DNA from: an uncultured Candidatus Saccharibacteria bacterium
Lineage (GTDB): Bacteria > Patescibacteriota > Minisyncoccia > Phycocordibacterales > UBA918
DNA: 64,000 nt
Assembly: GCA_964425625.1 (NCBI GenBank)
Contig: CAYRMI010000001.1
Span: 866 to 64,865, forward strand
Direction of reading: 5' to 3'
Shown here: piece after piece, positions 1 to 64,000 of the stretch
How positions within the stretch are numbered: position 1 is the stretch's first letter
How the letters are laid out: every line of letters begins with the position of its first letter
The notes under the pieces: model-generated
The model's database searches: none
What the model was told of the DNA's origin: nothing
Seen by the model: the letters and a program-made list of their open reading frames with translations, nothing else
Position numbers and translations under genes: made by a program

Positions 1-29
1 TAGAATTTTTGTTGCAGTTGCCATAGAGA

Positions 30-392
30 TTACTCAGTAATTACGAGCTGTTTTAATAATTGCTTTTTTAGCTTGTTGTTTGGTAGCATACCACCAATAG
101 TGCGACGAACTACTTCCCCATAGCCACGTCGAGTCGCTAAATGACCAAGTGTCTCTCGACTTTGACCACCTGGATAACCAGAATAAGTTTGGTATATCTC
201 TTGTTTTTTCTTGTCAGAGATATCCATCTTACTAGCATTGGCGATGGTGACAGTTACGTCTTCTATCGTATGACGGGCAAAATCAGTGGCTTTTTTTCCA
301 ATCAATACAGAAGCTGCTTCGGTAGCAATTTTACCTAAACGCTTACCGGTAGCATCTATTTCGTATGATTTAGTTGTTACTGTTGTTTTCAT
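30..392 (-). CDS. rplM: 50S ribosomal protein L13
   Basis: 120-aa ORF; translation carries conserved L13 stretches (GYPGG, RRGYGEVVRR..GMLPNNKL) and follows rplQ as in the standard operon. Confidence 0.85.
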   Translation of the reverse strand: MKTTVTTKSYEIDATGKRLGKIATEAASVLIGKKATDFARHTIEDVTVTIANASKMDISDKKKQEIYQTYSGYPGGQSRETLGHLATRRGYGEVVRRTIGGMLPNNKLKKQLLKQLVITE

Positions 393-394
393 AT

Positions 395-751
395 TTATTC
401 AACGAATTCGATTACTGCCTGGTCGCGTCCTGAAGGCATTCGACCCATTTTTATAACTCTAGTGTAGCCACCATTTCTAGTTTCAAATTTTGGTGCGATT
501 TCGGCAAAAAGCTTTTTGACTATCTCATCATTTGGCTCGCCTAAACGGCTGGCTACAGTTCTTCGGGCAGCGATGGTGTTTTTCTTGGCAAAAGTAACTA
601 GTCTCTCTATTCGAGGTTGTAGTTCTTTAGCCTTGGCAATAGTCGTGGTGATCTTTCCATCACGAATTAATGATACCGAGAGGCCACGCAAAAGAGCGGC
701 GCGCTGACCTGCGGGACGACTTAAAGTTCGGTTTTTGTTAGAATGTCGCAT
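395..751 (-). CDS. rplQ: 50S ribosomal protein L17
   Basis: 118-aa ORF with L17-like sequence (MRHSNKNRTLSRPAGQR.. GGYTRVIK), located immediately downstream of rpoA. Confidence 0.85.
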   Translation of the reverse strand: MRHSNKNRTLSRPAGQRAALLRGLSVSLIRDGKITTTIAKAKELQPRIERLVTFAKKNTIAARRTVASRLGEPNDEIVKKLFAEIAPKFETRNGGYTRVIKMGRMPSGRDQAVIEFVE

Positions 752-759
752 AAAGTTTG

Positions 760-1719
760 TTACTCAGTGAGACTTAGGTTCATTCGTTCAAGGAGAAGAA
801 TGATTTCCTCCAGTCCTTTTGGACCAATGCCTTCGAGGGCTAGAATATCATCTTTTCTCTTTCGCACAAGTCCACCGACAGTTCTGATGCTGGCTACTTC
901 GAGGGCTTGCAAAGTGCGGGCTGATAAATCAAGTGTTTCGATTCGGGTTTTAAGAACATCGGGATTTGGCTCTGTAGATACCTCCTCAGACACTGGTATG
1001 GTAGCAGGAGCAGAGACTACGAAGTCTTCCTGGAAACCAATCACGGCCTTAAGCTGGTGAATCATAATTTCTATAGATTTCTCCAGGGCTTCTCTAGGGG
1101 TAAAAGTACCATCAGTTTCTATAAAGACACGCAGACGATTGTAGTCTGTACGATCACCCACGCGCATGTTTTCTACTTCATAGTTAGCGCGACGAATCGG
1201 TGTAAACACTGCATCGATAGCAATAGTTCCAATTTCCACCTTGTCTCTTTGGTGTACTTCGCGTGGTACATAACCAAGACCTTTTTCCACCAATATGTCC
1301 ATTTCTAGAGTGGCTCCTTTACTGGTGATTTCGGCAATATGCTGTTCTGGATTTAGAACGTCAACTTGGCTGGGACAGACAATGTCTGACGCTGTTATAA
1401 TTCCGATGCCAGACTTCTTAAGAGTGATGCGCATTGGCTCATCACCATGAAGGTTTAGACGAACTCTTTTTAGGTTTAGTAAGACTGTTATTACATCCTC
1501 ACGGATTCCATCAATCGCGCTAAATTCATGTGCGACACCTTCAATTTTAACCTGCGTAACAGCTGCTCCTGGTAGTGAAGAGAGGATAATGCGACGGAGT
1601 GAATTTCCTAAAGTGTGACCGTAGCCAGGGTATAATCCATCAATCTCAAATACTCCTCGGAATTCATCCTCGGAAACAACTCGTGGCTTTGAAGGTAGGG
1701 TAACGTTAGTTTCTAACAT
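760..1719 (-). CDS. rpoA: DNA-directed RNA polymerase alpha subunit
   Basis: 319 aa; N-terminal dimerisation domain motifs (GHTLGNSLRRILLSS-like) and C-terminal alpha-CTD (TLDLSARTLQALE...); sits between rpsD and rplQ. Confidence 0.9.
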   Translation of the reverse strand: MLETNVTLPSKPRVVSEDEFRGVFEIDGLYPGYGHTLGNSLRRIILSSLPGAAVTQVKIEGVAHEFSAIDGIREDVITVLLNLKRVRLNLHGDEPMRITLKKSGIGIITASDIVCPSQVDVLNPEQHIAEITSKGATLEMDILVEKGLGYVPREVHQRDKVEIGTIAIDAVFTPIRRANYEVENMRVGDRTDYNRLRVFIETDGTFTPREALEKSIEIMIHQLKAVIGFQEDFVVSAPATIPVSEEVSTEPNPDVLKTRIETLDLSARTLQALEVASIRTVGGLVRKRKDDILALEGIGPKGLEEIILLLERMNLSLTE

Positions 1720-1753
1720 AGCTTAATTTTTAGGCACTAATAACTTCTTCTAC

Positions 1754-2359
1754 CTATCGGCTGTAGTACTCCATTACCAATTCGGGGTCAAACAGTGTTT
1801 CAGTTGGATTGTATACTGGCATACCTACAACAGTTGCCGTAAGTTTCTTTATATCTAGAGATAGCCAGGCTGGTACTCCTAATCCTTCATGTTTCTCGGC
1901 CAATTCGACAAAAAGACCAGAGGTTTTACTACCTTCACGAACAGTAATAATGTCTCCATTTCTTACTTTATAGGAAGGGATAGTAAAGCGCTTACCGTTT
2001 ACTAAGACATGTCCATGCGAAACAATCTGACGTGCTTGTTGTCGTGTCTTGGCAAAGCCTAGACGGTATATTGTATTGTCTAGACGAGACTCCAATCTTT
2101 CCATTAAGTGAGAAATAGGTTGATGACCAGACTCAATAGCTTCGTCTACATACCGCTTGAGTTGCTTTTCAGTAATGGTGTAAGTAAAGCGCATCTTTTG
2201 CTTCTCGATGAGTTGACGTTTGTAATCACTCGCTTGACCACCGCGCTTAACTTGTCGTCCACCTCGAGCTTGAGAAAGAGCAAATTTTTGCGTCTGTGTC
2301 TTTTCGAAGATGGGAGCACCGAGGCGCTTGGCAATTTTGTATTTTGGACCAATTTTCAT
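1754..2359 (-). CDS. rpsD: 30S ribosomal protein S4
   Basis: 201 aa; S4 N-terminal region and S4 RNA-binding domain (QIVSHGHVLVNGKR). Confidence 0.9.
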   Translation of the reverse strand: MKIGPKYKIAKRLGAPIFEKTQTQKFALSQARGGRQVKRGGQASDYKRQLIEKQKMRFTYTITEKQLKRYVDEAIESGHQPISHLMERLESRLDNTIYRLGFAKTRQQARQIVSHGHVLVNGKRFTIPSYKVRNGDIITVREGSKTSGLFVELAEKHEGLGVPAWLSLDIKKLTATVVGMPVYNPTETLFDPELVMEYYSR

Positions 2360-2370
2360 ACTAAAAAATA

Positions 2371-2802
2371 TTAGACACGACGAGGTTTAGGTGGTCGTGT
2401 ACCATTAAATGGAACTGGCGTCATGTCGGTAATGCGAGTTATGCCAATACCCTTTCCAGAAAATGCTCGCAAGGCTGACTCACGTCCAGCACCGACGCCA
2501 CGGATAACGACGTCAGCGTCCTTCATCCCCATTTGCTGGGCCTTTTCGCCAATTATTTCGCCTACTTTAGCAGCTGCAAAAGGAGTACTTTTGCGTGATC
2601 CTTTAAAGCCAAGTGCTCCACTAGAGGCACTCATAACCGCGTTACCCTTTGTGTCACAAAGTGTTAGCAAAGTATTATTAAAAGTAGCTAGGATATTTAA
2701 TTTTCCATTAGCTAGTTTTCTTTTAGGGATGCGATTCAGCGCGCGAGAAGTTCCCGCTACATCTGAACCCCCTCCCTTTTTTATGATACGTTTCTTACCC
2801 AT
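2371..2802 (-). CDS. rpsK: 30S ribosomal protein S11
   Basis: 143 aa; conserved S11 core (NNTLLTL.D.KGN... GFKGSRKSTPFAA). Confidence 0.9.
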   Translation of the reverse strand: MGKKRIIKKGGGSDVAGTSRALNRIPKRKLANGKLNILATFNNTLLTLCDTKGNAVMSASSGALGFKGSRKSTPFAAAKVGEIIGEKAQQMGMKDADVVIRGVGAGRESALRAFSGKGIGITRITDMTPVPFNGTRPPKPRRV

Positions 2803-2840
2803 ATGTCTTACGTAATGTTAATAAATAAAGCTACCTAATT

Positions 2841-3218
2841 CTAAGTCTTTTCTAGCTTACGGCGTCCACTACCCATCGTCTTCTTTGCTCCCTTGAGGGT
2901 GCGAGCGTTTGTCTTGGTTCGTTGGCCACGCGCTGGTAACCGCTTGGCATGACGTGAACCACGATATGAAGCAATGTCTTTCAAACGCTTTATATTTGAA
3001 GCAATTTCTCGTTTGAGATCGCCTTCAATACGAAATGATTCCACTTTTTCTCGAATTGCATTTTCTTGTTCAGTTGTTAGATCGGTTGGTTTAGTGGTTG
3101 GATCAATAGCTAGTCCATTAAGGATAGACTTAGCACGGGATAGACCAATGCCGTACACTGCGGTGAGTGCATAAGCAAGTTGCTTTTCGTCTGGAATTGT
3201 TATACCTGAAATTCTCAT
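2841..3218 (-). CDS. rpsM: 30S ribosomal protein S13
   Basis: 125 aa; starts MRISGI.IP...ALT.VYGIG, typical of S13. Confidence 0.9.
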   Translation of the reverse strand: MRISGITIPDEKQLAYALTAVYGIGLSRAKSILNGLAIDPTTKPTDLTTEQENAIREKVESFRIEGDLKREIASNIKRLKDIASYRGSRHAKRLPARGQRTKTNARTLKGAKKTMGSGRRKLEKT

Positions 3219-3223
3219 ATTAT

Positions 3224-3340
3224 TTATCCTTGTCTTTGCTTGTGTCGTGGCTTCTTTTTGTTAATGACGAACACTACACCACGACGCTTTACTATAATGT
3301 CATCAGGACTCATCTTTTTTACTGACGATCTTACTTTCAT
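3224..3340 (-). CDS. rpmJ: 50S ribosomal protein L36
   Basis: Absent from the ORF track (<60 aa). Hand translation of the minus strand gives [38 protein letters not shown] (38 aa), the L36 signature, in the expected slot between infA and rpsM. Confidence 0.8.
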
Positions 3341-3348
3341 ATATTTTA

Positions 3349-3576
3349 TTAAAGTCTCTTTGTAATACGTGCTTTCCCGCCGTATGGATCCATTACCATG
3401 CCGACTTTATCACCTACTAGCACGCGGATGCGAAACTTTCGCATTTTACCAGCTAGATAAGCAATTTTGCTTTCTTTTGTGTCGTCTATTATGACACGAA
3501 AAAGAGCATTAGGTAAAGCCTCGTCGACAGTACCGTAAGTTAAATCGTCTTTAACGTCTTGTATTTTTTGATCCAT
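3349..3576 (-). CDS. infA: translation initiation factor IF-1
   Basis: 75 aa; S1-like IF-1 sequence ([41 protein letters not shown]). Confidence 0.9.
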
Positions 3577-3633
3577 TAAACGTCGCTGAGTCTAACAAAT
3601 ATTATTAAAACGGTCAAGTCAGACTTTATCACT

Positions 3634-4968
3634 TTACTCAGTTTTTTTGTCTCCAATTATTTCAATCACCACAATTTCTTCTGAATTTTCAGGAAAAGTA
3701 CGCTTCCAAAAAGGTTTATCGGATATCTCGGCACTGCGTATACCTGTATGACCAGATAATACTACACTAATAGCTGTTAGGGATTTACCGGCTAGGTCTT
3801 TTTTTAGCTGATTTGCATCAAATTGCCAAACGATCTGTGGTTTTCCGATAATTGAGAAGGCTAGTGAGGTAGCATCAGCAATGTTTGTTGCGCTTGTTTT
3901 TGGGTCTACGTAAGAAAAAGTTAAGTCTCCTAAATTGGTTATTTGTACGGCTTCGCCAGCGTAGGAAGGAATTGTTTTTTCTGCAATGTAGTTGGCAAAG
4001 CTTATTTGATCAAATAATGGTTGTTGCAAAGTCGCTTGCTCTCTAATGGTCACGAGGTTATCTCCAAATTCAAGGGTAGGTAGTGAGTTATAAGTAATAG
4101 CTACAGCTCCGGGGAAGGCAATAAAACCAGCTGGCTTCATATTATCGATTTGCGCCAAGACTTTGTCTCTAAGTTCGATTTGAAGCGATTGCACAGCCGT
4201 CGCAAGCTCTGCGTCGTCTATAATGAATTTTGGTCCATTAAAGCCGCCTGTAAATGCTTCACGATTTTCGGCATATATTGAATTATATAATTCGTTTAGA
4301 TTATTCTCCTTAAAACCAGGAATATCAAAACGCGTTCCGGTCGGGAGGTTATACTCCTGTCCAGAGTCATCGGCAAATACTTCGGCCCTGATTGTTCCTG
4401 GCACTAGATTTCCTGCAGAATCTTTTATGGCTCCCGGTACTACGACAGATTCTTGGATCCTGAAAATTAAACCATTCGGGGATCTAAACCTAGTATTTTT
4501 TATCAGTCTCTCAGTTCCTGGGGTTGATTTAATTATTTCGATAAATCCTTTGGCTTGTTCTTTTACTGTTTCTTGTCCAGTAGCTTTAACTTGTTGCTCC
4601 CCGGTTTCCTGGATGGTCATAACCTCATATGCCAGTTCCCCATCTCTCTTTTCTGGATAGGCGATAAATTCAGCACTAACGGTTGGTTCACTAAACTCTG
4701 GATAAACAGTTAGAGTTGTTTTTGCAACTAATAAACTAAATCCAAATAGACTAGAAATTATTATCACCACAACGACAGCAATCACTATAAGGTTCACTCT
4801 ACTTTCCTTCCTACCGTTCTTTATTACGATAGTGTCAGTATCTAAATCTACAGGTCTTTTTGCTTCCAGTGGCGATTTTACCAAATCATCCTCTGTATTT
4901 AATTGAGTTGGTCTTCTTCTTCTGGGTTCAGCTGGACGTATATCCTGTAGGTTCCATTTTTGTGTCAT
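3634..4968 (-). CDS. hypothetical membrane-anchored protein (about 60-aa cytoplasmic N-terminus, one TM helix, large extracytoplasmic domain)
   Basis: 444-aa ORF; single hydrophobic segment (LIVIAVVVVIIISSLFGFSLLV); no motif I can assign; start overlaps or closely follows the upstream actin-like ATPase gene. Confidence 0.5.
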   Translation of the reverse strand: MTQKWNLQDIRPAEPRRRRPTQLNTEDDLVKSPLEAKRPVDLDTDTIVIKNGRKESRVNLIVIAVVVVIIISSLFGFSLLVAKTTLTVYPEFSEPTVSAEFIAYPEKRDGELAYEVMTIQETGEQQVKATGQETVKEQAKGFIEIIKSTPGTERLIKNTRFRSPNGLIFRIQESVVVPGAIKDSAGNLVPGTIRAEVFADDSGQEYNLPTGTRFDIPGFKENNLNELYNSIYAENREAFTGGFNGPKFIIDDAELATAVQSLQIELRDKVLAQIDNMKPAGFIAFPGAVAITYNSLPTLEFGDNLVTIREQATLQQPLFDQISFANYIAEKTIPSYAGEAVQITNLGDLTFSYVDPKTSATNIADATSLAFSIIGKPQIVWQFDANQLKKDLAGKSLTAISVVLSGHTGIRSAEISDKPFWKRTFPENSEEIVVIEIIGDKKTE

Positions 4969-4989
4969 ATTTATATATAGTATAGCCTT

Positions 4990-6222
4990 TTATGGGTGCT
5001 CAAATTTACTATGAAAATCACGCATGTGGAAAAACTGAGCTGAAATTAATAAGGCAGTATCAATATTTTTTGTTTGAATTTCTCGCGCTATTTCCCCGGG
5101 GTAATATTTGCTTATTATTTCTTTCGATACAGGATAAACTGCATGTGATGAATTAGTAGCTAGTTTTGCCGCCTGACTGACTTGATTAATAAAAAAGTCT
5201 TCTGTTTGTAAGTTTCCATGAATATATATTTTTTTTGGAATTGCTAGACCATCACCAGTTTCGTGAAATAAACTAGCTAGCTCTCTCTGGTACTCTAAAG
5301 ATATATCCTTTATAGCCTCGATTTTAGTGGCGGGATACTGCTCAAGCAGAGATATTGGGTCTTTTTGATGTAGGTAACCAAAGGCTTCGGCGACAGGCAC
5401 TTTTAATTCCTTAGCAATTTTTCGAGCCAGAGTAAAGGAACCAATCTCAGTATGAGTGGTATAGTTTAAGAAACCATCGCGAACGACTCCTAGTTCTGTG
5501 GCTTCGTAGGTAATATCAACTAAGCAAAACTCATTGGTGTCGGTGTGAAGCTGTTTAAGAATATAGTAGTAAATTAAAACGAATGAGTATAAATATAGTT
5601 TGCTTTCGGGTAAAACTTTGTCACAGGCTTTAGTTAAAGCATCAATCATGTAGTCTTGTGCTATAGCGCTGGTTTCTACTAGTTGTAAGCTTTTTGTCTT
5701 TTGATTATTGAGTGTTTGCAAGTTATAGCCGTTGGCTCTTAACCCGATTAAACTTCTAGTGATAACTGACAGGCCTAATTCATTAATCTTTTCATTTTCT
5801 TGCAGTTCTTCTTCGACTTTTTGATGAGCCGTTCGTAATAATTCTTCAATTAATTCCTTGGATAGTGAATACTGCTCTGTCTTAGCATAATTTATATTCT
5901 TGGTAATGGTATATGACCACGGAGCCACAATGGTAACTTGGGCTTCAGGTAGTCTGTTTTGATTTGTCAGGTCATAAAAAACCTTACGTCCTTCACTATT
6001 TAGTTGCATTAAGGCACTAACTAGTGAGGTCATGACATTCTTAGCACTATCAGTTAGCGTATCATCACTACGCAGTGGCGAATACTCACGCTTTGACCAA
6101 ATAATTTCAGGATAGGACTTAGTGCTGTCGCTTTTTATAATCGCCACCAACACACTGCCCGAACCAATATCTATAAGTGAACCGTAAGTGATATCTTTTT
6201 GACCACGTGACAAAAAACCCAT
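4990..6222 (-). CDS. actin-like ATPase (FtsA/PilM/Ppx-GppA superfamily)
   Basis: 410 aa; N-terminal phosphate-1 motif LIDIGSGSVLVAI characteristic of the ASKHA/actin fold; precise family not determinable by eye. Confidence 0.5.
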   Translation of the reverse strand: MGFLSRGQKDITYGSLIDIGSGSVLVAIIKSDSTKSYPEIIWSKREYSPLRSDDTLTDSAKNVMTSLVSALMQLNSEGRKVFYDLTNQNRLPEAQVTIVAPWSYTITKNINYAKTEQYSLSKELIEELLRTAHQKVEEELQENEKINELGLSVITRSLIGLRANGYNLQTLNNQKTKSLQLVETSAIAQDYMIDALTKACDKVLPESKLYLYSFVLIYYYILKQLHTDTNEFCLVDITYEATELGVVRDGFLNYTTHTEIGSFTLARKIAKELKVPVAEAFGYLHQKDPISLLEQYPATKIEAIKDISLEYQRELASLFHETGDGLAIPKKIYIHGNLQTEDFFINQVSQAAKLATNSSHAVYPVSKEIISKYYPGEIAREIQTKNIDTALLISAQFFHMRDFHSKFEHP

Positions 6223-6284
6223 AGTATTAATTATAGCAAGTAACTTTGTGGTATAGCTGTAACTTTCCGTTGATTCGGGGATAG

Positions 6285-8231
6285 TTAACTTAAGGTCGCT
6301 TTAATTCTTCTTACTCCAGAAGAAGATGATTCTTCCTTGATTATTTTGAAAGTACCCTTAATATCTTCAAGTTTTGTTACGTGAGGGCCGCCGCAAAGCT
6401 CCTTAGAGAAGATGGTTCCATCATTTCCGGTCATTATGTAGACCTTTACTTCATCTGGATAACGATCCCAGAAGCTGGCCTCTATACTACTATCGGCCTG
6501 AGCCTTTTCTTTGGGCATGATTTCAATTGTCACTTGACCGCCAATTTTGATTGCATTATTTACATAAGTCTCGACTTTATCTAGCACTTCTCGAGTTATT
6601 TTTTCTGGGTGAGTAAAGTCATAGCGAAGTCGCTCGTTAGTTATATTTGAACCAGCTTGATGGACATGGCTACCAAGTTCTTTTTGTAGGCCAGCTAGCA
6701 TCAGGTGGGTAGCTGTATGAAGTTCGATTACTTTTTCTGAATTGTCAGCCAGACCTCCTTTAAACTTTTGTTCCGCGCCCGCTCTGGAAGTTGCTTTGTG
6801 TTGCTCCATAAGGGTTTCAAAGTCCTTTCTTTCCACAATCAAGCCTTTCTCTGCAGCAATCTCTTCAGTTAGTTCTATAGGAAAACCATAAGTTGTATAG
6901 AGGTCAAATGCATTTTTTGCACTAATAGCTTGTTTGGTAATAGGAGGGATTGACTTATCAATCACTTTTTTCCCGTCCTCTACCTTACTAGTTACATGGA
7001 TTTGCAAAGAAATTTTGTTAAATTGTCTCAGTCCAGCTTCGAGAGTCTTGCGGAATTGCTCTTCTTCGTGGGCGATTGCTTCTTTGATTACTGACTTCCT
7101 TTCAAGTAAAACTGGATAATGAGTGGCGTAAGTATCAATCACGCTCGAAGCTAACTCAGAAAATTTACCAGCTGGTATAGCTAGTTTGTCAGCATAACGA
7201 ACAGCTCGTCGCAGGAGTCGTCTTACAAAATAATCTTGATCAGTATTGCCAGGTAAAACACCATCACTAATTAAAAACACTGCCCCACGAATATGATCAG
7301 TTATAACTCTAAAGGCCACTAAATCATCTGTGTATTTCTTATGTGAAAGCTCTTCAATCTGCTCAATCACCTGCCATAATAAATCTACTTTAAAGACATC
7401 AGGAGTCCCTAATTTGGCTGCTGCGATACGTTCCAGTCCTCCACCAAAGTCAACATTACTTTGTGGTAGCTTGGTAAATGAACCATCTGGTTGTTTGATG
7501 TATTCAATAAACACTGAATTCCCTATTTCAAGAAATTGACCGGAATCACTATTGGGATGAGGGGCCATCTCTTTGTATTTGGGATTGGTTGCATAGTTTG
7601 GGCCAAAATCGTAAAAGACTTCACTGTCTGGTCCGCCGATTTCGCCAACCGGCATTTTATCGGGCTGTCCAGAACGACTCCACCAGTTCTTGGCTGCGTC
7701 ATAGTAGAAAATTCTGCCTCCTTGCATACCAACTTCATAACCAGCTTCTTCACTACCAATATATACATCTTTGGCTTCTATACCACGCTCCGCAAATAAT
7801 TCTTTCCAAATAGCTACTGACTCAACGTCTCTTGGTATACAGAGAGATTCATCACCAGCAAAAACCGTTACATAGATTTTATTTGGATCTAGTCCTATTT
7901 CATCAACTAAGTAGGTAAAAAACCAGCGTAGCTGATCTTTCTTGAAATAGTCCCCCAAAGACCAATTACCAAGCATTTCAAAAAAAGTTGTGTGACGATT
8001 GTCTCCCACCTCTTCAATGTCGTTAGCTCTAAAACACTTCTGGGAATCGGCTATACGTGTACCTTTTGGGTGTTTCTCCCCCATTAAATATGGGATCAAA
8101 GGTTGCATACCGCTACCGGTAAAAAGTGTAGTCGGATCGTTTTCTGGCACAAGGGCAGAAGAAGGCACGATAGCGTGGCTATTTTTCGCCATAAAAGCTA
8201 AATATTTCTCTCGCACTTCATTACCACTCAT
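6285..8231 (-). CDS. alaS: alanine--tRNA ligase, short form lacking the C-terminal C-Ala domain
   Basis: 648 aa; class II AlaRS catalytic core (FTGSGMQP, KCFRANDIEEVG.N.RHTTFFEMLGNWS), editing-domain zinc motifs (HTATHLM, CGGPHV); about 200 aa shorter than canonical AlaRS. Confidence 0.85.
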   Translation of the reverse strand: MSGNEVREKYLAFMAKNSHAIVPSSALVPENDPTTLFTGSGMQPLIPYLMGEKHPKGTRIADSQKCFRANDIEEVGDNRHTTFFEMLGNWSLGDYFKKDQLRWFFTYLVDEIGLDPNKIYVTVFAGDESLCIPRDVESVAIWKELFAERGIEAKDVYIGSEEAGYEVGMQGGRIFYYDAAKNWWSRSGQPDKMPVGEIGGPDSEVFYDFGPNYATNPKYKEMAPHPNSDSGQFLEIGNSVFIEYIKQPDGSFTKLPQSNVDFGGGLERIAAAKLGTPDVFKVDLLWQVIEQIEELSHKKYTDDLVAFRVITDHIRGAVFLISDGVLPGNTDQDYFVRRLLRRAVRYADKLAIPAGKFSELASSVIDTYATHYPVLLERKSVIKEAIAHEEEQFRKTLEAGLRQFNKISLQIHVTSKVEDGKKVIDKSIPPITKQAISAKNAFDLYTTYGFPIELTEEIAAEKGLIVERKDFETLMEQHKATSRAGAEQKFKGGLADNSEKVIELHTATHLMLAGLQKELGSHVHQAGSNITNERLRYDFTHPEKITREVLDKVETYVNNAIKIGGQVTIEIMPKEKAQADSSIEASFWDRYPDEVKVYIMTGNDGTIFSKELCGGPHVTKLEDIKGTFKIIKEESSSSGVRRIKATLS

Positions 8232-8284
8232 AGGAAAAACTGTTTATAACCTTACTAATGTCACCACTATAACAAAATATCTAA

Positions 8285-8560
8285 TTATTGCGAGAGAATG
8301 GCCGAAGCTGCTTGGTAGCATTCTACACCATGACAGGTAAGTAATGGTGTCAGTCCGTAGAAGTAAAGCTCCATCATATAGCCAATTATGATAGCAATGA
8401 CACCAATAATAGTGATAGTTTTCTCAAAATTGAAAGATGAGATGACTCGATTATCGATTTTTCTTTCTTCCGCCATAATGTGATGCACCTTTAAAATCGC
8501 TAAGGCAACCAATACCTTACCAAATACTCCTACAGTCAAACCCCAAAATAGTATATTCAT
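8285..8560 (-). CDS. hypothetical small membrane protein
   Basis: 91-aa ORF with two to three hydrophobic helices; no recognisable motif. Confidence 0.35.
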   Translation of the reverse strand: MNILFWGLTVGVFGKVLVALAILKVHHIMAEERKIDNRVISSFNFEKTITIIGVIAIIIGYMMELYFYGLTPLLTCHGVECYQAASAILSQ

Positions 8561-8572
8561 AATTAAATTATA

Positions 8573-10420
8573 CTATATACGAGTTACTTTCTGCTTATTT
8601 ACCAACTTTTGAAAAGTTGCAATATCTGCTGCGTGGGCACTCAAGGCCTCACTAAATGTTTCTGCTTTTGTTGTATCTATCTTTATTTGCTTGAATATAT
8701 TTATGACAGAATCAGATGATCCCGCTGTGAGAAAAGTGTCTATTTCTTTTCTATATGAGTTGTCGGCTTTGTAATTCCTGGCCATAATAGAGCTCATCAT
8801 ATGTCCAAATGTGTAGGAGTAGACATAAAAACCATAACGTAAGTGCGGGATATATACATACGAAGTTCCATCTTCTGGTTTTACTATTACACCCTCTCCA
8901 AGGTAAGAGCAAAGGTGCTTGTACATACAGCTTTTTAGTTCAGCATGAGTCATTGCGCCATTTTGGTGGATAGTTTCATGTATCTCTAGTTCACAATTGA
9001 AGAATGCGATTTGTCTCTGCATAGTGGCAATATCTCTGGTAATTCTGTCATGCAACAGAACAAGTTTTGTATCTACGTCAGTAGCAGAAGCAATAATAGC
9101 GTCAAAGACCAGGCTTTCAAATAACGTGCTGGCTGTTTCGGCCGTGACTATTGAATGTCCATCGTAAAGTGGGGTTTGTAAAGCTGATCTTCTAGCATGT
9201 ACGGCATGACCCATTTCGTGAGCTAAAGTTTCTAGCGCTTTCATGGTACTTGTATGGTTGAGCATTACTTGCACTGGATGACCAGTTTGGTCGGACATAA
9301 ATGCTCCACCACGTTTGCCAGGCTTTGGGTATACATCGATTTGGCCGTTGATCAGCATGTCATCAAAAATCTGTCCATAAATAGGGTTGACTTGATAGAA
9401 GACGTCGCGACAGATAGTTAGAGCTTCGGAGAAATTGATGACCGGCTCTTCCCCTATAGTGTCGTACTTTTGGGCATACTGTATGGCTGGAACATTGTGG
9501 TATGAAGCTTTTAATTTGTAAAACTTTCGGCTAAGTTTGAAGCCAGTATCACTTAATACCTTTACCAAGGATTCAATACTTTTTTCATCGTGTTGATAAG
9601 CAATAGCTGTGGCGCTGTATGGTTTTTTGTATTTGCGTAAATCATCTTCCGTTCGTACATCAGTAATGATGGCATTAAACTCATGTTCAGCCGGAATACC
9701 AAATTCGTCCATTTTTTTTATAATAATTGACCACAGCTTTGGCTTTTCTGTACTTTTTAGAGTCTCGATGGTCTCGAGTGCTTCAGGTAAAGCAATTTTC
9801 TTTCCTTTCCAAGTAATTGAACTGGTGCTAGTGAGCTTGTCGGTCATTTGTTGCCACAAACCAGAGGCTTGTAAGGCTTTTAAGCGAATAATTTTTTCTT
9901 CCGCTTCAGAGAGGTCATGCTTAGCACTGGAGAATATTTGCTGTAGGAAATAGCGAAAATGAGCTAGTTTTGGGTCTTTTAAAAACTCCTTTTGTTTAGA
10001 CGTACTAATTTTTCCTAACTCAAGCGTAAAGAAAAGAATTCCATCTGAGGCGGGGCGGAGTCTTTTGCGTAACAAGGAGAGTGACTTTTCAGCCTTGTCG
10101 TCATTAGCATCTAATTCACTACGTAAAGAAAAATAGCGTCCGGGACGACTTAATTTTGGATCTCCGACTAGTTTCTCATACTCGGTTAAGGCTACAACTA
10201 AAAGTGCACTGTCAAAGATGAAAGGTTTTGTTCGCCAACGCTTAGCAAATTTTTGGTAGGCTAAAATAGTGTATTTGATATCTTCCTCTAGTCTAGGGTC
10301 TGCATCACTGGTATAGTACAAACTTTCCATGTCCCATTCAGTTTTAAAATCTTTAAGCTCTGGTAGATTAGTGCTTGGGGTATAAGAAAGTCCTGGTTTT
10401 ATTTGCTTGTTTTTTTTCAT
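8573..10420 (-). CDS. pepF: oligoendopeptidase F (M3B family zinc metallopeptidase)
   Basis: 615 aa; HEXXH zinc site in an M3 context (LAHEMGHAVH ... E further downstream); length typical for PepF. Confidence 0.75.
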   Translation of the reverse strand: MKKNKQIKPGLSYTPSTNLPELKDFKTEWDMESLYYTSDADPRLEEDIKYTILAYQKFAKRWRTKPFIFDSALLVVALTEYEKLVGDPKLSRPGRYFSLRSELDANDDKAEKSLSLLRKRLRPASDGILFFTLELGKISTSKQKEFLKDPKLAHFRYFLQQIFSSAKHDLSEAEEKIIRLKALQASGLWQQMTDKLTSTSSITWKGKKIALPEALETIETLKSTEKPKLWSIIIKKMDEFGIPAEHEFNAIITDVRTEDDLRKYKKPYSATAIAYQHDEKSIESLVKVLSDTGFKLSRKFYKLKASYHNVPAIQYAQKYDTIGEEPVINFSEALTICRDVFYQVNPIYGQIFDDMLINGQIDVYPKPGKRGGAFMSDQTGHPVQVMLNHTSTMKALETLAHEMGHAVHARRSALQTPLYDGHSIVTAETASTLFESLVFDAIIASATDVDTKLVLLHDRITRDIATMQRQIAFFNCELEIHETIHQNGAMTHAELKSCMYKHLCSYLGEGVIVKPEDGTSYVYIPHLRYGFYVYSYTFGHMMSSIMARNYKADNSYRKEIDTFLTAGSSDSVINIFKQIKIDTTKAETFSEALSAHAADIATFQKLVNKQKVTRI

Positions 10421-10444
10421 GCTGATGATTAGTTTGACAGACGG

Positions 10445-11044
10445 CTAATTGTATTTGTTTTCAGTGGCTTCTTCAGCCACCTGTAAGAAACTACGATACT
10501 CATCAAACACGTGGTTGAATTCCGCTAAAATGGGGCCCTCGAGCCGGTTGTTAATTATGTTGGCAACTTCTTGATAGGCTTCCAATCGTTCAGAAAAATT
10601 ACTACCGAAATCTTGAGCAAATCTTTCAGGGGCATCGTAGTAATCTTCGACAATTGTTCTAAAGTTATGAATCTTGTCGGCCGCCGCTATCAACACAGCT
10701 TCTGTCGGACCTTTTTTAAGTTGTTTACTATAGATCGATTTCTTTTCACGCCAGGTTAGCCTTTTTTCATTGGTACTGACTGGCTCTGTGACAGCTTCAA
10801 TAAATTCACGCACTCTACCACCGAAATCCTCTTGGATTTCATCTAGTGTATAGTCAGTGTCTTCAACTGTATCATGAAGCAAACCGGCAATAACCACGTC
10901 TTCATCATCGGTGTAATCAAGTAAAGTAAAGGCCGTAGCCACTAGGTGTGTAATATAAGGGAAAGGCATCGATCCCTTCCTAAGCTGATCTTTATGAAGC
11001 ACAGCAGCAGCGCGTATTGCCTGTTCAACTCGATATGAGTACAT
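10445..11044 (-). CDS. HD-domain (p)ppGpp hydrolase-like protein (stand-alone RelA/SpoT-type hydrolase domain)
   Basis: 199 aa; HD motif ...THLVATA... LLHDTVEDT typical of the SpoT/RelA hydrolase domain; no synthetase domain present. Confidence 0.6.
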   Translation of the reverse strand: MYSYRVEQAIRAAAVLHKDQLRKGSMPFPYITHLVATAFTLLDYTDDEDVVIAGLLHDTVEDTDYTLDEIQEDFGGRVREFIEAVTEPVSTNEKRLTWREKKSIYSKQLKKGPTEAVLIAAADKIHNFRTIVEDYYDAPERFAQDFGSNFSERLEAYQEVANIINNRLEGPILAEFNHVFDEYRSFLQVAEEATENKYN

Positions 11045-11134
11045 ATGTAACTAGTGTAGCACCTAGAACCTTGTCAGCAAATGCCAATGGCGTTGAGTCT
11101 AAAGTATATCTAAAGATTAGTCATCAGAATAACC

Positions 11135-11434
11135 TTAGTTAGCCTTGATTGCCTTATTACCATCGGAACATATTGGTCCCACAAAATAAGCATGGGTATT
11201 ACGTTCATCTCTTGGAATGTATGTCCAGAGGTTGTCACTCTGGCATTTATATTTAGTGCAAGCCTTTACAATTTTGTCACCACTCGGCACAACTCCGCAT
11301 GTACTCATCGTCTTCATCACTGTAAAGAAATATATTATAGATATAACTATAATAGTTAAAACGAAAGTAATTATTAAGAAAATTTTTGAATGAAAAATCT
11401 TTGACATATAACCAAGCTTACCATAATTCCTCAA
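11135..11434 (-). CDS. hypothetical small Cys-rich membrane-anchored protein
   Basis: 99-aa ORF, N-terminal TM helix, six cysteines in the C-terminal half. Confidence 0.3.
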   Translation of the reverse strand: MRNYGKLGYMSKIFHSKIFLIITFVLTIIVISIIYFFTVMKTMSTCGVVPSGDKIVKACTKYKCQSDNLWTYIPRDERNTHAYFVGPICSDGNKAIKAN

Positions 11435-11460
11435 TGTAATATCTTAGTATTTAGTTTTAT

Positions 11461-11754
11461 TTATCTTTTATCACATATAATCCAGCCTTCTTTAGTCAAA
11501 ATTTTAAGTTTAGTTAGTTCTCCGCCACGGTTGTATCCACCAACTTTACCATCGCTTCTAATTACTCGATGACAAGGTATGGCAGGATTATAATTTTTTC
11601 TCATTATAGTTGCCACGGTTCGGAAAGCCTTTTCGTTTCCAGCCAATCTAGCCACTTCTTTATATGTCATCACTTGTCCTTTGGGAATTTTGGCAACTAT
11701 CGCTTTCACCTGGTCACTAAATTTAGCGCTGATATTTTCATTATTTGTTGGCAT
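11461..11754 (-). CDS. methylated-DNA-[protein]-cysteine S-methyltransferase family protein (MGMT/Ogt DNA-binding domain)
   Basis: Active-site motif PCHRVI plus HTH of the MGMT family. The ORF-track start (11838) would overlap the upstream gene by about 100 nt, so an internal Met (MPTNNEN..., 11754) is the more plausible start. Confidence 0.65.
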   Translation of the reverse strand: MPTNNENISAKFSDQVKAIVAKIPKGQVMTYKEVARLAGNEKAFRTVATIMRKNYNPAIPCHRVIRSDGKVGGYNRGGELTKLKILTKEGWIICDKR

Positions 11755-12526
11755 GATAGATGGCTTGAAGTTTTTTTCCGCAAGCTTCACGATAAGGACA
11801 AAATTCGCACTGCTCTCCAATACCCGGTAAGGTGTCATTATTCAAACAATCTTTGATTTTGTGCAGCGTTGGCAAAATCCAACTAGTATCAGTTTTGACT
11901 GTGACTAAAGTTGTTTCAAAAATAAGTTTGTCATCGAAAGCATCGAGGTCTTTGCTAGCGTTGGCATAGACTAAGTACCCGGTCTCTTCCACCGTGAAGC
12001 CTATCATCTCTAGAAGCCAACGATACACTCCGAGCTGTCTCGTGTATTGCTGATCCCATGGGCTGTCACTGAGTTCGGTAATAGAGCCATCTTTAGAAGT
12101 AGCTTTGTAATCGACGATGATTAGCTTATTCTCCGGGGTGACCCAAATATCATCAACACCACCAGAAATTACTAAGTTAGTTTCGGTCTCCTTATACTCA
12201 ATACCTATGAACGGATCTCGCCAACTAGTCATTCGCTTGTCAGCCAAAGGAACGGCATCTATCTTGTATTTAGTCATAATCGGATGCGGGGTAGCATTTT
12301 GCCGATGGATATCAAATTCCTTCTTGAACAATTCATCAACTGCAATATTTAAATTGAATGATGGAAATGAAGGTCGTTTTGTTCCTAGTTTGTTATCAAG
12401 GTAAAAGCAACGTGGACACTCGAGAAAAAAATCAATTTTTGAGCGAGAAAGGCGCCATTTGGATCCACCGTAGTTCCATTCAGCACTACGGTTAGGATTG
12501 TATTTTTTAAATTCTGCCATAATCAA
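11741..12526 (-). CDS. PD-(D/E)xK nuclease, Cas4/RecB-like with Fe-S cysteine cluster
   Basis: 261 aa; N-terminal CxxC-like cysteine (ECPRCF), PD-(D/E)xK core (GGVDDI ... IVDYK), C-terminal C-x2-C-x5-C (CEFCPYREAC). No CRISPR array or other cas genes in the window. Confidence 0.6.
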   Translation of the reverse strand: MIMAEFKKYNPNRSAEWNYGGSKWRLSRSKIDFFLECPRCFYLDNKLGTKRPSFPSFNLNIAVDELFKKEFDIHRQNATPHPIMTKYKIDAVPLADKRMTSWRDPFIGIEYKETETNLVISGGVDDIWVTPENKLIIVDYKATSKDGSITELSDSPWDQQYTRQLGVYRWLLEMIGFTVEETGYLVYANASKDLDAFDDKLIFETTLVTVKTDTSWILPTLHKIKDCLNNDTLPGIGEQCEFCPYREACGKKLQAIYHANK

Positions 12527-12550
12527 GTAATTATAACATTAAGTCTATCC

Positions 12551-12590
12551 CTAAAAGAAGAAATGCCCCGGCCAAAGGCTGGGGCATTTC
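12551..12590 (-). terminator. intrinsic terminator downstream of 12609..13214
   Basis: GAAATGCCCC-(11-nt loop)-GGGGCATTTC, a perfect 10-bp stem followed by a U-run on the minus strand. Confidence 0.6.
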
Positions 12591-12608
12591 TCTAAACAAT
12601 CTACGGTC

Positions 12609-13214
12609 TTATTTTGCTGTGAAGGTAGAGAAGATAGTGTCAATCTGTACGTCTTCCGCCAAATTAAATTGCCGATCACCATTTTCTTGGTAAACAACTA
12701 TGGCATACTCTCGACCAGCGGTAGTTGGTCGCTGGAGAACAATGGCGTTTGGTACTAAACCTTGTTCTTCACTAAAGCGAACAACACCTAGTAAAGCACC
12801 AAGTTTCTCCCCTTCATAATCGCGAACACCAACCCAACCTTCGCTAACTGGATAAGTGGCTGAAGAAAGAGCGATAGATGCACTGGCTACTTGGTCAATC
12901 ACACTTATCTTGCCGGCTCCAACTGGTAGAACTGGCTTTGTGACTTCGGCCACTGGTTCTGATTCTTCTTTGTCCTGATCATCTACTTTCGTATCTTTAA
13001 CTTCTGTTACTTCTTCAGATTTACTATCGTCTGTCTTATCTTCTGGAGCCATCTCTTCAGATGGACCGGAAAATGCCCACACTAGCAGTCCACCGATAAG
13101 AAGTCCTACTACGAATGAAACTACTGTCTTCTGTCCCTCTTGTTTTTCTTCTGCCATATGCTTGTTTGAATTGCTGAATTGTTGTAATAGTTTTGATTTT
13201 ACCACAATGGCCAA
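12609..13214 (-). CDS. hypothetical membrane-anchored protein with acidic low-complexity region
   Basis: 201 aa; TM helix near the N-terminus, then a D/E/K-rich segment and a conserved-looking C-terminal domain. Confidence 0.4.
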   Translation of the reverse strand: MAIVVKSKLLQQFSNSNKHMAEEKQEGQKTVVSFVVGLLIGGLLVWAFSGPSEEMAPEDKTDDSKSEEVTEVKDTKVDDQDKEESEPVAEVTKPVLPVGAGKISVIDQVASASIALSSATYPVSEGWVGVRDYEGEKLGALLGVVRFSEEQGLVPNAIVLQRPTTAGREYAIVVYQENGDRQFNLAEDVQIDTIFSTFTAK

Positions 13215-13233
13215 GCTGGTATCTATTGACAGA

Positions 13234-14085
13234 TTAGTGATTATGCGCGGTTATATTGCCGGCTATAATAGCCTCGGCTTCAGCAATGATACTTTCTTGC
13301 TTCCTTTGCGATATATGTAAATACCTAAGGACATACTTATTTTCAACCAAATCATGGCAGACGATGATACCTCGTTCAATCAAAATCGTGGTTTGACTAG
13401 GTGTTAAGTTTTGCAAAACAGTGATTGGATACAGTCGATAGCGTTGTAAGCGGTCATAAAGGTTGTCGTGTTTTGGATAATCCCAACTGAGTAGGTTTAC
13501 CCCGACACATTTACTATAACGCAAGGCTGCTGAGGTGAACTTCGTATTGGTGATAAGCCAGAACTCCTTTATGGAGCATAGATCGTCTTTACAGATACGA
13601 TTATTACGAAGGTCCAGTAGTCGGGCGTAGGAATACATGGCAACTTGGAGGTCAGTTTTTATGCCCGGACGAGCATGAAATTTGGCTTCACCGACAAAAC
13701 TATGGGTTGTGTTGTAGGCAGCTACATCGATTTCATGTTCGGCACAATGTCCAGGAATAATAATACCTGTCTCGACTTTGTAGCCTTCAGCTGTAAATAA
13801 CCTACCGAGTAGTAGCTCAAAAGGAAAACCAGTCGGTCCAATACCAAACAAGGCTCGCCTCAGCGAGTACCGAGCAGCGGTTGGTAGTTCACGCTCACGG
13901 AGTAAGGTAAAGGCTCGTCGGTAAATTTCCTGGGTAGTCATGCCATCATAGAGCTCTGTCTGGATCTGCATTACTACCTCGTTTACTTCAATTGGTGATG
14001 CCCCAGCTCGTCGCAAAGAACGGCGTAGTTTTTCAATTTTGAAATATTCAGTGCTACCATCGGCCTTAGTTACTTGAACATGCAT
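13234..14085 (-). CDS. ATP-cone domain fused to a restriction-endonuclease-like (Mrr-type PD-(D/E)xK) domain
   Basis: N-terminal ATP-cone (VQVTKADGSTEYFKIEKLRRSLRRAG...EVNEVVMQIQ); C-terminal REase-like core (GFPFELLLGRLFTAEGYKV...EIDV...VGEAKF). The start was moved to the internal Met (MHVQV) to avoid a 28-nt overlap with mnmA. Confidence 0.5.
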   Translation of the reverse strand: MHVQVTKADGSTEYFKIEKLRRSLRRAGASPIEVNEVVMQIQTELYDGMTTQEIYRRAFTLLRERELPTAARYSLRRALFGIGPTGFPFELLLGRLFTAEGYKVETGIIIPGHCAEHEIDVAAYNTTHSFVGEAKFHARPGIKTDLQVAMYSYARLLDLRNNRICKDDLCSIKEFWLITNTKFTSAALRYSKCVGVNLLSWDYPKHDNLYDRLQRYRLYPITVLQNLTPSQTTILIERGIIVCHDLVENKYVLRYLHISQRKQESIIAEAEAIIAGNITAHNH

Positions 14086-15146
14086 CAAACTATAATACCA
14101 CCACCAAGGCATTCACTACCGCTATATAATACACATGACTGACCGATGGCGACGGCTTCAGTTTCGCCGATTACTTTAAGTTCGAGCTTCTGCTCACTTT
14201 GATTTTCTATTTGCACTTTAAACGGAGTCTGTCGGTAACGAGATTGTACTTCAATAGGTTCACTATTTTGGATTTCTCGCCGTAAAATTATTTTATCCAA
14301 TTTAATTAGAGCATTTGAAGGATTGGTCGGCTTTCTGGTGCTAACAACGACAATATTTTTTTCAATATCCTTGCTAATTACGTAATACGGCAAACGGTCT
14401 TCTACCTGAGTATTAATAGATAGCCCATGACGTTGTCCGACGGTATAGATAAGGGCGCCCTGGTGAGAACCAATTTTGTTACCTATCTCGTCTATTACTG
14501 CACCTGATTCTAGCGTTACGTAATGAGAAAGAAATTCCTTTATATCGATGTGTCCGAGAAAGCAGACACCTTGACTATCTTTCTTTAGAGCGGTCGGAAT
14601 TTTTGCTTCCGCTGCTTCAGCCCTGATAGTATGCTTGATAGTGTCACCGATCGGTAGCAGTGTGTAACTAAGTTGCTCGGGAGTTAGGGTCCATAAAAAG
14701 TAACTTTGATCTTTACCTGGATCTATACCTCGATGTAGCGCTGCTATTCCTTGATTTTCAATCCGACGGGCGTAATGTCCGGTCGCAATATAGTCTGCTC
14801 CATGAGCTTTAGAAAACTTCATAAACGCCCCGAATTTGACGTGTTTATTACACATAACATCAGGATTAGGGGTTCGACCAGCTAAGTATTCAGAAATAAA
14901 ATACTGAGCCACGTCATCTCGGTATTCTTTTTCTGCGTCACAGGTCAGAAACGGAATATTCAAATGAGCTGCTACCCGCATAGCATCAAGTCGTTCAGCT
15001 TCCCAATTACACTGTAGCCAATCAGGATGCCAAACCTTGATAAACACTCCAGTTACATCAAAACCACGCTGCCTAAGGCGTAAAGCAGCCACGGATGAGT
15101 CTACCCCACCGGATAGACCGACGAAGACTTTTGGTGCGGATTTCAC
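14085..15146 (-). CDS. mnmA: tRNA-specific 2-thiouridylase MnmA
   Basis: 353 aa; PP-loop SGGVDSSV, catalytic cysteines, conserved MnmA blocks (DVMCNKHVKFGAF, GHYAR). Confidence 0.85.
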   Translation of the reverse strand: MKSAPKVFVGLSGGVDSSVAALRLRQRGFDVTGVFIKVWHPDWLQCNWEAERLDAMRVAAHLNIPFLTCDAEKEYRDDVAQYFISEYLAGRTPNPDVMCNKHVKFGAFMKFSKAHGADYIATGHYARRIENQGIAALHRGIDPGKDQSYFLWTLTPEQLSYTLLPIGDTIKHTIRAEAAEAKIPTALKKDSQGVCFLGHIDIKEFLSHYVTLESGAVIDEIGNKIGSHQGALIYTVGQRHGLSINTQVEDRLPYYVISKDIEKNIVVVSTRKPTNPSNALIKLDKIILRREIQNSEPIEVQSRYRQTPFKVQIENQSEQKLELKVIGETEAVAIGQSCVLYSGSECLGGGIIV

Positions 15147-15172
15147 TTCTTTAGGCTAACAAGCGGTTGACA

Positions 15173-16195
15173 TTAACGCAAGTACCTGGCGATATTTAAT
15201 CGGTGTTCGTCAAAGGTCTCGGCATAATAAAAATTTCCGTCATTGCCTGTTATATAAAATAGATATGATGATATTTCTGGATCTAGTACTGCTTTGATCG
15301 CTTCAAGACCAGGGTTGCCAATTGCTGTCGGCGGTAGACCAGCATTTTTATACGTGTTGTAAGGAGAGTCTTGCTCTAAGTCTTCCGGAGAAAGTTCAGA
15401 CAAAGGCTTCTCTAGTACGTATTCTAATGAGGCATCGACCTGTAAGGCCATACCAATCTTCAAGCGAGTTTGTAAAATGCCAGAAACTAGGCGCATACTC
15501 TCGACCGTGTTGGCTTCCCTCTCTACGATAGAAGCAAGAATTAAAATCTCTTCTTCAGTCAGGGTGCTTTCAGTAATGGCAGTTTTTAAAGGGGTAATTT
15601 TTTCTTGATAAGTTTTAGTCAAAAGAGTAAATAAATCTTTGGCGGTGTATGACGCTGGAAGCAGATATGTATCTGGAAAAAGTTTCCCTTCAACTGGTTT
15701 AGCTAAGGCCATGAATGTAGCTGTATCAAAATTAATCAGAACGGCTTCGGCTCGCTTAGCAATTTGATCTGATCTTTCTCCTTCAATTAAGGTCAATTTA
15801 ACAAGATCATTAGCAAAATGCCCCCGCGTCAATTCGTTGGCTAATTGTTTAGCCGAAAGTGGTTTATCAAACCGGTAGGTTGTGGCTTTTATTGTGCTGG
15901 GGTTGTGCCACCATAAAATACTAAAGTACAAAGCTAGTTCAGAGCTAGCAAAACCCTTATCTTTCATCAGCTCCGCTACGGACTTGGCACTAGAACCTGT
16001 GGTCACTGTCACAGTTTCTCCGACGGGAAAATTAGTTGGTGGGGTCAGTAGTAAAAATTTAATTGAAAAGAAAATTGCCCCAAATGAGAGAACGCCAATT
16101 ACTAAAGTCAGAAATATAGATTTTATATAGCGCTTAGGAGTTTTTTGCTCATTTTCATCTTCCGTCCAGTCGTTAGTAATTTCCGGTAAAGACAT
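15173..16195 (-). CDS. mltG: endolytic murein transglycosylase MltG (YceG-like)
   Basis: 340 aa; N-terminal TM anchor, YceG-family C-terminal blocks (LASIVEREA, SPYNTY...GLPPTAIGNPG, FYYAET). Confidence 0.8.
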   Translation of the reverse strand: MSLPEITNDWTEDENEQKTPKRYIKSIFLTLVIGVLSFGAIFFSIKFLLLTPPTNFPVGETVTVTTGSSAKSVAELMKDKGFASSELALYFSILWWHNPSTIKATTYRFDKPLSAKQLANELTRGHFANDLVKLTLIEGERSDQIAKRAEAVLINFDTATFMALAKPVEGKLFPDTYLLPASYTAKDLFTLLTKTYQEKITPLKTAITESTLTEEEILILASIVEREANTVESMRLVSGILQTRLKIGMALQVDASLEYVLEKPLSELSPEDLEQDSPYNTYKNAGLPPTAIGNPGLEAIKAVLDPEISSYLFYITGNDGNFYYAETFDEHRLNIARYLR

Positions 16196-16200
16196 ATTGT

Positions 16201-17550
16201 TTAAATTCGCATGGCCGTGCCAGTTGGCAGATTGGACGGAGCTTCTTTTCTCGTTGACATAATACGTGGTAGACCAGGCGTCATCACTGAACTACCTGGG
16301 ATATGGAACATAGTGGCCAATTCCTCGACCGAGAAGACTTTTGGGGCATCAACAGAAGTGCCATTAACTTTATTTTTCAGATCGATGTTGTAGACGCGAT
16401 TTTTTTGGTCGGCTAGCTCACGCTTTTTCAGAGCCAATTTTCTTTTACCGGAACGGTCAGAGAGCCAGTTATAATCAAAATCAGTACGCCAACGAACACC
16501 AATACCGTTTCTACCAATCACATCATATTGAGCGAAAGACCGGATAGTGGGTGAAATGAAATCCCCATCAAACTTTCCCTTTTCCGTTATATACATCCAA
16601 CGAATTCCAACCTCATAAGCGTACTTACTGACATTGCGTTCGATCGCGGCGATTACATCTCTTTCTCCCATAGTGAGCATCGGGGCTCTTTCGTAAGCCT
16701 CTTCTGGATCAGCTGGCGCTCGCTGATCGCGCTTGAGCATTTCATTGATTTTTGCAGAAGCTTTTTTATCCCACGTGGGGCCTTCGTGTATATTACCATT
16801 CTTGAATGTCTTCTTCATATGAGGGACACAGAGAAATTGTACCCAGATTCGCTCATGCGGTTTGGCCTTTCCTAGTTGTTCCAGCATGGCAGCCATTGGT
16901 TCAAATTTTTCTTCCTCTTTAGGAATTTTATCAAGACCAAAATCAATGTAGGTCCGCACGGGAAATATTTCTTCTTCTTTTTTACCCATGTGAAAAGACA
17001 TGTATTCATACTTGTTTGGATCCCAAACAATCTCATCGGTATAGTCGTGTGGTTCTTCGGTTACTTCTATACCAGGATAATGCGCATAGAGCTGTGCTTC
17101 TACTGCGTTTTTTGTCTTCTTGGTCGGTACATTGACATAAAATCTTACTTCCCCGCCAGTTGAAACTAGTTCTAGGCTAAAAACCAATGGGTACTTTCCA
17201 TCTATCCATGACTGCATCAAGTTATCCGGTGAATTTACGTTATGAATTTGCGTCAGCACACCTTCCATAGCTTCCGGTGACTTGAAAACTTCCTGTGGTA
17301 GATGAATTCTAAGTGTTGTACGTCCTTGGTTAAGAGCGAACTTAAGTCGGACAAAGTAGAACCACTTTTCATAAAGAATGTAGAACAAGGTAAAAGGTAG
17401 CCAGATAGGAGTCAGTGCAATCATGATGGAGACTACAGGCTCGATGTTTACGTTCATCAGGCTGAGGAGCTTGTACATCATGAAGAAACCAGTTAAAACG
17501 AAAACTGGTCCCACTAGACCACCACCAATAAGTTTAACTAAATCACCCAT
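16201..17550 (-). CDS. hypothetical membrane protein
   Basis: 449 aa; two N-terminal TM helices then a large soluble domain; no assignable motif. Confidence 0.45.
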   Translation of the reverse strand: MGDLVKLIGGGLVGPVFVLTGFFMMYKLLSLMNVNIEPVVSIMIALTPIWLPFTLFYILYEKWFYFVRLKFALNQGRTTLRIHLPQEVFKSPEAMEGVLTQIHNVNSPDNLMQSWIDGKYPLVFSLELVSTGGEVRFYVNVPTKKTKNAVEAQLYAHYPGIEVTEEPHDYTDEIVWDPNKYEYMSFHMGKKEEEIFPVRTYIDFGLDKIPKEEEKFEPMAAMLEQLGKAKPHERIWVQFLCVPHMKKTFKNGNIHEGPTWDKKASAKINEMLKRDQRAPADPEEAYERAPMLTMGERDVIAAIERNVSKYAYEVGIRWMYITEKGKFDGDFISPTIRSFAQYDVIGRNGIGVRWRTDFDYNWLSDRSGKRKLALKKRELADQKNRVYNIDLKNKVNGTSVDAPKVFSVEELATMFHIPGSSVMTPGLPRIMSTRKEAPSNLPTGTAMRI

Positions 17551-17619
17551 GTGCTAACTATTGTACTACACAAAAACACAGAGGCACTGAGACCATCTGT
17601 GTTTTATGTGAGTACCGAA

Positions 17620-18645
17620 TTATTCGGTTAGTGTGTAGGCACCATTGCTGAGGCGGCGGAAGAGATTTTGGTCTTGCAGATTTACAATAATAGTATTGTC
17701 TTTCACGTAACGTTCCTTGCGTACTTTATCAATTATTTCCTCTCTTGAGAGGGGGCCTTCTTTGGCTAGAATTTCTCGCAAGACATCTTTTACTACCCCG
17801 GCTGTGTAACCCCATTCAGTTAGCGCATAGAGACCCCGACCGACCAGAACGAAACGTTGGTCTTTAATAAGTTCGTTATGAGTAGTAGCAACGTGAGCAT
17901 TGTGATTGAAAAGTTTATTGATAGCACCGGCAACTTCCTTAAAGTGCATTGGTGAACCATGACGTTTTACTGCTAAGTAAGCATAGTCTCGAACACCCTT
18001 TACTTTCACATTGGGACTATCGGCTGGACCCCAGTCACCTAGAGGATTTCTTCCAATTTGCTTAGAAATGAGCAGCCAACGCTTCAGTACACCTTCGTCA
18101 TATTTTTCAGCCAGTTCAAGTAATTCACCACGGAAACGATTTAGAATCTCTTGTTCACTAATAAGTTCGTCTCGATCAAGACTACGATGAACGTTGATTA
18201 GTGCTTTTTCTACTGAGTCAGCAATCTTTCTTTCAGTAAACCAACGGTGGTTGTATTGTGGATTTTCTTTACCACGATAGAAGGGATCTCCTACCACTAG
18301 CAAGAAGTAGAGGTGGTTACGTACAATTGGGTCTGTACTTACTTCGTCTAAAAATACATGTTCGGCAATCAGACCACCACCTAGTTGGTCGATCAATTTC
18401 TGCATCTCAATAAAAAGGTCATAGTTCTTTTTGTATTCCTCAGACTTCTGGATTGATTGGATACCGTAGTTTTCAATCTGACGAACACGCTCGCGGGTGA
18501 TACCGTAAGACTGTCCAATAGCTTCCAAGGTCGAACTCTCACCGTCGGGTCCTAGACCATAACGCTTGGTGAGCACGTCTCGTGCACGTTCAGGCAGTAC
18601 GCTAAGGAGCGATTTTGTTACTTGTTTTGGTTTAAATGTAATCAT
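17620..18645 (-). CDS. sigma-70 region-4-like HTH fused to a HARE-HTH-type domain (transcription-associated protein)
   Basis: 341 aa; N-terminus LPERARDVLTKRYGL...TLEAIGQSYGITRERVRQIE closely resembles sigma-70 region 4; the C-terminal approx 100 aa resembles HARE-HTH (RpoE-delta-like). Confidence 0.5.
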   Translation of the reverse strand: MITFKPKQVTKSLLSVLPERARDVLTKRYGLGPDGESSTLEAIGQSYGITRERVRQIENYGIQSIQKSEEYKKNYDLFIEMQKLIDQLGGGLIAEHVFLDEVSTDPIVRNHLYFLLVVGDPFYRGKENPQYNHRWFTERKIADSVEKALINVHRSLDRDELISEQEILNRFRGELLELAEKYDEGVLKRWLLISKQIGRNPLGDWGPADSPNVKVKGVRDYAYLAVKRHGSPMHFKEVAGAINKLFNHNAHVATTHNELIKDQRFVLVGRGLYALTEWGYTAGVVKDVLREILAKEGPLSREEIIDKVRKERYVKDNTIIVNLQDQNLFRRLSNGAYTLTE

Positions 18646-18739
18646 AGAATTAAAATTTCCGGCAAAAATTTCCTCAATGCGTAGCCATATTTATAACATG
18701 AGTAATAAATAAGGTCAAATCCTAAAGTGGATAGTATAG

Positions 18740-21121
18740 TTAATCCCCTACTATTAAGTTAAGAATTCGACCCGGCACGTAGATTACTTTTTTTATATCT
18801 GTAGTGGTGGCATATCTAATAATATCCTTATTTTCTAAGGCTATTTTAATCACATCCTCCTCTGCTGCCGTTGGACTTATGGTGATAGTTGCGCGTAATT
18901 TTCCGTTGATTTGCACGCCCACAGTTACCATTTCATTAACCAGGAGTTTGGGGTCTGCGACTGGGAAACTGGCTAGATGAATTGAAGCTTCATGACCTAA
19001 ATTTGACCATATTTCCTCCGTCAAATGTGGAGCAAACGGAGCTAACAGGCGAGTAAACAGCTCATAAGACGAAACTGAAAGACCGTACTTTTCAGCATGA
19101 TTCACAAATATCATCATGGCACTAATAGCGGTATTAAATTTAAAGGTCAATATATCCTCACCCACTTTGGCAATGGTCTTATGCAAGAGGGCTTCAGTAT
19201 CTTTGGGATCGGTTTCAGTCAGGTGGTCACCCAAACCATATACTCGCTCAAGAAAACGTCTAACTCCGGCTATACCGCCAAGATCAAATGGGTAGTTACT
19301 GCCTTCATATGGTCCCATAAAGGCCAAATACATCTTCACCGTATCAGCGCCGACGGTCTTTACATGATCATCGGGATCAATCACATTACCCTTACTTTTA
19401 CTCATCTTATTGCCATCCGGGCCGAGGATGAGGCCACGGTTGATGCGTCTTTTGTATGGCTCGCTCTCAGTCACTAAACCTAAGTCCAAGAGAGCTTTTT
19501 GCCAAAAACGCGAATAGAGTAAGTGCATAGTGGTATGCTCGGCCCCACCAAAGTAGATATCAATTGGCATCCAATCCGTCTGCTTTTTGAGGGAGGCTAA
19601 GCCTCCCTCATTATGATTGTCTAAATAGCGCAGGAAGTACCATGAGGAATCCACAAAGGTATCCATCGTTTCTACTTCAGGAGTCCAACCCTGGCCAAAA
19701 ATCTCTTCCGTGCGCTTTTTTAGCGCTTCGCTTTTAGCTAGTGGTGCAATACCAGTCGGCTTGAAATCAACATCTTCAGGTAAAAGCCATGGTAGATGTT
19801 CCTCTGGCACAGCGTGTGCTTTCCCTTCCGGGTCATAGACAATCGGAATTGGTACGCCCCAGTAGCGTTGGCGTCCAATTGACCAGTCGCGCAGACGGTA
19901 AGTTGAGGTCATCTTCCCGCCCACTTTTTTCACAATGGCTTCTTTCGCTTCTTCGGAGTCCATGCCATTAAACTCCCCGGAGTTAATTAGTACCCCCGCG
20001 TTCGCAAAAGGTATTGGATTTTCGCCATTGATTACTTGCTTTACTTTTAGATTAAATTTCTCCGCGAAAGCAAAGTCTCGTTCATCATGCGCTGGCACGG
20101 CCATAATGGCGCCTGTGCCGTAGCTGCCAAGCACGTAGTCTGAGATGTAGACTGGGATCTTCTCGCCACTAGCTGGATTGGTGGCAGTTATTCCCTCGAG
20201 TTTTACCCCCGTCTTCTCCTTAGTGTTATCCAAGCGATCTTGATCATCCTTCTGTTTGGCTTTGGTAATGTAATCGGCCACCTCATTCCAGTTTGCTATA
20301 TGAGTCTCACTCTCACCCACTAATGGGTGTTCTGGCGCCAACACCAAATAAGTCGCTCCGTAAAGAGTGTCTGGTCTCGTCGTAAAAACCTTAACCCTTC
20401 GTTTAACCGAAAGTTCAAAGTCTATCTCTGCGCCACGGCTACGGCCAATCCACTGTCTTTGCGCTTCTTTGATATGTTCGGGCCAATCAAGGGCGTCGAG
20501 GTCATCGATTAATCTATCCGCATACTTGGTGATCCGGAGCATCCATTGAGGCATTTCGCGCTTTTCTATGACATCACCAGAGCGTTCACAGGTGCCATTG
20601 GCGAGCACTTGCTCGTTAGCGATGACCGTATTGCAACCCGGACACCAATTGACTGTGCCCTTGCCTCGATAAGCCACGCCATTCTCAAAAAACTTGGTGA
20701 ACATGGACTGGGTCCATTTGTAGTATTCCGGATCAGTTGAGTTACAAGTCTTGTCCCAGGAGAAAGAGTTACCCATGCTCGTAAGCTGGTCTTTCATGTA
20801 GGCGATGTTGTCATTGGTCCAAGCTTTGGGGTCCAGGTTGCGTTTGATAGCGGCGTTCTCGGCCGGTAGACCAAAGGCATCAAAGCCCATGGGGTAGAGG
20901 ACTTGCTTACCCAGCATGCGCTGGTAGCGGACGTAGATATCAGGGACAGCAAAAGCATACCAGTGACCGATGTGGAGATTGCCAGAGGGGTAAGGCCACT
21001 CCACCAGCACGTATTCTTTCTCTTTGCTTAAATCGCGCTCGCCGACATTATAGAGACCACTTTCCTGCCATTTGGCTTGCCACTTCTTTTCAATCTCTGC
21101 GCTATCAAACTTTTTATGCAT
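18740..21121 (-). CDS. leuS: leucine--tRNA ligase
   Basis: 793 aa; class I HIGH (HIGHWYAF) and KMSKS (KMSKSKGNVIDP) motifs, LeuRS-type editing domain (CP1) blocks. Confidence 0.9.
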   Translation of the reverse strand: MHKKFDSAEIEKKWQAKWQESGLYNVGERDLSKEKEYVLVEWPYPSGNLHIGHWYAFAVPDIYVRYQRMLGKQVLYPMGFDAFGLPAENAAIKRNLDPKAWTNDNIAYMKDQLTSMGNSFSWDKTCNSTDPEYYKWTQSMFTKFFENGVAYRGKGTVNWCPGCNTVIANEQVLANGTCERSGDVIEKREMPQWMLRITKYADRLIDDLDALDWPEHIKEAQRQWIGRSRGAEIDFELSVKRRVKVFTTRPDTLYGATYLVLAPEHPLVGESETHIANWNEVADYITKAKQKDDQDRLDNTKEKTGVKLEGITATNPASGEKIPVYISDYVLGSYGTGAIMAVPAHDERDFAFAEKFNLKVKQVINGENPIPFANAGVLINSGEFNGMDSEEAKEAIVKKVGGKMTSTYRLRDWSIGRQRYWGVPIPIVYDPEGKAHAVPEEHLPWLLPEDVDFKPTGIAPLAKSEALKKRTEEIFGQGWTPEVETMDTFVDSSWYFLRYLDNHNEGGLASLKKQTDWMPIDIYFGGAEHTTMHLLYSRFWQKALLDLGLVTESEPYKRRINRGLILGPDGNKMSKSKGNVIDPDDHVKTVGADTVKMYLAFMGPYEGSNYPFDLGGIAGVRRFLERVYGLGDHLTETDPKDTEALLHKTIAKVGEDILTFKFNTAISAMMIFVNHAEKYGLSVSSYELFTRLLAPFAPHLTEEIWSNLGHEASIHLASFPVADPKLLVNEMVTVGVQINGKLRATITISPTAAEEDVIKIALENKDIIRYATTTDIKKVIYVPGRILNLIVGD

Positions 21122-21185
21122 AACAAACCCCGCTTAACGAATAAGTAGTAGTTTAGTATGCCACGAGTTTGCGAGGATGTAAAAA

Positions 21186-21806
21186 CTACCTGTAAAGTAC
21201 CTGTACTAGGTCTACTGGCGAATTCAAGATATTCTCGTTAGGGAGTTCTGTCAGTAATTGTTCTTTCGAGCAGTAACCCCAAGTCACTCCAATTAGTTTA
21301 TGGGGATTAATGATGTCCTTAAGTTCGTATATATCTGCTAGTGTGTCTGTAAAGTAATACGCTTCTGAAAATTCGATCCCCCAGTCTTGGCAGATTTGTT
21401 CAACCTTCTCCTCTTTTGAGTGGTGGTCTTCGAAAGCTAGTATATGCGTAAAGTCTAACCCCATTTTTTCTATAGCTGGCTTAACGTAGTTTTGAGAACC
21501 GCTTGAAACAACTGCCATCTTTGTGTTTGTTAGCCTCTTAATTTGCAAAATAAACTCATTAAACAAAGGGAATCCCTTTTCATGGACCAATTTTCCTCCG
21601 TTGGATATACGCTCATGTAGTACGGCTAGGTCTGCCTGGGTCAAGGTGTGATTACGAGCGTGATGAGGCTTTTGGATAGCGTAAACATTCAAATCTATAA
21701 AAGCACCTACTTTCCCATTTTGTTTGTTTTGCTGATTTTGCACTTCCGTCCAGACATTATAAGTATCACCCAAAACACCATCGAAATCAAAAATTAGGAA
21801 ATGCAT
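21186..21806 (-). CDS. HAD-superfamily hydrolase
   Basis: 206 aa; motif I FDFDGVL at the N-terminus. Confidence 0.6.
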   Translation of the reverse strand: MHFLIFDFDGVLGDTYNVWTEVQNQQNKQNGKVGAFIDLNVYAIQKPHHARNHTLTQADLAVLHERISNGGKLVHEKGFPLFNEFILQIKRLTNTKMAVVSSGSQNYVKPAIEKMGLDFTHILAFEDHHSKEEKVEQICQDWGIEFSEAYYFTDTLADIYELKDIINPHKLIGVTWGYCSKEQLLTELPNENILNSPVDLVQVLYR

Positions 21807-21817
21807 TTAATATGAAT

Positions 21818-22753
21818 TTAACGAATTGGTGCGACGGCTGGCTTCTTGAAGGCTTCGAGGTCAACTACTCTTTCAAAGCAGTAATTTCCAGCGCTATGTG
21901 ACCAATTGTACCCGCCTTTGATTGGCTGACCAAACTCGTCATATTCTATTTGTGTTAGAAATTCATCTTCACCACTAGCTTCGGCAAAAGTAGCACAGAG
22001 ACGGAAACCTTTATCAGTCAGCTCATAAGTGTATGGTTCGCGTTCTTCGGCTGCTACTGGTAATGGGCCAGCCGCTGGTAATTCTTCTAGACTCTTAGGC
22101 AACTCTCCGTTTAGGGTGACGTAATTTTCAATTTGGTACTGGATCGCTTGCAGATCTGTTACTTGTTGATCATCTAAGCGCATTTGGCGTACCTGGTCTG
22201 GAGTCTCAATGTTCATAAAGCCATAAACTAAAGAAGTCATAACCACAACAGCCATGCCTATACCGTAGGTAATAGATTTTTTCTCCTCTTTTAACCAAAA
22301 ACCTCTAGCATCTAACAAATAATAATAAAAAGCTGAACCAACGACGATAAGTACAGCTAATGCTTTAAGAATAAAACGTACGGTCAACTCACCTTCTAGA
22401 AAAGCCATCACGACAGCTACCAAATCACCCAAGAGGGCTGCCCCACCAATGAGGAGAGACAAATAGATTAACCACTTCGTTAATCCTAGATAAGCACTAC
22501 TAGTGTCTTGTCTACGGGCGAGATTAACTAAACGTGTGAGGACTATGTAAGTAGGGAAAAAGACCACTACCATCGCAATACCCAACCGGATGCTGGTGCT
22601 AGCACTCTCAATGGCCCAGTAACCTTCGGCAGCATCAGGAAACTTTAAGTTGATTAGACCAAAAATTAAAACGATTAAAAATGATACTGATAAGTAAAGA
22701 CTAATAAGTGAACCTAACTGAAGCACGAAGTGCTTGGAGGTATGATTTTCCAT
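21818..22753 (-). CDS. hypothetical integral membrane protein
   Basis: 311 aa; 5-6 predicted TM helices then a soluble C-terminal domain. Confidence 0.4.
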   Translation of the reverse strand: MENHTSKHFVLQLGSLISLYLSVSFLIVLIFGLINLKFPDAAEGYWAIESASTSIRLGIAMVVVFFPTYIVLTRLVNLARRQDTSSAYLGLTKWLIYLSLLIGGAALLGDLVAVVMAFLEGELTVRFILKALAVLIVVGSAFYYYLLDARGFWLKEEKKSITYGIGMAVVVMTSLVYGFMNIETPDQVRQMRLDDQQVTDLQAIQYQIENYVTLNGELPKSLEELPAAGPLPVAAEEREPYTYELTDKGFRLCATFAEASGEDEFLTQIEYDEFGQPIKGGYNWSHSAGNYCFERVVDLEAFKKPAVAPIR

Positions 22754-22789
22754 ATACTAATATTATACGCTTGTTTTTGGGGAAAAGTA

Positions 22790-22827
22790 ACAAAATGAAA
22801 AGCCACTTCAATTGCTCGAAGTGGCCT
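22790..22827 (-). terminator. intrinsic terminator downstream of YeaD-like paralog 1
   Basis: GCCACTTC-AATTGCTC-GAAGTGGC followed by a U-rich run on the minus strand. Confidence 0.5.
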
Positions 22828-22853
22828 TGCTGGTGCTCAAGTGGTGGGCGTAA

Positions 22854-23591
22854 CTAGTACGCAGGAACAAATTCAATCCGACACCAGGCCTTAGACCATG
22901 AGTTTGGCCTCAAGCTGATGTCCTTTCTTATTCCAGCCTTCGGCTTGAGGCAGATGTATTTATCTGGTTGGTCTGACCAGACAACGACCTGGTCATAACC
23001 TTGTAACCGGAGCCAGTAGATACCCTGATCTACTTGCAGATACACCAGACTTTCTTTGAGATCAAAAATCCGCTCCGTGTTAACCTCGGTACCGCTATCA
23101 ATTAAGACCTGACCTCGCTCATAGACCGACCATTTCTTCCCTGTCGTTGGGAAATATGACTGTAGTCCGTAAGCTAAAGGCATGGGCGTAACGGCCCGGC
23201 ACCTTTCATTTCTAGAGATCTTGAACTGATAGTCCAAGGCATGACCATTGGGAGCGAGATTGATTCTGCTGTGAAGCCTGAAACTCCACTGATAGGCTTC
23301 ACGCGCCTCAATGTCCATTTCAAAAGATCGATATCGGCTGTTGCCTTCATGGTCAGATATCACCGGGTAGAGTCGACTAAGTCCACGAATGATGCCGTAG
23401 TTGGGCAACTTCACTCCCCGCCAAGCTGGTGTTTGTGCTACTTCACCAGAAATCGGTGCGTCAAGGTAGAGTCCACCTGGCAATCTTCCTTCCGGCATCC
23501 CGAAAGCGGGGTGAAGTAATTTTCTGCCACCTGGGTCTGTCCAAGAGAGCACGTTCCCGACATGGTCAGTGACGAATTTGGGCAAGGGCAT
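22854..23591 (-). CDS. aldose 1-epimerase-family protein, glucose-6-phosphate 1-epimerase (YeaD)-like, paralog 1
   Basis: 245 aa; YeaD-like signature ..LPGGLYLDAPISGE......LPNYGIIRGL..W compared with IRGG.P.C.P.FG....LP.HGFAR..W; GC visibly higher than flanks. Confidence 0.45.
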   Translation of the reverse strand: MPLPKFVTDHVGNVLSWTDPGGRKLLHPAFGMPEGRLPGGLYLDAPISGEVAQTPAWRGVKLPNYGIIRGLSRLYPVISDHEGNSRYRSFEMDIEAREAYQWSFRLHSRINLAPNGHALDYQFKISRNERCRAVTPMPLAYGLQSYFPTTGKKWSVYERGQVLIDSGTEVNTERIFDLKESLVYLQVDQGIYWLRLQGYDQVVVWSDQPDKYICLKPKAGIRKDISLRPNSWSKAWCRIEFVPAY

Positions 23592-23718
23592 ACATACTCC
23601 TGGGTTGGTTTTGGATCACGAATAGAATTCAGAACGAAATTCCGTTTTGATATTGCGGGTAATTGTCTTTCTTGTCAATCTAAACGCAGGTCATTTAATT
23701 GTCCTTCTTACAAAAGGA

Positions 23719-23748
23719 AGACCCACAGGACTGATGTCCTGTGGGTCT
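23719..23748. terminator. bidirectional terminator between the two YeaD-like paralogs
   Basis: AGACCCACAGGAC-TGAT-GTCCTGTGGGTCT, 13-bp perfect stem with an A-tract on one side and a T-tract on the other. Confidence 0.6.
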
Positions 23749-23756
23749 CTTTGCCT

Positions 23757-24494
23757 TTACCCTTGGTAATAAGGATCAATGATGTACGTAATATTACACG
23801 ACCCACAGCGTGACTCCCCTGGAGCGAGCAGTACCTCTGCACCATTTCCTAGAGTCGGTTCAACGCACAGGTATTGCGAAGGATCATCTGTCCAGATGTT
23901 CATCTGGTCATAACCGGAGGTATTCATCACAATTACACCACCGTCGACCGCAAATGTCGTGCTCCGGCCATCAAGTCCAAATTGTTGTGCCGAAGACAGA
24001 TCGTCTGTCGTTGTGACCTTTGTTTCTCGACCATACTTCACTACGGTCTCCTTCCTTTCATAGGTAGCAAAATACGGACATAAACCAAACATCAAAGGCA
24101 TCGGTCTAGGATTTGTACAGTTTACCTGTCTCGTTACTTCGATTCTGTGTGCCAGATGAAGACTATCCTTTCCTTCAACAATAGAGATCTGAACGATATA
24201 TCGCCAGGGAAATATCGGCGTCGGTTGCGAAAACGGAAACGAGTAAATAAAGCCTTTGTGGGTATTCTGACACCAAACCGGCTCGACCGAACTCAGAGAG
24301 CGAACAGTGCCGTGTCGAGGCAGGATAACCCCCTCCCACGCTTTCGTCTGTGGCACTTCTCCAAAGACTGGCGCTGCCACAAAAGCTCCGCCGCGAATTT
24401 TTTTATTCTTGTTTATGGTCTGTGGAAAGAACACATCATGACCGCAATCAGTACGCCAAGCTCCGATGGTGCCAGGATGATTAAGTCTTAGCAT
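23757..24494 (-). CDS. aldose 1-epimerase-family protein, YeaD-like, paralog 2
   Basis: 245 aa, same length as paralog 1 and alignable with it (KIRGGAFVAAPVFGEVPQTKAWEGVILPRHGTVRSL vs RLPGGLYLDAPISGEVAQTPAWRGVKLPNYGIIRGL). Confidence 0.45.
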   Translation of the reverse strand: MLRLNHPGTIGAWRTDCGHDVFFPQTINKNKKIRGGAFVAAPVFGEVPQTKAWEGVILPRHGTVRSLSSVEPVWCQNTHKGFIYSFPFSQPTPIFPWRYIVQISIVEGKDSLHLAHRIEVTRQVNCTNPRPMPLMFGLCPYFATYERKETVVKYGRETKVTTTDDLSSAQQFGLDGRSTTFAVDGGVIVMNTSGYDQMNIWTDDPSQYLCVEPTLGNGAEVLLAPGESRCGSCNITYIIDPYYQG

Positions 24495-24616
24495 CTATTT
24501 CTCCTTGTTTGATTGAAATCTAACTAATGGAAAGAAAATCCTTGACTAGGATGCCATAATCTACAATTTTGTAAATAAATAAGAATTTTTCATTAACTAT
24601 GTCATAATAGACTTCT

Positions 24617-24886
24617 ATGAAATCAGATGATTTGAAAAAAGCGCCAAAGCTGTTTTGTGAAAGCGTGAGTGTGGGATTTACGCCGGAGTATTTTGTCATG
24701 GCACTTAGCTCTGGCACCCAGGCCTCAATTTATTCATTTACACCTCAACACCTCAAGCGTTTGCGTGAGTACTTAAGTCACCAAATTAGTGAATATGAAA
24801 AAGAACATGGTGAGATAAAAGTTGAGTCAAACAAGAGTGTAGTCAGCCCAGTACAGAGACTCAGTCCCCCGAGTGAGTTGAGTTAG
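24617..24886 (+). CDS. hypothetical protein
   Basis: 89-aa ORF on the rare plus strand; overlaps a 65-aa minus-strand ORF (24520..24717), so it is unclear which is real, or whether either is. Confidence 0.25.
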   Translation: MKSDDLKKAPKLFCESVSVGFTPEYFVMALSSGTQASIYSFTPQHLKRLREYLSHQISEYEKEHGEIKVESNKSVVSPVQRLSPPSELS

Positions 24887-24989
24887 GTAGGACCTTTATA
24901 ACTTCTCCTATTTTTACATAGGCCTTTCCTATGCAATTTGAACCAACGCAAAGGCCCGACTAGATCGGGCCTTTGGAGAACTGCAGCGA

Positions 24990-25271
24990 CTAGCGAAATC
25001 GCAAGCGTCTCATCGGTGGCATCTGTTGGTTGTGTCGGTTGAGCAGATACTGCAACAAGTCGGCCAAATTTCTGTAAAACTCACCAACATCGGTGCCTAG
25101 TACCTGGATAAATTTTTCCGTAGTTTGCCTACTCTCCACTTCTGCAAAAAAATCATACAAGCACAACCCTTTCACAATACCATCACAGTCTTTACAGCTT
25201 TTTAACTGCCTCGTTAGCTCGAGGCAATTCCAGTAACCTGGATATTCGCGTAAGCTAATATACCTGGCCAT
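24990..25271 (-). CDS. hypothetical protein
   Basis: 93-aa ORF downstream of ychF with a terminator hairpin at 24940..24966. Confidence 0.35.
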   Translation of the reverse strand: MARYISLREYPGYWNCLELTRQLKSCKDCDGIVKGLCLYDFFAEVESRQTTEKFIQVLGTDVGEFYRNLADLLQYLLNRHNQQMPPMRRLRFR

Positions 25272-25368
25272 AAATTACCTCGAAATATGAGTTTAAAGAA
25301 CGCGTTTTTTTCTTTTGTAATTTTGCAACCAATTGCTAGAAAGCACAAATTAACTTAGTTTTCATTAT

Positions 25369-26469
25369 CTACCCCACCATAAATTCAATCACATCGCCAT
25401 CTTTAACGATATAGTCTTTACCTTCGGTACGGAGCTTGCCTTGTTCGCGGGCTTTAGCCAGTGAGCCAGCGGCTACCAGGTCGTCAAAGGTTACTACCTG
25501 AGCGCGAATATATTTCTTTTCAAAATCAGTATGAATGGCAGCGGCAGCTTTTGGTCCGGTTGACCCAATCGGTACAGTCCAGGCATGTGTTTCCTTTTCG
25601 CCCGTCGTAAGGTAACTCATAAGGCCGAGACGGTGATAGCAGGCACGAATCAGGTTCTCAACGCCACTTCCCTGCGCCCCATACTCGCGTCTAAATTCAT
25701 TTTTTTCTTCATCGTTTAAGTCTCGCAGTTCATGCTCCATCCCGGCATCTACTACCACATACTCAGCGCCAGTTCGGTCAAAAAATTCTACCAGTCGAAG
25801 CCAGCGGTCGTCATTGTGTTCGTCTAGGTTGTAGCCATCCGTCATTTTATTGCAGACGTATAAGAATGGCTTCATGGTCAAAAGATGCAGTCCTTTGATG
25901 AGCTTTTGCTCTTCCTCGTTCATAGAAAGTGAGTTGGCAAGTAAGCCACTCTCCAAATGTGGCAATAGTCTACTTAGTAGTCCATGCTCAACTTCAGCTC
26001 CTTTATCACCACGTTTAGCATCACGCTCAACATTACTAAGTCGCTTACTGACTGTCTCAGCATCGGCCAAAATTAATTCTAAGTTGATGACTTCAATATC
26101 TGAAAGTGGGTCAACTCCACCGGTCACATGATGGATGTCTGAATCTTCAAAAATACGCACCACTTCAGCAATCATATCGGTCTCCCGGATGTTGGCCAGG
26201 AATTTATTACCCAGACCCTCTCCCGAAGCAGCTCCCTCTACCAATCCGGCGATATCCACAAATTCTACGATAGCCGGAATAATTTCCTTTGAACCAGAAA
26301 TAGCTGAGAGAGTAGCTAATCGACTATCAGGCACAGCGACCACACCAACCGAAGGGTCGATGGTAGCAAAGGGATAGTTGGCAATCAGCACCTCATTTTT
26401 GGTCAGAGCCGTAAAGAGCGTAGATTTACCTACATTAGGGAGACCGACAATTCCGACTGATAGAGACAT
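25369..26469 (-). CDS. ychF: ribosome-binding ATPase YchF (Obg-family GTPase)
   Basis: 366 aa; G1 GLPNVGKST, NxxD variant and C-terminal TGS domain (KDYIVKDGDVIEF). Confidence 0.85.
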   Translation of the reverse strand: MSLSVGIVGLPNVGKSTLFTALTKNEVLIANYPFATIDPSVGVVAVPDSRLATLSAISGSKEIIPAIVEFVDIAGLVEGAASGEGLGNKFLANIRETDMIAEVVRIFEDSDIHHVTGGVDPLSDIEVINLELILADAETVSKRLSNVERDAKRGDKGAEVEHGLLSRLLPHLESGLLANSLSMNEEEQKLIKGLHLLTMKPFLYVCNKMTDGYNLDEHNDDRWLRLVEFFDRTGAEYVVVDAGMEHELRDLNDEEKNEFRREYGAQGSGVENLIRACYHRLGLMSYLTTGEKETHAWTVPIGSTGPKAAAAIHTDFEKKYIRAQVVTFDDLVAAGSLAKAREQGKLRTEGKDYIVKDGDVIEFMVG

Positions 26470-26557
26470 AAAGAGTTTTGCATAAATAAATAAGAAGAAA
26501 TGCCTTTAAAAAGACACATGTCGGCGAGTGTAACAGAAATACTACATTAATAAAAGC

Positions 26558-26600
26558 TAATCCCCGACTTATATCGGGGATTATCATTTTATTTTTTTGT
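26558..26600. terminator. bidirectional hairpin terminator in the ychF-hpf spacer
   Basis: TAATCCCCGA-CTTATA-TCGGGGATTA followed by TTTTATTTTTTT and preceded by an A-run. Confidence 0.5.
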
Positions 26601-26927
26601 TGGTTTATTACCGCGGTTTTTTACCGCTCCCTCCATGCGACTGGCAGTACGATGGGGTGCTTGTTGATTGCCAGTATGGTGGTTGGGGTGACCAAATTGT
26701 GAACCATGTATGTTTTTCATATATAATATTGTACTCCTACCGGTGCCGATATAGCAACGTCAACAAGTGCGCCAAACTATAGTCAACATAATGGCGATTA
26801 TACTTAATTTATAAAAATGACCTGAGTATAAAAGCCCTTGTCAAAATTAAAATAAGTTGTATTATGCTAATCCCGTACATGAGGGAGGAATCCATCATGC
26901 GGCATGTTCCAAGACGGAGACCAAAAA

Positions 26928-27275
26928 ATGAACCTGACCATAAGTGGTCATCACCTGGAAGTAACCCCCGCGTTGCGGCAGTACGTGGTCGACAAACTCG
27001 ACCGAGTCGAGCGGCACTTCGACCAGATCGTCACCGTCAACGTGCTGTTGACGATCGAAAGGCTCAGGGAAAAGGAACGTCGGCAAAAAGCCGAAGTCAC
27101 CCTGCACATGAAAGGGCGCGATATCTTCGTCGAGCAGGCCCACGAAGACATGTACACCGCCATCGACCAGTTGATGAACATGCTCGACCGCCAGGTGGTC
27201 GAGCACAAGAACAGCAAGCAGGACCCTCGACCCAAGGATTGGAAGTGCCCAAAGCGGGCGCATATCCCAACCTGA
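26928..27275 (+). CDS. hpf: ribosome hibernation-promoting factor (short HPF/YfiA family)
   Basis: MNLTISGHHLEVTPALRQYV..KL.R.ERHFD...V.V.L..E.....AEVTLH..G......HEDMYTAIDQL..L.RQ matches short-form proteobacterial HPF; SD-like GGAGA upstream of the ATG at 26928; strongly GC-rich codons unlike neighbours; own terminator at 27326..27346. Confidence 0.75.
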   Translation: MNLTISGHHLEVTPALRQYVVDKLDRVERHFDQIVTVNVLLTIERLREKERRQKAEVTLHMKGRDIFVEQAHEDMYTAIDQLMNMLDRQVVEHKNSKQDPRPKDWKCPKRAHIPT

Positions 27276-27325
27276 AAACCAAGTCGGTCTAACCATTACC
27301 TGGTAGTGGTTGACCAACCAACCAA

Positions 27326-27346
27326 CCGCAGCTTCGGCTGCGGTTT
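27326..27346 (+). terminator. terminator of the GC-rich hpf cassette
   Basis: CCGCAGC-TTCG-GCTGCGG-TTT, a GC-rich stem with a UUCG-type tetraloop. Confidence 0.55.
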
Positions 27347-27412
27347 AACATATATACTGAATTGTTATTAAATAAAAAAATCAACAAATTTTAGTGCTAT
27401 TATGTTATTTAT

Positions 27413-27844
27413 ATGGATAGCCTACGTTTACTCTTAGTGCAAAACCAGAACAATCTCGACCGGCTACGGGCCCGGGCCAGGTATTTGAAAACCCTTATTT
27501 CTTCCTCCAACTATGATACCCATAAACAGTATGGTCCTTATGCTGAATTTTGGGATGAGTGGTATGAGCAAATGCAAGCAATCTTTACTGATTTAAAATC
27601 AGACATTAGAGCGACTGAGGAATTTATCGCTGAACTGCGAGAATTTATATTTTGTATGGAGACGGAACAAAAACCAGTCCGTGGTTACAAGAAACGACTT
27701 ACTGAAATGAACTCACTTTCTCTTGAAGCAATTGCTTGCCAACATGACATGCTACATATAGCAGACACCCAACTGGCCGAACACAAAGAATTTACCCACA
27801 AGTTACTCTTGGTTGAAGCCATCGACAGCTTAAATGAGGATTAG
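27413..27844 (+). CDS. hypothetical protein (predicted coiled-coil)
   Basis: 143-aa ORF followed by a bidirectional terminator at 27888..27909. Confidence 0.4.
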   Translation: MDSLRLLLVQNQNNLDRLRARARYLKTLISSSNYDTHKQYGPYAEFWDEWYEQMQAIFTDLKSDIRATEEFIAELREFIFCMETEQKPVRGYKKRLTEMNSLSLEAIACQHDMLHIADTQLAEHKEFTHKLLLVEAIDSLNED

Positions 27845-27887
27845 TATAACTTTAACTAAACCCAAGTTAAGTTTCTTTTAAACAACT

Positions 27888-27909
27888 AGACCACCAAAAG
27901 TGGTGGTCT
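27888..27909. terminator. bidirectional terminator between convergent genes 27413..27844 and 27911..28246
   Basis: AGACCACC-AAAAG-GGTGGTCT. Confidence 0.55.
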
Positions 27910-27910
27910 G

Positions 27911-28246
27911 TTAGATTTCAGCGATTGCCTGAATACCTCGGTTTGTAATTTCGAATGCCGGCATAAGGATATCGTATGGCCCTTCTTCAACATATTCCAA
28001 TCTCACCCACTTAGCACCTAAAAAGACATTGAATTTCCGTAATACTTCTGGTTCAAATTCGTTGACCAACTGTTGATATCCTGAGGGATGAACTGGTGGG
28101 TGACGTCTGACCAAGATGGTGGCCATTTCTTTTGGTGTTATAAGAGAGCCATGCTTCCGCATTAGATCAAGAACCTCTTTGGACTTAATTTCGCTTGCCC
28201 TCATTTCTATTCTCCTGTTTGAGAGATTGAATTTTCCAATTATCAT
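27911..28246 (-). CDS. hypothetical protein
   Basis: 111-aa ORF, convergent with the previous gene and sharing its terminator. Confidence 0.4.
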   Translation of the reverse strand: MIIGKFNLSNRRIEMRASEIKSKEVLDLMRKHGSLITPKEMATILVRRHPPVHPSGYQQLVNEFEPEVLRKFNVFLGAKWVRLEYVEEGPYDILMPAFEITNRGIQAIAEI

Positions 28247-28357
28247 TGTACTTCTATACTTATCTTAACAGAAAAGGCTATTTAAGCGATAGTTGAATAA
28301 GTGAAATTGTATAAACTGATATTTTTTATGCCAAATTTAGGGTAGAATAATTAAATC

Positions 28358-29377
28358 ATGCCGTCGTTGTTTCGCTCGCCACTTTCGCTTATTGCTACTA
28401 TTTTAACAGCTACTTTCTGTGTAGCGATAATCATTTTTTCAGTCAACGCCATAAAAGAGGAAACAGTGACGTCTACCCGTACTGATCAAGCTAGCCAAAC
28501 TGAGTCCACAGCACAAAGTTTTCCCTTAAGTGTCAATCCGATAACCAAAAAAATTGAAGAAAATCCTTTGGTTGATTGGTATGTTACACAACACTTATCA
28601 ATAGATACTAAGAAATTTAGACAAAGACGATTTATCGACCGTGTGGTTTCCGAATTAGTTCAATTATCACTCTACCAGCAACTGGCTTCACCTCTTTCCC
28701 GTACTTTAGTTATCTATCCCGGGGAAAGACGCGAGGAAGTAGTAAAACATTTTGGTGATATCTTACGTTGGAGCAATACAGAGAGAGAAGAATTTTCAAA
28801 TCTAATCACTAGTAGCGAGCCGGCTATTAGTGATGGTAAATTCTACCCAGGGAAATACACCCTACCAAAAAACAGCACCCCCGAACAAGTGGCATCATTG
28901 TTGATTAATAAATTTGCTGAAGAGATACTAGCACGCTACGACGAGAGTATAGAAGAAATCGTACCACTGAAGGACACTCTAGTAATCGCTTCACTCTTAG
29001 AGCGAGAGGCATATAATTTCGATGATATGCGCTACATTTCAGGCATCATTTGGAATCGATTATTTATCGACATGCCTTTACAACTAGATGCCACCTTGCA
29101 ATATGCCAAAGGCAACAATCCAAATGAAACAAAATGGTGGCCAAAAGTGCGACCAGTCGATAAATATATCGATTCCCCTTTTAATACCTATGAGGAAAAA
29201 GGCCTACCGCCTTCACCAATAGCCAATCCGTCTCTGGAGGCTGTTGTAGCTGCTCTAAATCCCCGCGCTACAGATTGCTTATTTTATTTTCACGATAGTG
29301 ATGGCAATTTTTACTGCTCAATCAACTACGAAGGACACGTGGCTCTACTCAAGGAGATTTACGGTCAAGGTAGATAG
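28358..29377 (+). CDS. mltG: endolytic murein transglycosylase MltG (YceG-like), second paralog
   Basis: 339 aa; N-terminal TM anchor; YceG blocks (LVIASLLEREA, SPFNTYEEKGLPPSPIANPS, FYCSINYEGH). Confidence 0.75.
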   Translation: MPSLFRSPLSLIATILTATFCVAIIIFSVNAIKEETVTSTRTDQASQTESTAQSFPLSVNPITKKIEENPLVDWYVTQHLSIDTKKFRQRRFIDRVVSELVQLSLYQQLASPLSRTLVIYPGERREEVVKHFGDILRWSNTEREEFSNLITSSEPAISDGKFYPGKYTLPKNSTPEQVASLLINKFAEEILARYDESIEEIVPLKDTLVIASLLEREAYNFDDMRYISGIIWNRLFIDMPLQLDATLQYAKGNNPNETKWWPKVRPVDKYIDSPFNTYEEKGLPPSPIANPSLEAVVAALNPRATDCLFYFHDSDGNFYCSINYEGHVALLKEIYGQGR

Positions 29378-29378
29378 T

Positions 29379-29777
29379 TTACCAATTCAAGTAAGTAACG
29401 GTAAGTTGCAAGACGGTAGCAAAGCTAACCCATAAGAAATATGGAATATTGACGTAGGTTACCCAAGCATAGTGAGGGAAGATAAAATACAAAGCCAGAC
29501 CAAGCGTCACTAAGACCAACAGAATATCAATGGCTGCTAGAAGATTATTTTGCAAACCAAACTGAAGCGGAGTAAAAGCAAAGTTGAAGATGAGGTTGAG
29601 GATAAACGGTACTACTACGATAGGCGGAATAGAGCCTGTCCAGGCTTTGTAAAAAACGTAGCCAAAGCTGATGAAGATGATGAGATAAAGCACACTCCAG
29701 ACTGGTCCAAAAAGCCAGCTAGGTGGTGCCCAAGTCGGTTTGATTAATTCGCTATACCAATTGTACGTGTTATTCAT
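29379..29777 (-). CDS. tspO: TspO/MBR-family protein, N-terminally short (no TM1)
   Basis: Signature KPTWAPPSWLFGPVWSVLY plus four further TM helices. The ORF-track start (29825) lies inside a perfect terminator hairpin, so the start was moved to the internal Met MNNTYNWY (29777). The protein then lacks the first TM helix of canonical TspO. Confidence 0.5.
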   Translation of the reverse strand: MNNTYNWYSELIKPTWAPPSWLFGPVWSVLYLIIFISFGYVFYKAWTGSIPPIVVVPFILNLIFNFAFTPLQFGLQNNLLAAIDILLVLVTLGLALYFIFPHYAWVTYVNIPYFLWVSFATVLQLTVTYLNW

Positions 29778-29808
29778 ATATCTAAAGTATACCACTTTGA
29801 ACAGAGAA

Positions 29809-29866
29809 AAAGGCATGCGGAGCATGCCTTTTTGTTGTGTTTCCGACTAGGTCGGACCGTTTTTTA
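29809..29866. terminator. two adjacent perfect hairpins between tspO and the GC-rich lipoprotein gene
   Basis: AAAAAGGCATGC-GGA-GCATGCCTTTTT (29809..29836), then TCCGAC-TAG-GTCGGA-CCGTTTTTT (29842..29866). The first overlaps the annotated tspO ATG. Confidence 0.55.
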
Positions 29867-30439
29867 TTTCTTCACTTTGGGTATGCACTGTGGCTTGGCC
29901 GTGTCGTATCCCGAGTGAATTAGGAGTCCGGTGTCAGACCAGACTTCAGTCCAGCTTTTGTGGCAGATCATTACACTCTGCGCCTCTGAAGCCAAGGTGC
30001 AGGTGCGCGAAAAAGTCTTACCAGAAGACGACTCCTCCCACTTGCACTCCGCTCCTTTGACTGGGGAGAGAGCTGCTGCTACTTCCTCCGGTCCCGGTGC
30101 TGGATAGCACCAGAACTGCGACCCGTTGCGGGTTGTGGTAGTCACACCATGACCACCTTGGTAACGTGATCTGTAGTATGACTGGTCGCTCGTGCATTCA
30201 CGGCGATCTTTACCTCGTCCAAGAGTGTAGGCCATCCGAGTCGTGCCTTGGTAACTGGAACTTTTGTAGCCCGACCCCTTGGACTGTTCTGATTGGTGCG
30301 ATCCACCGAGAATTTGCTTGTTCTCAGCGAAAGTAGTTCCGCCTATGACCAGGGTCCCTCCGTGCAATTCGGTGGCGCAGCCAGAGAACAGCAGAACCGA
30401 TACCAAACCGACCAGCTGAATCGAAAGACGCGTGTTCAT
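29864..30439 (-). CDS. hypothetical lipoprotein
   Basis: 191 aa; signal peptide with lipobox (LLFSGC), Cys/Gly/Ser-rich mature part; gene is visibly GC-rich and bracketed by perfect palindromic terminators. Confidence 0.5.
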   Translation of the reverse strand: MNTRLSIQLVGLVSVLLFSGCATELHGGTLVIGGTTFAENKQILGGSHQSEQSKGSGYKSSSYQGTTRMAYTLGRGKDRRECTSDQSYYRSRYQGGHGVTTTTRNGSQFWCYPAPGPEEVAAALSPVKGAECKWEESSSGKTFSRTCTLASEAQSVMICHKSWTEVWSDTGLLIHSGYDTAKPQCIPKVKK

Positions 30440-30513
30440 GTATATCTCCTAAATTTGGATGAACGTACTTTTGACACTCAGAAATGAGTATCAGCCAATT
30501 GATATAATAGCAT

Positions 30514-30549
30514 AAAACCCCTTAAAAGTCAATACTTTTAAGGGGTTTT
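30514..30549. terminator. 16-bp perfect palindromic hairpin between the lipoprotein and NAD(P)H dehydrogenase genes
   Basis: AAAACCCCTTAAAAGT-CAAT-ACTTTTAAGGGGTTTT. Confidence 0.6.
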
Positions 30550-30559
30550 ATAAGCTTAT

Positions 30560-31144
30560 TTAGATGGCTTTTTTACCCAATCTTTCCATGTCCTTCAACC
30601 ATTTGCCTCGGGCACTATCGTCTACTTTATCGCACGGGCCCATGAAAGATACTTCTGTTCTAATACCAGCGAACTCCAAGATACCATGCTGGATTTCGTT
30701 CCAATAATCCCCATACTTCCACCACAGCATAAACGGGCTATGGGTACCGGAAAGATTTATCACTCGAGCGGTCTTCCCTTTTAGGTGTTGCTCAATTTTT
30801 TTTGTCTCCTTGTTGAAATTAAAGGCAAACCCAGGCAACCACATCCGATCAAACAGACCTTTTAGTAAAGCTGGCATGGCGCACCACCAGTTTGGGTAAG
30901 CAATAACAATATGATCAGCCACCCTGAATTTTTCTTGTAAATCTAATAGATCTGGTTCGAGGTGTTGAATTTCTTTGTAGCCTTTGTGTAGAATCGGATC
31001 AAACTGTAAGTCACCAAGATTTACTCGCACTACTGTATGTCCAGCGTCTTCTGCTCCAGCCTGATAGTGGTCAAGCAACGTCCCGGTGAAAGTGTCTTTG
31101 TCCGGATGGCCACAGATTAAAAGAACATTTTTAGTTTTTTGCAT
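30560..31144 (-). CDS. flavodoxin-like NAD(P)H dehydrogenase (quinone) family protein
   Basis: 194 aa; N-terminal LLICGHP...TF and overall Flavodoxin_2 / NQO1-MdaB-KefG-like pattern. Confidence 0.55.
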   Translation of the reverse strand: MQKTKNVLLICGHPDKDTFTGTLLDHYQAGAEDAGHTVVRVNLGDLQFDPILHKGYKEIQHLEPDLLDLQEKFRVADHIVIAYPNWWCAMPALLKGLFDRMWLPGFAFNFNKETKKIEQHLKGKTARVINLSGTHSPFMLWWKYGDYWNEIQHGILEFAGIRTEVSFMGPCDKVDDSARGKWLKDMERLGKKAI

Positions 31145-31161
31145 ATACCACTAGTATAACG

Positions 31162-31193
31162 AACAAGCTCGTGAAATATTCACGAGCTTGTTG
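31162..31193. terminator. 14-bp perfect palindromic hairpin
   Basis: AACAAGCTCGTGAA-ATAT-TTCACGAGCTTGTT. Confidence 0.55.
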
Positions 31194-31217
31194 ATTACTT
31201 TGACAAATTTTAATCAG

Positions 31218-31532
31218 CTACCTTCTAATTGATCCGTCGGCATTAAACTGCCCTTGCGAACCCATTTGCATTTTCATGAGCTTTTCCTTCATCTCTGGAG
31301 TCATAGCCCCCAGTATTTGCTGTTGGTATTTGGGCAAAACTTTCATCGCAGCTGACATTTGATTGTTGCCATTCTTTTTTAGCTCCTCTTGCATCTCTTT
31401 AGCTATTTTTTCAAATAAAGCTGGATCTTTCTCCAACATGGTCATAATCATTTCTTGCTGATCTGGTGGTACGTTTTTCATCTGTGATTGAAGAACTTTC
31501 TTCAATGCGAATTGTTTCAATTTTCCAAACAT
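31218..31532 (-). CDS. hypothetical Met/Lys/Gln-rich protein
   Basis: 104-aa ORF divergent from the efflux operon; followed by a 14-bp perfect hairpin terminator (31162..31193). Confidence 0.35.
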   Translation of the reverse strand: MFGKLKQFALKKVLQSQMKNVPPDQQEMIMTMLEKDPALFEKIAKEMQEELKKNGNNQMSAAMKVLPKYQQQILGAMTPEMKEKLMKMQMGSQGQFNADGSIRR

Positions 31533-31667
31533 AATGCCAAAGATTGTAGCATATTATTAAATCCTACGTATAAATATTATCCAGATTTGGTCTAAATTCT
31601 AGATATGGACAAATTATGAATTTGTGTTATTATTCTGGCTAATTTATTACTTATTGTACAGAATTCT

Positions 31668-33212
31668 ATGTTTAAAATGATAAATAGTCTTTACCGCCAA
31701 TTCCTCTTCCCTTTCCGCTTTTATATAATAAGCGTACTTATTTTTATTGCTATAATTTCGCTACTCACGGCAAGAGATACAGAGGAAGCTATTTCAGTTG
31801 AAAGTGCAAAAATTCTTGTCGAAATAGCCACCCCGCAAGAATTATCTGGCAATCAAACGACTGAACTAATTGGTAAGGTGGCAGCCAAGACACAGGTAGA
31901 CTTACAGTCCGAGGTTTCTGGTCGCGTCACAGGAGTAAATGTAACACTTGGACAGTCTGTAAATTCTGGCCAAGTTATTGCAACACTAGAAAATGCTTCA
32001 CAAAGAGCAAGTCTCATATCAGCCGAGGGAGTATATGAAGCGGCTCAAGCGGCAGCAGCTCAAAGTAGAGTTGGGGTAGATGAGGCTCTGAACAATCTAC
32101 GTGCCACAAAAAATCGTGTTCTAAGTACCTACAAATCCGCTTACAACACTAATAGTTCAATTATAGCTACTAATATTGACCCGTTTTTTTCCAATCCCAC
32201 TGACTCAATCCCTGGATTGCGTTTGGACGGTAGAGGGTATACCAGCTTTCTAAATACTGAAAGAATAGATCTAAGGACTTCAGTGCCACAATGGTTAAAC
32301 AAAACACTTAGTGCTACTACAGAAGATAATTTACCTAAGCTATTAAGTGAAGCTTTAGGAGAAACGGAGTCTGTGCTTAGCATGGTAGATGCATTTATTT
32401 TAATTTTACAAGACCAAAAAGGATCAAGTAAGTATACTGAGGCAGAAATTCAAACTGCTCTAGCCGGATTTAATAGTGCTAGAGCAAGCTTGTCGGCTAC
32501 TTTATCCTCATTGACTGAGGTAAGCACAGCATTAGTGGCAGCGGAAGAAAGCTTAAGAAGAGCAGAAATTAGTGGGGGTAACCAGACAATTTCTAGTGCC
32601 GAAGCCCAAGTCAAACAAGCGCTAGGATCGCTTAAGGTAGCTGAAGCAAACTTGGCCAAGACAATTATACGCACTCCGATCGCAGGTGAAGTTAATTCAC
32701 TCTCAGTGAAAGCTGGTGATTTTTTGAGTATGTTTGGCCCAGTAGCAAAGATTGCCAATAATCAAGGTTTAGAAATTACAACTTTTATTGGCCAGGGAGA
32801 AAGAGACTTGCTGTCAGTCGGTAGTGAATTAATTGTCGAAGGGTCTGGTACTGGAACAGTAACTAACATATCACCAGCTATCGATTCTACCACCGGTAAA
32901 ATTGAAGTAAAAGTAGCGATTACAAACAGTAACTTACAAAACGGTGACACTGTCAGACTTTTACTAAAAAGTGATTTAGCGACAAAACCAACGACTATCC
33001 AATTACCGCTATCAGCTATAAAGTTTGATGCTGAGCAGGCCTATGTCTTTGTTGTTAAAGCTGGCGTACTTGAACGTCTTGACGTTGAGCTAGGGGCAAT
33101 TCGTGGAGACTCAGTAGTTGTCACGACTGGACTTACTCCTAGCACTGAAGTAGTTGTTGATGCCAGAGGTAAAGTAGTTGGTACCGAGGTGGAAATAATA
33201 AAAAACAACTAG
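31668..33212 (+). CDS. efflux transporter periplasmic adaptor subunit (membrane fusion protein, HlyD/RND-adaptor family)
   Basis: 514 aa; N-terminal TM anchor, biotinyl/lipoyl-like hairpin (VSGRVTGVNVTLGQSVNSGQVIATLE), long coiled-coil, beta-barrel C-terminus; start codon of the RND gene follows 1 nt after its stop. Confidence 0.7.
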   Translation: MFKMINSLYRQFLFPFRFYIISVLIFIAIISLLTARDTEEAISVESAKILVEIATPQELSGNQTTELIGKVAAKTQVDLQSEVSGRVTGVNVTLGQSVNSGQVIATLENASQRASLISAEGVYEAAQAAAAQSRVGVDEALNNLRATKNRVLSTYKSAYNTNSSIIATNIDPFFSNPTDSIPGLRLDGRGYTSFLNTERIDLRTSVPQWLNKTLSATTEDNLPKLLSEALGETESVLSMVDAFILILQDQKGSSKYTEAEIQTALAGFNSARASLSATLSSLTEVSTALVAAEESLRRAEISGGNQTISSAEAQVKQALGSLKVAEANLAKTIIRTPIAGEVNSLSVKAGDFLSMFGPVAKIANNQGLEITTFIGQGERDLLSVGSELIVEGSGTGTVTNISPAIDSTTGKIEVKVAITNSNLQNGDTVRLLLKSDLATKPTTIQLPLSAIKFDAEQAYVFVVKAGVLERLDVELGAIRGDSVVVTTGLTPSTEVVVDARGKVVGTEVEIIKNN

Positions 33213-33213
33213 C

Positions 33214-36200
33214 ATGTGGAATTTCTTTTTACGAAATAGTCGGTTCACGTACTTATTGATAATTTCGCTAATTAGTTTTGGCGTCTATTCAGCTATCGCT
33301 ATTCCTAAGGAGTCAGCCCCAGAGGTGGTAATACCAGTTGGTATAGTGACGACAGTATTTCCTGGCGCCCCCGCCTTAGACGTTGAGAATCTAGTCACAA
33401 ATGAGATTGAACGAACACTAAGCGGTAGTTTAAACGATGTTAAATCGATCACCTCTGTTTCGCGCGAAAGTATTTCTTCTATCACTGTAGAATTTGATGC
33501 CAATGCTGACTTAAATAAATCGATCAAAGACCTAAAGGATGCCGTCGATGCCGTTATCCCTGATTTACCTGGTGATGCCGAAGATCCACGCGTCGCCGAA
33601 GTTGATTTTGTTAATCAACCCATCGCAACTGTTTCAGTGGCTGGAAATTTGAGTGACCGAGAATTGTCTGAGGTGGCCAAACAATTGGAAAATGAACTTG
33701 AATCCCTATTGGGTATTTCCAAAGTAGACATTCAAGGGGTACGAAATCGAGAAGTGACACTTGTTGTCAACCCAACGAATTTGGCCCGCTTTAATCTAAC
33801 TGTCACTGATATTCTGCAGGGCTTAAGAAGCGCCAACAATACCTTCCCCGTTGGTCAGATTGTTACCAATGACATTTCCTACAATATTTCCTTCGTTGGC
33901 GATATAGAATCAAGTAAGGCTGTACTAAATGTCCCTATCGCCACCAGAGCTGGTCAGTCGATATATGTTAGAGATATTGCTACCGTTGATGATGGTCTAA
34001 ATCCAGCGACTTCAATTTCTCGACTGAGTATTAATGGTGAACCGTCTATGTCGGCCGCTACTTTTAGTATTTATAAACAAAGCGGTGGTGATATCACTAG
34101 AATCGCCAAATCAGTGCAACAAAAATTAACCGAACTACAAGCAGAAGGTCAGTTACTGCACAATTTGACAGTTTATACCGTACAAGATGCCGGGGCTGAT
34201 ATTGCCAAAGACTTAAAAAATCTAACGCGTTCTGGTCTGCAGACAGTCATACTAGTTATGTTAGTGCTGGTGGTTATGATTGGTTGGCGTGAAGGCTTGG
34301 TGGCTGGTTTGGCTATTCCGCTTTCGTTTACTATTGGTTTCATTGGCCTATATCTCTCCGGTAACACCATCAATTTTATTAGTTTATTTGCTCTGATTCT
34401 CGGTATTGGTGTGTTGGTGGATGCCGGTATTGTGATGGTTGAAGGCATCAATAAGTATATTGCCAACCACCCTCATGGTAATAAGCGAGAAGCCGCTAGA
34501 CACGCCGTAGTGGATTTCGCTAGTCCGATAACTTCCGGTACGCTGACTACAGTCGCAATGTTCGCTGGTTTATTTATTGTCTCCGGCGTCACCGGGCAGT
34601 TTATCTCCGGGATTCCTTTCACCTTAATCTTTGTTCTTTTTGCTTCCCTCCTCGTGGCAATTGGATTTATACCCCTTATCTCAACCTCTGTATTAAAAGG
34701 ATACACCCAACAAGAGATGGATGAGCGAAATAACTTTACCAATCGTTTAAACCGGTCCTTAGAAAATTGGTATAGAAACAAACTAACTAAGCTAGTAGGG
34801 AGTCGTCAGGGAAAGAAGTACTTCTTGACTACTATTATAGTGCTATTCTTTGTCTCCCTGGCTCTAATTCCAGCTGGATTGGTGAAGGTTGTCTTTTTTG
34901 CGCAGACTGATGCTCCACAAATTTACTTAGAAGTAGAACTTCCAGAAGGCAGTATCAAGGAATCAACTGATTTGGCAGTTCGACAAGTAGAAGAAGTACT
35001 TTATGCTAACAAAGAGATAATTGAGGCTTTTGCCGTAAACATTGGTTCTGGTAGCGCCTTTCTTGGGGGTGGGGAAAACGGAAAACTAGCTAATATAACA
35101 ATTAATCTCAAAGACGAGCGAGAGCTAACGAGTAGTGAGTTGATAAGCAAGTTGCGAACGGAATTACCTGTCTTGCCAGGCGTGGTTGTGTCTGTAGCCG
35201 AGCCAAATAATGGCCCACCCACTGGTAGCGCTATTGGTGTAAGACTATCTGGCGATGACTTGCTGTCACTAGATGCCGCAGCTAATCTAGTCGCCGCTTC
35301 GCTCAGAGATATTTCAGGAGTAACTAACGTCACGACCAGTAACACAAACAATAATACTGAATACGTCCTCACTTTAGATCAGAGCAAGACTGCGGCCGCC
35401 GGTCTAAACCCCCAAATTGTGTCCCAAACTCTGCGGGCTGCTATATACGGAACTGAAGCGATTAGCCTAACGACCCTAAGTGATGATATCCCGGTAGTGG
35501 TTAGACTTAACCTCAGTGGCCAGGATGATATTGCTCCAGGTGATACGAACCGAACCAATATCTCTACTTTGGAAAATATCTCAATTCAGAATCAAGCTGG
35601 TGACAGCATTCTTCTATCGTCGCTAGTTAATACTACTTTGCGCGAATCAAGTAGCGCTATTAATCACCGGGATCAAGAAAGAATTGTGACTGTTTCGGCT
35701 GATACAACAGAGGATGGTAACGTCTTTGAAATTAATGCCGAACTAACAAAGAAAGTTGCCGGAATGAGTAATTTTCCTAGTGATGTAACTTTTACCCTTG
35801 GTGGTGAAACTGAAGATTCAAGCCAAGCTTTTGGGGAACTATTCTTAGCGTTGGTGATTGGTCTGGTACTAATGATCGGGGTTTTGGTGTTGGAGTTTAA
35901 CTCCTTCCGATATACTGCTTATGTACTCTCTATTGTGCCTTTCTCGTTAATTGGTATCTTATTTGGCTTAGCTTTTACTGGCAGTGCTCTTTCCTTCCCT
36001 TCGATTATGGGCTTTATCGCGCTAACTGGCATCATCGTTAATAACTCGATTTTGCTAATTGATCGCATGAACGAAATGCGTAGAAAGAAACCAGATGCAT
36101 CTGTAGACAACATTGTTGTAGAGGCATCAGTTAGTCGTTTGCGACCGATTATCCTCACTTCCCTTACGACTATTGTGGGAATGATACCACTCCTATATTC

Positions 36201-36321
36201 TGATCCAATATGGATACCACTTGCTACGGCTGTTATTTTTGGCCTTTCCTTTTCTGTAGTGATCACTCTTATACTGGTGCCAATAATCTACGACCGCTGG
36301 CCTGGTAAGCTTCCTGAATAA
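33214..36321 (+). CDS. RND-superfamily efflux permease (AcrB/HAE1-like)
   Basis: 1035 aa; two-fold 6-TM + large-loop architecture typical of AcrB-family transporters. Confidence 0.8.
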   Translation: MWNFFLRNSRFTYLLIISLISFGVYSAIAIPKESAPEVVIPVGIVTTVFPGAPALDVENLVTNEIERTLSGSLNDVKSITSVSRESISSITVEFDANADLNKSIKDLKDAVDAVIPDLPGDAEDPRVAEVDFVNQPIATVSVAGNLSDRELSEVAKQLENELESLLGISKVDIQGVRNREVTLVVNPTNLARFNLTVTDILQGLRSANNTFPVGQIVTNDISYNISFVGDIESSKAVLNVPIATRAGQSIYVRDIATVDDGLNPATSISRLSINGEPSMSAATFSIYKQSGGDITRIAKSVQQKLTELQAEGQLLHNLTVYTVQDAGADIAKDLKNLTRSGLQTVILVMLVLVVMIGWREGLVAGLAIPLSFTIGFIGLYLSGNTINFISLFALILGIGVLVDAGIVMVEGINKYIANHPHGNKREAARHAVVDFASPITSGTLTTVAMFAGLFIVSGVTGQFISGIPFTLIFVLFASLLVAIGFIPLISTSVLKGYTQQEMDERNNFTNRLNRSLENWYRNKLTKLVGSRQGKKYFLTTIIVLFFVSLALIPAGLVKVVFFAQTDAPQIYLEVELPEGSIKESTDLAVRQVEEVLYANKEIIEAFAVNIGSGSAFLGGGENGKLANITINLKDERELTSSELISKLRTELPVLPGVVVSVAEPNNGPPTGSAIGVRLSGDDLLSLDAAANLVAASLRDISGVTNVTTSNTNNNTEYVLTLDQSKTAAAGLNPQIVSQTLRAAIYGTEAISLTTLSDDIPVVVRLNLSGQDDIAPGDTNRTNISTLENISIQNQAGDSILLSSLVNTTLRESSSAINHRDQERIVTVSADTTEDGNVFEINAELTKKVAGMSNFPSDVTFTLGGETEDSSQAFGELFLALVIGLVLMIGVLVLEFNSFRYTAYVLSIVPFSLIGILFGLAFTGSALSFPSIMGFIALTGIIVNNSILLIDRMNEMRRKKPDASVDNIVVEASVSRLRPIILTSLTTIVGMIPLLYSDPIWIPLATAVIFGLSFSVVITLILVPIIYDRWPGKLPE

Positions 36322-36342
36322 AGTAATTAATAACATCAGCGT

Positions 36343-36368
36343 AAAAAGCGACCTAAGGTCGTTTTTTC
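36343..36368. terminator. bidirectional terminator between the RND pump and 36353..36862
   Basis: AAAAAGCGACC-TAA-GGTCGTTTTTT. Confidence 0.55.
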
Positions 36369-36862
36369 TTAAGGTGAAGCATGGCGCCATTAATCAACAA
36401 ATAAGCAAAAGCTAATTCGGCTAAATAGATAATAATGAACGTGAGCCAAGTAAAGTTGACTAACTCAAGCATGAACAGAGCGGTGCCTAAACCCAAAAGA
36501 TACCAAGTTCCGGCCTGAATAGCTGGCCCAAAAGTACTCGGCATAATTCGTTTGGTCATTAAAAAAGCGTTGAAGAATAGAACAAAGATGAGAGTGTATT
36601 GGGCCAAAATATAGTTAGTAAAATAAGATATACCCTGATCTGAGTAGCCGTAGACGGCCAAAATAGCGGTAGTGGCCAAAATGATTACCATCGCTATTCT
36701 CAGTACCACATAGGTCACTCCCATCATTCGTCTTTCGGTTTCGTCAATAGCAACATCAGCTATAGCACTAAAAAAATTAAGTACAGCCAGAGTCGATGAA
36801 CCGACACCAAGAGAAATACTCATAACTTGTAAGATACTGGCGACAATTGTGATAATTTCCAT
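36353..36862 (-). CDS. hypothetical integral membrane protein
   Basis: 169 aa, 5 predicted TM helices; convergent with the RND gene across a shared terminator. Confidence 0.4.
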   Translation of the reverse strand: MEIITIVASILQVMSISLGVGSSTLAVLNFFSAIADVAIDETERRMMGVTYVVLRIAMVIILATTAILAVYGYSDQGISYFTNYILAQYTLIFVLFFNAFLMTKRIMPSTFGPAIQAGTWYLLGLGTALFMLELVNFTWLTFIIIYLAELAFAYLLINGAMLHLKKKRP

Positions 36863-36955
36863 TGTGTTATAATAGCAAAATTAGCGACTAGTATCAGGAG
36901 GATAAGTGTAAAACCTTCTCGGTCTAGTCTGTTTATTAATGCTTTAGGCACAGTT

Positions 36956-38302
36956 ATGAATTTTGATCATCAGAAGACTATTTACCGAGATTTTGATATT
37001 AGAGGTAAATATCCCGAAGAAATTACTGACGAAGAAGTCTATAAAATAGCTAAGGCTTTAACATTACATTTTTCAGTTAAAAATGTAGCTGTCGGTTATG
37101 ATATTAGACCTTCAGCTAGCAGTTTATTCTCTGCTCTATCACGTGGTTTTATGGAAAGTGGCGTTAATGTCATAGACCTTGGTCTTTGTACTACCCCTAT
37201 GTCCTACTACATGTGTGGCTCGACTAGTGTCGACATGACTGTCATGATTACCGCTTCGCATATGCCGAGTGATTACAACGGTCTAAAAATTACTGTTGAG
37301 GATGCCAAACCAGTGACTAGTGATGTTTTACAAATTATTCGCGGTATTGTCGGCACCCACACTTTTTCTGAAGAAGTAATGCACGGCACGCTAACTACTC
37401 ATGCTTTGCAAGAGGATTGGATTAAAAAATTTAAGCAAAAGCATGATTTAGTTGGTTCCGGACTATCAGTGGTTATTGACCCAGCTAATATGATTGGTAT
37501 TTTGGAGATTGATACTTTTCGCGCCTTTGAACCAGATATAACTGTCCATACTATCTTTGATACCTATGACCACACTTGTCCAAATCATGAGGCTAACCCA
37601 ATCAAACATGAAGCCTTAGCTTCACTTGGTGAAGAGGTGGTTTGTCGTAAAGCTGATCTTGGAGTAGCCTTCGATGGTGATGCAGATCGAGTTGGATTTG
37701 TAGATGAAAACGGTCGACCAATTGCTAGTGATTTAATTGGCGCCTTGCTAGCTAGATATGTCTTGACTGAACATCCTGGCGCTACTATTGTTTGTGATAT
37801 TCGTTCCTCACGTTGTGTGGTTGAAGAAATCGAAAGATTAGGTGGTAAGGCAGTACGTGAAAAAGTTGGGCATACTCATATTCGTCATCGTATGCGCCAA
37901 GAGAATGCTGTATTAGGGATTGAGCTATCTGGCCATTTCTTTTTCAAACAATCATACTTCTCGGAAGGTGGCCCTTTACCGGCTTTTATTATTATGGAAA
38001 TCATGACTAAAGAGAAAAAGCCACTAAGTACCCTAGTCGCGGAAGTAAAAAAATATTATCAAAGCGGTGAAATTAATAGTACTATCACTCGCACTACGGC
38101 AGAAATATACACTGACTTAGAAAATGAATTTTCTGGATTAACTATAACTAGGCAGGACGGTCTCTCGATTGAAGCCAAGGATTGGTGGTGCAATGTACGA
38201 CCTTCAGCCAATGACCCGGTGATGCGATTGAATTTGGAGGCTGAGAATAAAAGCCTGATGGAAGAAAAGCGTGACGCTATACTAAAAATCATACGCGCCT
38301 AA
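36956..38302 (+). CDS. phosphoglucomutase/phosphomannomutase-family protein
   Basis: 448 aa; phosphoserine loop TASHMPSDYNGLK, Mg loop GVAFDGDADR, sugar-binding loop GIELSGH. Confidence 0.8.
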   Translation: MNFDHQKTIYRDFDIRGKYPEEITDEEVYKIAKALTLHFSVKNVAVGYDIRPSASSLFSALSRGFMESGVNVIDLGLCTTPMSYYMCGSTSVDMTVMITASHMPSDYNGLKITVEDAKPVTSDVLQIIRGIVGTHTFSEEVMHGTLTTHALQEDWIKKFKQKHDLVGSGLSVVIDPANMIGILEIDTFRAFEPDITVHTIFDTYDHTCPNHEANPIKHEALASLGEEVVCRKADLGVAFDGDADRVGFVDENGRPIASDLIGALLARYVLTEHPGATIVCDIRSSRCVVEEIERLGGKAVREKVGHTHIRHRMRQENAVLGIELSGHFFFKQSYFSEGGPLPAFIIMEIMTKEKKPLSTLVAEVKKYYQSGEINSTITRTTAEIYTDLENEFSGLTITRQDGLSIEAKDWWCNVRPSANDPVMRLNLEAENKSLMEEKRDAILKIIRA

Positions 38303-38311
38303 AAGATTAAT

Positions 38312-38848
38312 GACTCTAGGGAAATGATCGTGACGGTCACCAACGTATTTTATTTCGTTTCTCATAAAATACGTGATGCCACGGGACACACCTCACTCGC
38401 CTACTGCATCGTTCCGGCGGCTCGATTCCCACGCAAGGTGCACAGGCACCTTGCTCTAGAGCCGACAAACAAAAAATGCGCCCGCAGGCGCTCTTTTCTG
38501 TACTCGTGGACTCTAGGGGAATCGGTCACTCTCGTGGATATTTCTGTTCTCCGCCGACTGGCGGATCTTATAATATCTCACTCCATCGACCCGCACTCGC
38601 GTTGGCCCTAAAGGGACCCCGAAACTGTCTTTCGATTCCCCTAGAGTCTCACAAACGGCAACGACCGTGAAGCTATCGGGGGAATCGGTCACTCTCGTGG
38701 ATATTTCTGTTCGCTTCGCTCCAAAAATACCTCACTCGCTCGACCCCCACTCGCGTCGGCCCAGAGGGGCCCCGACGCTTCGGTTCGATTCCCCTAGAGT
38801 CTCACAATGACAAACGACCACGACACTTTGTGTCGTGGTCGGTCATTG
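38312..38848. repeat. GC-rich hairpin-dense repeat locus 1: three diverged units (38312..38433; 38506..38653; 38678..38806), each bounded by inverted partial copies of the tRNA-Ala(GGC) 3' end, plus conserved hairpins and an internal terminator
   Basis: Copies of the tRNA 3' end in tRNA orientation: GTGGACTCTAGGGGAATCG at 38506..38524, shorter copies at 38312..38321 and 38678..38688. Inverted copies: TTCGATTCCCCTAGAGTCTCACA at 38631..38653 and 38784..38806, and GCTCGATTCCC at 38420..38430. The units align to each other and to locus 2. Confidence 0.7.
38469..38498. terminator. bidirectional intrinsic terminator inside repeat locus 1
   Basis: AAAAAA-TGCGCC-CGCA-GGCGCT-CTTTTCT; homologous in position to the terminator at 40452..40486, but with a different stem sequence. 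Confidence 0.55.
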
Positions 38849-38921
38849 TGGACTCTAGGGGAATCGAACCCCTTACCTCTTCCATGCCATGGAAGCGCTC
38901 TACCAAATGAGCTAAGAGCCC
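38849..38921 (-). tRNA. tRNA-Ala (anticodon GGC)
   Basis: Minus strand: GGGCTCT-TA-GCTC-ATTTGGT-AGAGC-G-CTTCC-ATGGCAT-GGAAG-AGGTA-AGGGG-TTCGATT-CCCCT-AGAGTCC-A. All four arms pair; G3:U70 alanine identity pair present; CCA not encoded. Confidence 0.85.
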
Positions 38922-38941
38922 GTCATTAAAACAACTTGAGC

Positions 38942-38968
38942 ATTATACGCACTTTTTATAAAATTCAA
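38942..38968 (-). promoter_or_regulatory. candidate sigma-70-type promoter for tRNA-Ala(GGC)
   Basis: Minus strand TTGAAT-N15-TATAAT ending about 20 nt upstream of the tRNA 5' end. Confidence 0.35.
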
Positions 38969-38971
38969 AGT

Positions 38972-40006
38972 CTATTCACTGGCTAATTTAACGCCGAAAA
39001 ACTCTTCGCCAGACTGCCACTGCTTAATATTATTAACAGTTGTTTCAGTAATTTCTCGCTTTGCTTCCTTGGTATTGAAGGCCATATGAGGAGTCATGAC
39101 GACATTTGGCATATCCAAAAGCTCATGTTCCGCAGCAAAAGCGCGCCAGATTTGCATATTAAGCTCTTCCTTTGCATCTACTAGCTTTAGTTCATCTTTT
39201 AGATATTCTTCTCCTTCATAAACATCTAGCCCTGCCCCTTTAAGTTGACCTGACTTTAAAGCATGAATTAAAGCCACTGTATCTATAAGACTACCTCTGG
39301 CTGTGTTTATCACGTAAGCCCCGGTTTTAGCTTTAGCAATAGTATTTTCATTCAATAAATGATGGTTTTCTGCTGTAGCTGGAACATGTAGGGTAATGAT
39401 ATCAGAAGCACCCAAAACGGTTTCCAATGATCCATATTGTATGTTAAATCGTGATGCAAACTCGTAGTCAGGATATAAGTCAAACGCCATAACATTCATG
39501 TGAAAACCACGCGCTATTTCACAAACTCTTTTACCAATTGCGCCCGTACCGATTACGCCAATAGTTTTTTCTGATAGATCAAATCCCTCATGCACTGTTA
39601 CGTCAATTTCACCACTAATACGTAATAACTCATACATTGAATTAATTTTTCGCGACAAAGTGAGAATGAGCGCGAAGGTATGTTCGGCCACAGTCTGTGA
39701 CCCATAGTGAGGGACATATGAAACTTGAATACCTTTTGCATTTGCATGAGCGACATCCACATGGTCATAGCCGGTAGATCGCAAAGCAATATGTTTGAGG
39801 CTTGGCATTTCATCAATCATCTTGGCCGATAACCGTGAATTTACAAAGATAGATAATACTTCACAATCACGTATTACTTCTGGCAGACCGTCAGACTCAC
39901 CAATCGTGTCTCCGTAAAGGATAATTTCATGGTTAGGTAATAGTTCTCTTACAATAGATTCTTCATTTAGATATGGTGTTATGTAGGCGATTTTCATAGG
40001 ATTCAA
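38972..40006 (-). CDS. D-isomer-specific 2-hydroxyacid dehydrogenase (D-lactate dehydrogenase-like)
   Basis: 344 aa; NAD-binding GxGxxG (IGVIGTGAIGKRV), catalytic R/E/H triad region typical of the D-2-HDH family. Confidence 0.75.
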   Translation of the reverse strand: MNPMKIAYITPYLNEESIVRELLPNHEIILYGDTIGESDGLPEVIRDCEVLSIFVNSRLSAKMIDEMPSLKHIALRSTGYDHVDVAHANAKGIQVSYVPHYGSQTVAEHTFALILTLSRKINSMYELLRISGEIDVTVHEGFDLSEKTIGVIGTGAIGKRVCEIARGFHMNVMAFDLYPDYEFASRFNIQYGSLETVLGASDIITLHVPATAENHHLLNENTIAKAKTGAYVINTARGSLIDTVALIHALKSGQLKGAGLDVYEGEEYLKDELKLVDAKEELNMQIWRAFAAEHELLDMPNVVMTPHMAFNTKEAKREITETTVNNIKQWQSGEEFFGVKLASE

Positions 40007-40054
40007 AGTATAACATTTTTTGTTGTCCTGTGTTTTGAACGTGTTTAAAATTTA

Positions 40055-40081
40055 AAGCCACAAAGCTTTGCTTTGTGGCTT
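40055..40081 (-). terminator. 12-bp perfect hairpin between repeat locus 2 and the dehydrogenase gene
   Basis: AAGCCACAAAGC-TTTG-CTTTGTGGCTT; A/T-rich flank on the minus strand. Confidence 0.4.
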
Positions 40082-40090
40082 AACATTACT

Positions 40091-40486
40091 AGAAGATTCG
40101 GTCACGAATCACTAAGTATATTAGTTCTCCGCCAGCTGGCGGATCCGACTCCTAATTTACTAAGTGTTCTTGACCACGACTCGCCGGCCCAAAGGGTCCC
40201 CGGCTCCGTCTTTCGAATCTTCTCTGGTCGCAAAACGGTAAAGACCGTAAACACTTTCGTGTTTACGGTCTTTACCGTTTGTGGACCAGAGAATTCATCC
40301 TGACGGTCACCGACGTACTTTGCTCCAAGTTTTCGCAAAGATACGTGGTGCCGCGGGACACGCCTCGACTGTCGTACTCGCTCCGCTCCGTGCGACCTGT
40401 CTCCGGCGTTCGAATCTTCACGTAAAGTGTCTACACACTTTACTTCTGGTCCAAACAAAAAACCGCTAAAGCGGTTTTTTGTTTTG
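40091..40486. repeat. GC-rich hairpin-dense repeat locus 2: two units homologous to locus 1 (40091..40229 and 40281..40419), a 22-bp perfect hairpin (40233..40280), a short hairpin (40422..40443) and a terminator (40452..40486)
   Basis: Unit ends are inverted partial copies of the adjacent tRNA-Ala(UGC) 3' end (AGAAGATTCG at 40091 and GTGGACCAGAGAA at 40281, against TTCGAATCTTCTCTGGTC at 40212..40229 and TTCGAATCTTC at 40409..40419). Unit bodies align with locus 1 (TTCTCCGCC-AGCT-GGCGGATC vs TTCTCCGCC-GACT-GGCGGATC; TGACGGTCACC-GACGTA...GGGACACGCCTC vs TGACGGTCACC-AACGTA...GGGACACACCTC). Confidence 0.7.
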
Positions 40487-40559
40487 TGGACCAGAGAAGA
40501 TTCGAACTCCCTGCCTCCTCAGTGCAAATGAGGCGCTCTACCAAGTGAGCTACTGGCCC
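40487..40559 (-). tRNA. tRNA-Ala (anticodon UGC)
   Basis: Minus strand: GGGCCAG-TA-GCTC-ACTTGGT-AGAGC-G-CCTCA-TTTGCAC-TGAGG-AGGCA-GGGAG-TTCGAAT-CTTCT-CTGGTCC-A. G3:U70 present; T-stem contains two G:U pairs; CCA not encoded; intrinsic terminator immediately 3' on the minus strand. Confidence 0.8.
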
Positions 40560-40592
40560 AACCATACTTTACTTCCAAACTGAAAGTAGCAC

Positions 40593-40621
40593 TATGATAA
40601 TAGAAGTTGGCTAGAAGTCAA
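40593..40621 (-). promoter_or_regulatory. candidate sigma-70-type promoter for tRNA-Ala(UGC)
   Basis: Minus strand TTGACT-N16-TATCAT about 33 nt upstream of the tRNA 5' end. Confidence 0.3.
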
Positions 40622-40624
40622 TAC

Positions 40625-41206
40625 TTAGTACCCTAGCAACCAGGGCTTTATTGGGTCTTTTGATACCTCTTTACCAATTTTAAGAACGTTACCTTGCCAC
40701 GAAACTTCGGCTACGGCAGTGGTAAGTAAGTCTACTCGATTACCATTATTTCGTAACGGGTAAATTGCATCTGCCAAGACATCATAGACAAAAGGTCGAC
40801 AAGTCTCACTAGTAGCTTCATATTGTTCACAGAAAAAAACATACTCTTCACTTGGCGAAGCTGAAAAACTTAGTGGAGCGGTATGAGTTCCTTGTGCTTC
40901 AAACTCTACTCCTGCTTCAATACCGCTAATTTTAGGATCAAAACTCAGTACCTTTACACCATCTAACACCTCTATCTCTAACATACCGTTATTGTAGCGG
41001 ATGTTACTTTTTGCTTCCTCAGCAGTTGCTTGGGTCTCTAAACCTTCTTCTCTTGATATTGCTTGTGCTAATGAAGCTGATTGGGTATTTATGACTAAAG
41101 TGTCTAAATTAGCTTCAGGCTTTGAATACCAAATAAAAGCCGTTAGTACTCCTATGAAATAAGCTATCGCAACTAAGGCTGCCCGTTCATGTCTTGATCC
41201 TTGCAT
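40625..41206 (-). CDS. hypothetical membrane-anchored protein
   Basis: 193 aa; N-terminal TM helix, extracytoplasmic domain. Confidence 0.4.
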   Translation of the reverse strand: MQGSRHERAALVAIAYFIGVLTAFIWYSKPEANLDTLVINTQSASLAQAISREEGLETQATAEEAKSNIRYNNGMLEIEVLDGVKVLSFDPKISGIEAGVEFEAQGTHTAPLSFSASPSEEYVFFCEQYEATSETCRPFVYDVLADAIYPLRNNGNRVDLLTTAVAEVSWQGNVLKIGKEVSKDPIKPWLLGY

Positions 41207-41252
41207 ATGGTTTAATTATAAGTAATAAATTAGTGTATTTCTTAAGTTATCC

Positions 41253-42221
41253 TCATCTTGAGGCTGTTTCTATCAAATGACAGATAAGCTGGTCATACGT
41301 CAAGCCTACCGCTTCAGCCGCCTTAGGGTATAGTGACTCACTTGTAAGTCCCGGTAAAGTGTTAACCTCAAGGAAATATGGTTGACCATTTCTGACAATA
41401 AAATCAGTTCTTGAGTATTGAGATAGACCAAGTTCTCGATGGACCAATTCAGTGATTTCAGCCAACTTTATTCTTTCCTGATAGGAAAAATTACCCGGGC
41501 AAATTTCCTGTGTTTTACCACTATACTTGGCTTCTTTATTAAAAAATTCCTGATCTGATGGAGGAATTATTTCAATAACCGGAAACACGTACAAATCCTC
41601 ATGGCGAAAATTTTCTAAAGTAGCACAAGTGGCTTCTCGGCCACGAATAAACTCCTCCACCATGACCTCCTTAAAAATCGGGAGAACTTGCTGTAGCGCC
41701 TTAGAAAGATCTTCTCTTGTACGCACTAATTGTACTCCGACCGATGACCCACTGGAGAGAGGCTTGATTATAAGTTCATCTCCGAATTTATTGACTATAT
41801 CGTTAATAACAGTCTCTAAATTATTTAGATCTTCTTTAGTAATTAATTTGTCTTCCGGCATAACTACACCATGCTGTCTAAGAGTACGTTTAGTTAGGGC
41901 TTTATTGAAAGCTATAGCTGAAGGCAATGAACGACTACCGGTAAAGGGTAAATTATGCCGTTGGATTAATTTTTGTACTTCACCATTCTCACCGTAATTA
42001 CCATGAAGCGCTAAGAAAACTACATCAGTACTAACTAGTATCTGCGCTGGTGATTTTACTATTCCATGTTGTAACCAATCTCCTTGTTTAGTAATAACAA
42101 TATCACTAACCGAATTAAACTGCTTATTAAGCGATCGCACTACATTTGCGCCAGTTTGCATGGAAACATCATACTCATCGCTAGGACCACCCCGCAAAAC
42201 TGTAATCCGCTTATGGTTCAT
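41253..42221 (-). CDS. ddl: D-alanine--D-alanine ligase
   Basis: 322 aa; N-terminal VLRGGPSDEYDVS..., ALHGNYGENGEVQ, ATP-grasp C-terminal half with E..N metal ligands. Confidence 0.85.
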   Translation of the reverse strand: MNHKRITVLRGGPSDEYDVSMQTGANVVRSLNKQFNSVSDIVITKQGDWLQHGIVKSPAQILVSTDVVFLALHGNYGENGEVQKLIQRHNLPFTGSRSLPSAIAFNKALTKRTLRQHGVVMPEDKLITKEDLNNLETVINDIVNKFGDELIIKPLSSGSSVGVQLVRTREDLSKALQQVLPIFKEVMVEEFIRGREATCATLENFRHEDLYVFPVIEIIPPSDQEFFNKEAKYSGKTQEICPGNFSYQERIKLAEITELVHRELGLSQYSRTDFIVRNGQPYFLEVNTLPGLTSESLYPKAAEAVGLTYDQLICHLIETASR

Positions 42222-42407
42222 ATTTTTATTATATCACGACCAATAGCTACTGGTCTTAGGTATTGGAGTAAATAAGTAATAGTTTGTAGCGTTAGAAAAC
42301 ATATATTTATAAGTAATTAATCTACGATCAGCCCTTAAATATCTATAAAATTAGATTTATGATATTAATCTGATCGTAATCATTACTTGTCCACAGGCCA
42401 TAAATTC

Positions 42408-43643
42408 TTAGTTTTTCATTCTTTTACTTCTTAAGTTACGGTGGTAAGTTATGGCAAATCGGTGGGCTTCATGATTGGCTAGTAAAATTTCAAATTTGTA
42501 TATATTTACAATAGAAGGCAAGCCAATTATTCTTTCTGGTTTATGTTGTTCATTCTTAGTTACCGCCACAACATCAATGTTCAGTCTATACTCCAATAAC
42601 ACTTCTTCCGCCACTTTCTTTTGCACTTCATTACCGTCTATTACTACCAACTTTGGAAAGTTCCACTCTGGATGGGAAAAACGTCTTTTCAGCAGTTCTC
42701 TTAGGGCGCCAGGGTCATTGGCTTTGGTAATCGAATTTATCTTAAATTTCCGATACTCCTCTTTTCTAGCTTCTTGACCTACCACTACTGTCATTACACC
42801 CACCATATCATTTCCAGCCAAGTGCGCCACGTCATACGCCTCTATGCGAACAGATCCAACATCAGCAAATTTTTCTCTTTCGTGTTTAATCAAGGCAATA
42901 TCTTCTATATGCTTAAGAGCAAAAATCTTTCTTTTAACTACTTGTGCGTCTTCAAATTTCTCAATTTTGGCCGAATGATGCATTGTTTTTTCTAGCTCCT
43001 TAATAATCTGCATTTTTTTGCCTGAGAAAAACATTTTTAAGTGACGAATAGTTCTTTTGTATTCCGTTTTTTGTCCTAATTCAGGATAGAGGCCTATTTG
43101 TCGATTAAAATCTATTTGGCCACGCACTACTTTTGATTTTTCTATCCCAATTGACTTAGGAGTATCATAGTACTGAAATAATCTTCGTACTATTTTCAAC
43201 GCATCACGCAACAGACTTCCACTGGTAAAAGGCCCAAAATAACAATCTACCTCCTTGCTGGTAAATTTCTCGGTCAAATCTTTACCTCGCACCACGAGCA
43301 CTCTAGGCCATTCTTCTTTGGTAATGACGATATGGTTATAACTTTTGTCGTCTTTACTTTTGGTATTGTATTTGGGCTTATGTGAACGGATTAAATTTGT
43401 TTCTAGAATAAGCGCTTCTAGTACACTGTCCGTTTCTGTGAATTCTACCGACACTGATTCATTTACCATTTGTTCGATAAGTGTCGATCTATTCTCTTTG
43501 AGGTTAGGCAAGAAATAACTAGCCACTCGATTCTTTAGTGAAGTTGCTTTACCTATATACAATATTTTTTTATGCTGACCAACAAAGAAATATACACCGG
43601 GACTATCTGGTAGTTTAATAGTTTTAAGATCTGTCTTATTCAT
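42408..43643 (-). CDS. uvrC: excinuclease ABC subunit C, short form (GIY-YIG plus RNase-H-like endonuclease domain, no C-terminal HhH)
   Basis: 411 aa; N-terminal GIY-YIG (GVYFFVG...ILYIGKA...R...EALILETNLI) and C-terminal UvrC endonuclease-V-like block (RIEAYDVAHLAGNDMVGVMTVV...KLVVIDGN); about 200 aa shorter than E. coli-type UvrC. Confidence 0.7.
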   Translation of the reverse strand: MNKTDLKTIKLPDSPGVYFFVGQHKKILYIGKATSLKNRVASYFLPNLKENRSTLIEQMVNESVSVEFTETDSVLEALILETNLIRSHKPKYNTKSKDDKSYNHIVITKEEWPRVLVVRGKDLTEKFTSKEVDCYFGPFTSGSLLRDALKIVRRLFQYYDTPKSIGIEKSKVVRGQIDFNRQIGLYPELGQKTEYKRTIRHLKMFFSGKKMQIIKELEKTMHHSAKIEKFEDAQVVKRKIFALKHIEDIALIKHEREKFADVGSVRIEAYDVAHLAGNDMVGVMTVVVGQEARKEEYRKFKINSITKANDPGALRELLKRRFSHPEWNFPKLVVIDGNEVQKKVAEEVLLEYRLNIDVVAVTKNEQHKPERIIGLPSIVNIYKFEILLANHEAHRFAITYHRNLRSKRMKN

Positions 43644-43722
43644 TTTTAAGCTAACTTGTTTTTAACACACTTTCAACGGTTACTCATACTTTTACTTTTA
43701 ATACCACAAATTGGTTTAGGTA

Positions 43723-46380
43723 TTATTTATTTAAAGCCTTTTTTAAGTATTGTCCGGTAAATGACTTTGGGTTTTCCGCTACCTCCTCTGGTGTGCCCTT
43801 AGCTACAATATCGCCACCTTTAGCGCCTCCTTCGGGTCCGATATCAATAATATAATCAGCATTTTTTATCAGATCTAGGTTATGTTCAATTACCATGACA
43901 GTATTGCCCCGGTTTACTAATTCCTGGAGAATTTTGATTAGCATTTTAACATCCTCATAATGTAGACCAATCGTTGGTTCATCAAGCAAGTAGATGGTCT
44001 TTTGGGTATGCGGTTTGTAAAGTTCGGAGGCAATTTTTACTCGTTGAGCCTCTCCACCGGAGAGTGTAGTAGCACTTTGACCTAATTCGAGATAACCCAA
44101 ACCCACATCAATTAAAGACTTTAGCCTCTCTTCAATACTGGGTACATCTGAGAAAAAAGCGTGGGCTTCTTCTATTGTTAAGTGTAGAACTTCGTGGATA
44201 TTTTTCTTTCGGTATGTCACTTCCAGGGTTTCTTTAGTGAAGCGCTTACCATCACATACGTCACAGGTCACATAAACAGTCGGTAAAAAGTGCATTTCTA
44301 CGGCTATTTCACCATTTCCTTGACAGGCTTCGCAACGACCACCTTTGACATTAAAACTAAATCGACCAGGTTTCCACCCACGCGCTCTTGCTTCACCGGT
44401 AGCAGCAAACATATCACGAATATGAGAAAAGGCTCCGGTGTAAGTGGCAGGGTTACTACGTGGTGTACGACCGATGGGAGATTGATCAATTAAAATTGAA
44501 CGTCCCAGATACTCACTACCCGTAAAACTCTTACAATTATAGGTATGCGGTGTGCGAAATCGCTTCTCTAGCCTTGATTTAAGATTTTTGTCGACTATTT
44601 CATACATGAAGGTTGACTTTCCAGAACCAGACACCCCAGTCACACAAGTCAATCTTCCCAAGGGAATATCAACATTTAGATTCTTTATGTTAAAAGCCTT
44701 ACCGCCTCTTATTTTTAAAGAACCTTTCTCACTATCGCGACGCTCGGGAACGGTGATGTTTTTATCTCCTCTAAGGTAATCCAAGGTGACTGAGCCAGAA
44801 TTATTTTTGGGTGAGCTAAGTAATTCATCTAGAAAACCGGCTACTACCACTTCCCCACCATGCACACCCGCTCCAGGACCGATGTCAATTAAATAATCAG
44901 CCGCATAAATAGTATCTTCATCATGTTCAACGACAATTATGGTATTGCCCAAATCGCGCAGTTCGGTCAGGGTTTTTATCAAACGATCGTTATCTCGTTG
45001 ATGTAAACCAATAGTCGGTTCATCGAGTACATAAAGGGCCCCGACTAGACCAGAGCCAAGCTGTGAAGCCAGTCTAATCCGCTGTGCCTCTCCACCAGAG
45101 AGTGTATTGGCACGACGATCAAGGGTTAGATATTGAATACCGACATTACTCATAAACTGTAATCGTTCAATGATTTCTCGCAAAGCTGGCCAAGCGATAT
45201 CTTGTTGTTTCTTTGAAAGTTTAAGACTATCAATAAAAGTCGAGGCTTCAGTTACTGTCATTTGGGTAAAACCGACGATATTAATACCTAAGTCTTTTTT
45301 TCCATCACCACCCAGGTAAACACGCATGGCTTCTTTACGGAGACGAGCCCCTTTACAAGCTGGGCATTCATCAGACTGAAAAATTCCTACCACACCGAGT
45401 CCATTACACTCAGGGCAGGCACCATAGGGTGAGTTAAAAGAAAATAATCTTGGTTCTACTTCCGGAAATGAAGAGCCATCCACCGGACAGATAAATTTAG
45501 CAGAGAGGGTACGCAGACTACCGTCTGGACTCTCCACTTTGACCAGACCTCCAGCTTCATGCAAAGCGATCTCTACTGCTTCTGAGAGGCGTTCGCGTGA
45601 GCCTTTAGGGTCTGTAGTAAATTCACTCACGTATATTTCATCAATCAAAACATCTATGTCATGACGTTTGGTTTTGGTCAGGATAATTTTCTCTCGCAAT
45701 TGCTTTATTTCCCCATCTATCTTAACAGTTTCAAAGCCCTTGCCCAGTAGATCATAGAGCATCTGATAATATTCTCCCTTTCGACCGACTACGACCGGGG
45801 CAAAGATAGACACCCGCCCTTTGGACAATTCAATTCCCATCACTTTTTCTGATTGCTGGCGAGTTGCTTCTTTAACTTCACGGTTTTCAATTGACTCAAG
45901 AATGATACGCAAAATTTCATCTTGTGATAGTTTTTGAATCGGTACATCAACATCCAAGCAATATGGTTGACCTACTCGCGCGTACAGGATACGAAGATAG
46001 TCATAAATCTCTGTGACAGTAGCTACTGTCGAACGGGGGTTGCGCGAAGCTGACTTTTGATCAATCGAGATAGCTGGTGAAAGACCAGAAATCTCATCAA
46101 CATCTGGTTTCTGAAGCTTATTTAAAAATTGTCGAGCGTAAGGTGAAAGAGATTCGACGTAGCGTCGTTGTCCTTCAGCAAAAATAGTATCAAAAGCTAG
46201 CGAAGACTTACCCGAGCCTGAAGGACCGGTGATAGCTATCATTTTCCCACGCGGCATTTCTACGGAGATATTCTTAAGGTTGTGGGTACGAGCGCCACGC
46301 ACGACAATTTTGCCTCCAGAGATATTAGAATTCTTATCTTCCCAGGTAGTTTTAGTTTTCTTAATTGGCTTATTGGACAT
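43723..46380 (-). CDS. uvrA: excinuclease ABC subunit A
   Basis: 885 aa; two ABC ATPase modules (Walker [15 protein letters not shown] and [10 protein letters not shown], two LSGGE signatures), zinc-finger cysteines. Confidence 0.9.
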
Positions 46381-46442
46381 AATCTTACAAAGTAGTATTA
46401 GAGTATACTGACTCTTTTGATTGTTGCAAACTCATGGGCAAA

Positions 46443-47762
46443 CTAGTCATTTATTGGAACAGTCACAATAACATGTGTACCCACACCTTTAATTGACTCC
46501 AATTCAATTTTTCCACCCAATTGTTGCACTAATTGTCGGGTAATCCACATACCAAGACCGGTGCCAGTCACCGATTCGAGTTGACTTTTATCACCTACTC
46601 GTACAAAGGGTGAAAAAACTTTCTTTTGGTCATCAGCACTAATACCCCTTCCGGTATCAGCCACGATAATATTAATATCTTTAAAACTCTTTTCCAGTGA
46701 GACAGTAATGGTGCCGCTTGGGGTGTATTTGATGGCGTTACTTAAAACATTAGTGATTACTTGCTCAAGGCGTTTGGCGTCAGTTTTTGTCGTTATAGCT
46801 ATTTTAGGGAGAACTTTCTTTAAGACCAATCCCTTTTCGTTAGCTGTCAGTTCGGAGGCCTCAACAGTTCTCGTTATCAAACTAGTAATGTCAGTCTCAG
46901 ACCAAGTCAAAGGTAGTTGCCCAGATTGAATTCGGGCTGCTTCTAGAAAATCGTTTACCAAATTTACCAAACGGGAGGTCGATTCACGAATTTTTTGCGC
47001 ATAACCAATTTCCGTTGGAGGTACAACTTTGGACTCCTCTATCATACTCGCATAGCCACGCATGGCCGTGAGCGGAGCTCTTAACTCATGAACTAAACTG
47101 TTCATAAAAAGGTCGCGTTCGTTTAATGTCTGACTTTTTTCTTTGTATAGATATTGGTAATTGATTTGCTTAACCAACCAATAAGTAAGAAAAATTATGA
47201 AGATGAAAATTAAAGCTAAGTAAATTAACGGTCTGTCTGCTCGAGCATAAAATATTTTATAGGTTGAAGAAAAATTATGTTCAGTAAAAATATATCGCAC
47301 AGTACCATCTAAATCAGTAATAGATCGAAAAACTTGCATCAGGTGTAAATCGGCACTTTGGTATGGGTAAACAATGGAAGTTCCTGATTTAATTAGAGCA
47401 CTCTTAAATGGTTCGGGTGTTTGAACCGTTCGATTGACTTGACCACCAAAAGCATCGTACTCAACTACCAGCAAACCATCTACTTCCTTCACTATTTGTA
47501 GCTTAACAATCTCCTTCTGCTTGGAGGTAATTAATTTTGATACTTGATCTATGGTCCCTGTCAAAATAGCCACCTCAATAGCGTCTTGGATGGTGGATAC
47601 CTCTGATACCAAAACTGTCTCCAGGTTATCTTCTGCAACATTGGCCTCTGATGTATAGAAAAATACAAATAAGAGTGGGAATATTACCACCAACACAATA
47701 ACTATCCAGAGACGCGAGTCAGTGGTAAGAGCTAGTAAACCACGATGAAAAATCTGCATCAT
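46443..47762 (-). CDS. sensor histidine kinase (membrane-bound, orphan: no response regulator adjacent)
   Basis: 439 aa; two TM helices flanking an extracytoplasmic domain; H-box LVHELRAPLTAM; N, G1, G2 boxes (NAIKYT, DTGRGI, GTGLGM). Confidence 0.8.
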   Translation of the reverse strand: MMQIFHRGLLALTTDSRLWIVIVLVVIFPLLFVFFYTSEANVAEDNLETVLVSEVSTIQDAIEVAILTGTIDQVSKLITSKQKEIVKLQIVKEVDGLLVVEYDAFGGQVNRTVQTPEPFKSALIKSGTSIVYPYQSADLHLMQVFRSITDLDGTVRYIFTEHNFSSTYKIFYARADRPLIYLALIFIFIIFLTYWLVKQINYQYLYKEKSQTLNERDLFMNSLVHELRAPLTAMRGYASMIEESKVVPPTEIGYAQKIRESTSRLVNLVNDFLEAARIQSGQLPLTWSETDITSLITRTVEASELTANEKGLVLKKVLPKIAITTKTDAKRLEQVITNVLSNAIKYTPSGTITVSLEKSFKDINIIVADTGRGISADDQKKVFSPFVRVGDKSQLESVTGTGLGMWITRQLVQQLGGKIELESIKGVGTHVIVTVPIND

Positions 47763-47764
47763 AG

Positions 47765-50263
47765 CTATGAGGTTACGATTTTTACTTTTTCTTGGCGTAG
47801 GCTTTGACCTAATAAGAGAAGAATTAATCCAAAAGCTACTACTCCCATAGCAGCTACCAGATTATAGGTTTTTTCAACTGGTGTAGTTGCATCGGACATT
47901 GAAGTTATAGGCGCTACTTCTGGTGATTCAACGTAAGTGAAGGCCTCAGCTTGCTTTACAAAACGGAAAGGCTCACTACGAACCACAATATCTCCTTGAT
48001 TATCTGTTAAAGCCACGTAGACTTCATGCTCTCCATCTTCTAGTTCCTTGGAGAAAGTGTATGAGAAACTTCCGTCGTCTTTGGTTTTTACAGTTACTAC
48101 GATTGGATCACTGAAGATATATAGAGTTACAAAACTGTTTGGAAGTCCATATCCAGAAATTTCAGACTGGACTAGCGGTTTACTATTTTCCTCTTCATAT
48201 ACCAGTAGAGGACTAACAGACTTCACTCTGAGTAAAGTATCATCAATATGATTCACCTCTTTAGGGGAAGCGAAGCTGATTATTGCTTCGGGTTTAGCAC
48301 TTAGCGGATCATAACCAAGACTTATCTCCACCCCATCATTTACCCCATCGCCATCAGTATCTGGTGAACTGGGATTTGTCACATAAAGAAGATACTCGTC
48401 ATAGTCAGTTAAACCATCTTTGTCAGTATCAACTTTGCTAGCTTCTTTAGTGCGTTCAACTTTAAGACTTTCAACCTTCTTAACCTGTTCCTTTACTTCA
48501 CTGATCTTATTTTGTAAATCTACTTCAAGATTATATATAGACCCTTCATCTCTGATTGATAATTTCCTCTCAGTCAAAATATAGTCAATTTTATCTGCTA
48601 GTTCAGCTTCACTCAGGCGTAAATTATTTTCATCACCGGACTGAATCGCTGAAGCGTACCGACGAAATAGATCGTTAAATTCAGGTTTGAATTCCATCAG
48701 GATTTCTTTAGCCTGTTGCATCTCCGGTGTAGTTGTTGGAGAAGAGGTTGCAGTAGTAGTCTCAAGGATTTTTGGTAAAAGTGGTTCTTGTGGATTAAGT
48801 AGTACAGCTATTTGGCTACTAGTAGAATTAGCAATTTCTGCTATCTGTGTCCTTATAACTTCTTTTGTATCTTGATATTCTGGCGTTTGGGTATAGGTTG
48901 GTTTAATATATGAATTTTCAAAATTTACCGTAAATGTCTCTTTTAACTGACTATTATCTATTGCTCTAGCGATAATTTGGTATCTACCAGCCGGTAAGGA
49001 TGTTCCGTCAAGCCAGTACACAAAACCAGTATCAGTACGAGAAGCTATGCCCAAAAAGAGCGTCTGCCTCGAGTTATCAGCTCTGGCGTAGATTTCTATT
49101 GATGCATAACGGTAAGTTGGTTTAATGATTATTTTATAGCTATTTTTTAAAATACTAGGGACTAACTCTATGTTTGATTCTCTATTGGGCTCTATAGCAA
49201 GATTTGAAGTAGTGGCTAGCTTTGTTTCATCAGCCGGTAAAAGCTCTGGGTTATCAATATTTGTAACTACTTCTCCTATTTCCATCTCGTCTTCTATAAT
49301 ATCCGGCACCGGCATGCTCACTTCAATGGTTTCTTTAATACTCGTCTGAGCATCCGCTTCGGTTTTGTCTTCACTGGAGCTAACGCTAGAGTCTGTCTTA
49401 GAAATTGATACATTAGTAGATTCTGTTGTTGTAGTACTCGCTTTTGAATCTTCAGCTTCCTGTACGGTATCGTTTGTCAAGATAATTTCTGGTGCCAAAA
49501 CTTTAAAATACGGACCGGGTAATTCTGATTTTGTTATACCGTCTTCGGCTACTACTCTGACCAAGACTTTGTAATCTCCGGAAGGCAGTGTCTTTGTTGG
49601 TAGTAGGTAAACAAAATTACCATCTGTATTTTGACTGGAGGGCAAAAGAACGGTTCTTTGTTGTGTTTGTCTGGAAATATACAAAAGACTATGCTCCTTG
49701 ACATGCAAGATGGAGACTATAAGTTCTGTATCTCTATCTTGCTCTACTTGTGGTGTATTTAAAAATTTAACAACTGGCTTTAGAGCTGTTTGCATTTCAC
49801 CATCGGTTGCATTATCTACCTGGCACTTATCTCCAGAACAGATAACCGAAGCTAAAAACTGGCTTGACAAAGACGCTGCTGGTGTAGTTAAAAAGAAAAT
49901 CGACAAAAAACCGAGCACTATGAATATATAGCCAAAAACTTGAGCAATTGGTCTGGCAACAATAGGAGAGTTTTGCTGATACCACTGGCTATAAATATTG
50001 GCTTTTTCCCTCAGTCTTAAACTAATATTCCCCGTAGTAAAACTTACGGTCTCGAGTTCTTCATTTTTTATTATTTTTTTGGAACTAGTAGCACTTACTT
50101 TTGCTTCTAAGCTTTTTTTTGCGACTGGTTTCTTCTTCGGTAAGCTCTTTTCAACCGCACCCTTTACTAAGGTTGTCTTTATACTTGGCTTGGAGAGAGT
50201 TTTCTTGGGCACCACCTTAAAAACTGCTTTACGAGGTACTCGCTTTTTGGGTTTCGGGTCCAT
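47765..50263 (-). CDS. large hypothetical cell-surface protein with thrombospondin-type-3-like calcium-binding repeats and N- and C-terminal TM segments
   Basis: 832 aa; DTDKDGLTDYDE ... DTDGDGVNDGVE repeats (DxDxDG), Ser/Thr-rich linkers, basic N-terminus then a TM helix, C-terminal hydrophobic anchor; stop lies 2 nt before the kinase start codon. Confidence 0.55.
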   Translation of the reverse strand: MDPKPKKRVPRKAVFKVVPKKTLSKPSIKTTLVKGAVEKSLPKKKPVAKKSLEAKVSATSSKKIIKNEELETVSFTTGNISLRLREKANIYSQWYQQNSPIVARPIAQVFGYIFIVLGFLSIFFLTTPAASLSSQFLASVICSGDKCQVDNATDGEMQTALKPVVKFLNTPQVEQDRDTELIVSILHVKEHSLLYISRQTQQRTVLLPSSQNTDGNFVYLLPTKTLPSGDYKVLVRVVAEDGITKSELPGPYFKVLAPEIILTNDTVQEAEDSKASTTTTESTNVSISKTDSSVSSSEDKTEADAQTSIKETIEVSMPVPDIIEDEMEIGEVVTNIDNPELLPADETKLATTSNLAIEPNRESNIELVPSILKNSYKIIIKPTYRYASIEIYARADNSRQTLFLGIASRTDTGFVYWLDGTSLPAGRYQIIARAIDNSQLKETFTVNFENSYIKPTYTQTPEYQDTKEVIRTQIAEIANSTSSQIAVLLNPQEPLLPKILETTTATSSPTTTPEMQQAKEILMEFKPEFNDLFRRYASAIQSGDENNLRLSEAELADKIDYILTERKLSIRDEGSIYNLEVDLQNKISEVKEQVKKVESLKVERTKEASKVDTDKDGLTDYDEYLLYVTNPSSPDTDGDGVNDGVEISLGYDPLSAKPEAIISFASPKEVNHIDDTLLRVKSVSPLLVYEEENSKPLVQSEISGYGLPNSFVTLYIFSDPIVVTVKTKDDGSFSYTFSKELEDGEHEVYVALTDNQGDIVVRSEPFRFVKQAEAFTYVESPEVAPITSMSDATTPVEKTYNLVAAMGVVAFGLILLLLGQSLRQEKVKIVTS

Positions 50264-50309
50264 AGATTACTGAATTATACTCCCTCCACCATATTTCTAT
50301 AACCAGTTA

Positions 50310-52364
50310 TTAACGTTTTGCTTTTTTCTTCTTTTTATCATTTAGTAAGCCGTCGAGGTAACGTAGCTCATCTCGTAAAATAGCAGCTGTTTCGAAGTCC
50401 AAAATTGCTACCGCTTCGTCCATCTGTCGTTTCTTATCTTTCATAACCGCTTTGGGATTGGCGTTAAACAGTGATACATCTACCTTAAGTAAAGTATCCA
50501 CAGTTTCATCATGCAAAGTACGCATTTGATCAGTAATGGATTTAATTTCCTTGGCAATAGTGGTCGGGGTAATGCCGTGTTGTTTGTTATAAGCTACTTG
50601 TATTGCTCGGCGACGATTAGTTTCCTCTACGGCGGAAGTTAACGCCTTGGTCATCTCATCAGCATATAAGACTACGCGTCCGCGAACATTTCGGGCGGCG
50701 CGACCAATCGTCTGTATCAAAGCTGTCTCGCTCCGTAAGAAACCTTCTTTATCAGCATCCAGTATCGCTACCAACTCAACTTCTGGAAGGTCTAAACCTT
50801 CGCGCAGAAGGTTAACCCCCACCAAGCAGTCAAACTTACCTCGTCTAAAGTCCGTTAAAATTTCGATTCGTTCAATTGTATCAACATCACTATGGATGTA
50901 CTTGGTATTAATATTTTTCTCAGTGAGAAACTCAGCCAGGTCCTCAGCCATCTTTTTGGTTAAGGTAGTGGTCAAGACACGAGCGCCACTTTTGATAACT
51001 TTCTCGGCTTCGGCGATAAAGTCTTTTACTTGGCCAGGATAATCACCTTTACCAGTCACTGGACGTAGGTCAATCTCCGGGTCAACTAGTCCGGTCGGAC
51101 GAATGATTTGCTCAACCATCGGTATACCGGTTTCCTCTAGCTTGGCATATTCGTATTTACCGGGTGTGGCAGAAGTATAAATACGCTGACCAATTCTCTC
51201 TTCAAATTCAGCAAACTTAAGTGGTCGGTTATCGACCGCACTAGGAAGACGAAAACCGAACTCTACCAAGGTGTCCTTACGTGAACGATCACCGGCGTAC
51301 ATACCACCCACTTGGGGGATAGTTACGTGAGACTCATCGATAATAGTCAAAAAGTCTGGTTTACCATCATTGGTGTGCGGAAAATATGATAGTAGCGTGT
51401 ATGGAGCTTCGCCGGGTTTTCGTCGGTCAAAGTGCCGTGAGTAGTTTTCAATGCCATTGCAATAGCCGACCTCACGCATCAAAGCCAAATCATGCTGGGT
51501 ACGTCGACGTAGACGCTCGGCTTCGAGCAACTTCCCTTCCTTCTTAAACTTCCTTAGTTGCTCTTCTAGTTCTAATTCGATGTCTTTAATCGCCACTTTT
51601 CGTTCCTCCTCAGGTGTCACGAAGTGCTTGGCTGGGAAGAGAAAGAAAACTTCCGGTTCATTAATGATTTCGCGAGTAACGGCATCGATTTTGGTGATAG
51701 TGGAAATGTTGTTGCCAGTAAAACCAAGACGAAAAATCACACGCTCGTTCGTGGGCATGATCTCGATCGTGTTACCAACTGCCCGAAAGCTACCGGGTGT
51801 AAGGTCAGCATTGGTCCGTTCAAAATAAAGACCAATTAAGGTGCGGAGCATATCAGCCCTGGTAGTAGAGTAGCCTCGTTCAATTTTTAAGTGCTTCTTT
51901 AGATATTCTGCTGGTGCACCAAGACCATAGATACAAGAAACCGAAGCGACAATAATCACGTCCTGGCGAGTTAAGAGAGCTTGGGTAGAGGCGTGGCGTA
52001 GTCGGTCAATCTCTTCGTTAATCTGTGCCTCTTTTTCGATATAGGTATCGGAAGTTGGCATGTAAGCCTCGGGCTGGTAGTAGTCATAGTATGAGACAAA
52101 AAAATGAACAGCGTTCTCCGGAAAGAAATCGCGATACTCTTGGGCTAGTTGAGCGGCTAGAGTTTTATTATGAGCAATCACCAAAGTTGGCTTTTGCACA
52201 TGCTGGATGACATTAGCAGCGGTAAAGGTCTTACCGGAGCCAGTCACACCAAGAAGCGTCTGGTGCGTATGCCCAGCTTCAATCCCCTTAATAAGCTTAG
52301 CTATCGCTTTGGGCTGATCCCCGGCCGGCGTCTTTTCGGTTGAGATTTTAAACATAATTTTCAA
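50310..52364 (-). CDS. uvrB: excinuclease ABC subunit B
   Basis: 684 aa; helicase motif I GVTGSGKTFT, beta-hairpin region, DEAD-like motifs, C-terminal UVR domain (AAILRDELRYL). Confidence 0.9.
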   Translation of the reverse strand: MKIMFKISTEKTPAGDQPKAIAKLIKGIEAGHTHQTLLGVTGSGKTFTAANVIQHVQKPTLVIAHNKTLAAQLAQEYRDFFPENAVHFFVSYYDYYQPEAYMPTSDTYIEKEAQINEEIDRLRHASTQALLTRQDVIIVASVSCIYGLGAPAEYLKKHLKIERGYSTTRADMLRTLIGLYFERTNADLTPGSFRAVGNTIEIMPTNERVIFRLGFTGNNISTITKIDAVTREIINEPEVFFLFPAKHFVTPEEERKVAIKDIELELEEQLRKFKKEGKLLEAERLRRRTQHDLALMREVGYCNGIENYSRHFDRRKPGEAPYTLLSYFPHTNDGKPDFLTIIDESHVTIPQVGGMYAGDRSRKDTLVEFGFRLPSAVDNRPLKFAEFEERIGQRIYTSATPGKYEYAKLEETGIPMVEQIIRPTGLVDPEIDLRPVTGKGDYPGQVKDFIAEAEKVIKSGARVLTTTLTKKMAEDLAEFLTEKNINTKYIHSDVDTIERIEILTDFRRGKFDCLVGVNLLREGLDLPEVELVAILDADKEGFLRSETALIQTIGRAARNVRGRVVLYADEMTKALTSAVEETNRRRAIQVAYNKQHGITPTTIAKEIKSITDQMRTLHDETVDTLLKVDVSLFNANPKAVMKDKKRQMDEAVAILDFETAAILRDELRYLDGLLNDKKKKKAKR

Positions 52365-52529
52365 CTGATATTAGCATAAATATGCCTAAAATTGCTTATC
52401 GTAATCAAATGGCGCTAATGTTGGTGATCCCCACACCCGGAGATGAATCAGAACACACAAATGGCAATAATAACGGACTTACCCCCTTATTCCAAGACAG
52501 AGCTAGTCATATTGGTACCCGACAGAATA

Positions 52530-53771
52530 TTAAGCCTCCATCAATTGCTGGCGGAGTTGCTTGGTGAAGTTGACGATGTAGTGGAGGTTATGGATGGAGG
52601 CTAGTTGTGGGCCGAGCATTTCCTTGGCGCGGAAGAGATGGGCTAGGTAGGCTTTGGTATAGATGGTGGCGACGTAACCCTCACTTAACGGATCAAGTAG
52701 ACTTAGGTCATTACGGTATTTTTCATTATTTAAATTTATCTTCGCCGTTTCGGGATAGGTAATGCGTCCACACTTACTTTTCACCATTTTGCCGGTAGCC
52801 ACATAGATGGTACCAGTGCGACCGATTCTCGTCGGCGCCACACAATCAAAAGTATCACAGCCTTGCAGTACCCCTTCAACAATATCTTCCGGCTCCCCTA
52901 TCCCGAGCAAGTGCCGAGGTTTATCTTCCGGCAAAATTTCATTTACTACTTTTAGCGAATCACCGAGGTCTTCCTTGGAAAAACTTCCCCCAATCCCAAA
53001 GCCAGCAAAATCCATGGCCGAGAGAGTACGAGCACTTTCTTGGCGCAAGTCAGTGTAGCGTCCGCCCTGCACTACGCCATAGAGTCCTTGCTTTTTAATT
53101 GCTTCGTAGTTTTGTTTGTGGGCCATGATACTACGCTTAGCCCAGCGGTGGGTTCTATCCATGGCTTCTTTTTGGTATTGGTAATCAGCCGTTGGACTAG
53201 TGCATTCATCGAAAGCCACGATAATATCTGCCCCGATGGCTTGTTGGATTTCAATTGAGCGTTCAGCTGTAAAGCGGTGCATCGAACCATCGATATGTGA
53301 AGTAAAAGTCACACCCTCTTCATCGATAATGCAGAGCTTGCCGTGCTCACTAGCAAATTCTTGTGAGTAGACATTAAGACCGTGTGGGTGTTGAATAACC
53401 GCCTCATCAGCTTCGCCTTTGGCAAACTTGGTCACTCCTTTACCAAAAGCGGCACCGAGCGAAAATACCTGAAAGCCACCAGAGTCAGTCATGGTCGGTA
53501 ATTGCCAATTGGAAAACTTATGCAATCCACCAGCCGCTTTAATTATTTCATGTCCAGGCTGGAGGAAAAGATGATAGGTATTTGCTAAAGCAACCTGATT
53601 ACCCACATATTTAAGCATCTCTTCCGGCATAACGGCTTTAATCGTCCCTTTTGTCCCAACGGTCACAAAAGCCGGCGTCTCTATATAGCCATGCGGAGTA
53701 TGAATAACCCCAGCTCGAGCTAGTGTATTTACCATCTTCTTAATAATAGTAAAGGTGACTGGTTGTGACAT
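52530..53771 (-). CDS. tgt: queuine tRNA-ribosyltransferase
   Basis: 413 aa; Tgt blocks (TPHG.IETPAF...VGT, DSGGFQV, zinc CxCxxC...H region near the C-terminus). Confidence 0.85.
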   Translation of the reverse strand: MSQPVTFTIIKKMVNTLARAGVIHTPHGYIETPAFVTVGTKGTIKAVMPEEMLKYVGNQVALANTYHLFLQPGHEIIKAAGGLHKFSNWQLPTMTDSGGFQVFSLGAAFGKGVTKFAKGEADEAVIQHPHGLNVYSQEFASEHGKLCIIDEEGVTFTSHIDGSMHRFTAERSIEIQQAIGADIIVAFDECTSPTADYQYQKEAMDRTHRWAKRSIMAHKQNYEAIKKQGLYGVVQGGRYTDLRQESARTLSAMDFAGFGIGGSFSKEDLGDSLKVVNEILPEDKPRHLLGIGEPEDIVEGVLQGCDTFDCVAPTRIGRTGTIYVATGKMVKSKCGRITYPETAKINLNNEKYRNDLSLLDPLSEGYVATIYTKAYLAHLFRAKEMLGPQLASIHNLHYIVNFTKQLRQQLMEA

Positions 53772-53794
53772 GATATTTAGCCTACTTGTTTACA

Positions 53795-53922
53795 AAAGCA
53801 CTTACTATACTGTGAGGAAACTCTGGAGCTCACAAGCTTGGTCTCCCTTAGGAGTTGTGAGCGAAGCGTTAGTATTCGTCCGCAGGAGACGAATACGATC
53901 CGAACAGTATAGTAAGTGCTTT
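53795..53922 (-). ncRNA. structured intergenic element (nested hairpins; candidate complex terminator, attenuator or small ncRNA) between fkbp and tgt
   Basis: 19-bp outer stem (AAAGCACTTACTATACTGT / ACAGTATAGTAAGTGCTTT) enclosing two inner hairpins (GAGCTCACAA...TTGTGAGC; GTATTCGTC...GACGAATAC); U-run follows on the minus strand. The track ORF 53777..54052 overlaps it and is rejected. Confidence 0.35.
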
Positions 53923-53936
53923 GTTTAGGAAATAAT

Positions 53937-54485
53937 CTATTTAATCGCCAGCAGGTCAATAGCAAACACCAAGGTCGCATTCCCCGGGATAGGTCCAATG
54001 CCGTTCTTACCATATGCCAAATCTGGTGGAATAACGAGAATTCTTTGGCCACCTACCTTCATACCAACTAGTCCTTGTTCCCAACCTTTAATCACTCTAC
54101 CTTCGCCGACAGTAAACTCAAAGGGGGTTCCTCTTTTGTTGGAATTATCAAATTCATAGCCATCCTGCAGTGTTCCAATATAATGTACCGAAACAGTATC
54201 TCCTTCTTTTACTTCATCTCCTACTCCAATCTTGATATCGTCTATAACCATTTTATTTAAATTACCTGTTTTATCAGTGGCTTGTAAGAGCGCATTGGCT
54301 CGCTCTTGGTTCTCGTTCGCGCCAGGCTGGACTACCACTACTTCATTTTTTATAAGCTGGGCAGTTTGAGCAGTAGCTAAATCGTCAGTTACCAGTAGCG
54401 ATGTCTCCACTCGAATTAAATAAAGTGCCACTGCCATACAGAGGATACTAAAGCTAATTCCTATTACTTCAAATTTACTTAACAT
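53937..54485 (-). CDS. FKBP-type peptidyl-prolyl cis-trans isomerase, membrane-anchored
   Basis: 182 aa; N-terminal TM helix; FKBP core (GDTVSVHYIGTLQDGYEFDNS...FEFTVGEGRVIKGWEQGLVGMKVGG.R.L.IPP.LAYG). Confidence 0.85.
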   Translation of the reverse strand: MLSKFEVIGISFSILCMAVALYLIRVETSLLVTDDLATAQTAQLIKNEVVVVQPGANENQERANALLQATDKTGNLNKMVIDDIKIGVGDEVKEGDTVSVHYIGTLQDGYEFDNSNKRGTPFEFTVGEGRVIKGWEQGLVGMKVGGQRILVIPPDLAYGKNGIGPIPGNATLVFAIDLLAIK

Positions 54486-54494
54486 ATTACAATA

Positions 54495-55607
54495 TTATTG
54501 GTCAATAATAGCCATTTCTGTCGAAGATGCAAGGGACCAGGATAAATTAAGCCCTGTTTCTTGTAGCGTGACTAGAGTCTCGTTGGTATTATAATCCGCT
54601 AAATTTTTATAAAAATTAACACTTTCGACTTCGGTCATCAACCGGGGCTGAGCTGGGGTATTAATAGAAGTGATGGGCAGAGCTGATATGTTTAACCCTT
54701 CATCATTAGCACTTAACTTTAAAACTAAACCTGTCTGTACTGCCTCAGAGAAGTATTGATCGAAGATAAGATTGCCCAGAGAATAAAAGACTGGTACCCC
54801 TGTTATTGTATCAATTTGCTGTATCACATGTGGGTGATGTCCAACAATTAAATCTATTCCCTGAGCAACTAAAAAAGTGGCTAACTTCCGCTGGCTACTG
54901 GTGGGCCAGTAGTTATATTCCTCTCCCCAATGAATATAAGCTATTTGCCAGTCGCTATTTGCTTTTACTACAAGAAGTAGATTGTTCAATTCTTCATCAC
55001 TAGGAACTTTATATAAGGTATGAATAGCGATGACAGCAACTTTTTTATCACTTAAATTAAAGTAGGCCACTGAGCTAGAAGAAATTATGGCTGGATGGCC
55101 AAAGGCGTAAATACCTTCGGCCATTAGACTTTCTCTGGTGTTACTGTACCCAGTCTCTCCGGCATCTAAACTGTGGTTATTAGCCAATCCCATATGAGTA
55201 AAGCCGGCTAATCTAAGGGTTGGTAAGAACTTTTGTGCCACTGAGAAGCGCATACCAAAATTTGGAGTCTTTTGGTGCACCAGAGGACTAGCCGATTCAA
55301 AATTACCGATTACATAAGCTGGTTCTCTAGACAAAAAATCTAGTTTTTTATACGGATAGTCAGTACCCTTTTTATTCATTAGAAACTCTACGTGTCGACC
55401 CAGCATGACGTCTCCTGCTAAATAAATTGTACTAGTTGATATGGACTTAGTATCAGTGATATTCAAATCCAAATTTGATTGAACTTTTACAATTTCATTA
55501 ATAGCATAGACTGGGATTAGAGATTCTAACTTTTTTGGCCAAGTGAATATTCCCACAAAAACTAAAATAAGAAATACTAATAGCGAGGCAATTACATTTT
55601 TAGTCAT
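54495..55607 (-). CDS. CapA-family metallophosphoesterase (PGA-capsule-synthesis-like)
   Basis: 370 aa; N-terminal TM anchor; calcineurin-like motifs (GDVMLGR, GNFES, ANNH, GHHPHV). Confidence 0.7.
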   Translation of the reverse strand: MTKNVIASLLVFLILVFVGIFTWPKKLESLIPVYAINEIVKVQSNLDLNITDTKSISTSTIYLAGDVMLGRHVEFLMNKKGTDYPYKKLDFLSREPAYVIGNFESASPLVHQKTPNFGMRFSVAQKFLPTLRLAGFTHMGLANNHSLDAGETGYSNTRESLMAEGIYAFGHPAIISSSSVAYFNLSDKKVAVIAIHTLYKVPSDEELNNLLLVVKANSDWQIAYIHWGEEYNYWPTSSQRKLATFLVAQGIDLIVGHHPHVIQQIDTITGVPVFYSLGNLIFDQYFSEAVQTGLVLKLSANDEGLNISALPITSINTPAQPRLMTEVESVNFYKNLADYNTNETLVTLQETGLNLSWSLASSTEMAIIDQ

Positions 55608-55609
55608 AT

Positions 55610-56029
55610 TTACCTAGCAGAGTAAGATGCTTCGGAGTGAAAAGGTCCGATTTGACTGCTATACATGGAAAATGCTATTCCGCTAAAAGCTAAAAAAAAC
55701 GCTATAATTACTAATAAAACACTCTGGTATAGGGAGATACTTTGATTTTTTTGCTTATTTACATCAACTTTTCTTATTTCAATATCTATTCCCAATAAGG
55801 CATGTACTTCGTCTGGTTTTAAACTTAAGTCGGTATGAAATAACTTATGTAAAGCAGAAGCTCTAACTAATTTATCATCAGGAATATCTCTTAAGGTTAT
55901 GATAGTTTGATTTATTTCTTCTTGGCCATAGCCAGCGTTTTGCAAAACAGAGCGAATAGCATCACCAGGGGCAGATGTGTCTATTCCATGAATTTTTAGT
56001 AGGATTTTAACTTTATCTCGCTCAATCAT
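55610..56029 (-). CDS. hypothetical membrane-anchored protein
   Basis: 139 aa; soluble N-terminal domain, C-terminal TM helix. Confidence 0.35.
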   Translation of the reverse strand: MIERDKVKILLKIHGIDTSAPGDAIRSVLQNAGYGQEEINQTIITLRDIPDDKLVRASALHKLFHTDLSLKPDEVHALLGIDIEIRKVDVNKQKNQSISLYQSVLLVIIAFFLAFSGIAFSMYSSQIGPFHSEASYSAR

Positions 56030-56036
56030 ATAAGAA

Positions 56037-57110
56037 CTATCTCTTTTGCTTTTTTTCTTTCACTATATACTGATTGTAGATCTCAAGAAGGACAATAAAC
56101 AAAGTCACTATCACTGGACCAACAATAAAACCAATTGGTCCAAAGGTAGATATTCCTCCCAATACAGCGGTCAGAATAATGAACGGATGCATATTATTGC
56201 CTCGACTCATAAGCTGTGGGCCGATTATATTATCTATCACAACAATACTTACCACCATCCAGATCAATAGACCAAGCGCGGCCATCGGTGAACCAGTAAA
56301 GAAAAGAAACAATATACCTGGAATCATAATGGTCGGAGTACCAATCCCTGGAATCATCGCCAAAATTGCCCCGACCGCTCCCCACAGGACGGCTCTATCT
56401 ATGCCAAAAATAGTGAAGCCCAAAGCAGCAATTGTGCCTTGAATAAGTGAGACCAAAAGTACTCCAGTAGCTACAGAACGTACAGCTCTAGCCAGACGAG
56501 AAAGAATAATCTCGTCATCCTTATTAGGTAATGGACTGACTTTAATTAATATTCGTAAAAATTCCTTACCATCTCTAAAAAAATAAAAAGATCCAATTAA
56601 AGAAATAAAAATAACAAACAGTGTTGAAATGGTACCAGCAAAAATAGCTCCGATATTACCCACAAACCACTTGGCACTTTGGCGTAGTTGCTCAGTCAGA
56701 TTAATAGAAAATTCTGGAATATAGTTTTGCACAGTAGCTTCAAAACTAGTGACATACTTTTCAATGCTAAGCTCTTGGCCGGCTCCTAAAGTCTCGTAAA
56801 AACTAATTAATTCACGAGCAAAAACAGTCGAAATGAAAATCAGTGGCAAAATAATCAAAAAGACTGCAATGAAGGTAGTGATACCGGCTGCTAAACTTTT
56901 ATTGTTTTTGTATACTTTCGACTCTATTTTTTCGTATAATGGATAACAAATTGTCACGATAATGAGAGCTAACGCCAAAGCTGACACAAAGGGCGACAAT
57001 ACCAGCCATACCATATAGCCAGAAGCAACCAGGATGACAAAGAAGAATACGTACTCAACAACGCGATTAAGATTTAGTGGCATGACTATAATATAACAAT
57101 CAAAATGCAA
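56037..57110 (-). CDS. AI-2E family transporter (PerM/YhhT-like permease)
   Basis: 357 aa; about 8 TM helices with the characteristic Gly/Pro-rich TM core (MIPGIGTPTIMIPGILFLF). Confidence 0.65.
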   Translation of the reverse strand: MHFDCYIIVMPLNLNRVVEYVFFFVILVASGYMVWLVLSPFVSALALALIIVTICYPLYEKIESKVYKNNKSLAAGITTFIAVFLIILPLIFISTVFARELISFYETLGAGQELSIEKYVTSFEATVQNYIPEFSINLTEQLRQSAKWFVGNIGAIFAGTISTLFVIFISLIGSFYFFRDGKEFLRILIKVSPLPNKDDEIILSRLARAVRSVATGVLLVSLIQGTIAALGFTIFGIDRAVLWGAVGAILAMIPGIGTPTIMIPGILFLFFTGSPMAALGLLIWMVVSIVVIDNIIGPQLMSRGNNMHPFIILTAVLGGISTFGPIGFIVGPVIVTLFIVLLEIYNQYIVKEKKQKR

Positions 57111-57463
57111 AAGGACCAGGTAAAACCTAGCCCACTGCGTTTATATCTCAGATAATTTCTGCTGGGTAACTTTGGCTGCTATCTCGACTGTATTAAAACT
57201 AGCAGATGCAGCTTGTCCTAAGTCTTCCATTGGTTGACCAAAGAAATGACTTAAGCCCCAAAGAACTATAATGAAACCAATTGCGCTTCGCATACAAAAT
57301 ATTTTGTTGCGACCCAGTAACCCACCTCGCGATGAGTTCTGACTAAAACCAGAAGGGACGCTAACAATCTTTGGTTCTCTATTTATAATATAGCATAGAC
57401 GCTATAATTTACAAGCATAACCGATAGACGGTGGGTATAATTATACGCGATCATAATTCATGA

Positions 57464-58204
57464 CTAATAGTAGTCAAACAAGAATTCTAGCTTCAATAAA
57501 TAAAACAACTTGGTGCCGTATTCAAGAATTATTCCTTCATTACCAAATAGTAATAACGTACCCAAAAGTAACAGCATAGATCCAGCCAAAATAGTAAACC
57601 CTTTGCTCACCCAATTTAATTGTGGGACTAATTTTGCTAATTTATGATAAAAGAAAGCGGATAAGATAAATGGCAAAGCAAAGCCAAGAGAAAAAATCAG
57701 TAACAAAAAAGCCCCAACCAGCGCAGACCCATCACTGGCCGCCAGCAGGATAATCGAGGCCATAATGGGCCCAATACAAGGACTCCAACCGACTGAAAAA
57801 ATAGTCCCTAAGAGAAACGAACCACGATAGGTTCCAGGTGTCAGCCAACGCGGTATCATCATAGACTTTTGGCCGATAAAAAAGTAGGGTCTAATAAACC
57901 CCATGATCATTAAAGCGAACAGAATGATTAGAATTCCACTGGTTTTTTTAATTATTGACAAATATGGACCCAAAGCATCCGTCAGTGATCCAGCCAGCAA
58001 GCCAAGAGTCACAAAGACTATAGAAAACCCCAGACAGAAAAATAAGGTATTTTTAATAAGATCCCTTTTGTTTATAACGTTCCCCCTTCCACCAGCCAAG
58101 ACAGCCAGAAAGGCTGGTACCAGAGGAAAGGTACACGGAGCCAGAAACATTAAAAAACCGGCGAGAAATGCTGAACCAACAAAAAGTAAGGACAACTCTA
58201 ACAT
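57464..58204 (-). CDS. ccdA: cytochrome c-type biogenesis / thiol-disulfide transporter CcdA (DsbD transmembrane domain family)
   Basis: 246 aa; 6 TM helices with conserved cysteines in TM1 (LAPCTFPLVPA) and TM4 (SPCIGP). Confidence 0.75.
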   Translation of the reverse strand: MLELSLLFVGSAFLAGFLMFLAPCTFPLVPAFLAVLAGGRGNVINKRDLIKNTLFFCLGFSIVFVTLGLLAGSLTDALGPYLSIIKKTSGILIILFALMIMGFIRPYFFIGQKSMMIPRWLTPGTYRGSFLLGTIFSVGWSPCIGPIMASIILLAASDGSALVGAFLLLIFSLGFALPFILSAFFYHKLAKLVPQLNWVSKGFTILAGSMLLLLGTLLLFGNEGIILEYGTKLFYLLKLEFLFDYY

Positions 58205-58207
58205 GAG

Positions 58208-58765
58208 TTATTCATTTAGTAGTAGTTCATCAATCGTCCTCTTGATCAAGTCTACATTAACTATCCCCCTTTCATGCTTAATAATCTCTCCTCGTTGATC
58301 AAAGATAACTGACTCTGGCATAGCATACCCTCCGACGGCTACGTAGAAGAGATCTTCGGTATCGATAGCGATTACTATATTTTTAAGCACGGGTAATGTA
58401 TTTAAAAAGCGTGTAGCCTGTTCCTTCTGCTCCTTTCGGTTTATTGCCACGAACTTTACCTTTTTTGTTTTATAGTCTTCTGCTAACTTTTCCATAGCAG
58501 TTAAATCGTTGGTCGAAAACGGTGACCAACTGGCCCAGGAGACGACTACGATTATTTCACCTAAAAAATCTTCTAGCGCTAGTTTGTTGCCTTGCAAATC
58601 AACGTAAGTAGCTTGACTGGTATCATTACCCAGCAAAATCTGCTTAGTTGTCTCATTCACTTGATTGTGCTTCTTTTGTACAACTAATAAGGTAACTACC
58701 CCGACTACCAAAATTACCGCACCTAAAATACTGAGGGTTATTATCGTTGTCTTTTTGTCGATCAT
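58208..58765 (-). CDS. TlpA/ResA-like thioredoxin-fold protein with SxxS in place of the CxxC active site
   Basis: 185 aa; N-terminal TM anchor; thioredoxin-fold blocks (VVVVSWASWSPFS..., cis-Pro region AMPESVIFD). At the usual W-C-x-x-C position both cysteines are Ser. Confidence 0.6.
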   Translation of the reverse strand: MIDKKTTIITLSILGAVILVVGVVTLLVVQKKHNQVNETTKQILLGNDTSQATYVDLQGNKLALEDFLGEIIVVVSWASWSPFSTNDLTAMEKLAEDYKTKKVKFVAINRKEQKEQATRFLNTLPVLKNIVIAIDTEDLFYVAVGGYAMPESVIFDQRGEIIKHERGIVNVDLIKRTIDELLLNE

Positions 58766-59406
58766 TGTACTGATTCAATTAAAGCTGACCACTGTTCTTT
58801 TGGTAAAGCACCTGAAACATTTTTTTGCTTTCCATCCTTACCAACAATCACACTAAAAGGTGTCCCTCTAGCTCCAAATGATTCAGCCACTTTAATATCA
58901 GACTCAACTAAAGCAATTAATTCACTATTATTTTGGCAATTTGAAATTTCATCTTCTTTAACACCAAGGTCAAGCGCTATGTTCTTAATTAGATCTTGAT
59001 TCAAATTACCCATTTGGGCAAAGATTTTGTCTAAGTAGGTAAAAAATTCTTGCTCACCAAGAATTTTAGCTACACATTCCCCCACTACGGCCGCCGGAAA
59101 AGCGTTGGGGTGATTGCCTAGAGGGAGGTGCCGATATTCCCAAGCTAGGTTACTATTTGATTCGTCAACCAAATCCTTCAGCACAGTGTGTAAACGGGAG
59201 CAAAATGGACATTCCAAATCTGAGAACTCAACAATTATAGTTGACGCATCTGGGTTACCATAAATGTGTTGATCAGTGGTTCTTTGCGGTGATTCTAATA
59301 TTTCATCTTGAATTAATACTGAGGATTTATTCTGCATTAGCAAAATAGAAGTTGCAATCAAACAGAAACCAACAAAAATAGCTATCGCAATATGAACCTT
59401 ATTCAT
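58762..59406 (-). CDS. DsbA-family thiol:disulfide oxidoreductase (BdbD-like), membrane-anchored
   Basis: 214 aa; N-terminal TM helix; active site CPFC in the context EFSDLECPFCSRLH; cis-Pro loop (GTPF). Confidence 0.75.
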   Translation of the reverse strand: MNKVHIAIAIFVGFCLIATSILLMQNKSSVLIQDEILESPQRTTDQHIYGNPDASTIIVEFSDLECPFCSRLHTVLKDLVDESNSNLAWEYRHLPLGNHPNAFPAAVVGECVAKILGEQEFFTYLDKIFAQMGNLNQDLIKNIALDLGVKEDEISNCQNNSELIALVESDIKVAESFGARGTPFSVIVGKDGKQKNVSGALPKEQWSALIESVQ

Positions 59407-59408
59407 GA

Positions 59409-59885
59409 CTATCCCTTAATAAATAATTCAAAATCAGCCGGTGACTCTTCAGGTAAAGCTGGTATTAAATTTAATTCTACCGGACGTCCCATAAAGGTGG
59501 CGCTGATAGTAGCTTGATCGGAAGCCTGCGCTGTAGCCATAAAGCGCTGAGCTGTAATTACCTGAGCACATGTTTGTGCATTATTAATTACTGTGAAGTC
59601 TAATCTAACCTGCTCTGGGAATGACTCCATCACCAAAGCTTCAACTTCAATCAGATCACATGGGGTGGGCATTAGTATCTCCCCCACAAAGGTATGTGTT
59701 CCATCATCAAAATAATGCTTGGCATCAATTCTCGTTATATCGGCGTACGGGATAGATACTTCTTCTTCAGGTACGGGTGTTGGGAGTGGAGTAACTTCTG
59801 TTCGTTTTAAGTAGGCAAATGTGAACATACCGGCTATGAGCAAGACAAACAAGGTCACAATGAGAACAATAGTTTTTTTATCCAT
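59409..59885 (-). CDS. hypothetical membrane-anchored protein
   Basis: 158 aa; N-terminal TM helix; start overlaps or abuts the dsbA-like gene. Confidence 0.35.
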   Translation of the reverse strand: MDKKTIVLIVTLFVLLIAGMFTFAYLKRTEVTPLPTPVPEEEVSIPYADITRIDAKHYFDDGTHTFVGEILMPTPCDLIEVEALVMESFPEQVRLDFTVINNAQTCAQVITAQRFMATAQASDQATISATFMGRPVELNLIPALPEESPADFELFIKG

Positions 59886-59935
59886 AGAATTTTATGTTAC
59901 TGGGCCAGTAATACAGCTTTTTCATTATACACCGA

Positions 59936-61549
59936 CTAGTGATCTAAATCACTACCAACATAAATAATAATAGGTTCGATACTTGTAACCGTATTATCAA
60001 CCGAGACAGGTGCATTTAGTAGTTTTTGACTTATTTTTACAGCCTCTGAATAGTTCTTCGCGTTAGTTACAATGACGGTTCTGGTTTGTATGTCTTTAAA
60101 ATCGGCCGTTAAAGAAACCACCTCAAAATCAACTTTCTCTAATAAAATTTTAACTTTTGCTCCAATCCCTGGAGTACCGCTCCGATTTACAATTGAAATT
60201 TTTTCAGTACTAGTACTACTTACCATTTTTTGTTCTGAAGTCTCGTTAGCTATCAATTGATTGTAAATTATTTCTTCAGAATTGACAGCGGTTGTTACCA
60301 CTGAATCATTTTGCATATACTCTACTTCATAAGCGCGATGCTCCGTATTGGCTCCCTTGACGTACCAAATTATGATTAATATAAATGTCACAATCAAAAC
60401 CACACCGAGGAAGAACAATCGGTATTGAATGACAAAACTGAGTATTTCACTTAAGCGGCTTCGTAGACTGACAGAAGTTTGCATGCGCCTGGTCAAGTCC
60501 AAAATACCAGCCTGCATCGGACCATGAATGATGGGTTTTGACTTAGGTCGCGTTTTAACTCTATCTTGCACAGTCTGATAATCCTCAATTGATATACCCG
60601 CCAACATCAGCATGTGCTTTACATACAATCTGACTAACCAAGTAAGTAAACCAAAGAACAATACTAAACCAATCATCACCAATGACATAAACTTAAGCGG
60701 TAAAACCCAAAAGACCGTTTCGGCTGAAGTAAATTTCTTCTCATCAGATCCATAACCCAAAGTAGCTATGGCCGTATAGCGACCAATATCTGAAGGTGAC
60801 CACTCCCCTTTCCAAGTAAACAAAAATTTTCTGATACTATCCGGTAAAACATTGCCAAAATTTGTGTACTGATTAATCGGAATAGTTCCTCTTTCTTCAC
60901 CCCACATGTTGAATATTTTAATATCACCTCTTGGTTGCAGATGGACATTACCTTTATTTTCAAAGCGTAAAGAAAAAGTCACCTCCGGTGTACCTAAAAG
61001 TGATTTAGTAGTGAGAAATTCCCGTATATTTCCTGCTTCCACCACGTCGCCAGCCACTTTGGCAAAAAATAATGATGTAACTACTTGTGCAGTCTGTAGG
61101 CGAGCTTGTCCACTGACAGATTCGGGGGGTTTTGTTCCCACTAATATCGCGGCAAAATGTCCCCCTGGACTGGCGTCTTCCGGCACCTTTACCGAAAATG
61201 GTATTTCTATACTCTGTTCGCGCGAGATGGTGATAGGGTCGCTACTTATAGTAAACCATTCAGCCAAAGTAGCTCCGGTGGCTTCGGCTTTTTCAATGGG
61301 AATAAATCGTCCATCACCCCCTTCCCCGCGCGGTGTAAAATTTACTACTTCTGCGTAAACTGTTAAGTCAAACTTATTTACGTTTATTATTTTTAGAGTA
61401 CTTTTCCATTCTTGACCTGGCTCAGCTGACATATCGTAGAGCGTCGGTGAAATACTGAGCGTCACTGATTCTTGCGCTTGACTGGCTGCAGGTAGAAAAA
61501 ACTGTATTACCAGACAGAGTAAAAGTGTTTTAAGAAGATTGCTTGTCAT
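59936..61549 (-). CDS. hypothetical exported protein with two central TM helices and a LytR_C-like C-terminal domain
   Basis: 537 aa; signal peptide; N-terminal beta-rich domain similar to the N-terminus of the next gene product; C-terminal IVNRSGTPGIGAKV...IIYVGSD resembles LytR_C. Confidence 0.4.
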   Translation of the reverse strand: MTSNLLKTLLLCLVIQFFLPAASQAQESVTLSISPTLYDMSAEPGQEWKSTLKIINVNKFDLTVYAEVVNFTPRGEGGDGRFIPIEKAEATGATLAEWFTISSDPITISREQSIEIPFSVKVPEDASPGGHFAAILVGTKPPESVSGQARLQTAQVVTSLFFAKVAGDVVEAGNIREFLTTKSLLGTPEVTFSLRFENKGNVHLQPRGDIKIFNMWGEERGTIPINQYTNFGNVLPDSIRKFLFTWKGEWSPSDIGRYTAIATLGYGSDEKKFTSAETVFWVLPLKFMSLVMIGLVLFFGLLTWLVRLYVKHMLMLAGISIEDYQTVQDRVKTRPKSKPIIHGPMQAGILDLTRRMQTSVSLRSRLSEILSFVIQYRLFFLGVVLIVTFILIIIWYVKGANTEHRAYEVEYMQNDSVVTTAVNSEEIIYNQLIANETSEQKMVSSTSTEKISIVNRSGTPGIGAKVKILLEKVDFEVVSLTADFKDIQTRTVIVTNAKNYSEAVKISQKLLNAPVSVDNTVTSIEPIIIYVGSDLDH

Positions 61550-62564
61550 TTTTTAGGTTGATGTCATGGTCATACTCTGTATGCTCTCGGCTGTTTTTTA
61601 CAAACATTGGCAGATCATACAATTGATCATCTTCTCTATCTTCTCTAGTAAAAGCTCGTTTAAATACCCAAGCCACCAAACTCAAAATCAGAGCTAGTAA
61701 AGTAAATATTATAAATAAATAATACCAAGGAATTGAATAATAAAAGGCAGTATCAAAAACCGTGGCCTGATTTTCCCCGTACTGAAGTGTCAAATAGGCT
61801 TTATTGCGTCCAATCCGATTGATAAATGGGAGATCCTCATAAATCTGTACTCGTTCACCCGGGGCTATAGTCACTTTGCCGGAGTTAACATTAAGTGAAG
61901 CCAGCTCTTTACCCGAGGTGTCATAAATAATTACGTCACCCTCTGGAGTCAAGGGGATATCACCGGTGTTTTCGATAGTAAAGGACAGTTTATTGTCAGT
62001 CTCGCGTAAGGTAAATCGGTCAGTGGCAAAACTTACCAAGTGTAATTGTTCACGTTTATCGTCTTTAATCGTTATCTTAAGGATAACAGAAGCGGCTTGT
62101 CCGGATATTACTTTGGCTTCTATATCATCACGGTTTGGTCCCGTCGCAAAGCCAATCAAAGCATGGTAAGTACCAGGTGGAGTATTGGGATGGATTCTAA
62201 TAGTAAGAGGGACAGTAAGCGTACCATTAGCCGGCAATTCTAGACGGGCCCGAGAAATCTCCAACCAACTAGTGATGGTGGTTGAACGGTCAGTCATTGA
62301 CGGTGTAACAAACTCATGTACACCTGCTTCCTCACCTACTTCTACTTCTACTTCGTGCACGGACGCATAGATTCTAGTCGGTCGATTGGTATTGTTGGTG
62401 AGAATAATATCGCGGTTGATAATATCTCTACCCTCTGTGGTGTAATCAATGATTAGTGGTGAGGCGGAGAAGTTAGCGGCCGCCAAAACTAAGGAGGGAC
62501 CAGCAGTAGTTGCACAAATAGCTAGACTAAGGAGGAATATGATTACTGTTAAATTTTTAAGCAT
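61530..62564 (-). CDS. hypothetical cell-surface protein (signal peptide + C-terminal TM anchor; DUF916/DUF3324-like architecture)
   Basis: 344 aa; signal peptide, two beta-rich domains, C-terminal TM helix with a charged tail; N-terminal domain alignable with that of 59936..61549. Confidence 0.4.
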   Translation of the reverse strand: MLKNLTVIIFLLSLAICATTAGPSLVLAAANFSASPLIIDYTTEGRDIINRDIILTNNTNRPTRIYASVHEVEVEVGEEAGVHEFVTPSMTDRSTTITSWLEISRARLELPANGTLTVPLTIRIHPNTPPGTYHALIGFATGPNRDDIEAKVISGQAASVILKITIKDDKREQLHLVSFATDRFTLRETDNKLSFTIENTGDIPLTPEGDVIIYDTSGKELASLNVNSGKVTIAPGERVQIYEDLPFINRIGRNKAYLTLQYGENQATVFDTAFYYSIPWYYLFIIFTLLALILSLVAWVFKRAFTREDREDDQLYDLPMFVKNSREHTEYDHDINLKNDKQSS

Positions 62565-62570
62565 AGATTA

Positions 62571-63977
62571 TTAGTACGATGGAACGGCTAAATACACTAT
62601 TTCGGTTTCATAATCTCCCGCTGGTTGCAGTTCATTTACCCGTATACGGTACACTATATCATGAGTATCTGAAGCCGGAATAGAGCTATACATTACCTCT
62701 ACCGGACTGGTTTCAAGTCCGGCATAAGTATCAATTGGCGCAAACCTTGTATCACCATCGCGTAAAGTTGCATCGGTAGTGTGATAACCAATACAACCAG
62801 TCGAGCTAGCGTTGCAACCGTCTACCCAACTTGAAGGAGAAGCGTTGGTCCCGCTAATAGAAGGTATTGGGAAACCATGTGAGCTAGTCAACTGCTGACG
62901 GGCATATTTAAGCACCTGATAGCCTTCGGTGGCGTTAGTAACCACTGACACGCGATGAGCCGCTATGTACTCAGTATTAAATACCAGTCCACCAAAGCCG
63001 ATAGAATCTGGACTGGTAGACACATCGGTCACCACCCCAGCAGTGGTTGTACTAGAGGGTAAACCAGAGAGAGACAACTGTAAGGTTGGACCTTCCGTCA
63101 CTAATGACGCGTAGGATTCACCACTATCAAGACTGACAGGTGAATCATTAGTTACATCATACAACCTAAAGTAGTAGACAGCGTTTACTCGAGCAGCCGT
63201 GTGCTTGATGGTGAAGCTGTACTCTTGCGTTTTGCCGGCCAGGTGAGTATGTCCGGTAGCTGGACTAGGTGAGGAATTATGTCGTCCACAACCATTTCCC
63301 ACCCCTCCCGTACAACTTTCAGCATCCGTCAGCAAATTATTATTAATCAGAGTATTATCTGGGACAGCGCCATCGATATAGCACCACAAAGACATATCCG
63401 CACAAGTGGTAGAGGCTACCACATCGACTGGGTTAACAAAGCTAATGTCATCAGAAAATTGTAATTTAAATTTTATGTCTTCACCTTGAACATTTCTTTT
63501 TTCTCGAACCGAAATTCGCAGAGCCAAAGTGTCAGAATTTGCAACATCAATTGGAGCAACAATTTCATTGGCTAAAGCGACGATTGGTGTTTCGCTAGTT
63601 TCATCACTGTACCAACGCCAATTTTTGGCCACCGGAGAAAAGCCGGCCGTACGGATCTGCGGGTAATTACTATCGTAGCCATCCAGTGGTGTTCCATCAC
63701 TTCGCACCGTTCTAAAACAGTAAGTATTAAGAGGTACAGCACCGTTATGTTGTAGATGCCAATCGTACTCGAGATAATCACCATCCAAAACTGGATAAGG
63801 ATTAACTTCGGAGGGATTTTCCTGCTCTAATGTTCCGGCTCGGTTGGCGAACGAAATTTGCAAGTCGCCCCCGGTTGGTGGGTCAGTCGATAGAACTGTA
63901 CCATCAGTAGTCCCGGTAGCGGCATAACCGCGCCATACCGCGCCACTACCGGCAGCCCCGACATCGCTCCAACTCAA
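62571..63977 (-). CDS. hypothetical secreted/surface protein (possibly 5'-truncated by the window edge)
   Basis: 468-aa ORF, Thr/Ser/Gly/Asn-rich, many cysteines; the reading frame is open to within 23 nt of the window end, so the true start may lie outside. Confidence 0.35.
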   Translation of the reverse strand: MSWSDVGAAGSGAVWRGYAATGTTDGTVLSTDPPTGGDLQISFANRAGTLEQENPSEVNPYPVLDGDYLEYDWHLQHNGAVPLNTYCFRTVRSDGTPLDGYDSNYPQIRTAGFSPVAKNWRWYSDETSETPIVALANEIVAPIDVANSDTLALRISVREKRNVQGEDIKFKLQFSDDISFVNPVDVVASTTCADMSLWCYIDGAVPDNTLINNNLLTDAESCTGGVGNGCGRHNSSPSPATGHTHLAGKTQEYSFTIKHTAARVNAVYYFRLYDVTNDSPVSLDSGESYASLVTEGPTLQLSLSGLPSSTTTAGVVTDVSTSPDSIGFGGLVFNTEYIAAHRVSVVTNATEGYQVLKYARQQLTSSHGFPIPSISGTNASPSSWVDGCNASSTGCIGYHTTDATLRDGDTRFAPIDTYAGLETSPVEVMYSSIPASDTHDIVYRIRVNELQPAGDYETEIVYLAVPSY

Positions 63978-64000
63978 TTCACTAAGCGCCGTACAGGTAG

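Follow-up and report, generated by a model that had tools for sequence, protein, structure and literature searches.

A GC-rich ribosome hibernation factor gene of Burkholderiales type, probably acquired once and domesticated in a Paceibacteria-type clade

The window analysed here is a 64-kb stretch of DNA in which a short GC-rich block occupies the slot between ychF and g27413, a gene specific to Patescibacteria (CPR). The block carries a single gene, hpf, together with its predicted expression signals. The features of the locus are the following:

25369 to 26469, minus strand: ychF, native flanking gene forming one edge of the slot (Pfam YchF-GTPase_C and MMR_HSR1)
26838 to 26865, plus strand: predicted sigma-70-type promoter, TTGTCA-16 nt-TATTAT (promoter scan, 10/12)
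26873 to 26902, plus strand: conserved 5' leader hairpin, CCGUACAUGA..GGAA..UCAUGCGG, at or adjoining the predicted transcript start
26916 to 26920, plus strand: Shine-Dalgarno-like GGAGA, 8 nt before the ATG (read from the sequence)
26928 to 27275, plus strand: hpf, 115 codons plus stop, encoding a short-form ribosome hibernation factor of the HPF/YfiA (RaiA) family (Pfam, TIGR, PDB phmmer, AlphaFold2, Foldseek)
26928 to 27228, plus strand: DNA homology to Burkholderiales hpf, codons 1-100 (blastn)
27229 to 27272, plus strand: lineage-specific basic C-terminal tail (..PRPKDWKCPKRAHIPT), predicted disordered, in the place of ..DHHHxxPKR.. in the donors
27283 to 27318, plus strand: first 3'-UTR hairpin (RNA fold; base changes in L002, a related contig, preserve the stem)
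27324 to 27345, plus strand: predicted terminator hairpin AACCGCAGC-UUCG-GCUGCGGUU with a 9-bp stem (RNA fold), at the end of the GC-rich block (change point 27343)
27413 to 27844, plus strand: g27413, native gene of unknown function that is specific to CPR and has a promoter of its own, forming the other edge of the slot (no Pfam match)

Orthologues of ychF in Patescibacteria genomes and contigs are 74-87% identical, the nearest ones belonging to Kaiserbacteria, Nomurabacteria, Paceibacterota and UBA661 genomes, and the host is a Paceibacteria-type CPR bacterium. Homologues of the second flanking gene, g27413, come after hpf in most lineages (L002, L087, L088, L089/L090 and L093) and are also present without it in L007, L092, L094 and L095. 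The block does not have the setting of a mobile cassette, as it is bracketed by short repeats at chance level only and its neighbours are ychF, a 43-aa ORF, g27413 and yceG; in this test its 3' hairpins behaved as a terminator common to relatives.

A cumulative GC walk located the change points of the block at 26871 and 27343, close to the abrupt shifts at about 26865 and 27350 described in the original prediction. With 55% GC, against 41.5% for the whole window and 15-20% for the adjoining spacers, the block is the GC-richest stretch present. The hpf ORF itself has a GC content of 56.6%, a value reached by only 0.06% of 348-bp windows, and the window-wide maximum of 56.9% falls inside the block. 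Its GC3 is 0.78, compared with 0.24-0.58 for the remaining window ORFs of 100 aa or more, which confirms the dominance of G/C at third positions noted earlier as unlike the neighbouring genes. ORFs had also been said to occur in every frame; those of at least 60 aa are found across the block in five of the six frames. The antisense ORFs (84-193 aa) vary in length among lineages and were treated as by-products of high GC3 and not as genes. Three further GC-rich islands exist in the window (29790-30450, 38319-38954 and 40127-40474), so that the HPF block is an extreme and not a unique case.

The product of hpf was assigned to its family by several approaches. It matches Pfam PF02482 (Ribosomal_S30AE) with 85.1 bits (cut-off 23.7, E = 6e-24) and TIGR00741 with 99.4 bits (cut-off 40.9, E = 1e-28), and its best phmmer match in the PDB is ribosome-bound RaiA (8rd8_D, E = 2.5e-20, residues 1-97 aligned). 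The AlphaFold2 model (mean pLDDT 76) shows the β-α-β-β-β-α order expected of the S30AE fold, with strands at residues 2-8, 36-45, 51-61 and 64-71 and helices at 14-28 and 75-98. When this model was compared with the PDB using Foldseek, the top 38 matches were all hibernation factors (HPF, YfiA or pY), the best with target-normalised TM scores of 0.78-0.83. Family models, solved structures and predicted fold agree on the 115-aa short HPF that had been proposed, and the protein motifs quoted at the time (ERHFD, HEDMYTAIDQL, LDRQ and others) are all contained in it. An exact-sequence look-up of this protein returned no record, because gene callers took a longer ORF. The protein is of the short form, with a single S30AE match at residues 4-95 and no C-terminal dimerisation domain, and its final ~17 residues form a tail modelled with low confidence (pLDDT 56-59).

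Among characterised factors, E. coli HPF (YhbH; 2rql, 6h4n) and Vibrio cholerae HPF (4hei) are likewise short and single-domain and share the same fold (target-normalised TM ~0.82-0.83, rmsd 2.2-2.5 Å), but are just 36-42% identical to the window HPF. E. coli HPF forms 100S dimers together with RMF. RaiA/YfiA (protein Y; E. coli 1n3g and 4v8i; Psychrobacter urativorans 8rd8, on the 70S ribosome) has an extension past the core, as the window HPF does, although the two tails are unrelated in sequence. The long-form HPFs of Firmicutes, Actinobacteria and Thermus (5njt, 5nd8, 6gzq) have a homologous N-terminal S30AE domain and, unlike the window HPF, a C-terminal dimerisation domain that makes them self-sufficient in 100S formation. 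The E. coli-type equivalog models scored below their cut-offs, for HPF (PRK10470, 75.3 bits against 125) as well as for RaiA/YfiA (PRK10324, 49.4 bits against 158). The window protein is placed at the level of the family, neither HPF-like nor RaiA-like behaviour being assigned to it. By homology to 8rd8, 6h4n and 4v8i, it is expected to bind the decoding region of the 30S subunit.

The signals surrounding the ORF predict a complete single-gene transcription unit. The promoter lies in an AT-rich region (26838-26872, 20% GC), and its -35 and extended -10 boxes are kept upstream of every CPR copy of HPF. The leader motif occurs once in the window (0 expected by chance) and was found upstream of the CPR copies in L001, L002, L087, L088, L089, L090, L093 and L096, but neither at the Burkholderiales loci L083-L086 nor at L097, the most divergent of the CPR copies; a further match, in L006, lies inside an AcrB-like gene and was rejected as a chance match. 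The hairpin was predicted in 5 of 6 single folds, and RNAalifold gave 10 pairs, with compensatory changes at 2. The Shine-Dalgarno-like GGAGA named in the original prediction is present. Most CPR copies have GGAG 6-12 nt ahead of the canonical ATG, and a similar GAGG adjoins it in L087 and L096. Downstream of the gene, the two hairpins taken together are more stable than expected (fold z: window -4.8, L002 -6.2). Of the GC-rich UUCG stem-loop terminator proposed earlier, the stem is shared with L002, L087 and L096 (four lineages with the window); the U-tract that follows it is short in the window (UUU) and a simple terminator scan makes no call, whereas 5-6 U follow the stem in L087 and L096. 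The leader and the 3' hairpins do not correspond to any described RNA family, since a permissive Rfam scan of 26480-27420 found nothing near any family threshold and a scan of the whole window at gathering thresholds returned two tRNAs only. A shared mRNA fold in the coding region was not supported, as z values obtained by synonymous-codon shuffling ranged from +1.0 to -4.0 and were inconsistent among lineages.

The closest relatives of the hpf product are found in Burkholderiales. The best matches come from Ideonella, Rubrivivax, Aquabacterium, JOSHI_001 and other Burkholderiales, with 70-83% identity; the top-scoring one (P0001, 204 bits) proved to be an ordinary Burkholderiales-type hpf in partial tandem duplication and was set aside as irrelevant. 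Over the core (codons 1-100), identity to the Rubrivivax, Ideonella and Aquabacterium genes is 77-83% for the protein and 74-79% for the DNA, the blastn values being 79% for L086, 75% for L083 and 74% for L085 (Ideonella livida). This homology begins exactly at the ATG, stops near codon 100 and is absent outside these codons. The Burkholderiales proteins, annotated as 'HPF/YfiA family' in Ideonella livida and as 'RaiA' in Rubrivivax and Aquabacterium, resemble the window HPF in length (113-115 aa), domain and high GC3 (~0.8; 0.81-0.85 at the donor loci). Their genes lie in an hpf-ptsN-hprK cluster at the GC content typical of their genomes (68-70%), whereas the window hpf occurs singly in a genome of 41.5% GC, with ychF on one side and a CPR gene on the other, and differs from them in having a promoter, a leader hairpin and a terminator of its own, and in its tail. 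Among the 120 best matches, a tail of the same type is seen only in the CPR copies P0002 and P0011. The source is consequently a high-GC proteobacterial one, as the original prediction had it, and the Burkholderiales factors are closer than the HPFs of E. coli and Vibrio. A native-looking short HPF of Patescibacteria, present in L022, belongs to the same family but is AT-rich, has a host-typical GC3 of 0.36 and is 23% identical to the window HPF. The window gene thus appears to be a foreign copy and not a vertically inherited CPR one, with a core that would derive from Burkholderiales.

We found copies of this hpf in at least 8 CPR lineages, which share 43-70% identity with one another; beyond the window they are L002, L087, L088, L089/L090, L093, L096 and L097. 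Relatives from other samples have the gene in the same ychF/g27413 slot, which answers the earlier question of whether an hpf is present at this locus: the cassette adjoins ychF in L002, L088, L093 and L096. In L087 and L097, the unit resides in different genomic neighbourhoods. A literature search with the sample accessions gave no match. The distances are star-like, every CPR copy showing higher identity to the Burkholderiales set (53-82%) than to the remaining CPR copies. The L088 and L089 copies are only 53-61% identical to any donor. An exhaustive HMMER search of 1.84 billion representative proteins with the highly divergent L089 copy gave no full-length match above ~52% identity, its recognised best matches being of the Burkholderiales type, and a word-index search with the same copy retrieved itself alone. 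Every CPR copy carries private substitutions at sites that are nearly invariant among 56 aligned Burkholderiales sequences. Best matches to CPR or other low-GC homologues of similar GC had been named as a result that would speak against foreign origin. CPR homologues of this kind were indeed found, all of them diverged derivatives of the Burkholderiales type; the foreign origin therefore stands, while the recency does not.

Phylogenies were computed by neighbour joining. On the YchF tree, the window, L002 and L096 group together with a bootstrap of 0.99, and the addition of L088, L093 and L094 gives 0.73, the hpf carriers forming one clade. L094 has an empty slot and yet lies inside this clade, so that one loss must be assumed. 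The bootstrapped HPF tree, built on ~100 residues with long branches, showed no CPR clade, but was uninformative and compromised by further CPR copies among its unlabelled 'outgroup' sequences. All CPR copies are intact and score 134-197 bits with a custom HPF HMM. Between the window and L002, pN is 0.195 and pS 0.81 (pN/pS ~0.24), and dN is 0.23 for hpf as against 0.028 for ychF. The leader and the 3' end of these two copies are 80-92% identical and the core ~67%, and the tail stretch is also better conserved than the core. This mosaic reveals recombination between CPR lineages at the hpf locus. The tails of the CPR copies form a graded series. Synonymous sites are saturated among the CPR copies, and GC3 is nevertheless 0.67-0.88 in every lineage.

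Several explanations were weighed against these data. The anomalous composition taken alone would fit a fragment of Burkholderiales DNA joined to a CPR contig during assembly or binning, and a chimeric join was one of the two alternatives originally put forward. This is practically excluded: L001, a Logan contig assembled separately, shows 100% identity over 6,010 bp that span both junctions, like arrangements recur in other samples and assemblies, with orthologous cassettes by ychF in L002, L088, L093 and L096, and an AT-rich promoter of CPR type is directly attached to a gene whose donor homology is confined to codons 1-100. The other original alternative, a very recent single transfer into the genome of the window, is extremely improbable. 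The block does have the sharp compositional edges of a recent islet, and its GC3 is close to that of the donors. However, the same slot is filled in L002, L088, L093 and L096, which are diverged relatives, and the closest donor DNA is no more than 79% identical. The core of the window protein differs from every donor at 18 or more of 100 residues, including near-invariant donor sites, and the promoter and leader are specific to CPR. The occurrence of the gene in several relatives and its divergence refute this reading, and the saturated synonymous sites and the single YchF clade agree with this. The transfer thus appears to be old. A third possibility is that the gene is a decaying relic, or that its product has taken on another role, for instance that of an effector sent into a Burkholderiales host cell to silence the host's ribosomes. 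The fast amino-acid change relative to ychF, the new tail and the still host-like core would be in line with this, as would the fact that Patescibacteria are typically epibionts (PMC11665869). We consider it very unlikely, since no lineage has a disrupted ORF, pN is far under pS and the expression signals are kept; as to export, the N-terminus MNLTISGHH is the ordinary start of the family and by eye unlike a signal peptide, and no secretion genes were noticed adjoining hpf.

Recurrent acquisition or replacement deserves closer attention. CPR lineages could each have imported the core from the hpf of co-living Burkholderiales, or recombined it, while keeping the resident promoter, leader and 3' end. 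This would account for the star-like distances, the GC3 that remains at donor level, the better conservation of the leader and 3' end than of the core between the window and L002, the homology that begins exactly at the ATG and the recombination seen at the locus. Nevertheless, identity to the donors does not exceed 79% for DNA or 83% for protein, the private substitutions are present in every CPR copy, and the L088 and L089 copies are remote from any donor, nothing closer having been found among the representative proteins searched. At an identity of ~75%, recombination would be inefficient, and the graded series of tails fits vertical descent. Recurrent import is therefore judged unlikely. 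We rather consider it probable that a single ancestral acquisition from Burkholderiales took place in one Paceibacteria-type clade, which domesticated the gene and retained it as a hibernation-factor unit. The promoter and Shine-Dalgarno sequence, the leader (in all copies but L097), the terminator stem (in four lineages) and the graded tails are shared, which argues for a unit of common origin.

According to the single-acquisition scenario, the ancestor of this clade would have received the coding core from a member of the Rubrivivax/Ideonella/Aquabacterium group, and the gene would have settled in the slot between ychF and the CPR-specific gene and been retained since. After the transfer, a sigma-70-type promoter of CPR style, a conserved 5' leader hairpin and a ribosome-binding site would have been added upstream and a hairpin terminator downstream, while the protein received a new basic tail at its C-terminus and evolved several times faster than YchF, though under purifying selection. 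As inferred from the family, HPF would fill the tRNA and mRNA sites of the 30S decoding region. The cell's own ribosomes would thereby be parked in an inactive, protected state during non-growth, such as starvation or detachment from a host cell, probably as 70S monomers as with RaiA. The window hpf can be described as a foreign member of a known gene family that has become domesticated. Patescibacteria are documented recipients of horizontally transferred translation genes (PMC12455944). RaiA is required for growth in the Patescibacterium Southlakia epibionticum according to Tn-seq (PMC11665869), and this native RaiA presumably has the same role, in a lifestyle of attached growth alternating with starvation.

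The persistently high GC3 lies outside what a single old acquisition explains. An old transfer predicts a drift towards the composition of the host, whereas GC3 has stayed at 0.67-0.88. The GC-rich block matches the extent of the predicted transcript and reaches beyond the donor-homologous part, high GC extending to the leader, the new tail and the 3' UTR, which have no donor homology. One speculative reading is that GC-richness is no fading donor signature but is actively maintained over the whole transcript, which might be a nuclease-resistant, long-lived 'dormancy' mRNA capped by the conserved 5' hairpin. A bolder one takes the Burkholderiales origin as a sign that the Rubrivivax/Ideonella group are the physical hosts of the Paceibacteria clade, the factor possibly acting on host ribosomes too. 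We regard these ideas as unlikely.

Atypical GC and GC3 are widely used as flags of recent transfer. Here, a donor-like GC3 was kept while synonymous sites became saturated and 30-50% of residues changed, so that composition would badly misdate the event. The donor group provides a testable hypothesis on the bacteria associated with uncultured Paceibacteria, and the conserved hairpin of the leader offers a small and well-delimited candidate for a regulatory element. CPR ribosomes are unusual and fast-evolving, and attached growth alternates with starvation in these organisms. A clade relying on a borrowed factor of proteobacterial origin that is rapidly adapting in sequence would constitute a natural experiment in the co-adaptation of a hibernation factor and its ribosome.

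A cumulative GC walk placed change points at 26871 and 27343, bounding the GC-rich block that the original prediction had described inside an AT-rich genome. The hpf ORF (26928-27275) has a GC content of 56.6% versus 41.5% for the whole window; only 0.06% of 348-bp windows have a GC content of at least 56.6%, and the window-wide maximum falls inside this ORF. Its third codon positions are dominated by G and C, unlike those of its neighbours, as had been proposed: GC3 is 0.78 compared with 0.24-0.58 in every other window ORF of at least 100 aa. Long ORFs do occur in many frames across the block, though at a length of at least 60 aa they occupy five frames and not the six that were claimed. By segment, GC content is 51% in the 5' UTR, 56.5% in the core (codons 1-100), 57% in the C-terminal tail and 52% in the 3' UTR, while the AT-rich edges have 20% (promoter) and 15% (spacer toward the downstream gene g27413). 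The GC-rich block thus corresponds to the predicted transcript.

Other compositionally odd regions were seen in the window. An ORF of 191 aa (29864-30439, minus; GC 54%, GC3 0.58), without Pfam match, sits between TspO and flavodoxin-like genes and has a weak homologue at the equivalent position of CPR locus L089 (39% over about 105 aa). Directly 3' of the tRNA-Ala genes 38848-38921 and 40486-40559 (minus) lie two GC-rich (53-56%) non-coding stretches. Each contains several partial copies of the 3' end of its tRNA (T-arm and acceptor) in both orientations; repeats of about 150 nt are also present, and no Rfam family was matched. These stretches could be integration sites in decay or an array of repeated tRNA fragments.

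GC-rich stretches beside the tRNA-Ala genes
38303-38848, non-coding, 3' of the tRNA-Ala gene 38848-38921
40010-40486, non-coding, 3' of the tRNA-Ala gene 40486-40559

All sequence and structure criteria that were tested place the gene product among the short HPF/YfiA-family hibernation factors, in line with its first annotation. Its scores for Pfam PF02482 and TIGR00741 both exceed the curated cut-offs. Among solved structures, the best match is RaiA of Psychrobacter urativorans in its ribosome-bound form (8rd8, E = 2.5e-20), followed by the E. coli and Vibrio HPF. The AlphaFold2 model of the product (pLDDT 76) shows the strand and helix order expected for the family, and its top 38 Foldseek PDB matches are all hibernation factors. 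Although it belongs to the same family as the HPF and RaiA of E. coli, the window protein scores below the NCBIfam equivalog cut-off of each and is therefore assigned to the family only.

The alternative that the cassette is a chimeric join of the assembly is effectively excluded. Logan contig L001 (SRR13355621) is 100% identical to window 25191-31200, across both junctions, and orthologous hpf genes lie beside ychF in related contigs of other assemblies (L002, L088, L093 and L096). Over window 20869-28604, L002 (GCA_020049755.1, contig JAHZTO010027407.1) matches at 100% in 20869-24368 and 27740-28604, and the intervening 3.4 kb at only about 80-85% (about 84%), with a ychF dS of about 1.0. 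This mosaic may be a tract that a diverged lineage donated by homologous recombination, or an assembly artefact in L002 that mixes strains.

The nearest relatives of ychF (74-81% identical) come from MAGs labelled Kaiserbacteria, Nomurabacteria, Paceibacterota, Parcubacteria and UBA661, all of Patescibacteria (CPR) type, showing that the host is a Patescibacterium. The best of the 7,911 homologues of the window HPF are 70-83% identical, and those named to organism, which are few in the databases, are all Ideonella, Rubrivivax, Aquabacterium or unclassified Burkholderiales. In the donor genomes, hpf lies in the usual hpf-ptsN-hprK cluster at 68-70% GC. The sequence comparisons thus identify Burkholderiales as the donor group, and the predicted high-GC proteobacterial source holds. 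DNA homology to three Burkholderiales loci (74-79% identity) starts exactly at the ATG (26928) and ends at about codon 100 (27228); leader, C-terminal tail and 3' UTR show none. The more distant Patescibacterium Loclat_bin-20597 (L022, 1379-1759) carries a native-looking short HPF of host-typical, AT-rich composition (GC 41%, GC3 0.36), a comparator for vertically inherited CPR HPF. It is only 23% identical to the window protein, which indicates that the transfer was into the CPR lineage.

Around this core, the predicted expression signals form a unit, including the GGAGA and the UUCG-loop stem where the original prediction had located them.

Elements of the hpf unit
26838-26865, -35/extended -10 promoter, TTGTCA-16-TATTAT in the window
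26873-26902, leader hairpin CCGUACAYG...YRUGCGG, between promoter and ribosome-binding site
26916-26920, ribosome-binding site GGAGA
27324-27345, terminator stem with UUCG loop (second 3' hairpin), common to the window, L002, L087 and L096

A conserved promoter of this type and a GGAG-type ribosome-binding site precede every CPR hpf copy, and the leader hairpin is found in all of them except the most divergent, L097. The leader motif has a single occurrence in the window against a chance expectation of zero, and was not found in the Burkholderiales loci. The hairpin is predicted in five of six single folds, and two of its ten pairs show compensatory changes in RNAalifold. The two hairpins downstream of hpf have z = -4.8 in the window and -6.2 in L002. 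A search around the block for flanking repeats and other marks of mobile elements was negative.

Two neighbours deserve mention. The downstream gene g27413 (27413-27844, plus; 143 aa, invariant motif QYGPYA..W..W) has homologues in L007 and L087-L095, here only in Patescibacteria-type contigs; it is a conserved neighbour of hpf and also occurs without it. Its -10 region (27393-27407) resembles that of the hpf promoter (26855-26869; 80% over 15 nt). On the other side, a 43-aa ORF (26589-26720, minus; MKNIHGSQFGHPNHHTGNQQAPHRTASRMEGAVKNRGNKPTKK) comes with a promoter-like site (26757-26728), an SD and a hairpin terminator (26558-26583) of its own. It has no Pfam match and is missing in L088, L093 and L096, in which just 150-180 bp separate ychF from hpf; it is kept in L002 with a dN/dS of about 0.02, and probably represents a genuine gene for a small protein.

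A metagenome scan seeded with g27413, together with context look-ups, gave the distribution of hpf and of the slot between ychF (25369-26469, minus) and g27413.

Contexts of hpf and states of the ychF/g27413 slot
hpf inside the slot: window, L002, L088, L093
hpf next to ychF, contig ending after hpf: L096
hpf upstream of g27413, separated from it by extra genes: L089/L090
hpf elsewhere: L087, 1810-2160, enolase upstream
hpf elsewhere: L097, 3001-3342 (JGI 3300045517, 67-kb contig), between HAD hydrolase and AI-2E transporter
empty slot: L094, L095
slot with a different GC-rich, YkuD-like gene: L007

These copies effectively exclude the very recent transfer that had been put forward. The 100-residue cores of six CPR copies (without L096 and L097) are mutually only 43-70% identical. 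For the most divergent query, L089, full-length matches in an exhaustive HMMER search reached at most about 52% identity, those recognised among the best being of the same Burkholderiales type. In a neighbour-joining tree of YchF, carriers cluster: window, L002 and L096 group with a bootstrap of 0.99, which falls to only 0.73, on short alignments, once L088, L093 and the empty-slot L094 join, and the non-carriers L003, L004, L006, L011, L007 and L095 lie outside. This is consistent with a single gain of hpf and one subsequent loss. In L087 and L097 the unit has a GC3 of 0.72-0.75 versus 0.35-0.46 in neighbours, and it either moved within CPR genomes or passed between them. The slot gene of L007 (MAG UBA661; 9304-9822, minus) has 54-57% GC against a background of 44%; its product resembles an L,D-transpeptidase (23.1 bits in Pfam, cut-off 23.4), with homologues 49-61% identical, one of them at background composition in a non-CPR-looking contig of 54% GC. 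On these two cases, foreign genes may have entered the slot repeatedly.

In all eight lineages, hpf has a GC3 of 0.67-0.88, compared with 0.35-0.55 in neighbouring genes, in genomes of 41% to 52% GC. Yet at synonymous codons the copies agree in only 40-66% of third positions, near saturation. With a two-state clock (G/C versus A/T) calibrated on ychF, 0.25 of hpf synonymous sites were expected to differ in class between window and L002, and 0.45 did (stationary maximum 0.42). A donor-like start would give a GC3 of 0.65-0.72 after this split alone; the observed values are 0.81 (window) and 0.67 (L002). The most economical interpretation is a GC-rich equilibrium specific to this gene, owing to selection or another bias on the hpf transcript. 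Repeated import of hpf, or gene conversion, from co-resident Burkholderiales would also account for the sustained GC3, the star-like distances among copies and the better conserved flanks; we consider it unlikely, as no near-identical donor was found and the copies carry private substitutions at donor-invariant sites. Selection for one particular mRNA fold found no consistent support when synonymous codons were shuffled (z from +1.0 to -4.0 across lineages). If selection maintains the equilibrium, it would thus act on general GC-richness and not on a shared structure.

The hpf gene looks functional from its sequence. Between window and L002, its pN is 0.195 and its pS 0.81 (saturated), versus a dN of 0.028 for ychF, so that HPF evolves about 8 times faster than YchF, under purifying selection. 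The ORF is intact in all CPR copies, and this constraint, with the conserved expression signals, argues against a relic. Nothing supports an exported anti-host factor, the N-terminus being an ordinary family start. No second HPF was found within the 64 kb or in the examined loci of close relatives.

The HPF/YfiA family and the horizontal transfer of translation genes into Patescibacteria in general (PMC12455944) are already known. What is unusual here is that donor-like composition was kept long-term over exactly the transcribed region, and that leader and tail are lineage-specific. The domesticated foreign copy would be transcribed from its own predicted promoter into a monocistronic, GC-rich mRNA, whose 5' end would lie at or beside a stable hairpin. 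By homology, the product would occupy the decoding centre of the small subunit, keeping ribosomes idle and protected during non-growth. Such ribosome hibernation would suit an epibiont alternating between feeding and starvation. S. epibionticum, a cultured Patescibacterium, reportedly needs RaiA in order to grow (PMC11665869).

Follow-up and report, generated by a model that had tools for sequence, protein, structure and literature searches.

Folded non-coding units that end in copies of the host tRNA 3' end lie downstream of tRNA genes in Saccharibacteria and Paceibacteria

The 64-kb stretch of Saccharibacteria DNA analyzed here (the window) carries, on the flanks of two tRNA-Ala genes, folded non-coding modules of 130-260 bases, each of which carries the 3' end of its own tRNA as an inverted copy at one end and as a direct copy at the other. 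The same modules were identified by scans of public data in further Saccharibacteria and Paceibacteria assemblies, where their ends track eight tRNA species (Ala-GGC, Ala-UGC, His, two Met, Phe, Gly-UCC and Gly-CCC), their cores are conserved, covary and form mosaics, and units are gained and lost among relatives. We tentatively suggest that they may constitute a new class of element in the ultra-small genomes of Patescibacteria, in which arms templated by, or kept complementary to, the host tRNA 3' end re-address a constant scaffold that would act either as a recombination module folded from a single strand or as a tRNA-end-guided RNA.

Unit anatomy at the two tRNA-Ala flanks

On the tRNA strand the order of parts is X with its trailer, a terminator hairpin (T1), the inverted copy X', a folded core and a distal X. 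At locus 1, X corresponds to the last ~20 nt of tRNA-Ala(GGC) plus trailer and is the source of the copies found in the units; the gene encodes C74 and not the rest of CCA. The conserved core comprises, on the tRNA strand, CCGGAGC, CGAGTGAGG, a long hairpin and GTGACC. Two related unit types, alpha and beta, differ in their cores, and a hairpin termed H2 is missing from beta. Locus 1 occupies the spacer at 38303-38847, which at 53% G+C (window, 41%) is as GC-rich as the sequence-only reading had described it, and contains three units in the order beta-beta-alpha, each with the tRNA-Ala(GGC) 3' end as a direct copy on one side and an inverted copy on the other. Its features are the following.

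38848..38921, minus strand: tRNA-Ala(GGC), host of locus 1 (ARAGORN; Rfam tRNA model, 63.2 bits)
38815..38841, minus strand: terminator hairpin T1, directly after tRNA-Ala(GGC) (terminator scan, minus strand; inverted repeats I2, I10, I16)
38678..38806, minus strand: beta unit 1, tRNA-proximal (inverted repeats, profile and motif comparison)
38506..38654, minus strand: beta unit 2 (inverted repeats, profile and motif comparison)
38478..38491, no strand assigned: bidirectional terminator hairpin that separates the alpha unit from beta unit 2 (terminator scan)
38312..38463, minus strand: alpha unit, the most decayed copy (nhmmer E=1e-40), with the following parts read on the plus strand
38312-38325: X
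38330-38341: GTGACGGTCACC
38343-38374: hairpin H1
38413-38419: TCCGGCG
38420-38430: X', T-arm part, GCTCGATTCCC
38434-38453: hairpin H2
38456-38463: X', acceptor part, CTAGAGCC

The bracketing of these units by tRNA ends, first proposed from the letters of the sequence, is borne out by the distribution of GACTCTAGGGGAATCG, which has four copies in the 64-kb window, all at locus 1 (plus strand at 38509 and at 38851, the latter being the tRNA gene itself; minus strand at 38633 and 38786). By chance, 0.04 copies would be expected with two mismatches allowed, and none of 100 shuffles reached four. The arms of inverted repeats I2, I4, I6 and I7, 16-20 nt long, are 100% complementary. T1 forms the center of a near-perfect palindrome of ~89 nt (38782-38870) that joins the tRNA 3' end, T1 and X'. 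In beta unit 1, X' (38784-38806) includes 20 nt that are 100% complementary to the tRNA-Ala(GGC) end, the direct copy X is shortened to GGGGAATCG (38679-38687), and GGTCAC lies at 38687-38692. In beta unit 2, which has the core hairpin TCTCCGCCGACTGGCGGA, X' lies at 38631-38653, GGTCAC at 38524-38529, and the direct copy X at 38506-38524 matches the tRNA-Ala(GGC) gene end in 19/19 positions. The hairpin at 38478-38491 scores as a terminator on both strands, as anticipated, with the stronger T-run on the tRNA strand. The sequence-only reading had also described three related units, and their relatedness is upheld; they are not of a single type, the unit that begins at 38312 having an alpha core that differs from those of the two beta units. 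That unit does not end at 38433, where it had been closed, and runs to 38463, its inverted copy being split by the hairpin at 38434-38453.

Locus 2 (40055-40485) contains one alpha and one beta unit, the ends of which match tRNA-Ala(UGC) and not tRNA-Ala(GGC). The two tRNA-Ala flanks hold the only copies in the window.

40486..40559, minus strand: tRNA-Ala(UGC), host of locus 2 (ARAGORN; Rfam)
40457..40480, no strand assigned: hairpin T1 of locus 2, AAAAAACCGCTAAAGCGGTTTTTT (inverted repeats I9, I12)
40281..40456, minus strand: alpha unit (profile search E=5e-42; inverted repeats), with the following parts
40281-40300: X
40301-40311: TGACGGTCACC
40408-40419: X', T-arm part
40422-40443: H2
40444-40456: X', acceptor part
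40233..40280, no strand assigned: long hairpin between alpha and beta (inverted repeat I1, 35-nt arms, 91% complementary)
40091..40232, minus strand: beta unit (profile search E=9e-36; inverted repeat I5)
40055..40081, minus strand (the tRNA strand): strong terminator closing the locus (terminator scan)

Near tRNA-Ala(UGC), a promoter-like site (TTGACT-16-TATCAT) lies at 40621-40594. T1 of this locus looks like a bidirectional terminator, yet it is absent from the terminator scan output. The long hairpin at 40233..40280 has a GAAA loop on the tRNA strand, and its stem extends into the X of the alpha unit and the X' of the beta unit. In the latter, X' (40212-40229) is complementary to the tRNA-Ala(UGC) end at 18/18 positions, GGTCAC lies at 40100-40105, and X is shortened to AGAAGATTC (40091-40099). 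The closing terminator precedes the promoter of a D-2-hydroxyacid dehydrogenase gene. GGTCAC after the direct copy, an early observation at locus 1, recurs in every unit of both loci (38335, 38524 and 38687; 40100 and 40305).

In alpha units, X' is an exact reverse complement of the tRNA end that is split at T-stem nucleotide 64/65 by H2, a conserved 25-nt hairpin whose place in the tRNA sequence does not vary among the alpha copies. Because H2 splits the inverted copy, ungapped matching against tRNA ends understates alpha X'; once H2 is excised, X' matches the tRNA 3' end exactly, together with 3-8 nucleotides of trailer (His, Ala-UGC, Met, Phe). The match score of X is 8-19 for its own tRNA versus 6-10 for other tRNAs. 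The direct copy begins inside the T loop, at C56 in beta units, and in alpha units it is faithful from about nucleotide 60/61 to the end of the gene; this stretch is the classical identity block of T-loop attachment sites. X' is more exact than either X or the trailer arms of the palindrome, the trailer arms being imperfect and X' perfect. In the beta unit of locus L052 the same departure from the tRNA is seen in both X' and X, and hence the pairing itself appears to be maintained.

At every locus examined, a terminator-like hairpin lies between the tRNA and X', its T-run differing in strength from locus to locus, and all terminator-like sites with T-runs are on the tRNA strand and flank the units. 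When transcription stops at T1, the RNA is predicted to fold as a cloverleaf, and a read-through transcript that includes X' is predicted to refold, with a minimum free energy ~38-40 kcal/mol lower, such that the T arm and acceptor strand are captured. As judged from these folding models, T1 would protect the tRNA. No promoter belonging to the units was found, promoter-like sites being no commoner than in shuffles.

Copies in other genomes, conservation and turnover

More than 12 unrelated assemblies, produced by different projects, contain homologous units, and every copy with a neighboring tRNA lies downstream of it on the same strand. The suggested test of whether further copies adjoin tRNA genes with matching ends gave, in other genomes, a positive result for eight tRNA species. 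In the scan of the genome collection, 5-6 of the 38 matches are real and most of the others are chance matches in high-GC genomes; among 13 tRNA loci fetched by synteny alone, 5-6 carry a unit. An invertible DNA switch was considered and rejected, since the 11 aligned alpha copies, like every beta copy, have one orientation relative to the tRNA. Three loci (L027, L048, L065) keep tRNA-like ends with no intact tRNA adjoining, and neither ARAGORN nor Rfam detected a hidden tRNA beside the solo copies at L027 and L048. Units may also be arrayed, with an exact period of 255 bp at L031 and partial extra units at L049 and L031, and some are decayed (the alpha unit at locus 1, a beta remnant at L025, and L065).

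A near-identical core is found beside different tRNAs in one genome (L030, Ala; L031, Met), two His-associated units (L026, L048) have a common left end and different types of hairpin H1, and L080 and L082 carry hybrid units with an alpha left and a beta right part. Alpha and beta are two subfamilies of one modular superfamily, and their cores are mosaic. The flanks themselves also vary. Contigs with a PGM protein in the same 90%-identity cluster have a different spacer, and among relatives at ~70-75% dehydrogenase identity some lack a unit at the same tRNA, and others have different units or a serine-recombinase island there; at L063 and L068 such islands occupy the tRNA-Ala(GGC) flank. Turnover is rapid, with units gained and lost between close relatives. 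Neither excised or circular forms nor pairs of empty and filled alleles were seen, and contigs of the same species are identical to the window.

In the alpha alignment, ~44 core positions are invariant among Saccharibacteria and one Paceibacteria contig. Covariation is seen in H1, in H2 and in the helix that surrounds the variable region: 94.3% of cells are paired versus 84.1% in shuffles, and 22 pairs are changed on both sides versus 9.9. For the 27 base pairs common to the predictions of both strands, 279 of 297 pair-by-sequence instances are Watson-Crick, and this near-pure Watson-Crick pairing is compatible both with a structure read on RNA and with one read on single-stranded DNA. Hairpins of variable length are inserted at fixed positions in the units, and the linkers AG and CGT are conserved.

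Open reading frames of 59-127 aa overlap the units, those of the window measuring 59-118 aa, and one 98-aa gene has been called at L056. No ORF keeps an open frame across unit copies, and the one frame open in copies with H1 of type B is broken in those of types A and C; a protein-coding reading was therefore rejected and the original judgment that the spacer contains no credible ORF stands. At the gathering score, Rfam (release 15) identified only tRNAs in the window and ten related loci. At E<=10 it returned nothing for the units except a pseudo-hit of the long hairpin to MIR5070, which scored 35 bits where 100 are required, and it returned nothing for L027 and L048. No described element or RNA family of this design was found in the literature, which together with the Rfam result agrees with the early impression of something other than ordinary integrase scars that belongs to no described family. 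The window encodes no recombinase, transposase or reverse transcriptase, and no protein consistently adjoins the units at other loci.

Comparison with known elements and RNAs

The attL/attR scars left at tRNA genes by elements that target the T loop or the 3' end, among them the CIMEs, cis-mobilizable remnants that lack an integrase and accrete in tandem, resemble the units in their direct repeat of the tRNA 3' end from the T loop, in leaving the tRNA intact, in forming arrays at one tRNA and in sharing their flank, in relatives, with recombinase islands. The border repeat is present here (19/19 at 38506-38524, and also at His, Phe, Gly and Met loci). The units differ in being 130-260 nt long with no gene, in carrying an exact inverted copy of the tRNA end in each unit and in having one core family across at least eight tRNA species; neither an integrase, nor cargo genes, nor remnants of them lie between the repeats. 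The attC sites of integrons, gene-less attC clusters and the folded single-stranded attP of CTX-type phages are, like the units, imperfect palindromes of 60-150 nt with pairing ends, in which structure is kept more than sequence and arrays are uniformly oriented beside a fixed site, and they share the idea of a folded single strand that mimics a double-stranded recombination site. Unlike attC arrays, the units have no cassette ORFs, no integron integrase nearby and only hairpins between them, their fixed site is a tRNA gene and their stems copy the tRNA end. By eye, the RYYYAAC ... GTTRRRY core sites of attC are absent: the units end in ...ATTCGAAC / GTTCGAAT..., with C as the fourth base and a base other than a purine at the first position of the left box.

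MITEs, Correia elements, REP/BIME and RPE share with the units a small size, terminal inverted repeats of 16-20 bp, strong hairpin potential, several copies per genome and possible effects on termination or RNA processing. The terminal repeats of the units, however, change by locus and equal the local tRNA end, and the units lie only at tRNA 3' flanks in one orientation, with no known parent insertion sequence. Constant terminal repeats and dispersed insertion sites were not observed, nor is there a transposase in the window, and the classical MITE contemplated by the sequence-only reading was abandoned on account of the variation of the repeats with the host tRNA and the confinement of copies to tRNA 3' flanks. 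The units likewise depart from IS200/IS605-derived palindromes (H1 and H2 differ, the terminal inverted repeats are 16-20 nt long, and the target would be ~20 nt of tRNA) and from IS110-type bridge or seek RNAs, given that no DEDD recombinase gene is found in the window or beside other copies. In E. coli, 178-bp repeats lie downstream of tyrT, each starting with the last 19 nt of tRNA-Tyr. They also follow a tRNA in tandem and contain direct copies of its 3' end; the units differ in having inverted copies and in occurring at many tRNAs and genomes, not at a single locus.

Processing signals that resemble tRNAs are known from plant mitochondrial t-elements, the mascRNA of MALAT1 and tRNA-snoRNA dicistrons. 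The units resemble them in having, beside a tRNA, a helix like that of the acceptor and T stem, which RNase P or RNase Z could cleave; alpha, read on the tRNA strand, is also tRNA-like in that its 3' strand is continuous and its 5' strand is broken by one arm. They differ in lacking a T loop, the corresponding bases being paired or replaced, and beta is unbranched. The alpha helices measure ~8-10 bp and 5-9 bp, with H2 emerging from the 5' strand, lengths that fit a 7-bp acceptor stem stacked on a 5-bp T stem, and the Rfam tRNA model does not match the units. Acceptor pairing is fully Watson-Crick, so that the G3-U70 pair of tRNA-Ala is lost.

Several further origins were discarded. A phage origin was dropped when two pattern scans of viral contigs revealed no copy, one returning nothing and the other eight chance matches within coding sequence of high-GC phages. 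Capture of a mature tRNA, or a primer-binding site like those of retroviruses, was rejected because X and X' contain genomic trailer bases and not CCA. A group I intron remnant is not indicated, the T-loop position being unlike that of Patescibacteria tRNA introns, which one paper places at position 35/36 in the anticodon loop, and Rfam returning no intron match. The likeness of CGAGTGAGG to the N-terminal coding region of a serine recombinase extends over a few bases only and was judged coincidental.

Candidate explanations and implications

The explanation that we favor, at somewhat less than an even chance, is that the units are small, non-autonomous integrated recombination modules that enter the T loop of the tRNA gene and fold like attC or the attP of CTX phage. 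The proximal X would be the replacement tRNA 3' end and the distal X the displaced original, starting in the T loop; with a crossover within the T loop, the tRNA would stay intact and gain a terminator, and the old 3' end would come to lie at the far side. Repeated entry at one site would generate arrays. X' would allow one strand of the module to fold, with X-T1-X' or X'-core-X forming a double-stranded mimic of the tRNA attachment site, and the module could thus recombine as a folded single strand with a recombinase encoded elsewhere. Each lineage would be tied to one tRNA species because its X' must pair with a tRNA-derived X. We infer T-loop integration, single-strand folding and a trans-acting recombinase from features that support this reading: the tracking of tRNA ends, the T-loop start of the direct copy, the fixed position and orientation, a T1 that would protect the tRNA, arrays, rapid turnover, mosaic cores, solo copies and Watson-Crick covariation. 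Against it stand the recombinase-free window and the lack of a consistent neighbor protein, of an excised or empty form and of a viral copy. The ~44 invariant core positions across Saccharibacteria and Paceibacteria would also fit a functional RNA, and no known recombination site predicts H2 at T-stem 64/65 or the conserved linkers AG and CGT. The near-identical L030 and L031 cores at different tRNAs, moreover, call for the additional assumption that co-resident modules are homogenized or shuffled by recombination between them.

The main rival, possible if doubtful, is that the units are instead structured small RNAs of tRNA operons, made when transcription of the tRNA strand continues past T1. 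The closing X'/X helix would mimic the acceptor/T-stem minihelix of the host, with H2 at the point where the D and anticodon arms depart from the 5' strand; the units would be excised by RNase P, RNase Z or RNase III, and the core would be the working part, such as a protein-binding site. Alternatively, X' would be antisense to the tRNA 3' end. The invariant positions and covarying helices agree with such a role, as do the variable-length hairpins at fixed positions, a trait of many structured RNAs, the tRNA-strand terminators that bracket the units, the matched X'/X deviation at L052 and the frequency of units in very compact genomes (5-6 of the 13 synteny-fetched loci). On the tRNA strand, inter-unit hairpins are closed by GAAA loops and shared pairs include 11 G-U versus 2 A-C, a weak hint of selection at the RNA level, and a G-U-dependent helix (columns 60-66/133-138) is predicted for the tRNA strand only. 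However, the G-U fraction is low for an RNA family, consensus energies are equal on both strands (-44.5 and -45.5 kcal/mol), each strand's own prediction favoring itself, and by eye one variable-region hairpin of Ala-UGC copies has U-G on the opposite strand where the tRNA strand has C-A. The units are also cut off from the tRNA by a terminator-like hairpin at every locus and have no promoter of their own that could be found, read-through would trap the 3' half of the tRNA, and units come and go between close relatives. A small RNA would leave the exact local tRNA ends, trailer bases included, unexplained.

A self-targeting guide is unlikely. Here an RNA or folded strand would pair with the tRNA gene 3' end through X'a-H2-X't and direct a recombinase or nuclease, as IS110 bridge RNAs or the exon-binding sites of group II introns do, with X as the target copy left after insertion. 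It would account for a two-part segment around a conserved hairpin that is exactly complementary to its own tRNA for eight tRNAs on a constant scaffold, for the greater exactness of X' and for near-identical scaffolds at different tRNAs within one genome. Beta units, however, lack H2, known systems keep the guide inside the element that encodes the enzyme, and no candidate enzyme gene lies in the window or beside other copies.

Neutral debris is improbable to a marked degree. The units would be functionless scars, left as ordinary islands that target tRNA genes integrated and excised time and again; fold-back or template-switch synthesis would have extended the palindromes at the terminator, and local gene conversion would have preserved the similarity of the copies. 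Direct tRNA 3'-end repeats are normal integration scars, the islands at L063 and L068 share the tRNA-Ala(GGC) flank, several copies are decayed, and fold-back synthesis could yield long palindromes centered on terminator loops. Debris is nonetheless hard to reconcile with invariant positions and covarying hairpins across class-level divergence, or with repeats that enclose no cargo or integrase remnants. Correction of the palindrome against the tRNA arm would erase H2, which holds a constant position, and imperfect trailer arms with a perfect X' are the reverse of homogenization from the center. Finally, some amplification methods are known to create palindromic junctions artificially, but inverted chimeras of assembly or amplification can be considered negligible here, the units being shared by the many unrelated assemblies noted above and recurring, 100% identical bar a 2-nt hairpin indel, in a contig of GCA_020049755.1 and two Logan contigs (run SRR13355622) of the same organism.

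The units provide a marker for annotating G+C-rich spacers that would otherwise seem empty, and they account for frequent contig breaks beside tRNA genes in these organisms (Logan contigs L001 and L057 end within units). Since one scaffold tracks eight tRNA species base by base, RNA-seq and read-level population analysis can address the question directly. Should the units prove to be RNAs, no conserved small-RNA family would have preceded them in Saccharibacteria, for the model strain of which a 2022 transcriptome preprint reported no validated small RNAs, and the coupling of the units to single tRNAs, both physically and by sequence, would suggest a role in control or quality checking of tRNA 3' ends. 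If they are mobile, they would represent a new way for tiny, gene-less DNA to land at tRNA genes by means of a self-complementary copy of the site, and would point to a Patescibacteria recombinase that reads structure and not sequence.

Layout of the repeat loci behind two alanine tRNA genes

The spacer behind tRNA-Ala(GGC) (locus 1, 38303-38847) has a G+C content of 53%, versus 41% for the window. Four copies of the 16-mer GACTCTAGGGGAATCG lie in the 64 kb, two direct and two inverted, all within 38509-38866 (0.04 copies expected from shuffles, allowing two mismatches). In these respects, and in its unit layout, the locus stands as described by the sequence-only reading. The three units proposed there are present, but they are not of one type: the first (alpha) differs from the other two (beta), and a hairpin interrupts its inverted tRNA copy, which extends to 38463. 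Both types are folded, non-coding and bracketed by tRNA-end copies.

Features of locus 1 and locus 2
38848-38921, minus strand: tRNA-Ala(GGC)
38815-38841: T1, terminator hairpin of locus 1, just after the tRNA
38678-38806: beta unit of locus 1, next after T1
38506-38654: second beta unit of locus 1
38478-38491: terminator between the second beta unit and alpha
38312-38463: alpha unit of locus 1
40486-40559, minus strand: tRNA-Ala(UGC)
40281-40456: alpha unit of locus 2
40091-40232: beta unit of locus 2
40055-40081: strong terminator closing locus 2

In tRNA-strand orientation, locus 1 leads from the tRNA through T1, two beta units, the terminator and alpha to the point where the convergent phosphoglucomutase/phosphomannomutase (PGM) gene has its stop codon. 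Locus 2 (40055-40485) runs from tRNA-Ala(UGC) through T1, alpha, a long hairpin, beta and the strong terminator to the promoter of a D-2-hydroxyacid dehydrogenase gene. Its units share homologous cores with those of locus 1, but their ends are copies of the tRNA-Ala(UGC) 3' end (TTCGAATCTTCTCTGGTC, 18/18) and not of tRNA-Ala(GGC), indicating that unit ends follow the tRNA. No further copies were found in the window outside these loci. Each of the five units has one copy of the hexamer GGTCAC, which is found nowhere else in the 2.5 kb at 38200-40700; it abuts the direct tRNA-end copy in beta and lies 5-10 nt away in alpha.

Here X denotes the final ~20 nt of the tRNA gene together with a few bases of trailer, and X' its reverse complement. 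On the tRNA strand, alpha starts with X'a (complement of the acceptor 3' strand and trailer), AG, hairpin H2 (8-9 bp), CGT and X't (complement of the T-stem 3' strand and T loop), and continues with CGCCGGAGCGATGTGAG, a variable hairpin, ACGAGTGAGGCGTGTCCCGCGGCACC, the upper part of hairpin H1, GGTGACCGTCAGGA and X. Excision of the 25-nt AG-H2-CGT module recovers the exact tRNA 3' end in four loci from other assemblies (L026, L030, L031, L049) and, but for one deletion, in the UGC copy of the window. The break always falls at T-stem position 64/65, except in the Phe copy (63/64), where a run of C makes its position ambiguous. In alpha, the direct copy X matches the tRNA only from about nucleotide 60/61 onward, with CGAWT or TCATY standing in place of its T-loop segment; in beta the match holds from C56. 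Beta starts with an uninterrupted X', CCGGAGC, a G+C hairpin and GAGTGAG or GAGTAC, followed by a long A+T-rich hairpin, GTGACC and X. Since CCGGAGC, CGAGTGAGG and GTGACC are common to both types, and L080 and L082 (loci from other assemblies) carry units whose left end is alpha and whose right end is beta, alpha, beta and hybrids constitute one modular superfamily.

Distribution and turnover in other genomes

An alpha-motif scan of one genome per species returned 38 matches, mostly chance occurrences in high-GC genomes. The true matches were three contigs from two Candidatus Saccharibacteria assemblies (L026, L030, L031), an unclassified bacterial assembly (L025) and a Candidatus Paceibacteria contig (L027). 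A metagenome scan added L048, L049 and L052, and syntenic loci (L058-L068, L077-L089) were reached via dehydrogenase and PGM homologues. Unit ends match their own tRNA for eight tRNA species.

Units with ends matching their own tRNA
His: L026
Ala-UGC: L025, L030
Met, two different genes: L031
Phe: L049
Gly-UCC: L052
Ala-GGC: L061, L080, L082
Gly-CCC: L082

A weaker, beta-like unit lies behind Asp in L031. The tRNA-linked units are always downstream and on the same strand as the tRNA, after a terminator-like hairpin, and the window, L030, L052 and L061 all show the arrangement tRNA-T1-alpha-hairpin-beta. No intact tRNA adjoins three other copies (L027, L048, L065), which nonetheless keep tRNA-like ends. 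Among the 13 tRNA loci obtained through protein synteny alone, a less biased sample, 5-6 carry a unit.

In contigs from the same organism the units are identical but for a 2-nt indel in a hairpin; contigs in the same 90%-identity PGM cluster carry a different G+C-rich spacer without a unit. Among relatives at about 70-75% dehydrogenase identity, L058 and L068 lack a unit at Ala-UGC, L061, L080 and L082 carry other units, in L058-L060 a possible small basic ORF comes after a diverged X', and L063 and L068 harbor a large serine-recombinase island at tRNA-Ala(GGC), so that the same flank is a landing site for conventional islands too. L031 contains an exact tandem duplication with a 255-bp period, and the His-linked L026 and L048 share a left end but have different H1 types, which indicates recombination between units.

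Features of tRNA flanks in other assemblies
L063 1838-3469, minus strand: serine-recombinase gene directly after tRNA-Ala(GGC), 543-aa ORF identified by eye only
L068 4349-4768, plus strand: serine-recombinase gene directly after tRNA-Ala(GGC), Pfam Resolvase domain
L031 6686-7378, plus strand: free-standing ORF with a LAGLIDADG-type homing-endonuclease domain (Pfam LAGLIDADG_3, E=4e-10)
L058 4015-4140: diverged inverted tRNA copy and possible 47-aa very basic ORF (MAMAKKSKMKRKFESKLIRISDHANRAYRSWLRKQTRRRVVYAYLV), by eye only
L083 3040-3240, L086 5470-5670, L068 4130-4240: other G+C-rich stretch behind tRNA-Ala(GGC)

The 3' end of the L063 ORF overlaps the last ~60 nt of the tRNA gene. The LAGLIDADG ORF, directly after the tandem alpha array and between tRNA-Met and tRNA-Asp, may be a coincidence or a candidate nuclease acting at these sites. 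By eye, L059 and L060 likewise show a diverged inverted tRNA copy and a possible basic ORF behind tRNA-Ala(GGC); an N run masks part of this spacer at L059 1452-1551 (NCBI assembly contig). The other G+C-rich non-coding stretch of unit-free relatives (about 200-300 nt) contains motifs such as GCCCGCGCC...GGCGCGGGC and matches neither the alpha nor the beta model. With one exception, the tRNA genes of the loci examined, those of the window included (38848-38850, 40486-40488), lack an encoded CCA, and the discriminator is usually followed by CA; the exception is the L068 tRNA-Ala(UGC), which reads ...GGTCCACCA. Short-read contigs of the same organism break in or near units (L001 ends at window position 38545, L057 starts at 40523), and these repeats are therefore a likely reason why assembled contigs of these bacteria end at tRNA genes.

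Conservation and predicted folding

The alignment of 11 alpha copies has 44 invariant columns. Its consensus fold comprises 46 pairs, with standard pairing in 94.3% of pair-by-sequence cells (84.1% in shuffles) and two-sided changes at 22 pairs, compared with 9.9 in shuffles and 3-9 in controls with partners slid by 1-3 positions. Support is strongest for H2 and for the top of H1; in L061, GCTAG/CTAGC takes the place of ACGTA/TACGT. No reading frame is conserved across units. A 2022 preprint gives no validated small RNAs for the Saccharibacteria strain TM7x.

Consensus energies are alike on the two strands (-44.5 and -45.5 kcal/mol). In the 27 pairs shared by both strand predictions, tRNA-strand G-U outnumber A-C cells by 11 to 2, and 279 of 297 cells are Watson-Crick. 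One helix, dependent on G-U, is predicted for the tRNA strand only, and T-run-bearing terminator-like sites lie on that strand; a variable hairpin of the Ala-UGC copies leans to the opposite strand, and promoter-like sites are not enriched over shuffles. If the structure is RNA, the tRNA strand is weakly favored; the near-pure Watson-Crick pairing is equally compatible with folded single-stranded DNA. In many units, TATGAGC-(GGAG/GAAG/TTG)-CGAAAT(A) recurs as a sense-strand loop capping A+T-rich hairpins (e.g. window 38712-38722, L052 6105-6120, L061 11285-11300). GCGAAGC forms an unusually stable DNA mini-hairpin; alternatively, tandem G-A pairs in these loops could be an RNA motif.

A tRNA transcript ending at T1 is predicted to fold as a cloverleaf. 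In the minimum-energy fold of a transcript reading through past X', the T arm and acceptor 3' strand are captured in a ~40-bp hairpin, with a minimum free energy about 38-40 kcal/mol lower. Such read-through would trap the tRNA 3' half, which would explain why a terminator always separates the tRNA from X'. With the whole alpha unit included, the tRNA 5' acceptor strand is predicted to pair with the distal X, which in this model corresponds topologically to insertion within the T loop.

Possible origin of the units

We tentatively read the units as integrated, non-autonomous recombination modules, an assignment held at somewhat short of even confidence. The layout would consist of a replacement tRNA 3' end and terminator, the module, and a displaced 3' end that begins within the T loop, an order characteristic of crossover in that loop. 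The inverted copy X' would let a single strand fold as an attachment-site mimic, as in integron attC sites and CTX-phage attP; each lineage would be bound to one tRNA by the need for X' to pair with the tRNA-derived X, and cores would be swapped between co-resident modules. This reading accounts for the terminator, fixed orientation, arrays, turnover, mosaics and solo copies. Left unexplained by it are the lack of a recombinase gene in the 64-kb window, where none was found, the fixed H2 insertion and the deep core conservation.

The main rival, a tRNA-operon small-RNA family whose closing helix imitates the acceptor/T-stem minihelix, is considered rather unlikely. A guide-type mechanism appears improbable, and neutral debris quite improbable. 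MITEs, attC sites, IS200/IS605 derivatives, bridge RNAs and ordinary integration scars each share features with the units, which failed their defining tests, and independent assemblies exclude an assembly artefact.

The units are real and reproducible across genomes. That they are something categorically new seems doubtful. The Rfam search gave no match and nothing similar was found in the literature searched, and it is as a variant lacking a description in either that the units are filed with the tRNA-targeted site-specific elements.

Follow-up and report, generated by a model that had tools for sequence, protein, structure and literature searches.

Structured repeat units with ends copied from the adjacent tRNA gene: candidate mobile cassettes at tRNA 3′ ends in a Candidatus Saccharibacteria genome

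The window analyzed here, a 64-kb stretch of DNA from an uncultured Candidatus Saccharibacteria bacterium, carries an array of two repeat units behind the gene for tRNA-Ala(UGC). DUF5671, the small AlaRS and the sampling of groundwater on 0.1–0.2 µm filters point to a source that is probably CPR/Patescibacteria-like. This gene (40486..40559, minus strand; found by ARAGORN, Rfam tRNA score 62.4 bits) anchors the array and has a promoter-like site nearby (40594–40621, minus strand). The array spans 40089–40485 and comprises a type A unit, A2 (40281–40453), and a type B unit, B3 (40089–40232). Both lie on the minus strand, in the orientation of the tRNA, which corrects an earlier reading. On the 3′ side of the array, also on the minus strand, are a terminator-like hairpin (40055..40081; inverted repeat I9) and, behind it, the gene for a 2-hydroxyacid dehydrogenase (38972–39997). 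Folding of the repeat region is far stronger than that of shuffled sequences, both as RNA (z = −12.6) and as DNA (z = −15.8).

Read on the tRNA strand, a unit is built of four elements: first a hairpin or terminator as spacer, then the local tRNA 3′ end in inverted copy, next a structured core with helices P2 and P3, and last a direct copy of that same 3′ end. The border between target-derived and cassette-borne sequence lies directly 3′ of the tRNA discriminator base, and the arms are copies of the final ~20 nt of tRNA-Ala(UGC) (TTCGAATCTTCTCTGGTCCA). All parts described below lie on the minus strand. The spacer of A2 (40453..40485; I10, 15/15) sits directly 3′ of the tRNA as an A-tract, a hairpin and a T-tract, which together form a bidirectional, intrinsic-terminator-like palindrome. 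Its left arm is the reverse complement of the tRNA acceptor 3′ strand (40444..40452) and of the T-loop and T-stem 3′ strand (40408..40419; I15 and arm alignment), and H1, a 9-bp hairpin with a 4-nt loop (40422..40443), separates the arm exactly into these acceptor and T-stem parts. The core of A2 (40297..40407), supported by a covariance model and by covariation, holds P2 and P3 and the invariant blocks GCCGGAG, GAGGCGTGTCCCGCGGCACCA and GGTGACCGTCAGGA. The right arm (40281..40296; D12 and arm alignment) repeats the tRNA 3′ end and its trailer in direct orientation (GAATTCTCTGGTCCAC, with 2 nt deleted); repeat D12 itself, at 40278–40293, copies the tRNA-Ala(UGC) 3′ end directly with 16/16 identity.

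The spacer of B3 is a perfect 22-bp hairpin with a GAAA loop (40233..40280; I1 and MFE folds), and with its flanking arms it forms a palindrome with 35-nt arms (40220–40293). The left arm of B3 (40212..40229; I5, 18/18) is a perfect 18-nt reverse complement of the tRNA-Ala(UGC) 3′ end. Its core (40101..40211; covariance model and B-type relatives) joins a P2 module common to some A units to a B-type P3 (GTGGTCAAGAACACTTAGT...ACTTAGTGATTCGTGACC, with the tip TCCGCC-AGCT-GGCGGA). The right arm, where the array ends (40089..40100), copies only 10 nt of the tRNA T-loop and T-stem, in direct orientation. The sequence strings and positions cited in the initial annotation of this spacer are all present, and the short hairpin, the terminator and the long hairpin that it described are real. 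It had also taken the unit ends to be pieces of tRNA-Ala(UGC); this holds for the copies, but not in full for the distal arm of B3. Both the terminator and the long hairpin serve as spacers and move along with the unit that follows them.

A sister array (38312..38921, minus strand) includes tRNA-Ala(GGC) (38848–38921), and all of its arms are matched to that gene. Reading away from the tRNA on the same strand, it contains a hairpin homologous to the B3 spacer hairpin (38803–38850), unit B2 (38670–38801), a truncated spacer (38649–38669), unit B1 (38507–38648), a terminator homologous to that of the A2 spacer (38465–38506) and unit A1 (38312–38464). The proposal that both loci belong to one unit family is borne out. 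Covariance model R1, built from type A cores, matches A2 and A1 at 89 bits each, B3 at 56 and B2 at 32, all on the tRNA strand; the match on A2 covers 40285–40422 (89.4 bits, E = 4e-20) and that on B3 covers 40088–40225 (55.8 bits, E = 2e-11). The string TTCTCCGCC-NNNN-GGCGGATC has exactly two copies in the 64 kb (38547 and 40125; chance expectation 0.03), as does TGACGGTCACCRACGTA (38331 and 40301; chance expectation 0.08). A repeat search matched the two loci in register over long stretches (D1, D5, D7 at 82%, D8 at 86% and D9 at 83%), with I2, I4, I6 and I7 as the corresponding end copies for tRNA-Ala(GGC). The ends track the neighboring gene, as had been claimed: all 10 arms of the five window units align locally better with their own tRNA than with the other tRNA-Ala (for instance, 18 vs. 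6 for the left arm of B3 and 19 vs. 7 for the right arm of B1).

The same organization extends well beyond the window. A strict core pattern led to 38 metagenome loci, in which the core follows Ala, Thr, Gln, His, Arg, Phe, Tyr and Gly tRNAs as well as tmRNA; further arm-matched or B-type units lie 3′ of Asp, Trp and Leu tRNAs. In other genomes, unit ends are re-matched, as proposed for the two alanine loci, at tmRNA and at no fewer than 13 tRNA species. In every case the arms fit the local gene, and core and spacer move as one. In about 28 tRNA and tmRNA loci, 14-nt copies of the tRNA end recur 136–381 nt downstream of the tRNA, mostly at ~180–220 nt. Two or three different tRNAs on one contig can each have units with matched arms (the window, L179, L196, L204 and L177). 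The spacers recur as well. A CGAGYACAAAA...TTTTTGTTCGTG terminator precedes the A unit at tRNA-Ala(GGC) in L163 and L206 and at tmRNA in L184, and the window holds a diverged homologue (CGAGTACAGAAAA...TTTTTTGTTTGTC). A second spacer, AAATCAGC...GCTGTTTG, is found at the tRNAs for His, Tyr and Arg; variants of it stand at another Arg tRNA and behind the A unit at tRNA-Gly. Since the same spacers stand at different tRNAs, the spacer is cassette-borne.

The order of units also varies from species to species. L163 reads tRNA-T-A-hp-B, whereas L206 and the window read tRNA-hp-B-(B)-T-A. Among syntenic relatives the presence of units is patchy: L169 has none, L160 a diverged element only and L163 some, and the near-identical contigs L158 and L159 have the same array. 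No excised circle or empty-site allele was seen within one population, and a strain comparison of L160, L161 and L162 gave a small variable or N-gap spot only, with no clean presence/absence allele.

Compensatory change, which had been suggested for the stems, is evident in an alignment of 31 cores. Pairing is kept in 92% of cells, against ~36% when the partners are slid, and double-change cells number 145, against 39.5 in shuffles, with none of 500 shuffles as high as observed. H1 keeps its position while its stem sequences vary in ~24 of the 33 family members. The core is conserved, with invariant blocks that exceed the needs of pairing; such blocks would fit a functional RNA or a protein-binding site just as well. 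The best-kept pairing is not within a unit. It joins the inverted arm to the preceding tRNA-end copy across the spacer hairpin; this copy, with its trailer, is a better partner for the inverted arm than the unit's own direct copy in 24 of 32 units. Arm alignment scores and R1 core matches show that distal arms decay while cores persist.

On balance, though by no means firmly, we judge it probable that the array at tRNA-Ala(UGC), A2 and then B3, consists of mobile cassettes, small, gene-less and non-autonomous, which integrate at the last ~17–20 nt of tRNA and tmRNA genes, by a mechanism that we infer. The folding of the tRNA strand, seen in the core covariation and in the G:U count given below, favors this reading, as does the lack of a match to known families. 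A cassette would enter by recombining with a direct copy of a tRNA end, which may belong to the tRNA itself or to a cassette already in place. Each new entry would displace older cassettes distally and equip the tRNA with a fresh terminator. In single-stranded form, the stretch from the tRNA-end copy through the spacer to the inverted copy could fold into a hairpin with a stem equivalent to the duplex target, by analogy with integron attC and with the CTX phage attP for dif. Because the folded hairpin would reproduce the duplex target, target choice would reside in the cassette's own arms, with the enzyme acting in trans. Against this reading, the inverted arm is flanked on both sides by cassette-borne sequence, and re-matching to a new tRNA would therefore need an extra process. 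The failure to find a recombinase in the window or recurring among its neighbors, or an excised circle or empty-site allele, weighs against it too, as do the invariant blocks of the core. The cassette family is widespread and, it appears, undescribed: no description of it was found in the literature searched.

It is useful to contrast these putative cassettes with known elements. Like the integrative elements and islands that target tRNA and tmRNA genes (tycheposons; the sublocation classes of Williams 2002), they use the segment from the T-loop to the 3′ end, they flank each insert with direct partial tRNA copies while keeping the tRNA intact, and new inserts appear to enter beside the tRNA, pushing older ones away. 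Partial direct tRNA copies mark integration at tRNA genes (doi 10.1101/2020.12.28.424599), and D12 and D10 are such copies in the window. Unlike those elements, the units are 130–190 nt long and have no integrase, each adds an inverted copy and a hairpin, and one core family serves at least 13 targets where integrases are target-specific. The folded single-stranded attP of CTX phage and IMEX offers another likeness, since there, too, two inverted target-like copies and a short spacer give a hairpin that imitates the duplex chromosomal site, and the enzyme is not encoded by the element. In that system, however, the target is dif and the enzyme XerCD, whereas here the target is a tRNA end and single-stranded intermediates are only proposed. 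Finally, MITEs and other miniature non-autonomous elements resemble the units in being small, non-coding, strongly structured and present in many copies, with terminal inverted repeats and, for the units by proposal, an enzyme acting in trans. They differ in that insertion here is strictly site- and orientation-specific and in that the terminal repeats equal the adjacent target (the inverted arms I5–I7 equal the target tRNA) and are not element-specific; no autonomous parent transposon was found in the loci compared.

The arrays at tRNA-His include protein-coding cassettes with like boundaries. L207 and L209 share an 838-bp SAM-methyltransferase block (88% identity) between unrelated flanks, and it ends exactly at a conserved 28-nt tRNA-end-like motif. 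Protein cassettes have their own promoter and terminator, and cargo is either an accessory gene (GNAT, kinase, methyltransferase, transporter) or none. A bolder reading, possible though less than probable, is that the cassettes form an integron-like platform by which CPR-like bacteria capture genes, with the 3′ ends of tRNA and tmRNA genes as its anchors. The arms, by folding or as guides, would imitate or read the target, and one trans-acting machinery would insert the scaffold behind any tRNA, which would amount to nucleic-acid-programmed integration without a linked integrase. As in integrons, small independent cassettes stand in order beside one fixed anchor, their borders are imperfect palindromes able to fold single-stranded, their cargo is accessory or empty (integrons include ORF-less cassettes), and one cassette appears in different arrays with different neighbors. 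Indeed, cassettes have been shuffled between arrays, as seen in the orders of L163, L206 and the window and in the methyltransferase cassette of L207 and L209. Unlike in integrons, the anchor is a tRNA or tmRNA 3′ end and not attI, the palindrome arms are copies of the host tRNA end that change with the host gene, and protein cassettes bring their own promoter and terminator. As read from the sequence, the attC core sites RYYYAAC/GTTRRRY are absent, the borders being tRNA 3′-end copies (GTTCGAATC... / ...GATTCGAAC); no intI lies near the array among the Pfam-scanned window ORFs, and no recombinase family recurs among 150 neighbor ORFs.

Clearly less likely than mobile cassettes, yet a serious possibility, is that the units are structured noncoding RNA genes that mimic the top half of the neighboring tRNA. 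Their arms would form a helix resembling acceptor and T-stem, in which 3′ strand, discriminator and trailer are those of the tRNA itself. RNase P and RNase Z would excise the RNA from read-through transcripts, giving a decoy, sponge or regulator that acts on a recognizer of that tRNA's acceptor end, and mobility would be secondary. The covariation of P2 and P3 would suit such a product, as would the z-score as RNA, the invariant single-stranded blocks, the GNRA and UUCG loops on the sense strand and the co-orientation of all 60 model matches with the tRNA. H1 branches exactly at the acceptor/T-stem junction, the exit point of the remaining tRNA. G:U pairs far exceed A:C on the tRNA strand (53 vs. 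8 in the core alignment), and this count alone discriminated the strands, a comparison of MFE between strands being non-discriminating; strand-biased mutation could be part of the cause of the excess. The arms are predicted to be able to form a stack like that of acceptor and T-stem, with a tRNA-type 3′ strand and discriminator, as in the RNase P- and RNase Z-processed tRNA-like RNAs (mascRNA, the tRNA-like domain of tmRNA, bacterial Y RNA). Unlike those RNAs, the units have neither a T-loop nor a cloverleaf, and ARAGORN and the Rfam tRNA and tmRNA models find just the two true tRNAs. A good intrinsic terminator stands ahead of every unit and no promoter-like site lies inside the array, which also speaks against an RNA gene. 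The unit-closing helix P1 is poorly kept distally (the arms of B3 measure 18 nt and 10 nt) and is weaker than pairing with the preceding copy in the 24 of 32 units noted above. Moreover, the tRNA-Ala arms yield A3:U70 and not the G3:U70 needed by AlaRS, presence is patchy in close relatives, and ordinary protein genes are flanked by the same boundaries.

A guide-type role is improbable. In this view the core, as RNA or single-stranded DNA, would use its two arms to read the tRNA 3′ end on both strands and so direct a recombinase supplied in trans, on the analogy, its sole basis, of IS110 bridge RNAs and of group II intron EBS/IBS pairing. A single conserved scaffold with arms rewritten for at least 13 targets, several targets per genome and the lack of a target-specific integrase nearby would agree with it. 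However, the arms are mutually complementary along one common segment, whereas the guides of bridge RNAs are split; no guide-RNA family is among the Rfam matches; and no IS110, TnpB or other partner protein occurs in the window or among neighbor ORFs, where, in contrast to the systems of IS110 bridge RNA and TnpB/IscB omega RNA, there is no recombinase or nuclease gene.

Hardly more credible, and if anything less so, is that the units are passive scars, attL and attR arms left behind at tRNA genes where ordinary islands or prophages with an integrase repeatedly integrated and were deleted. The 3′ ends of tRNA and tmRNA genes are classic att sites, and large serine recombinase elements do occupy tRNA-Ala(GGC) in the relatives L166 and L169, although a covariance model search found no unit-like sequence in those loci. 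Direct partial tRNA copies are a hallmark of such integration events (doi 10.1101/2020.12.28.424599). Conservative site-specific integration, however, yields no inverted copy and hairpin. The units are complete and uniform in size, and the same 120-nt, covariation-supported core stands at at least 13 tRNAs, whereas integrase families are target-specific. A recent segmental duplication between the two alanine arrays, in either direction, or chance low-complexity similarity is already refuted: the loci are 1.6 kb apart and have long matches in common, but their tRNAs are only 74% identical (D2), unit order and number differ (A-B vs. B-B-A), the arms differ exactly at tRNA-specific positions, relatives occur in 38 unrelated metagenome contigs, and the shared strings have chance expectations of 0.03–0.08.

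Several other candidates were rejected. The ORFs at 40102–40458 and 38324–38611 are not genes, as there is no conserved frame and length differences are not multiples of 3. Target-site duplication with fold-back synthesis via the tRNA's own terminator fails because the spacer hairpins are cassette-specific and not target-derived, and a retrovirus-like primer-binding site from mature tRNA fails because the copies contain genomic trailer and no CCA complement. The ends or targets of IS91, IS200/IS605, casposons, CRISPR and REP/BIME do not fit. No recombinase, transposase or reverse transcriptase occurs in the window or recurs among 150 neighboring ORFs, and no element-encoded integrase was found, the units having no consistent reading frame and no integrase nearby. 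The Pfam-scanned window ORFs are housekeeping genes or lack a match; the immediate neighbors were named through synteny with annotated relatives. In searches against Rfam 15, only the two tRNAs reach gathering score in the window, and with E up to 10 the region 38250–40620 gives chance-level matches only, including a generic "long hairpin" match to a plant miRNA model. Phage and plasmid collections gave no match. In viral contigs the strict two-block pattern had zero matches and the 16-nt pattern TGACGGTCACCNACGTA chance matches only; in the genome collection the latter pattern, which is too short, gave among the matches listed only chance ones, in GC-rich genomes.

If the units are mobile cassettes, they represent a means of gaining genes, undescribed so far, in very small genomes that seemingly lack the usual mobile elements. 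They would also provide a third fold-built recombination site, after integron attC and CTX attP, here rewritten for each target, and a scaffold that sets its integration site through its arms would have practical appeal for programmable insertion. Should the units prove to be RNAs instead, they form a large new family of tRNA-end mimics. Either reading accounts for the GC-rich "intergenic repeats" and spurious ORF calls beside tRNA genes in many metagenome-assembled genomes, where covariance model R1 can be used to annotate the cassettes. In the present window, the G+C content of the repeat region is 50–58%, against a background of ~40%.

The array at tRNA-Ala(UGC) occupies 40091–40486, directly 3′ of that gene (40486–40559, −); tRNA-Ala(GGC) (38848–38921, −) is the only other tRNA gene in the window. 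Read along the tRNA strand, locus 2 consists of a terminator-like palindrome (40453–40485), unit A2 (40281–40453), a 22-bp hairpin (40233–40280), unit B3 (40089–40232), and a closing terminator-like hairpin (40055–40081), with the 2-hydroxyacid dehydrogenase gene (38972–39997, −) downstream. In locus 1, at tRNA-Ala(GGC), the order is hairpin–B2, truncated hairpin–B1, terminator–A1. The type of spacer tracks the unit that follows: A1 and A2 each come after a terminator, and B2 and B3 each come after a hairpin with a ACACTTTSGTGT tip. Each unit opens with the reverse complement of the last ∼20 nt of the tRNA (the left arm), continues into a structured core, and ends in a direct copy (the right arm) of the 3′ half of the T-loop, the 3′ strands of the T-stem and acceptor, the discriminator, and a few trailer bases. 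In A units, a hairpin of fixed position and many stem sequences, H1 (9 bp, 4-nt loop), cuts the left arm exactly at the border between its acceptor and T-stem parts. The G+C content of the locus 2 region is 50–58%, versus roughly 40% in the genome. ORFs of 95–118 aa run across units (window 40102–40458, −, and 38324–38611, +; related locus L158:2046–2342), and the public record annotates one of them; their frame is not conserved in relatives, and they are very likely spurious. No conserved reading frame was found in the units.

The initial annotation held that units of the two loci are related, that their ends are re-matched to the local tRNA, and that stems are kept by compensatory change. 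All of its quoted strings were found in the sequence, and two diagnostic patterns occur exactly twice each in the 64-kb window, against 0.03 and 0.08 by chance. The relationship is borne out by long direct repeats (D1, D5, D7–D9), and the tRNA origin of the ends by perfect copies of the tRNA-Ala(UGC) 3′ end, one inverted (I5, 18/18) and one direct (D12, 16/16), with tRNA-Ala(GGC) counterparts in I2, I4, I6, and I7. For each of the 10 arms, the local tRNA gives a higher score than the other tRNA-Ala does.

When 31 distinct A cores are aligned, the core resolves into three helices, with the arms closing it. Standard pairs fill 92.3% of cells, versus 33–40% when partners are slid by 1–3 columns. 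The compensatory changes are likewise upheld: 145 double-change cells were observed versus 39.5 in shuffles (observed value reached in 0 of 500), and 21 of 44 pairs changed on both sides versus 16.1 (reached in 4 of 500). The locus 2 region, when folded, is also much more stable than shuffles, both as RNA (z = −12.6) and as DNA (z = −15.8). In helices P2 and P3, the tRNA-sense strand holds 53 G:U pairs (plus 31 invariant) versus 8 A:C mismatches, an excess indicating that it is the tRNA strand that folds, whether as RNA or as single-stranded DNA. A covariance model from the A cores, R1, found 60 matches, including A2 and A1 (89 bits each), B3 (56), and B2 (32), and wherever a tRNA or tmRNA could be identified next to a match, the two run in the same direction. 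A and B share arm modules, P2 modules, and the P3 tip and differ in lower P3; the family is a mosaic. Rfam 15 families and phage and plasmid collections gave no match to the units. The most frequent P3 tip in A units is GCGAAGC (L185 and L206, for example; also B2, window 38717–38723), the sequence of the unusually stable DNA mini-hairpin, which points weakly to single-stranded DNA as the possible folded form.

Spacers are shared between hosts. At tRNA-Ala(GGC) in L163 and L206, and again at a tmRNA in L184, the A unit comes after the CGAGYACAAAA...TTTTTGTTCGTG terminator, of which the window has a diverged homologue; tRNAs for His, Tyr, and Arg share the AAATCAGC...GCTGTTTG spacer, and its variants are found at another Arg tRNA and behind the A unit of tRNA-Gly. 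Thus, the cassette sequence begins directly after the discriminator, and the spacer is cassette-borne. Unit order also differs, being tRNA–terminator–A–hairpin–B in L163 versus tRNA–hairpin–B–(B)–terminator–A in L206 and the window, as expected if [spacer + inverted arm + core + direct arm] inserts at a direct tRNA-end copy. Cores persist in distal units and arms decay there. Pairing of the inverted arm is stronger with the preceding copy and trailer than with the direct copy of the same unit in 24 of 32 units, and the minimum-free-energy fold of the whole locus contains this long inter-unit hairpin.

Syntenic loci, reached through homologues of neighboring genes, carry units patchily. In L163 (dehydrogenase 74% identical), tRNA-Ala(GGC) is followed by an A unit of 75% nucleotide identity; the arms of this unit are altered to fit the tRNA end of that species (CCTAAGGTCCA), and its hairpins differ in stem sequence with pairing retained. 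L160 (75% identical) has a diverged element only, and L169 (69% identical) has no unit at the syntenic locus. Neither an excised form nor an empty allele within one population was seen in the loci compared. In the three strains L160, L161, and L162, whose dehydrogenase proteins and flanks are identical, the element behind tRNA-Ala(GGC) varies in a single short internal segment (4000–4090, 1450–1560, and 1450–1500, respectively; an N gap in L161).

A two-block core pattern matched 38 metagenome loci and no viral contig. The A core lies behind tRNAs for Thr, Gln (two anticodons), His, Arg (two anticodons), Ala, Phe, Tyr, and Gly and behind tmRNA, and other arm-matched or B-type units lie behind tRNA-Asp, tRNA-Trp, and tRNA-Leu; in all these loci, the arms are re-matched to the local gene. 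In five contigs (the window, L177, L179, L196, and L204), two or three distinct tRNAs each have units. Behind tRNA-Trp (L204:4764–4985, +), tRNA-Asp (L179:6200–6453, −), and tRNA-Leu (L196:5382–5530, +), matched direct or inverted copies of the gene's own 3′ end lie 44–155 nt downstream; R1 misses the core of the tRNA-Trp unit, at the least, which means that there are other cassette types as well. The tmRNA units (L184, L188; gene at L188:248–641, −) have arms fitting the tmRNA 3′ end (CCCCATCTCCAC); compared with L189/L198, P3 and arms are alike and the P2 module differs, a module swap. Some units do not directly follow an intact tRNA. At L179:5238–5363 (+), the 5′ part of tRNA-Thr is seemingly replaced; at L180:2033–2155 (+; equal to L203:11630–11752, −) and L190:9370–9487 (−), the arms retain only a tRNA-His-like 3′ end; and L200:191–308 (−), its left arm not recognizable, is distal in an array with an intact tRNA-His at 1101–1173 and a B unit between.

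Arrays at tRNA-His (L207:9780–11390, +; L209:8550–2400, −; L177:6900–6060, −; L190:8154–8230, −) also carry protein genes, named solely by reading their sequences: GNAT, EamA, APH-like kinase, 2H phosphoesterase, SAM methyltransferase, and HAD-like hydrolase. Most are preceded by a terminator together with an inverted tRNA arm (degenerate), and a conserved 28-nt tRNA-end-like motif, AGTTCTAACNTCNTCNACGACGNCGCCCA, stands at cassette 3′ ends (one copy in L177 and two in each of L207 and L209; L190 has a close variant). Where starts were read, a TGATATACT-type extended −10 lies immediately 5′ of the ATG, and these genes look leaderless. The methyltransferase block is 88.4% identical between L207:10550–11387 and L209:3867–3031, has unrelated flanks, and ends exactly at the 28-nt motif.

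We lean, by a modest margin of belief, toward the units being nonautonomous cassettes with the 3′ ends of tRNA and tmRNA genes as their integration sites. Most likely, a single strand would fold through the inverted and direct copies into a hairpin imitating the duplex target, with the enzyme supplied in trans. Folded single strands imitate duplex targets in attC and CTX attP, and by analogy the same is proposed here. The units would work like integron cassette arrays; integrons have attC core sites and intI, and the units have neither, which places them outside that class. Rfam 15 and the literature searched held no description of such cassettes; that they represent a new, nucleic-acid-programmed kind of integration is a tentative suggestion.

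A rival reading, somewhat unlikely in our judgment, makes the units mimics of the tRNA top half, processed as RNA by RNase P/Z. The G:U excess would suit RNA as well as single-stranded DNA; a terminator precedes each unit, and no promoter-like site was found inside the array. A guide-type scaffold is improbable. Both readings are compatible with mobility. It is also improbable that the units are scars of ordinary islands. As known systems, tRNA-targeting islands such as tycheposons share the target and direct partial tRNA copies with the units; the units lack an integrase, are 10–100 times smaller, and fit one scaffold to many targets (doi 10.1101/2020.12.28.424599). Local duplication has next to no probability, since segmental duplication of one locus from the other is excluded by the arm matches, the mere 74% identity of the two tRNAs (D2), and the spacer being tied to the following unit.

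Window ORFs were scanned against Pfam (including RpoA, AlaRS, LeuRS, MnmA, YceG, UvrB, Tgt, and DUF5671), and the immediate neighbors (PMM, Ddl, RND pump) were named by synteny with annotated relatives. No recombinase, transposase, or reverse transcriptase was found in the window, and none recurs among 150 nonredundant neighbor ORFs; the recurrent neighbors are housekeeping genes. The tRNA-Ala(GGC) gene is also a conventional integration hot spot: large serine recombinase genes adjoin or overlap it in L166 (1768–3399, −; L167 the same) and L169 (4349–4768, +), where it bears no A or B units. Small LAGLIDADG-type and HTH-type ORFs (Pfam LAGLIDADG_3, HTH_23) show no consistent association with the units, although they lie beside unit-bearing tRNAs in several contigs (L177:431–1096, +; L181:701–1384, −), with related ORFs in L173 and L179.
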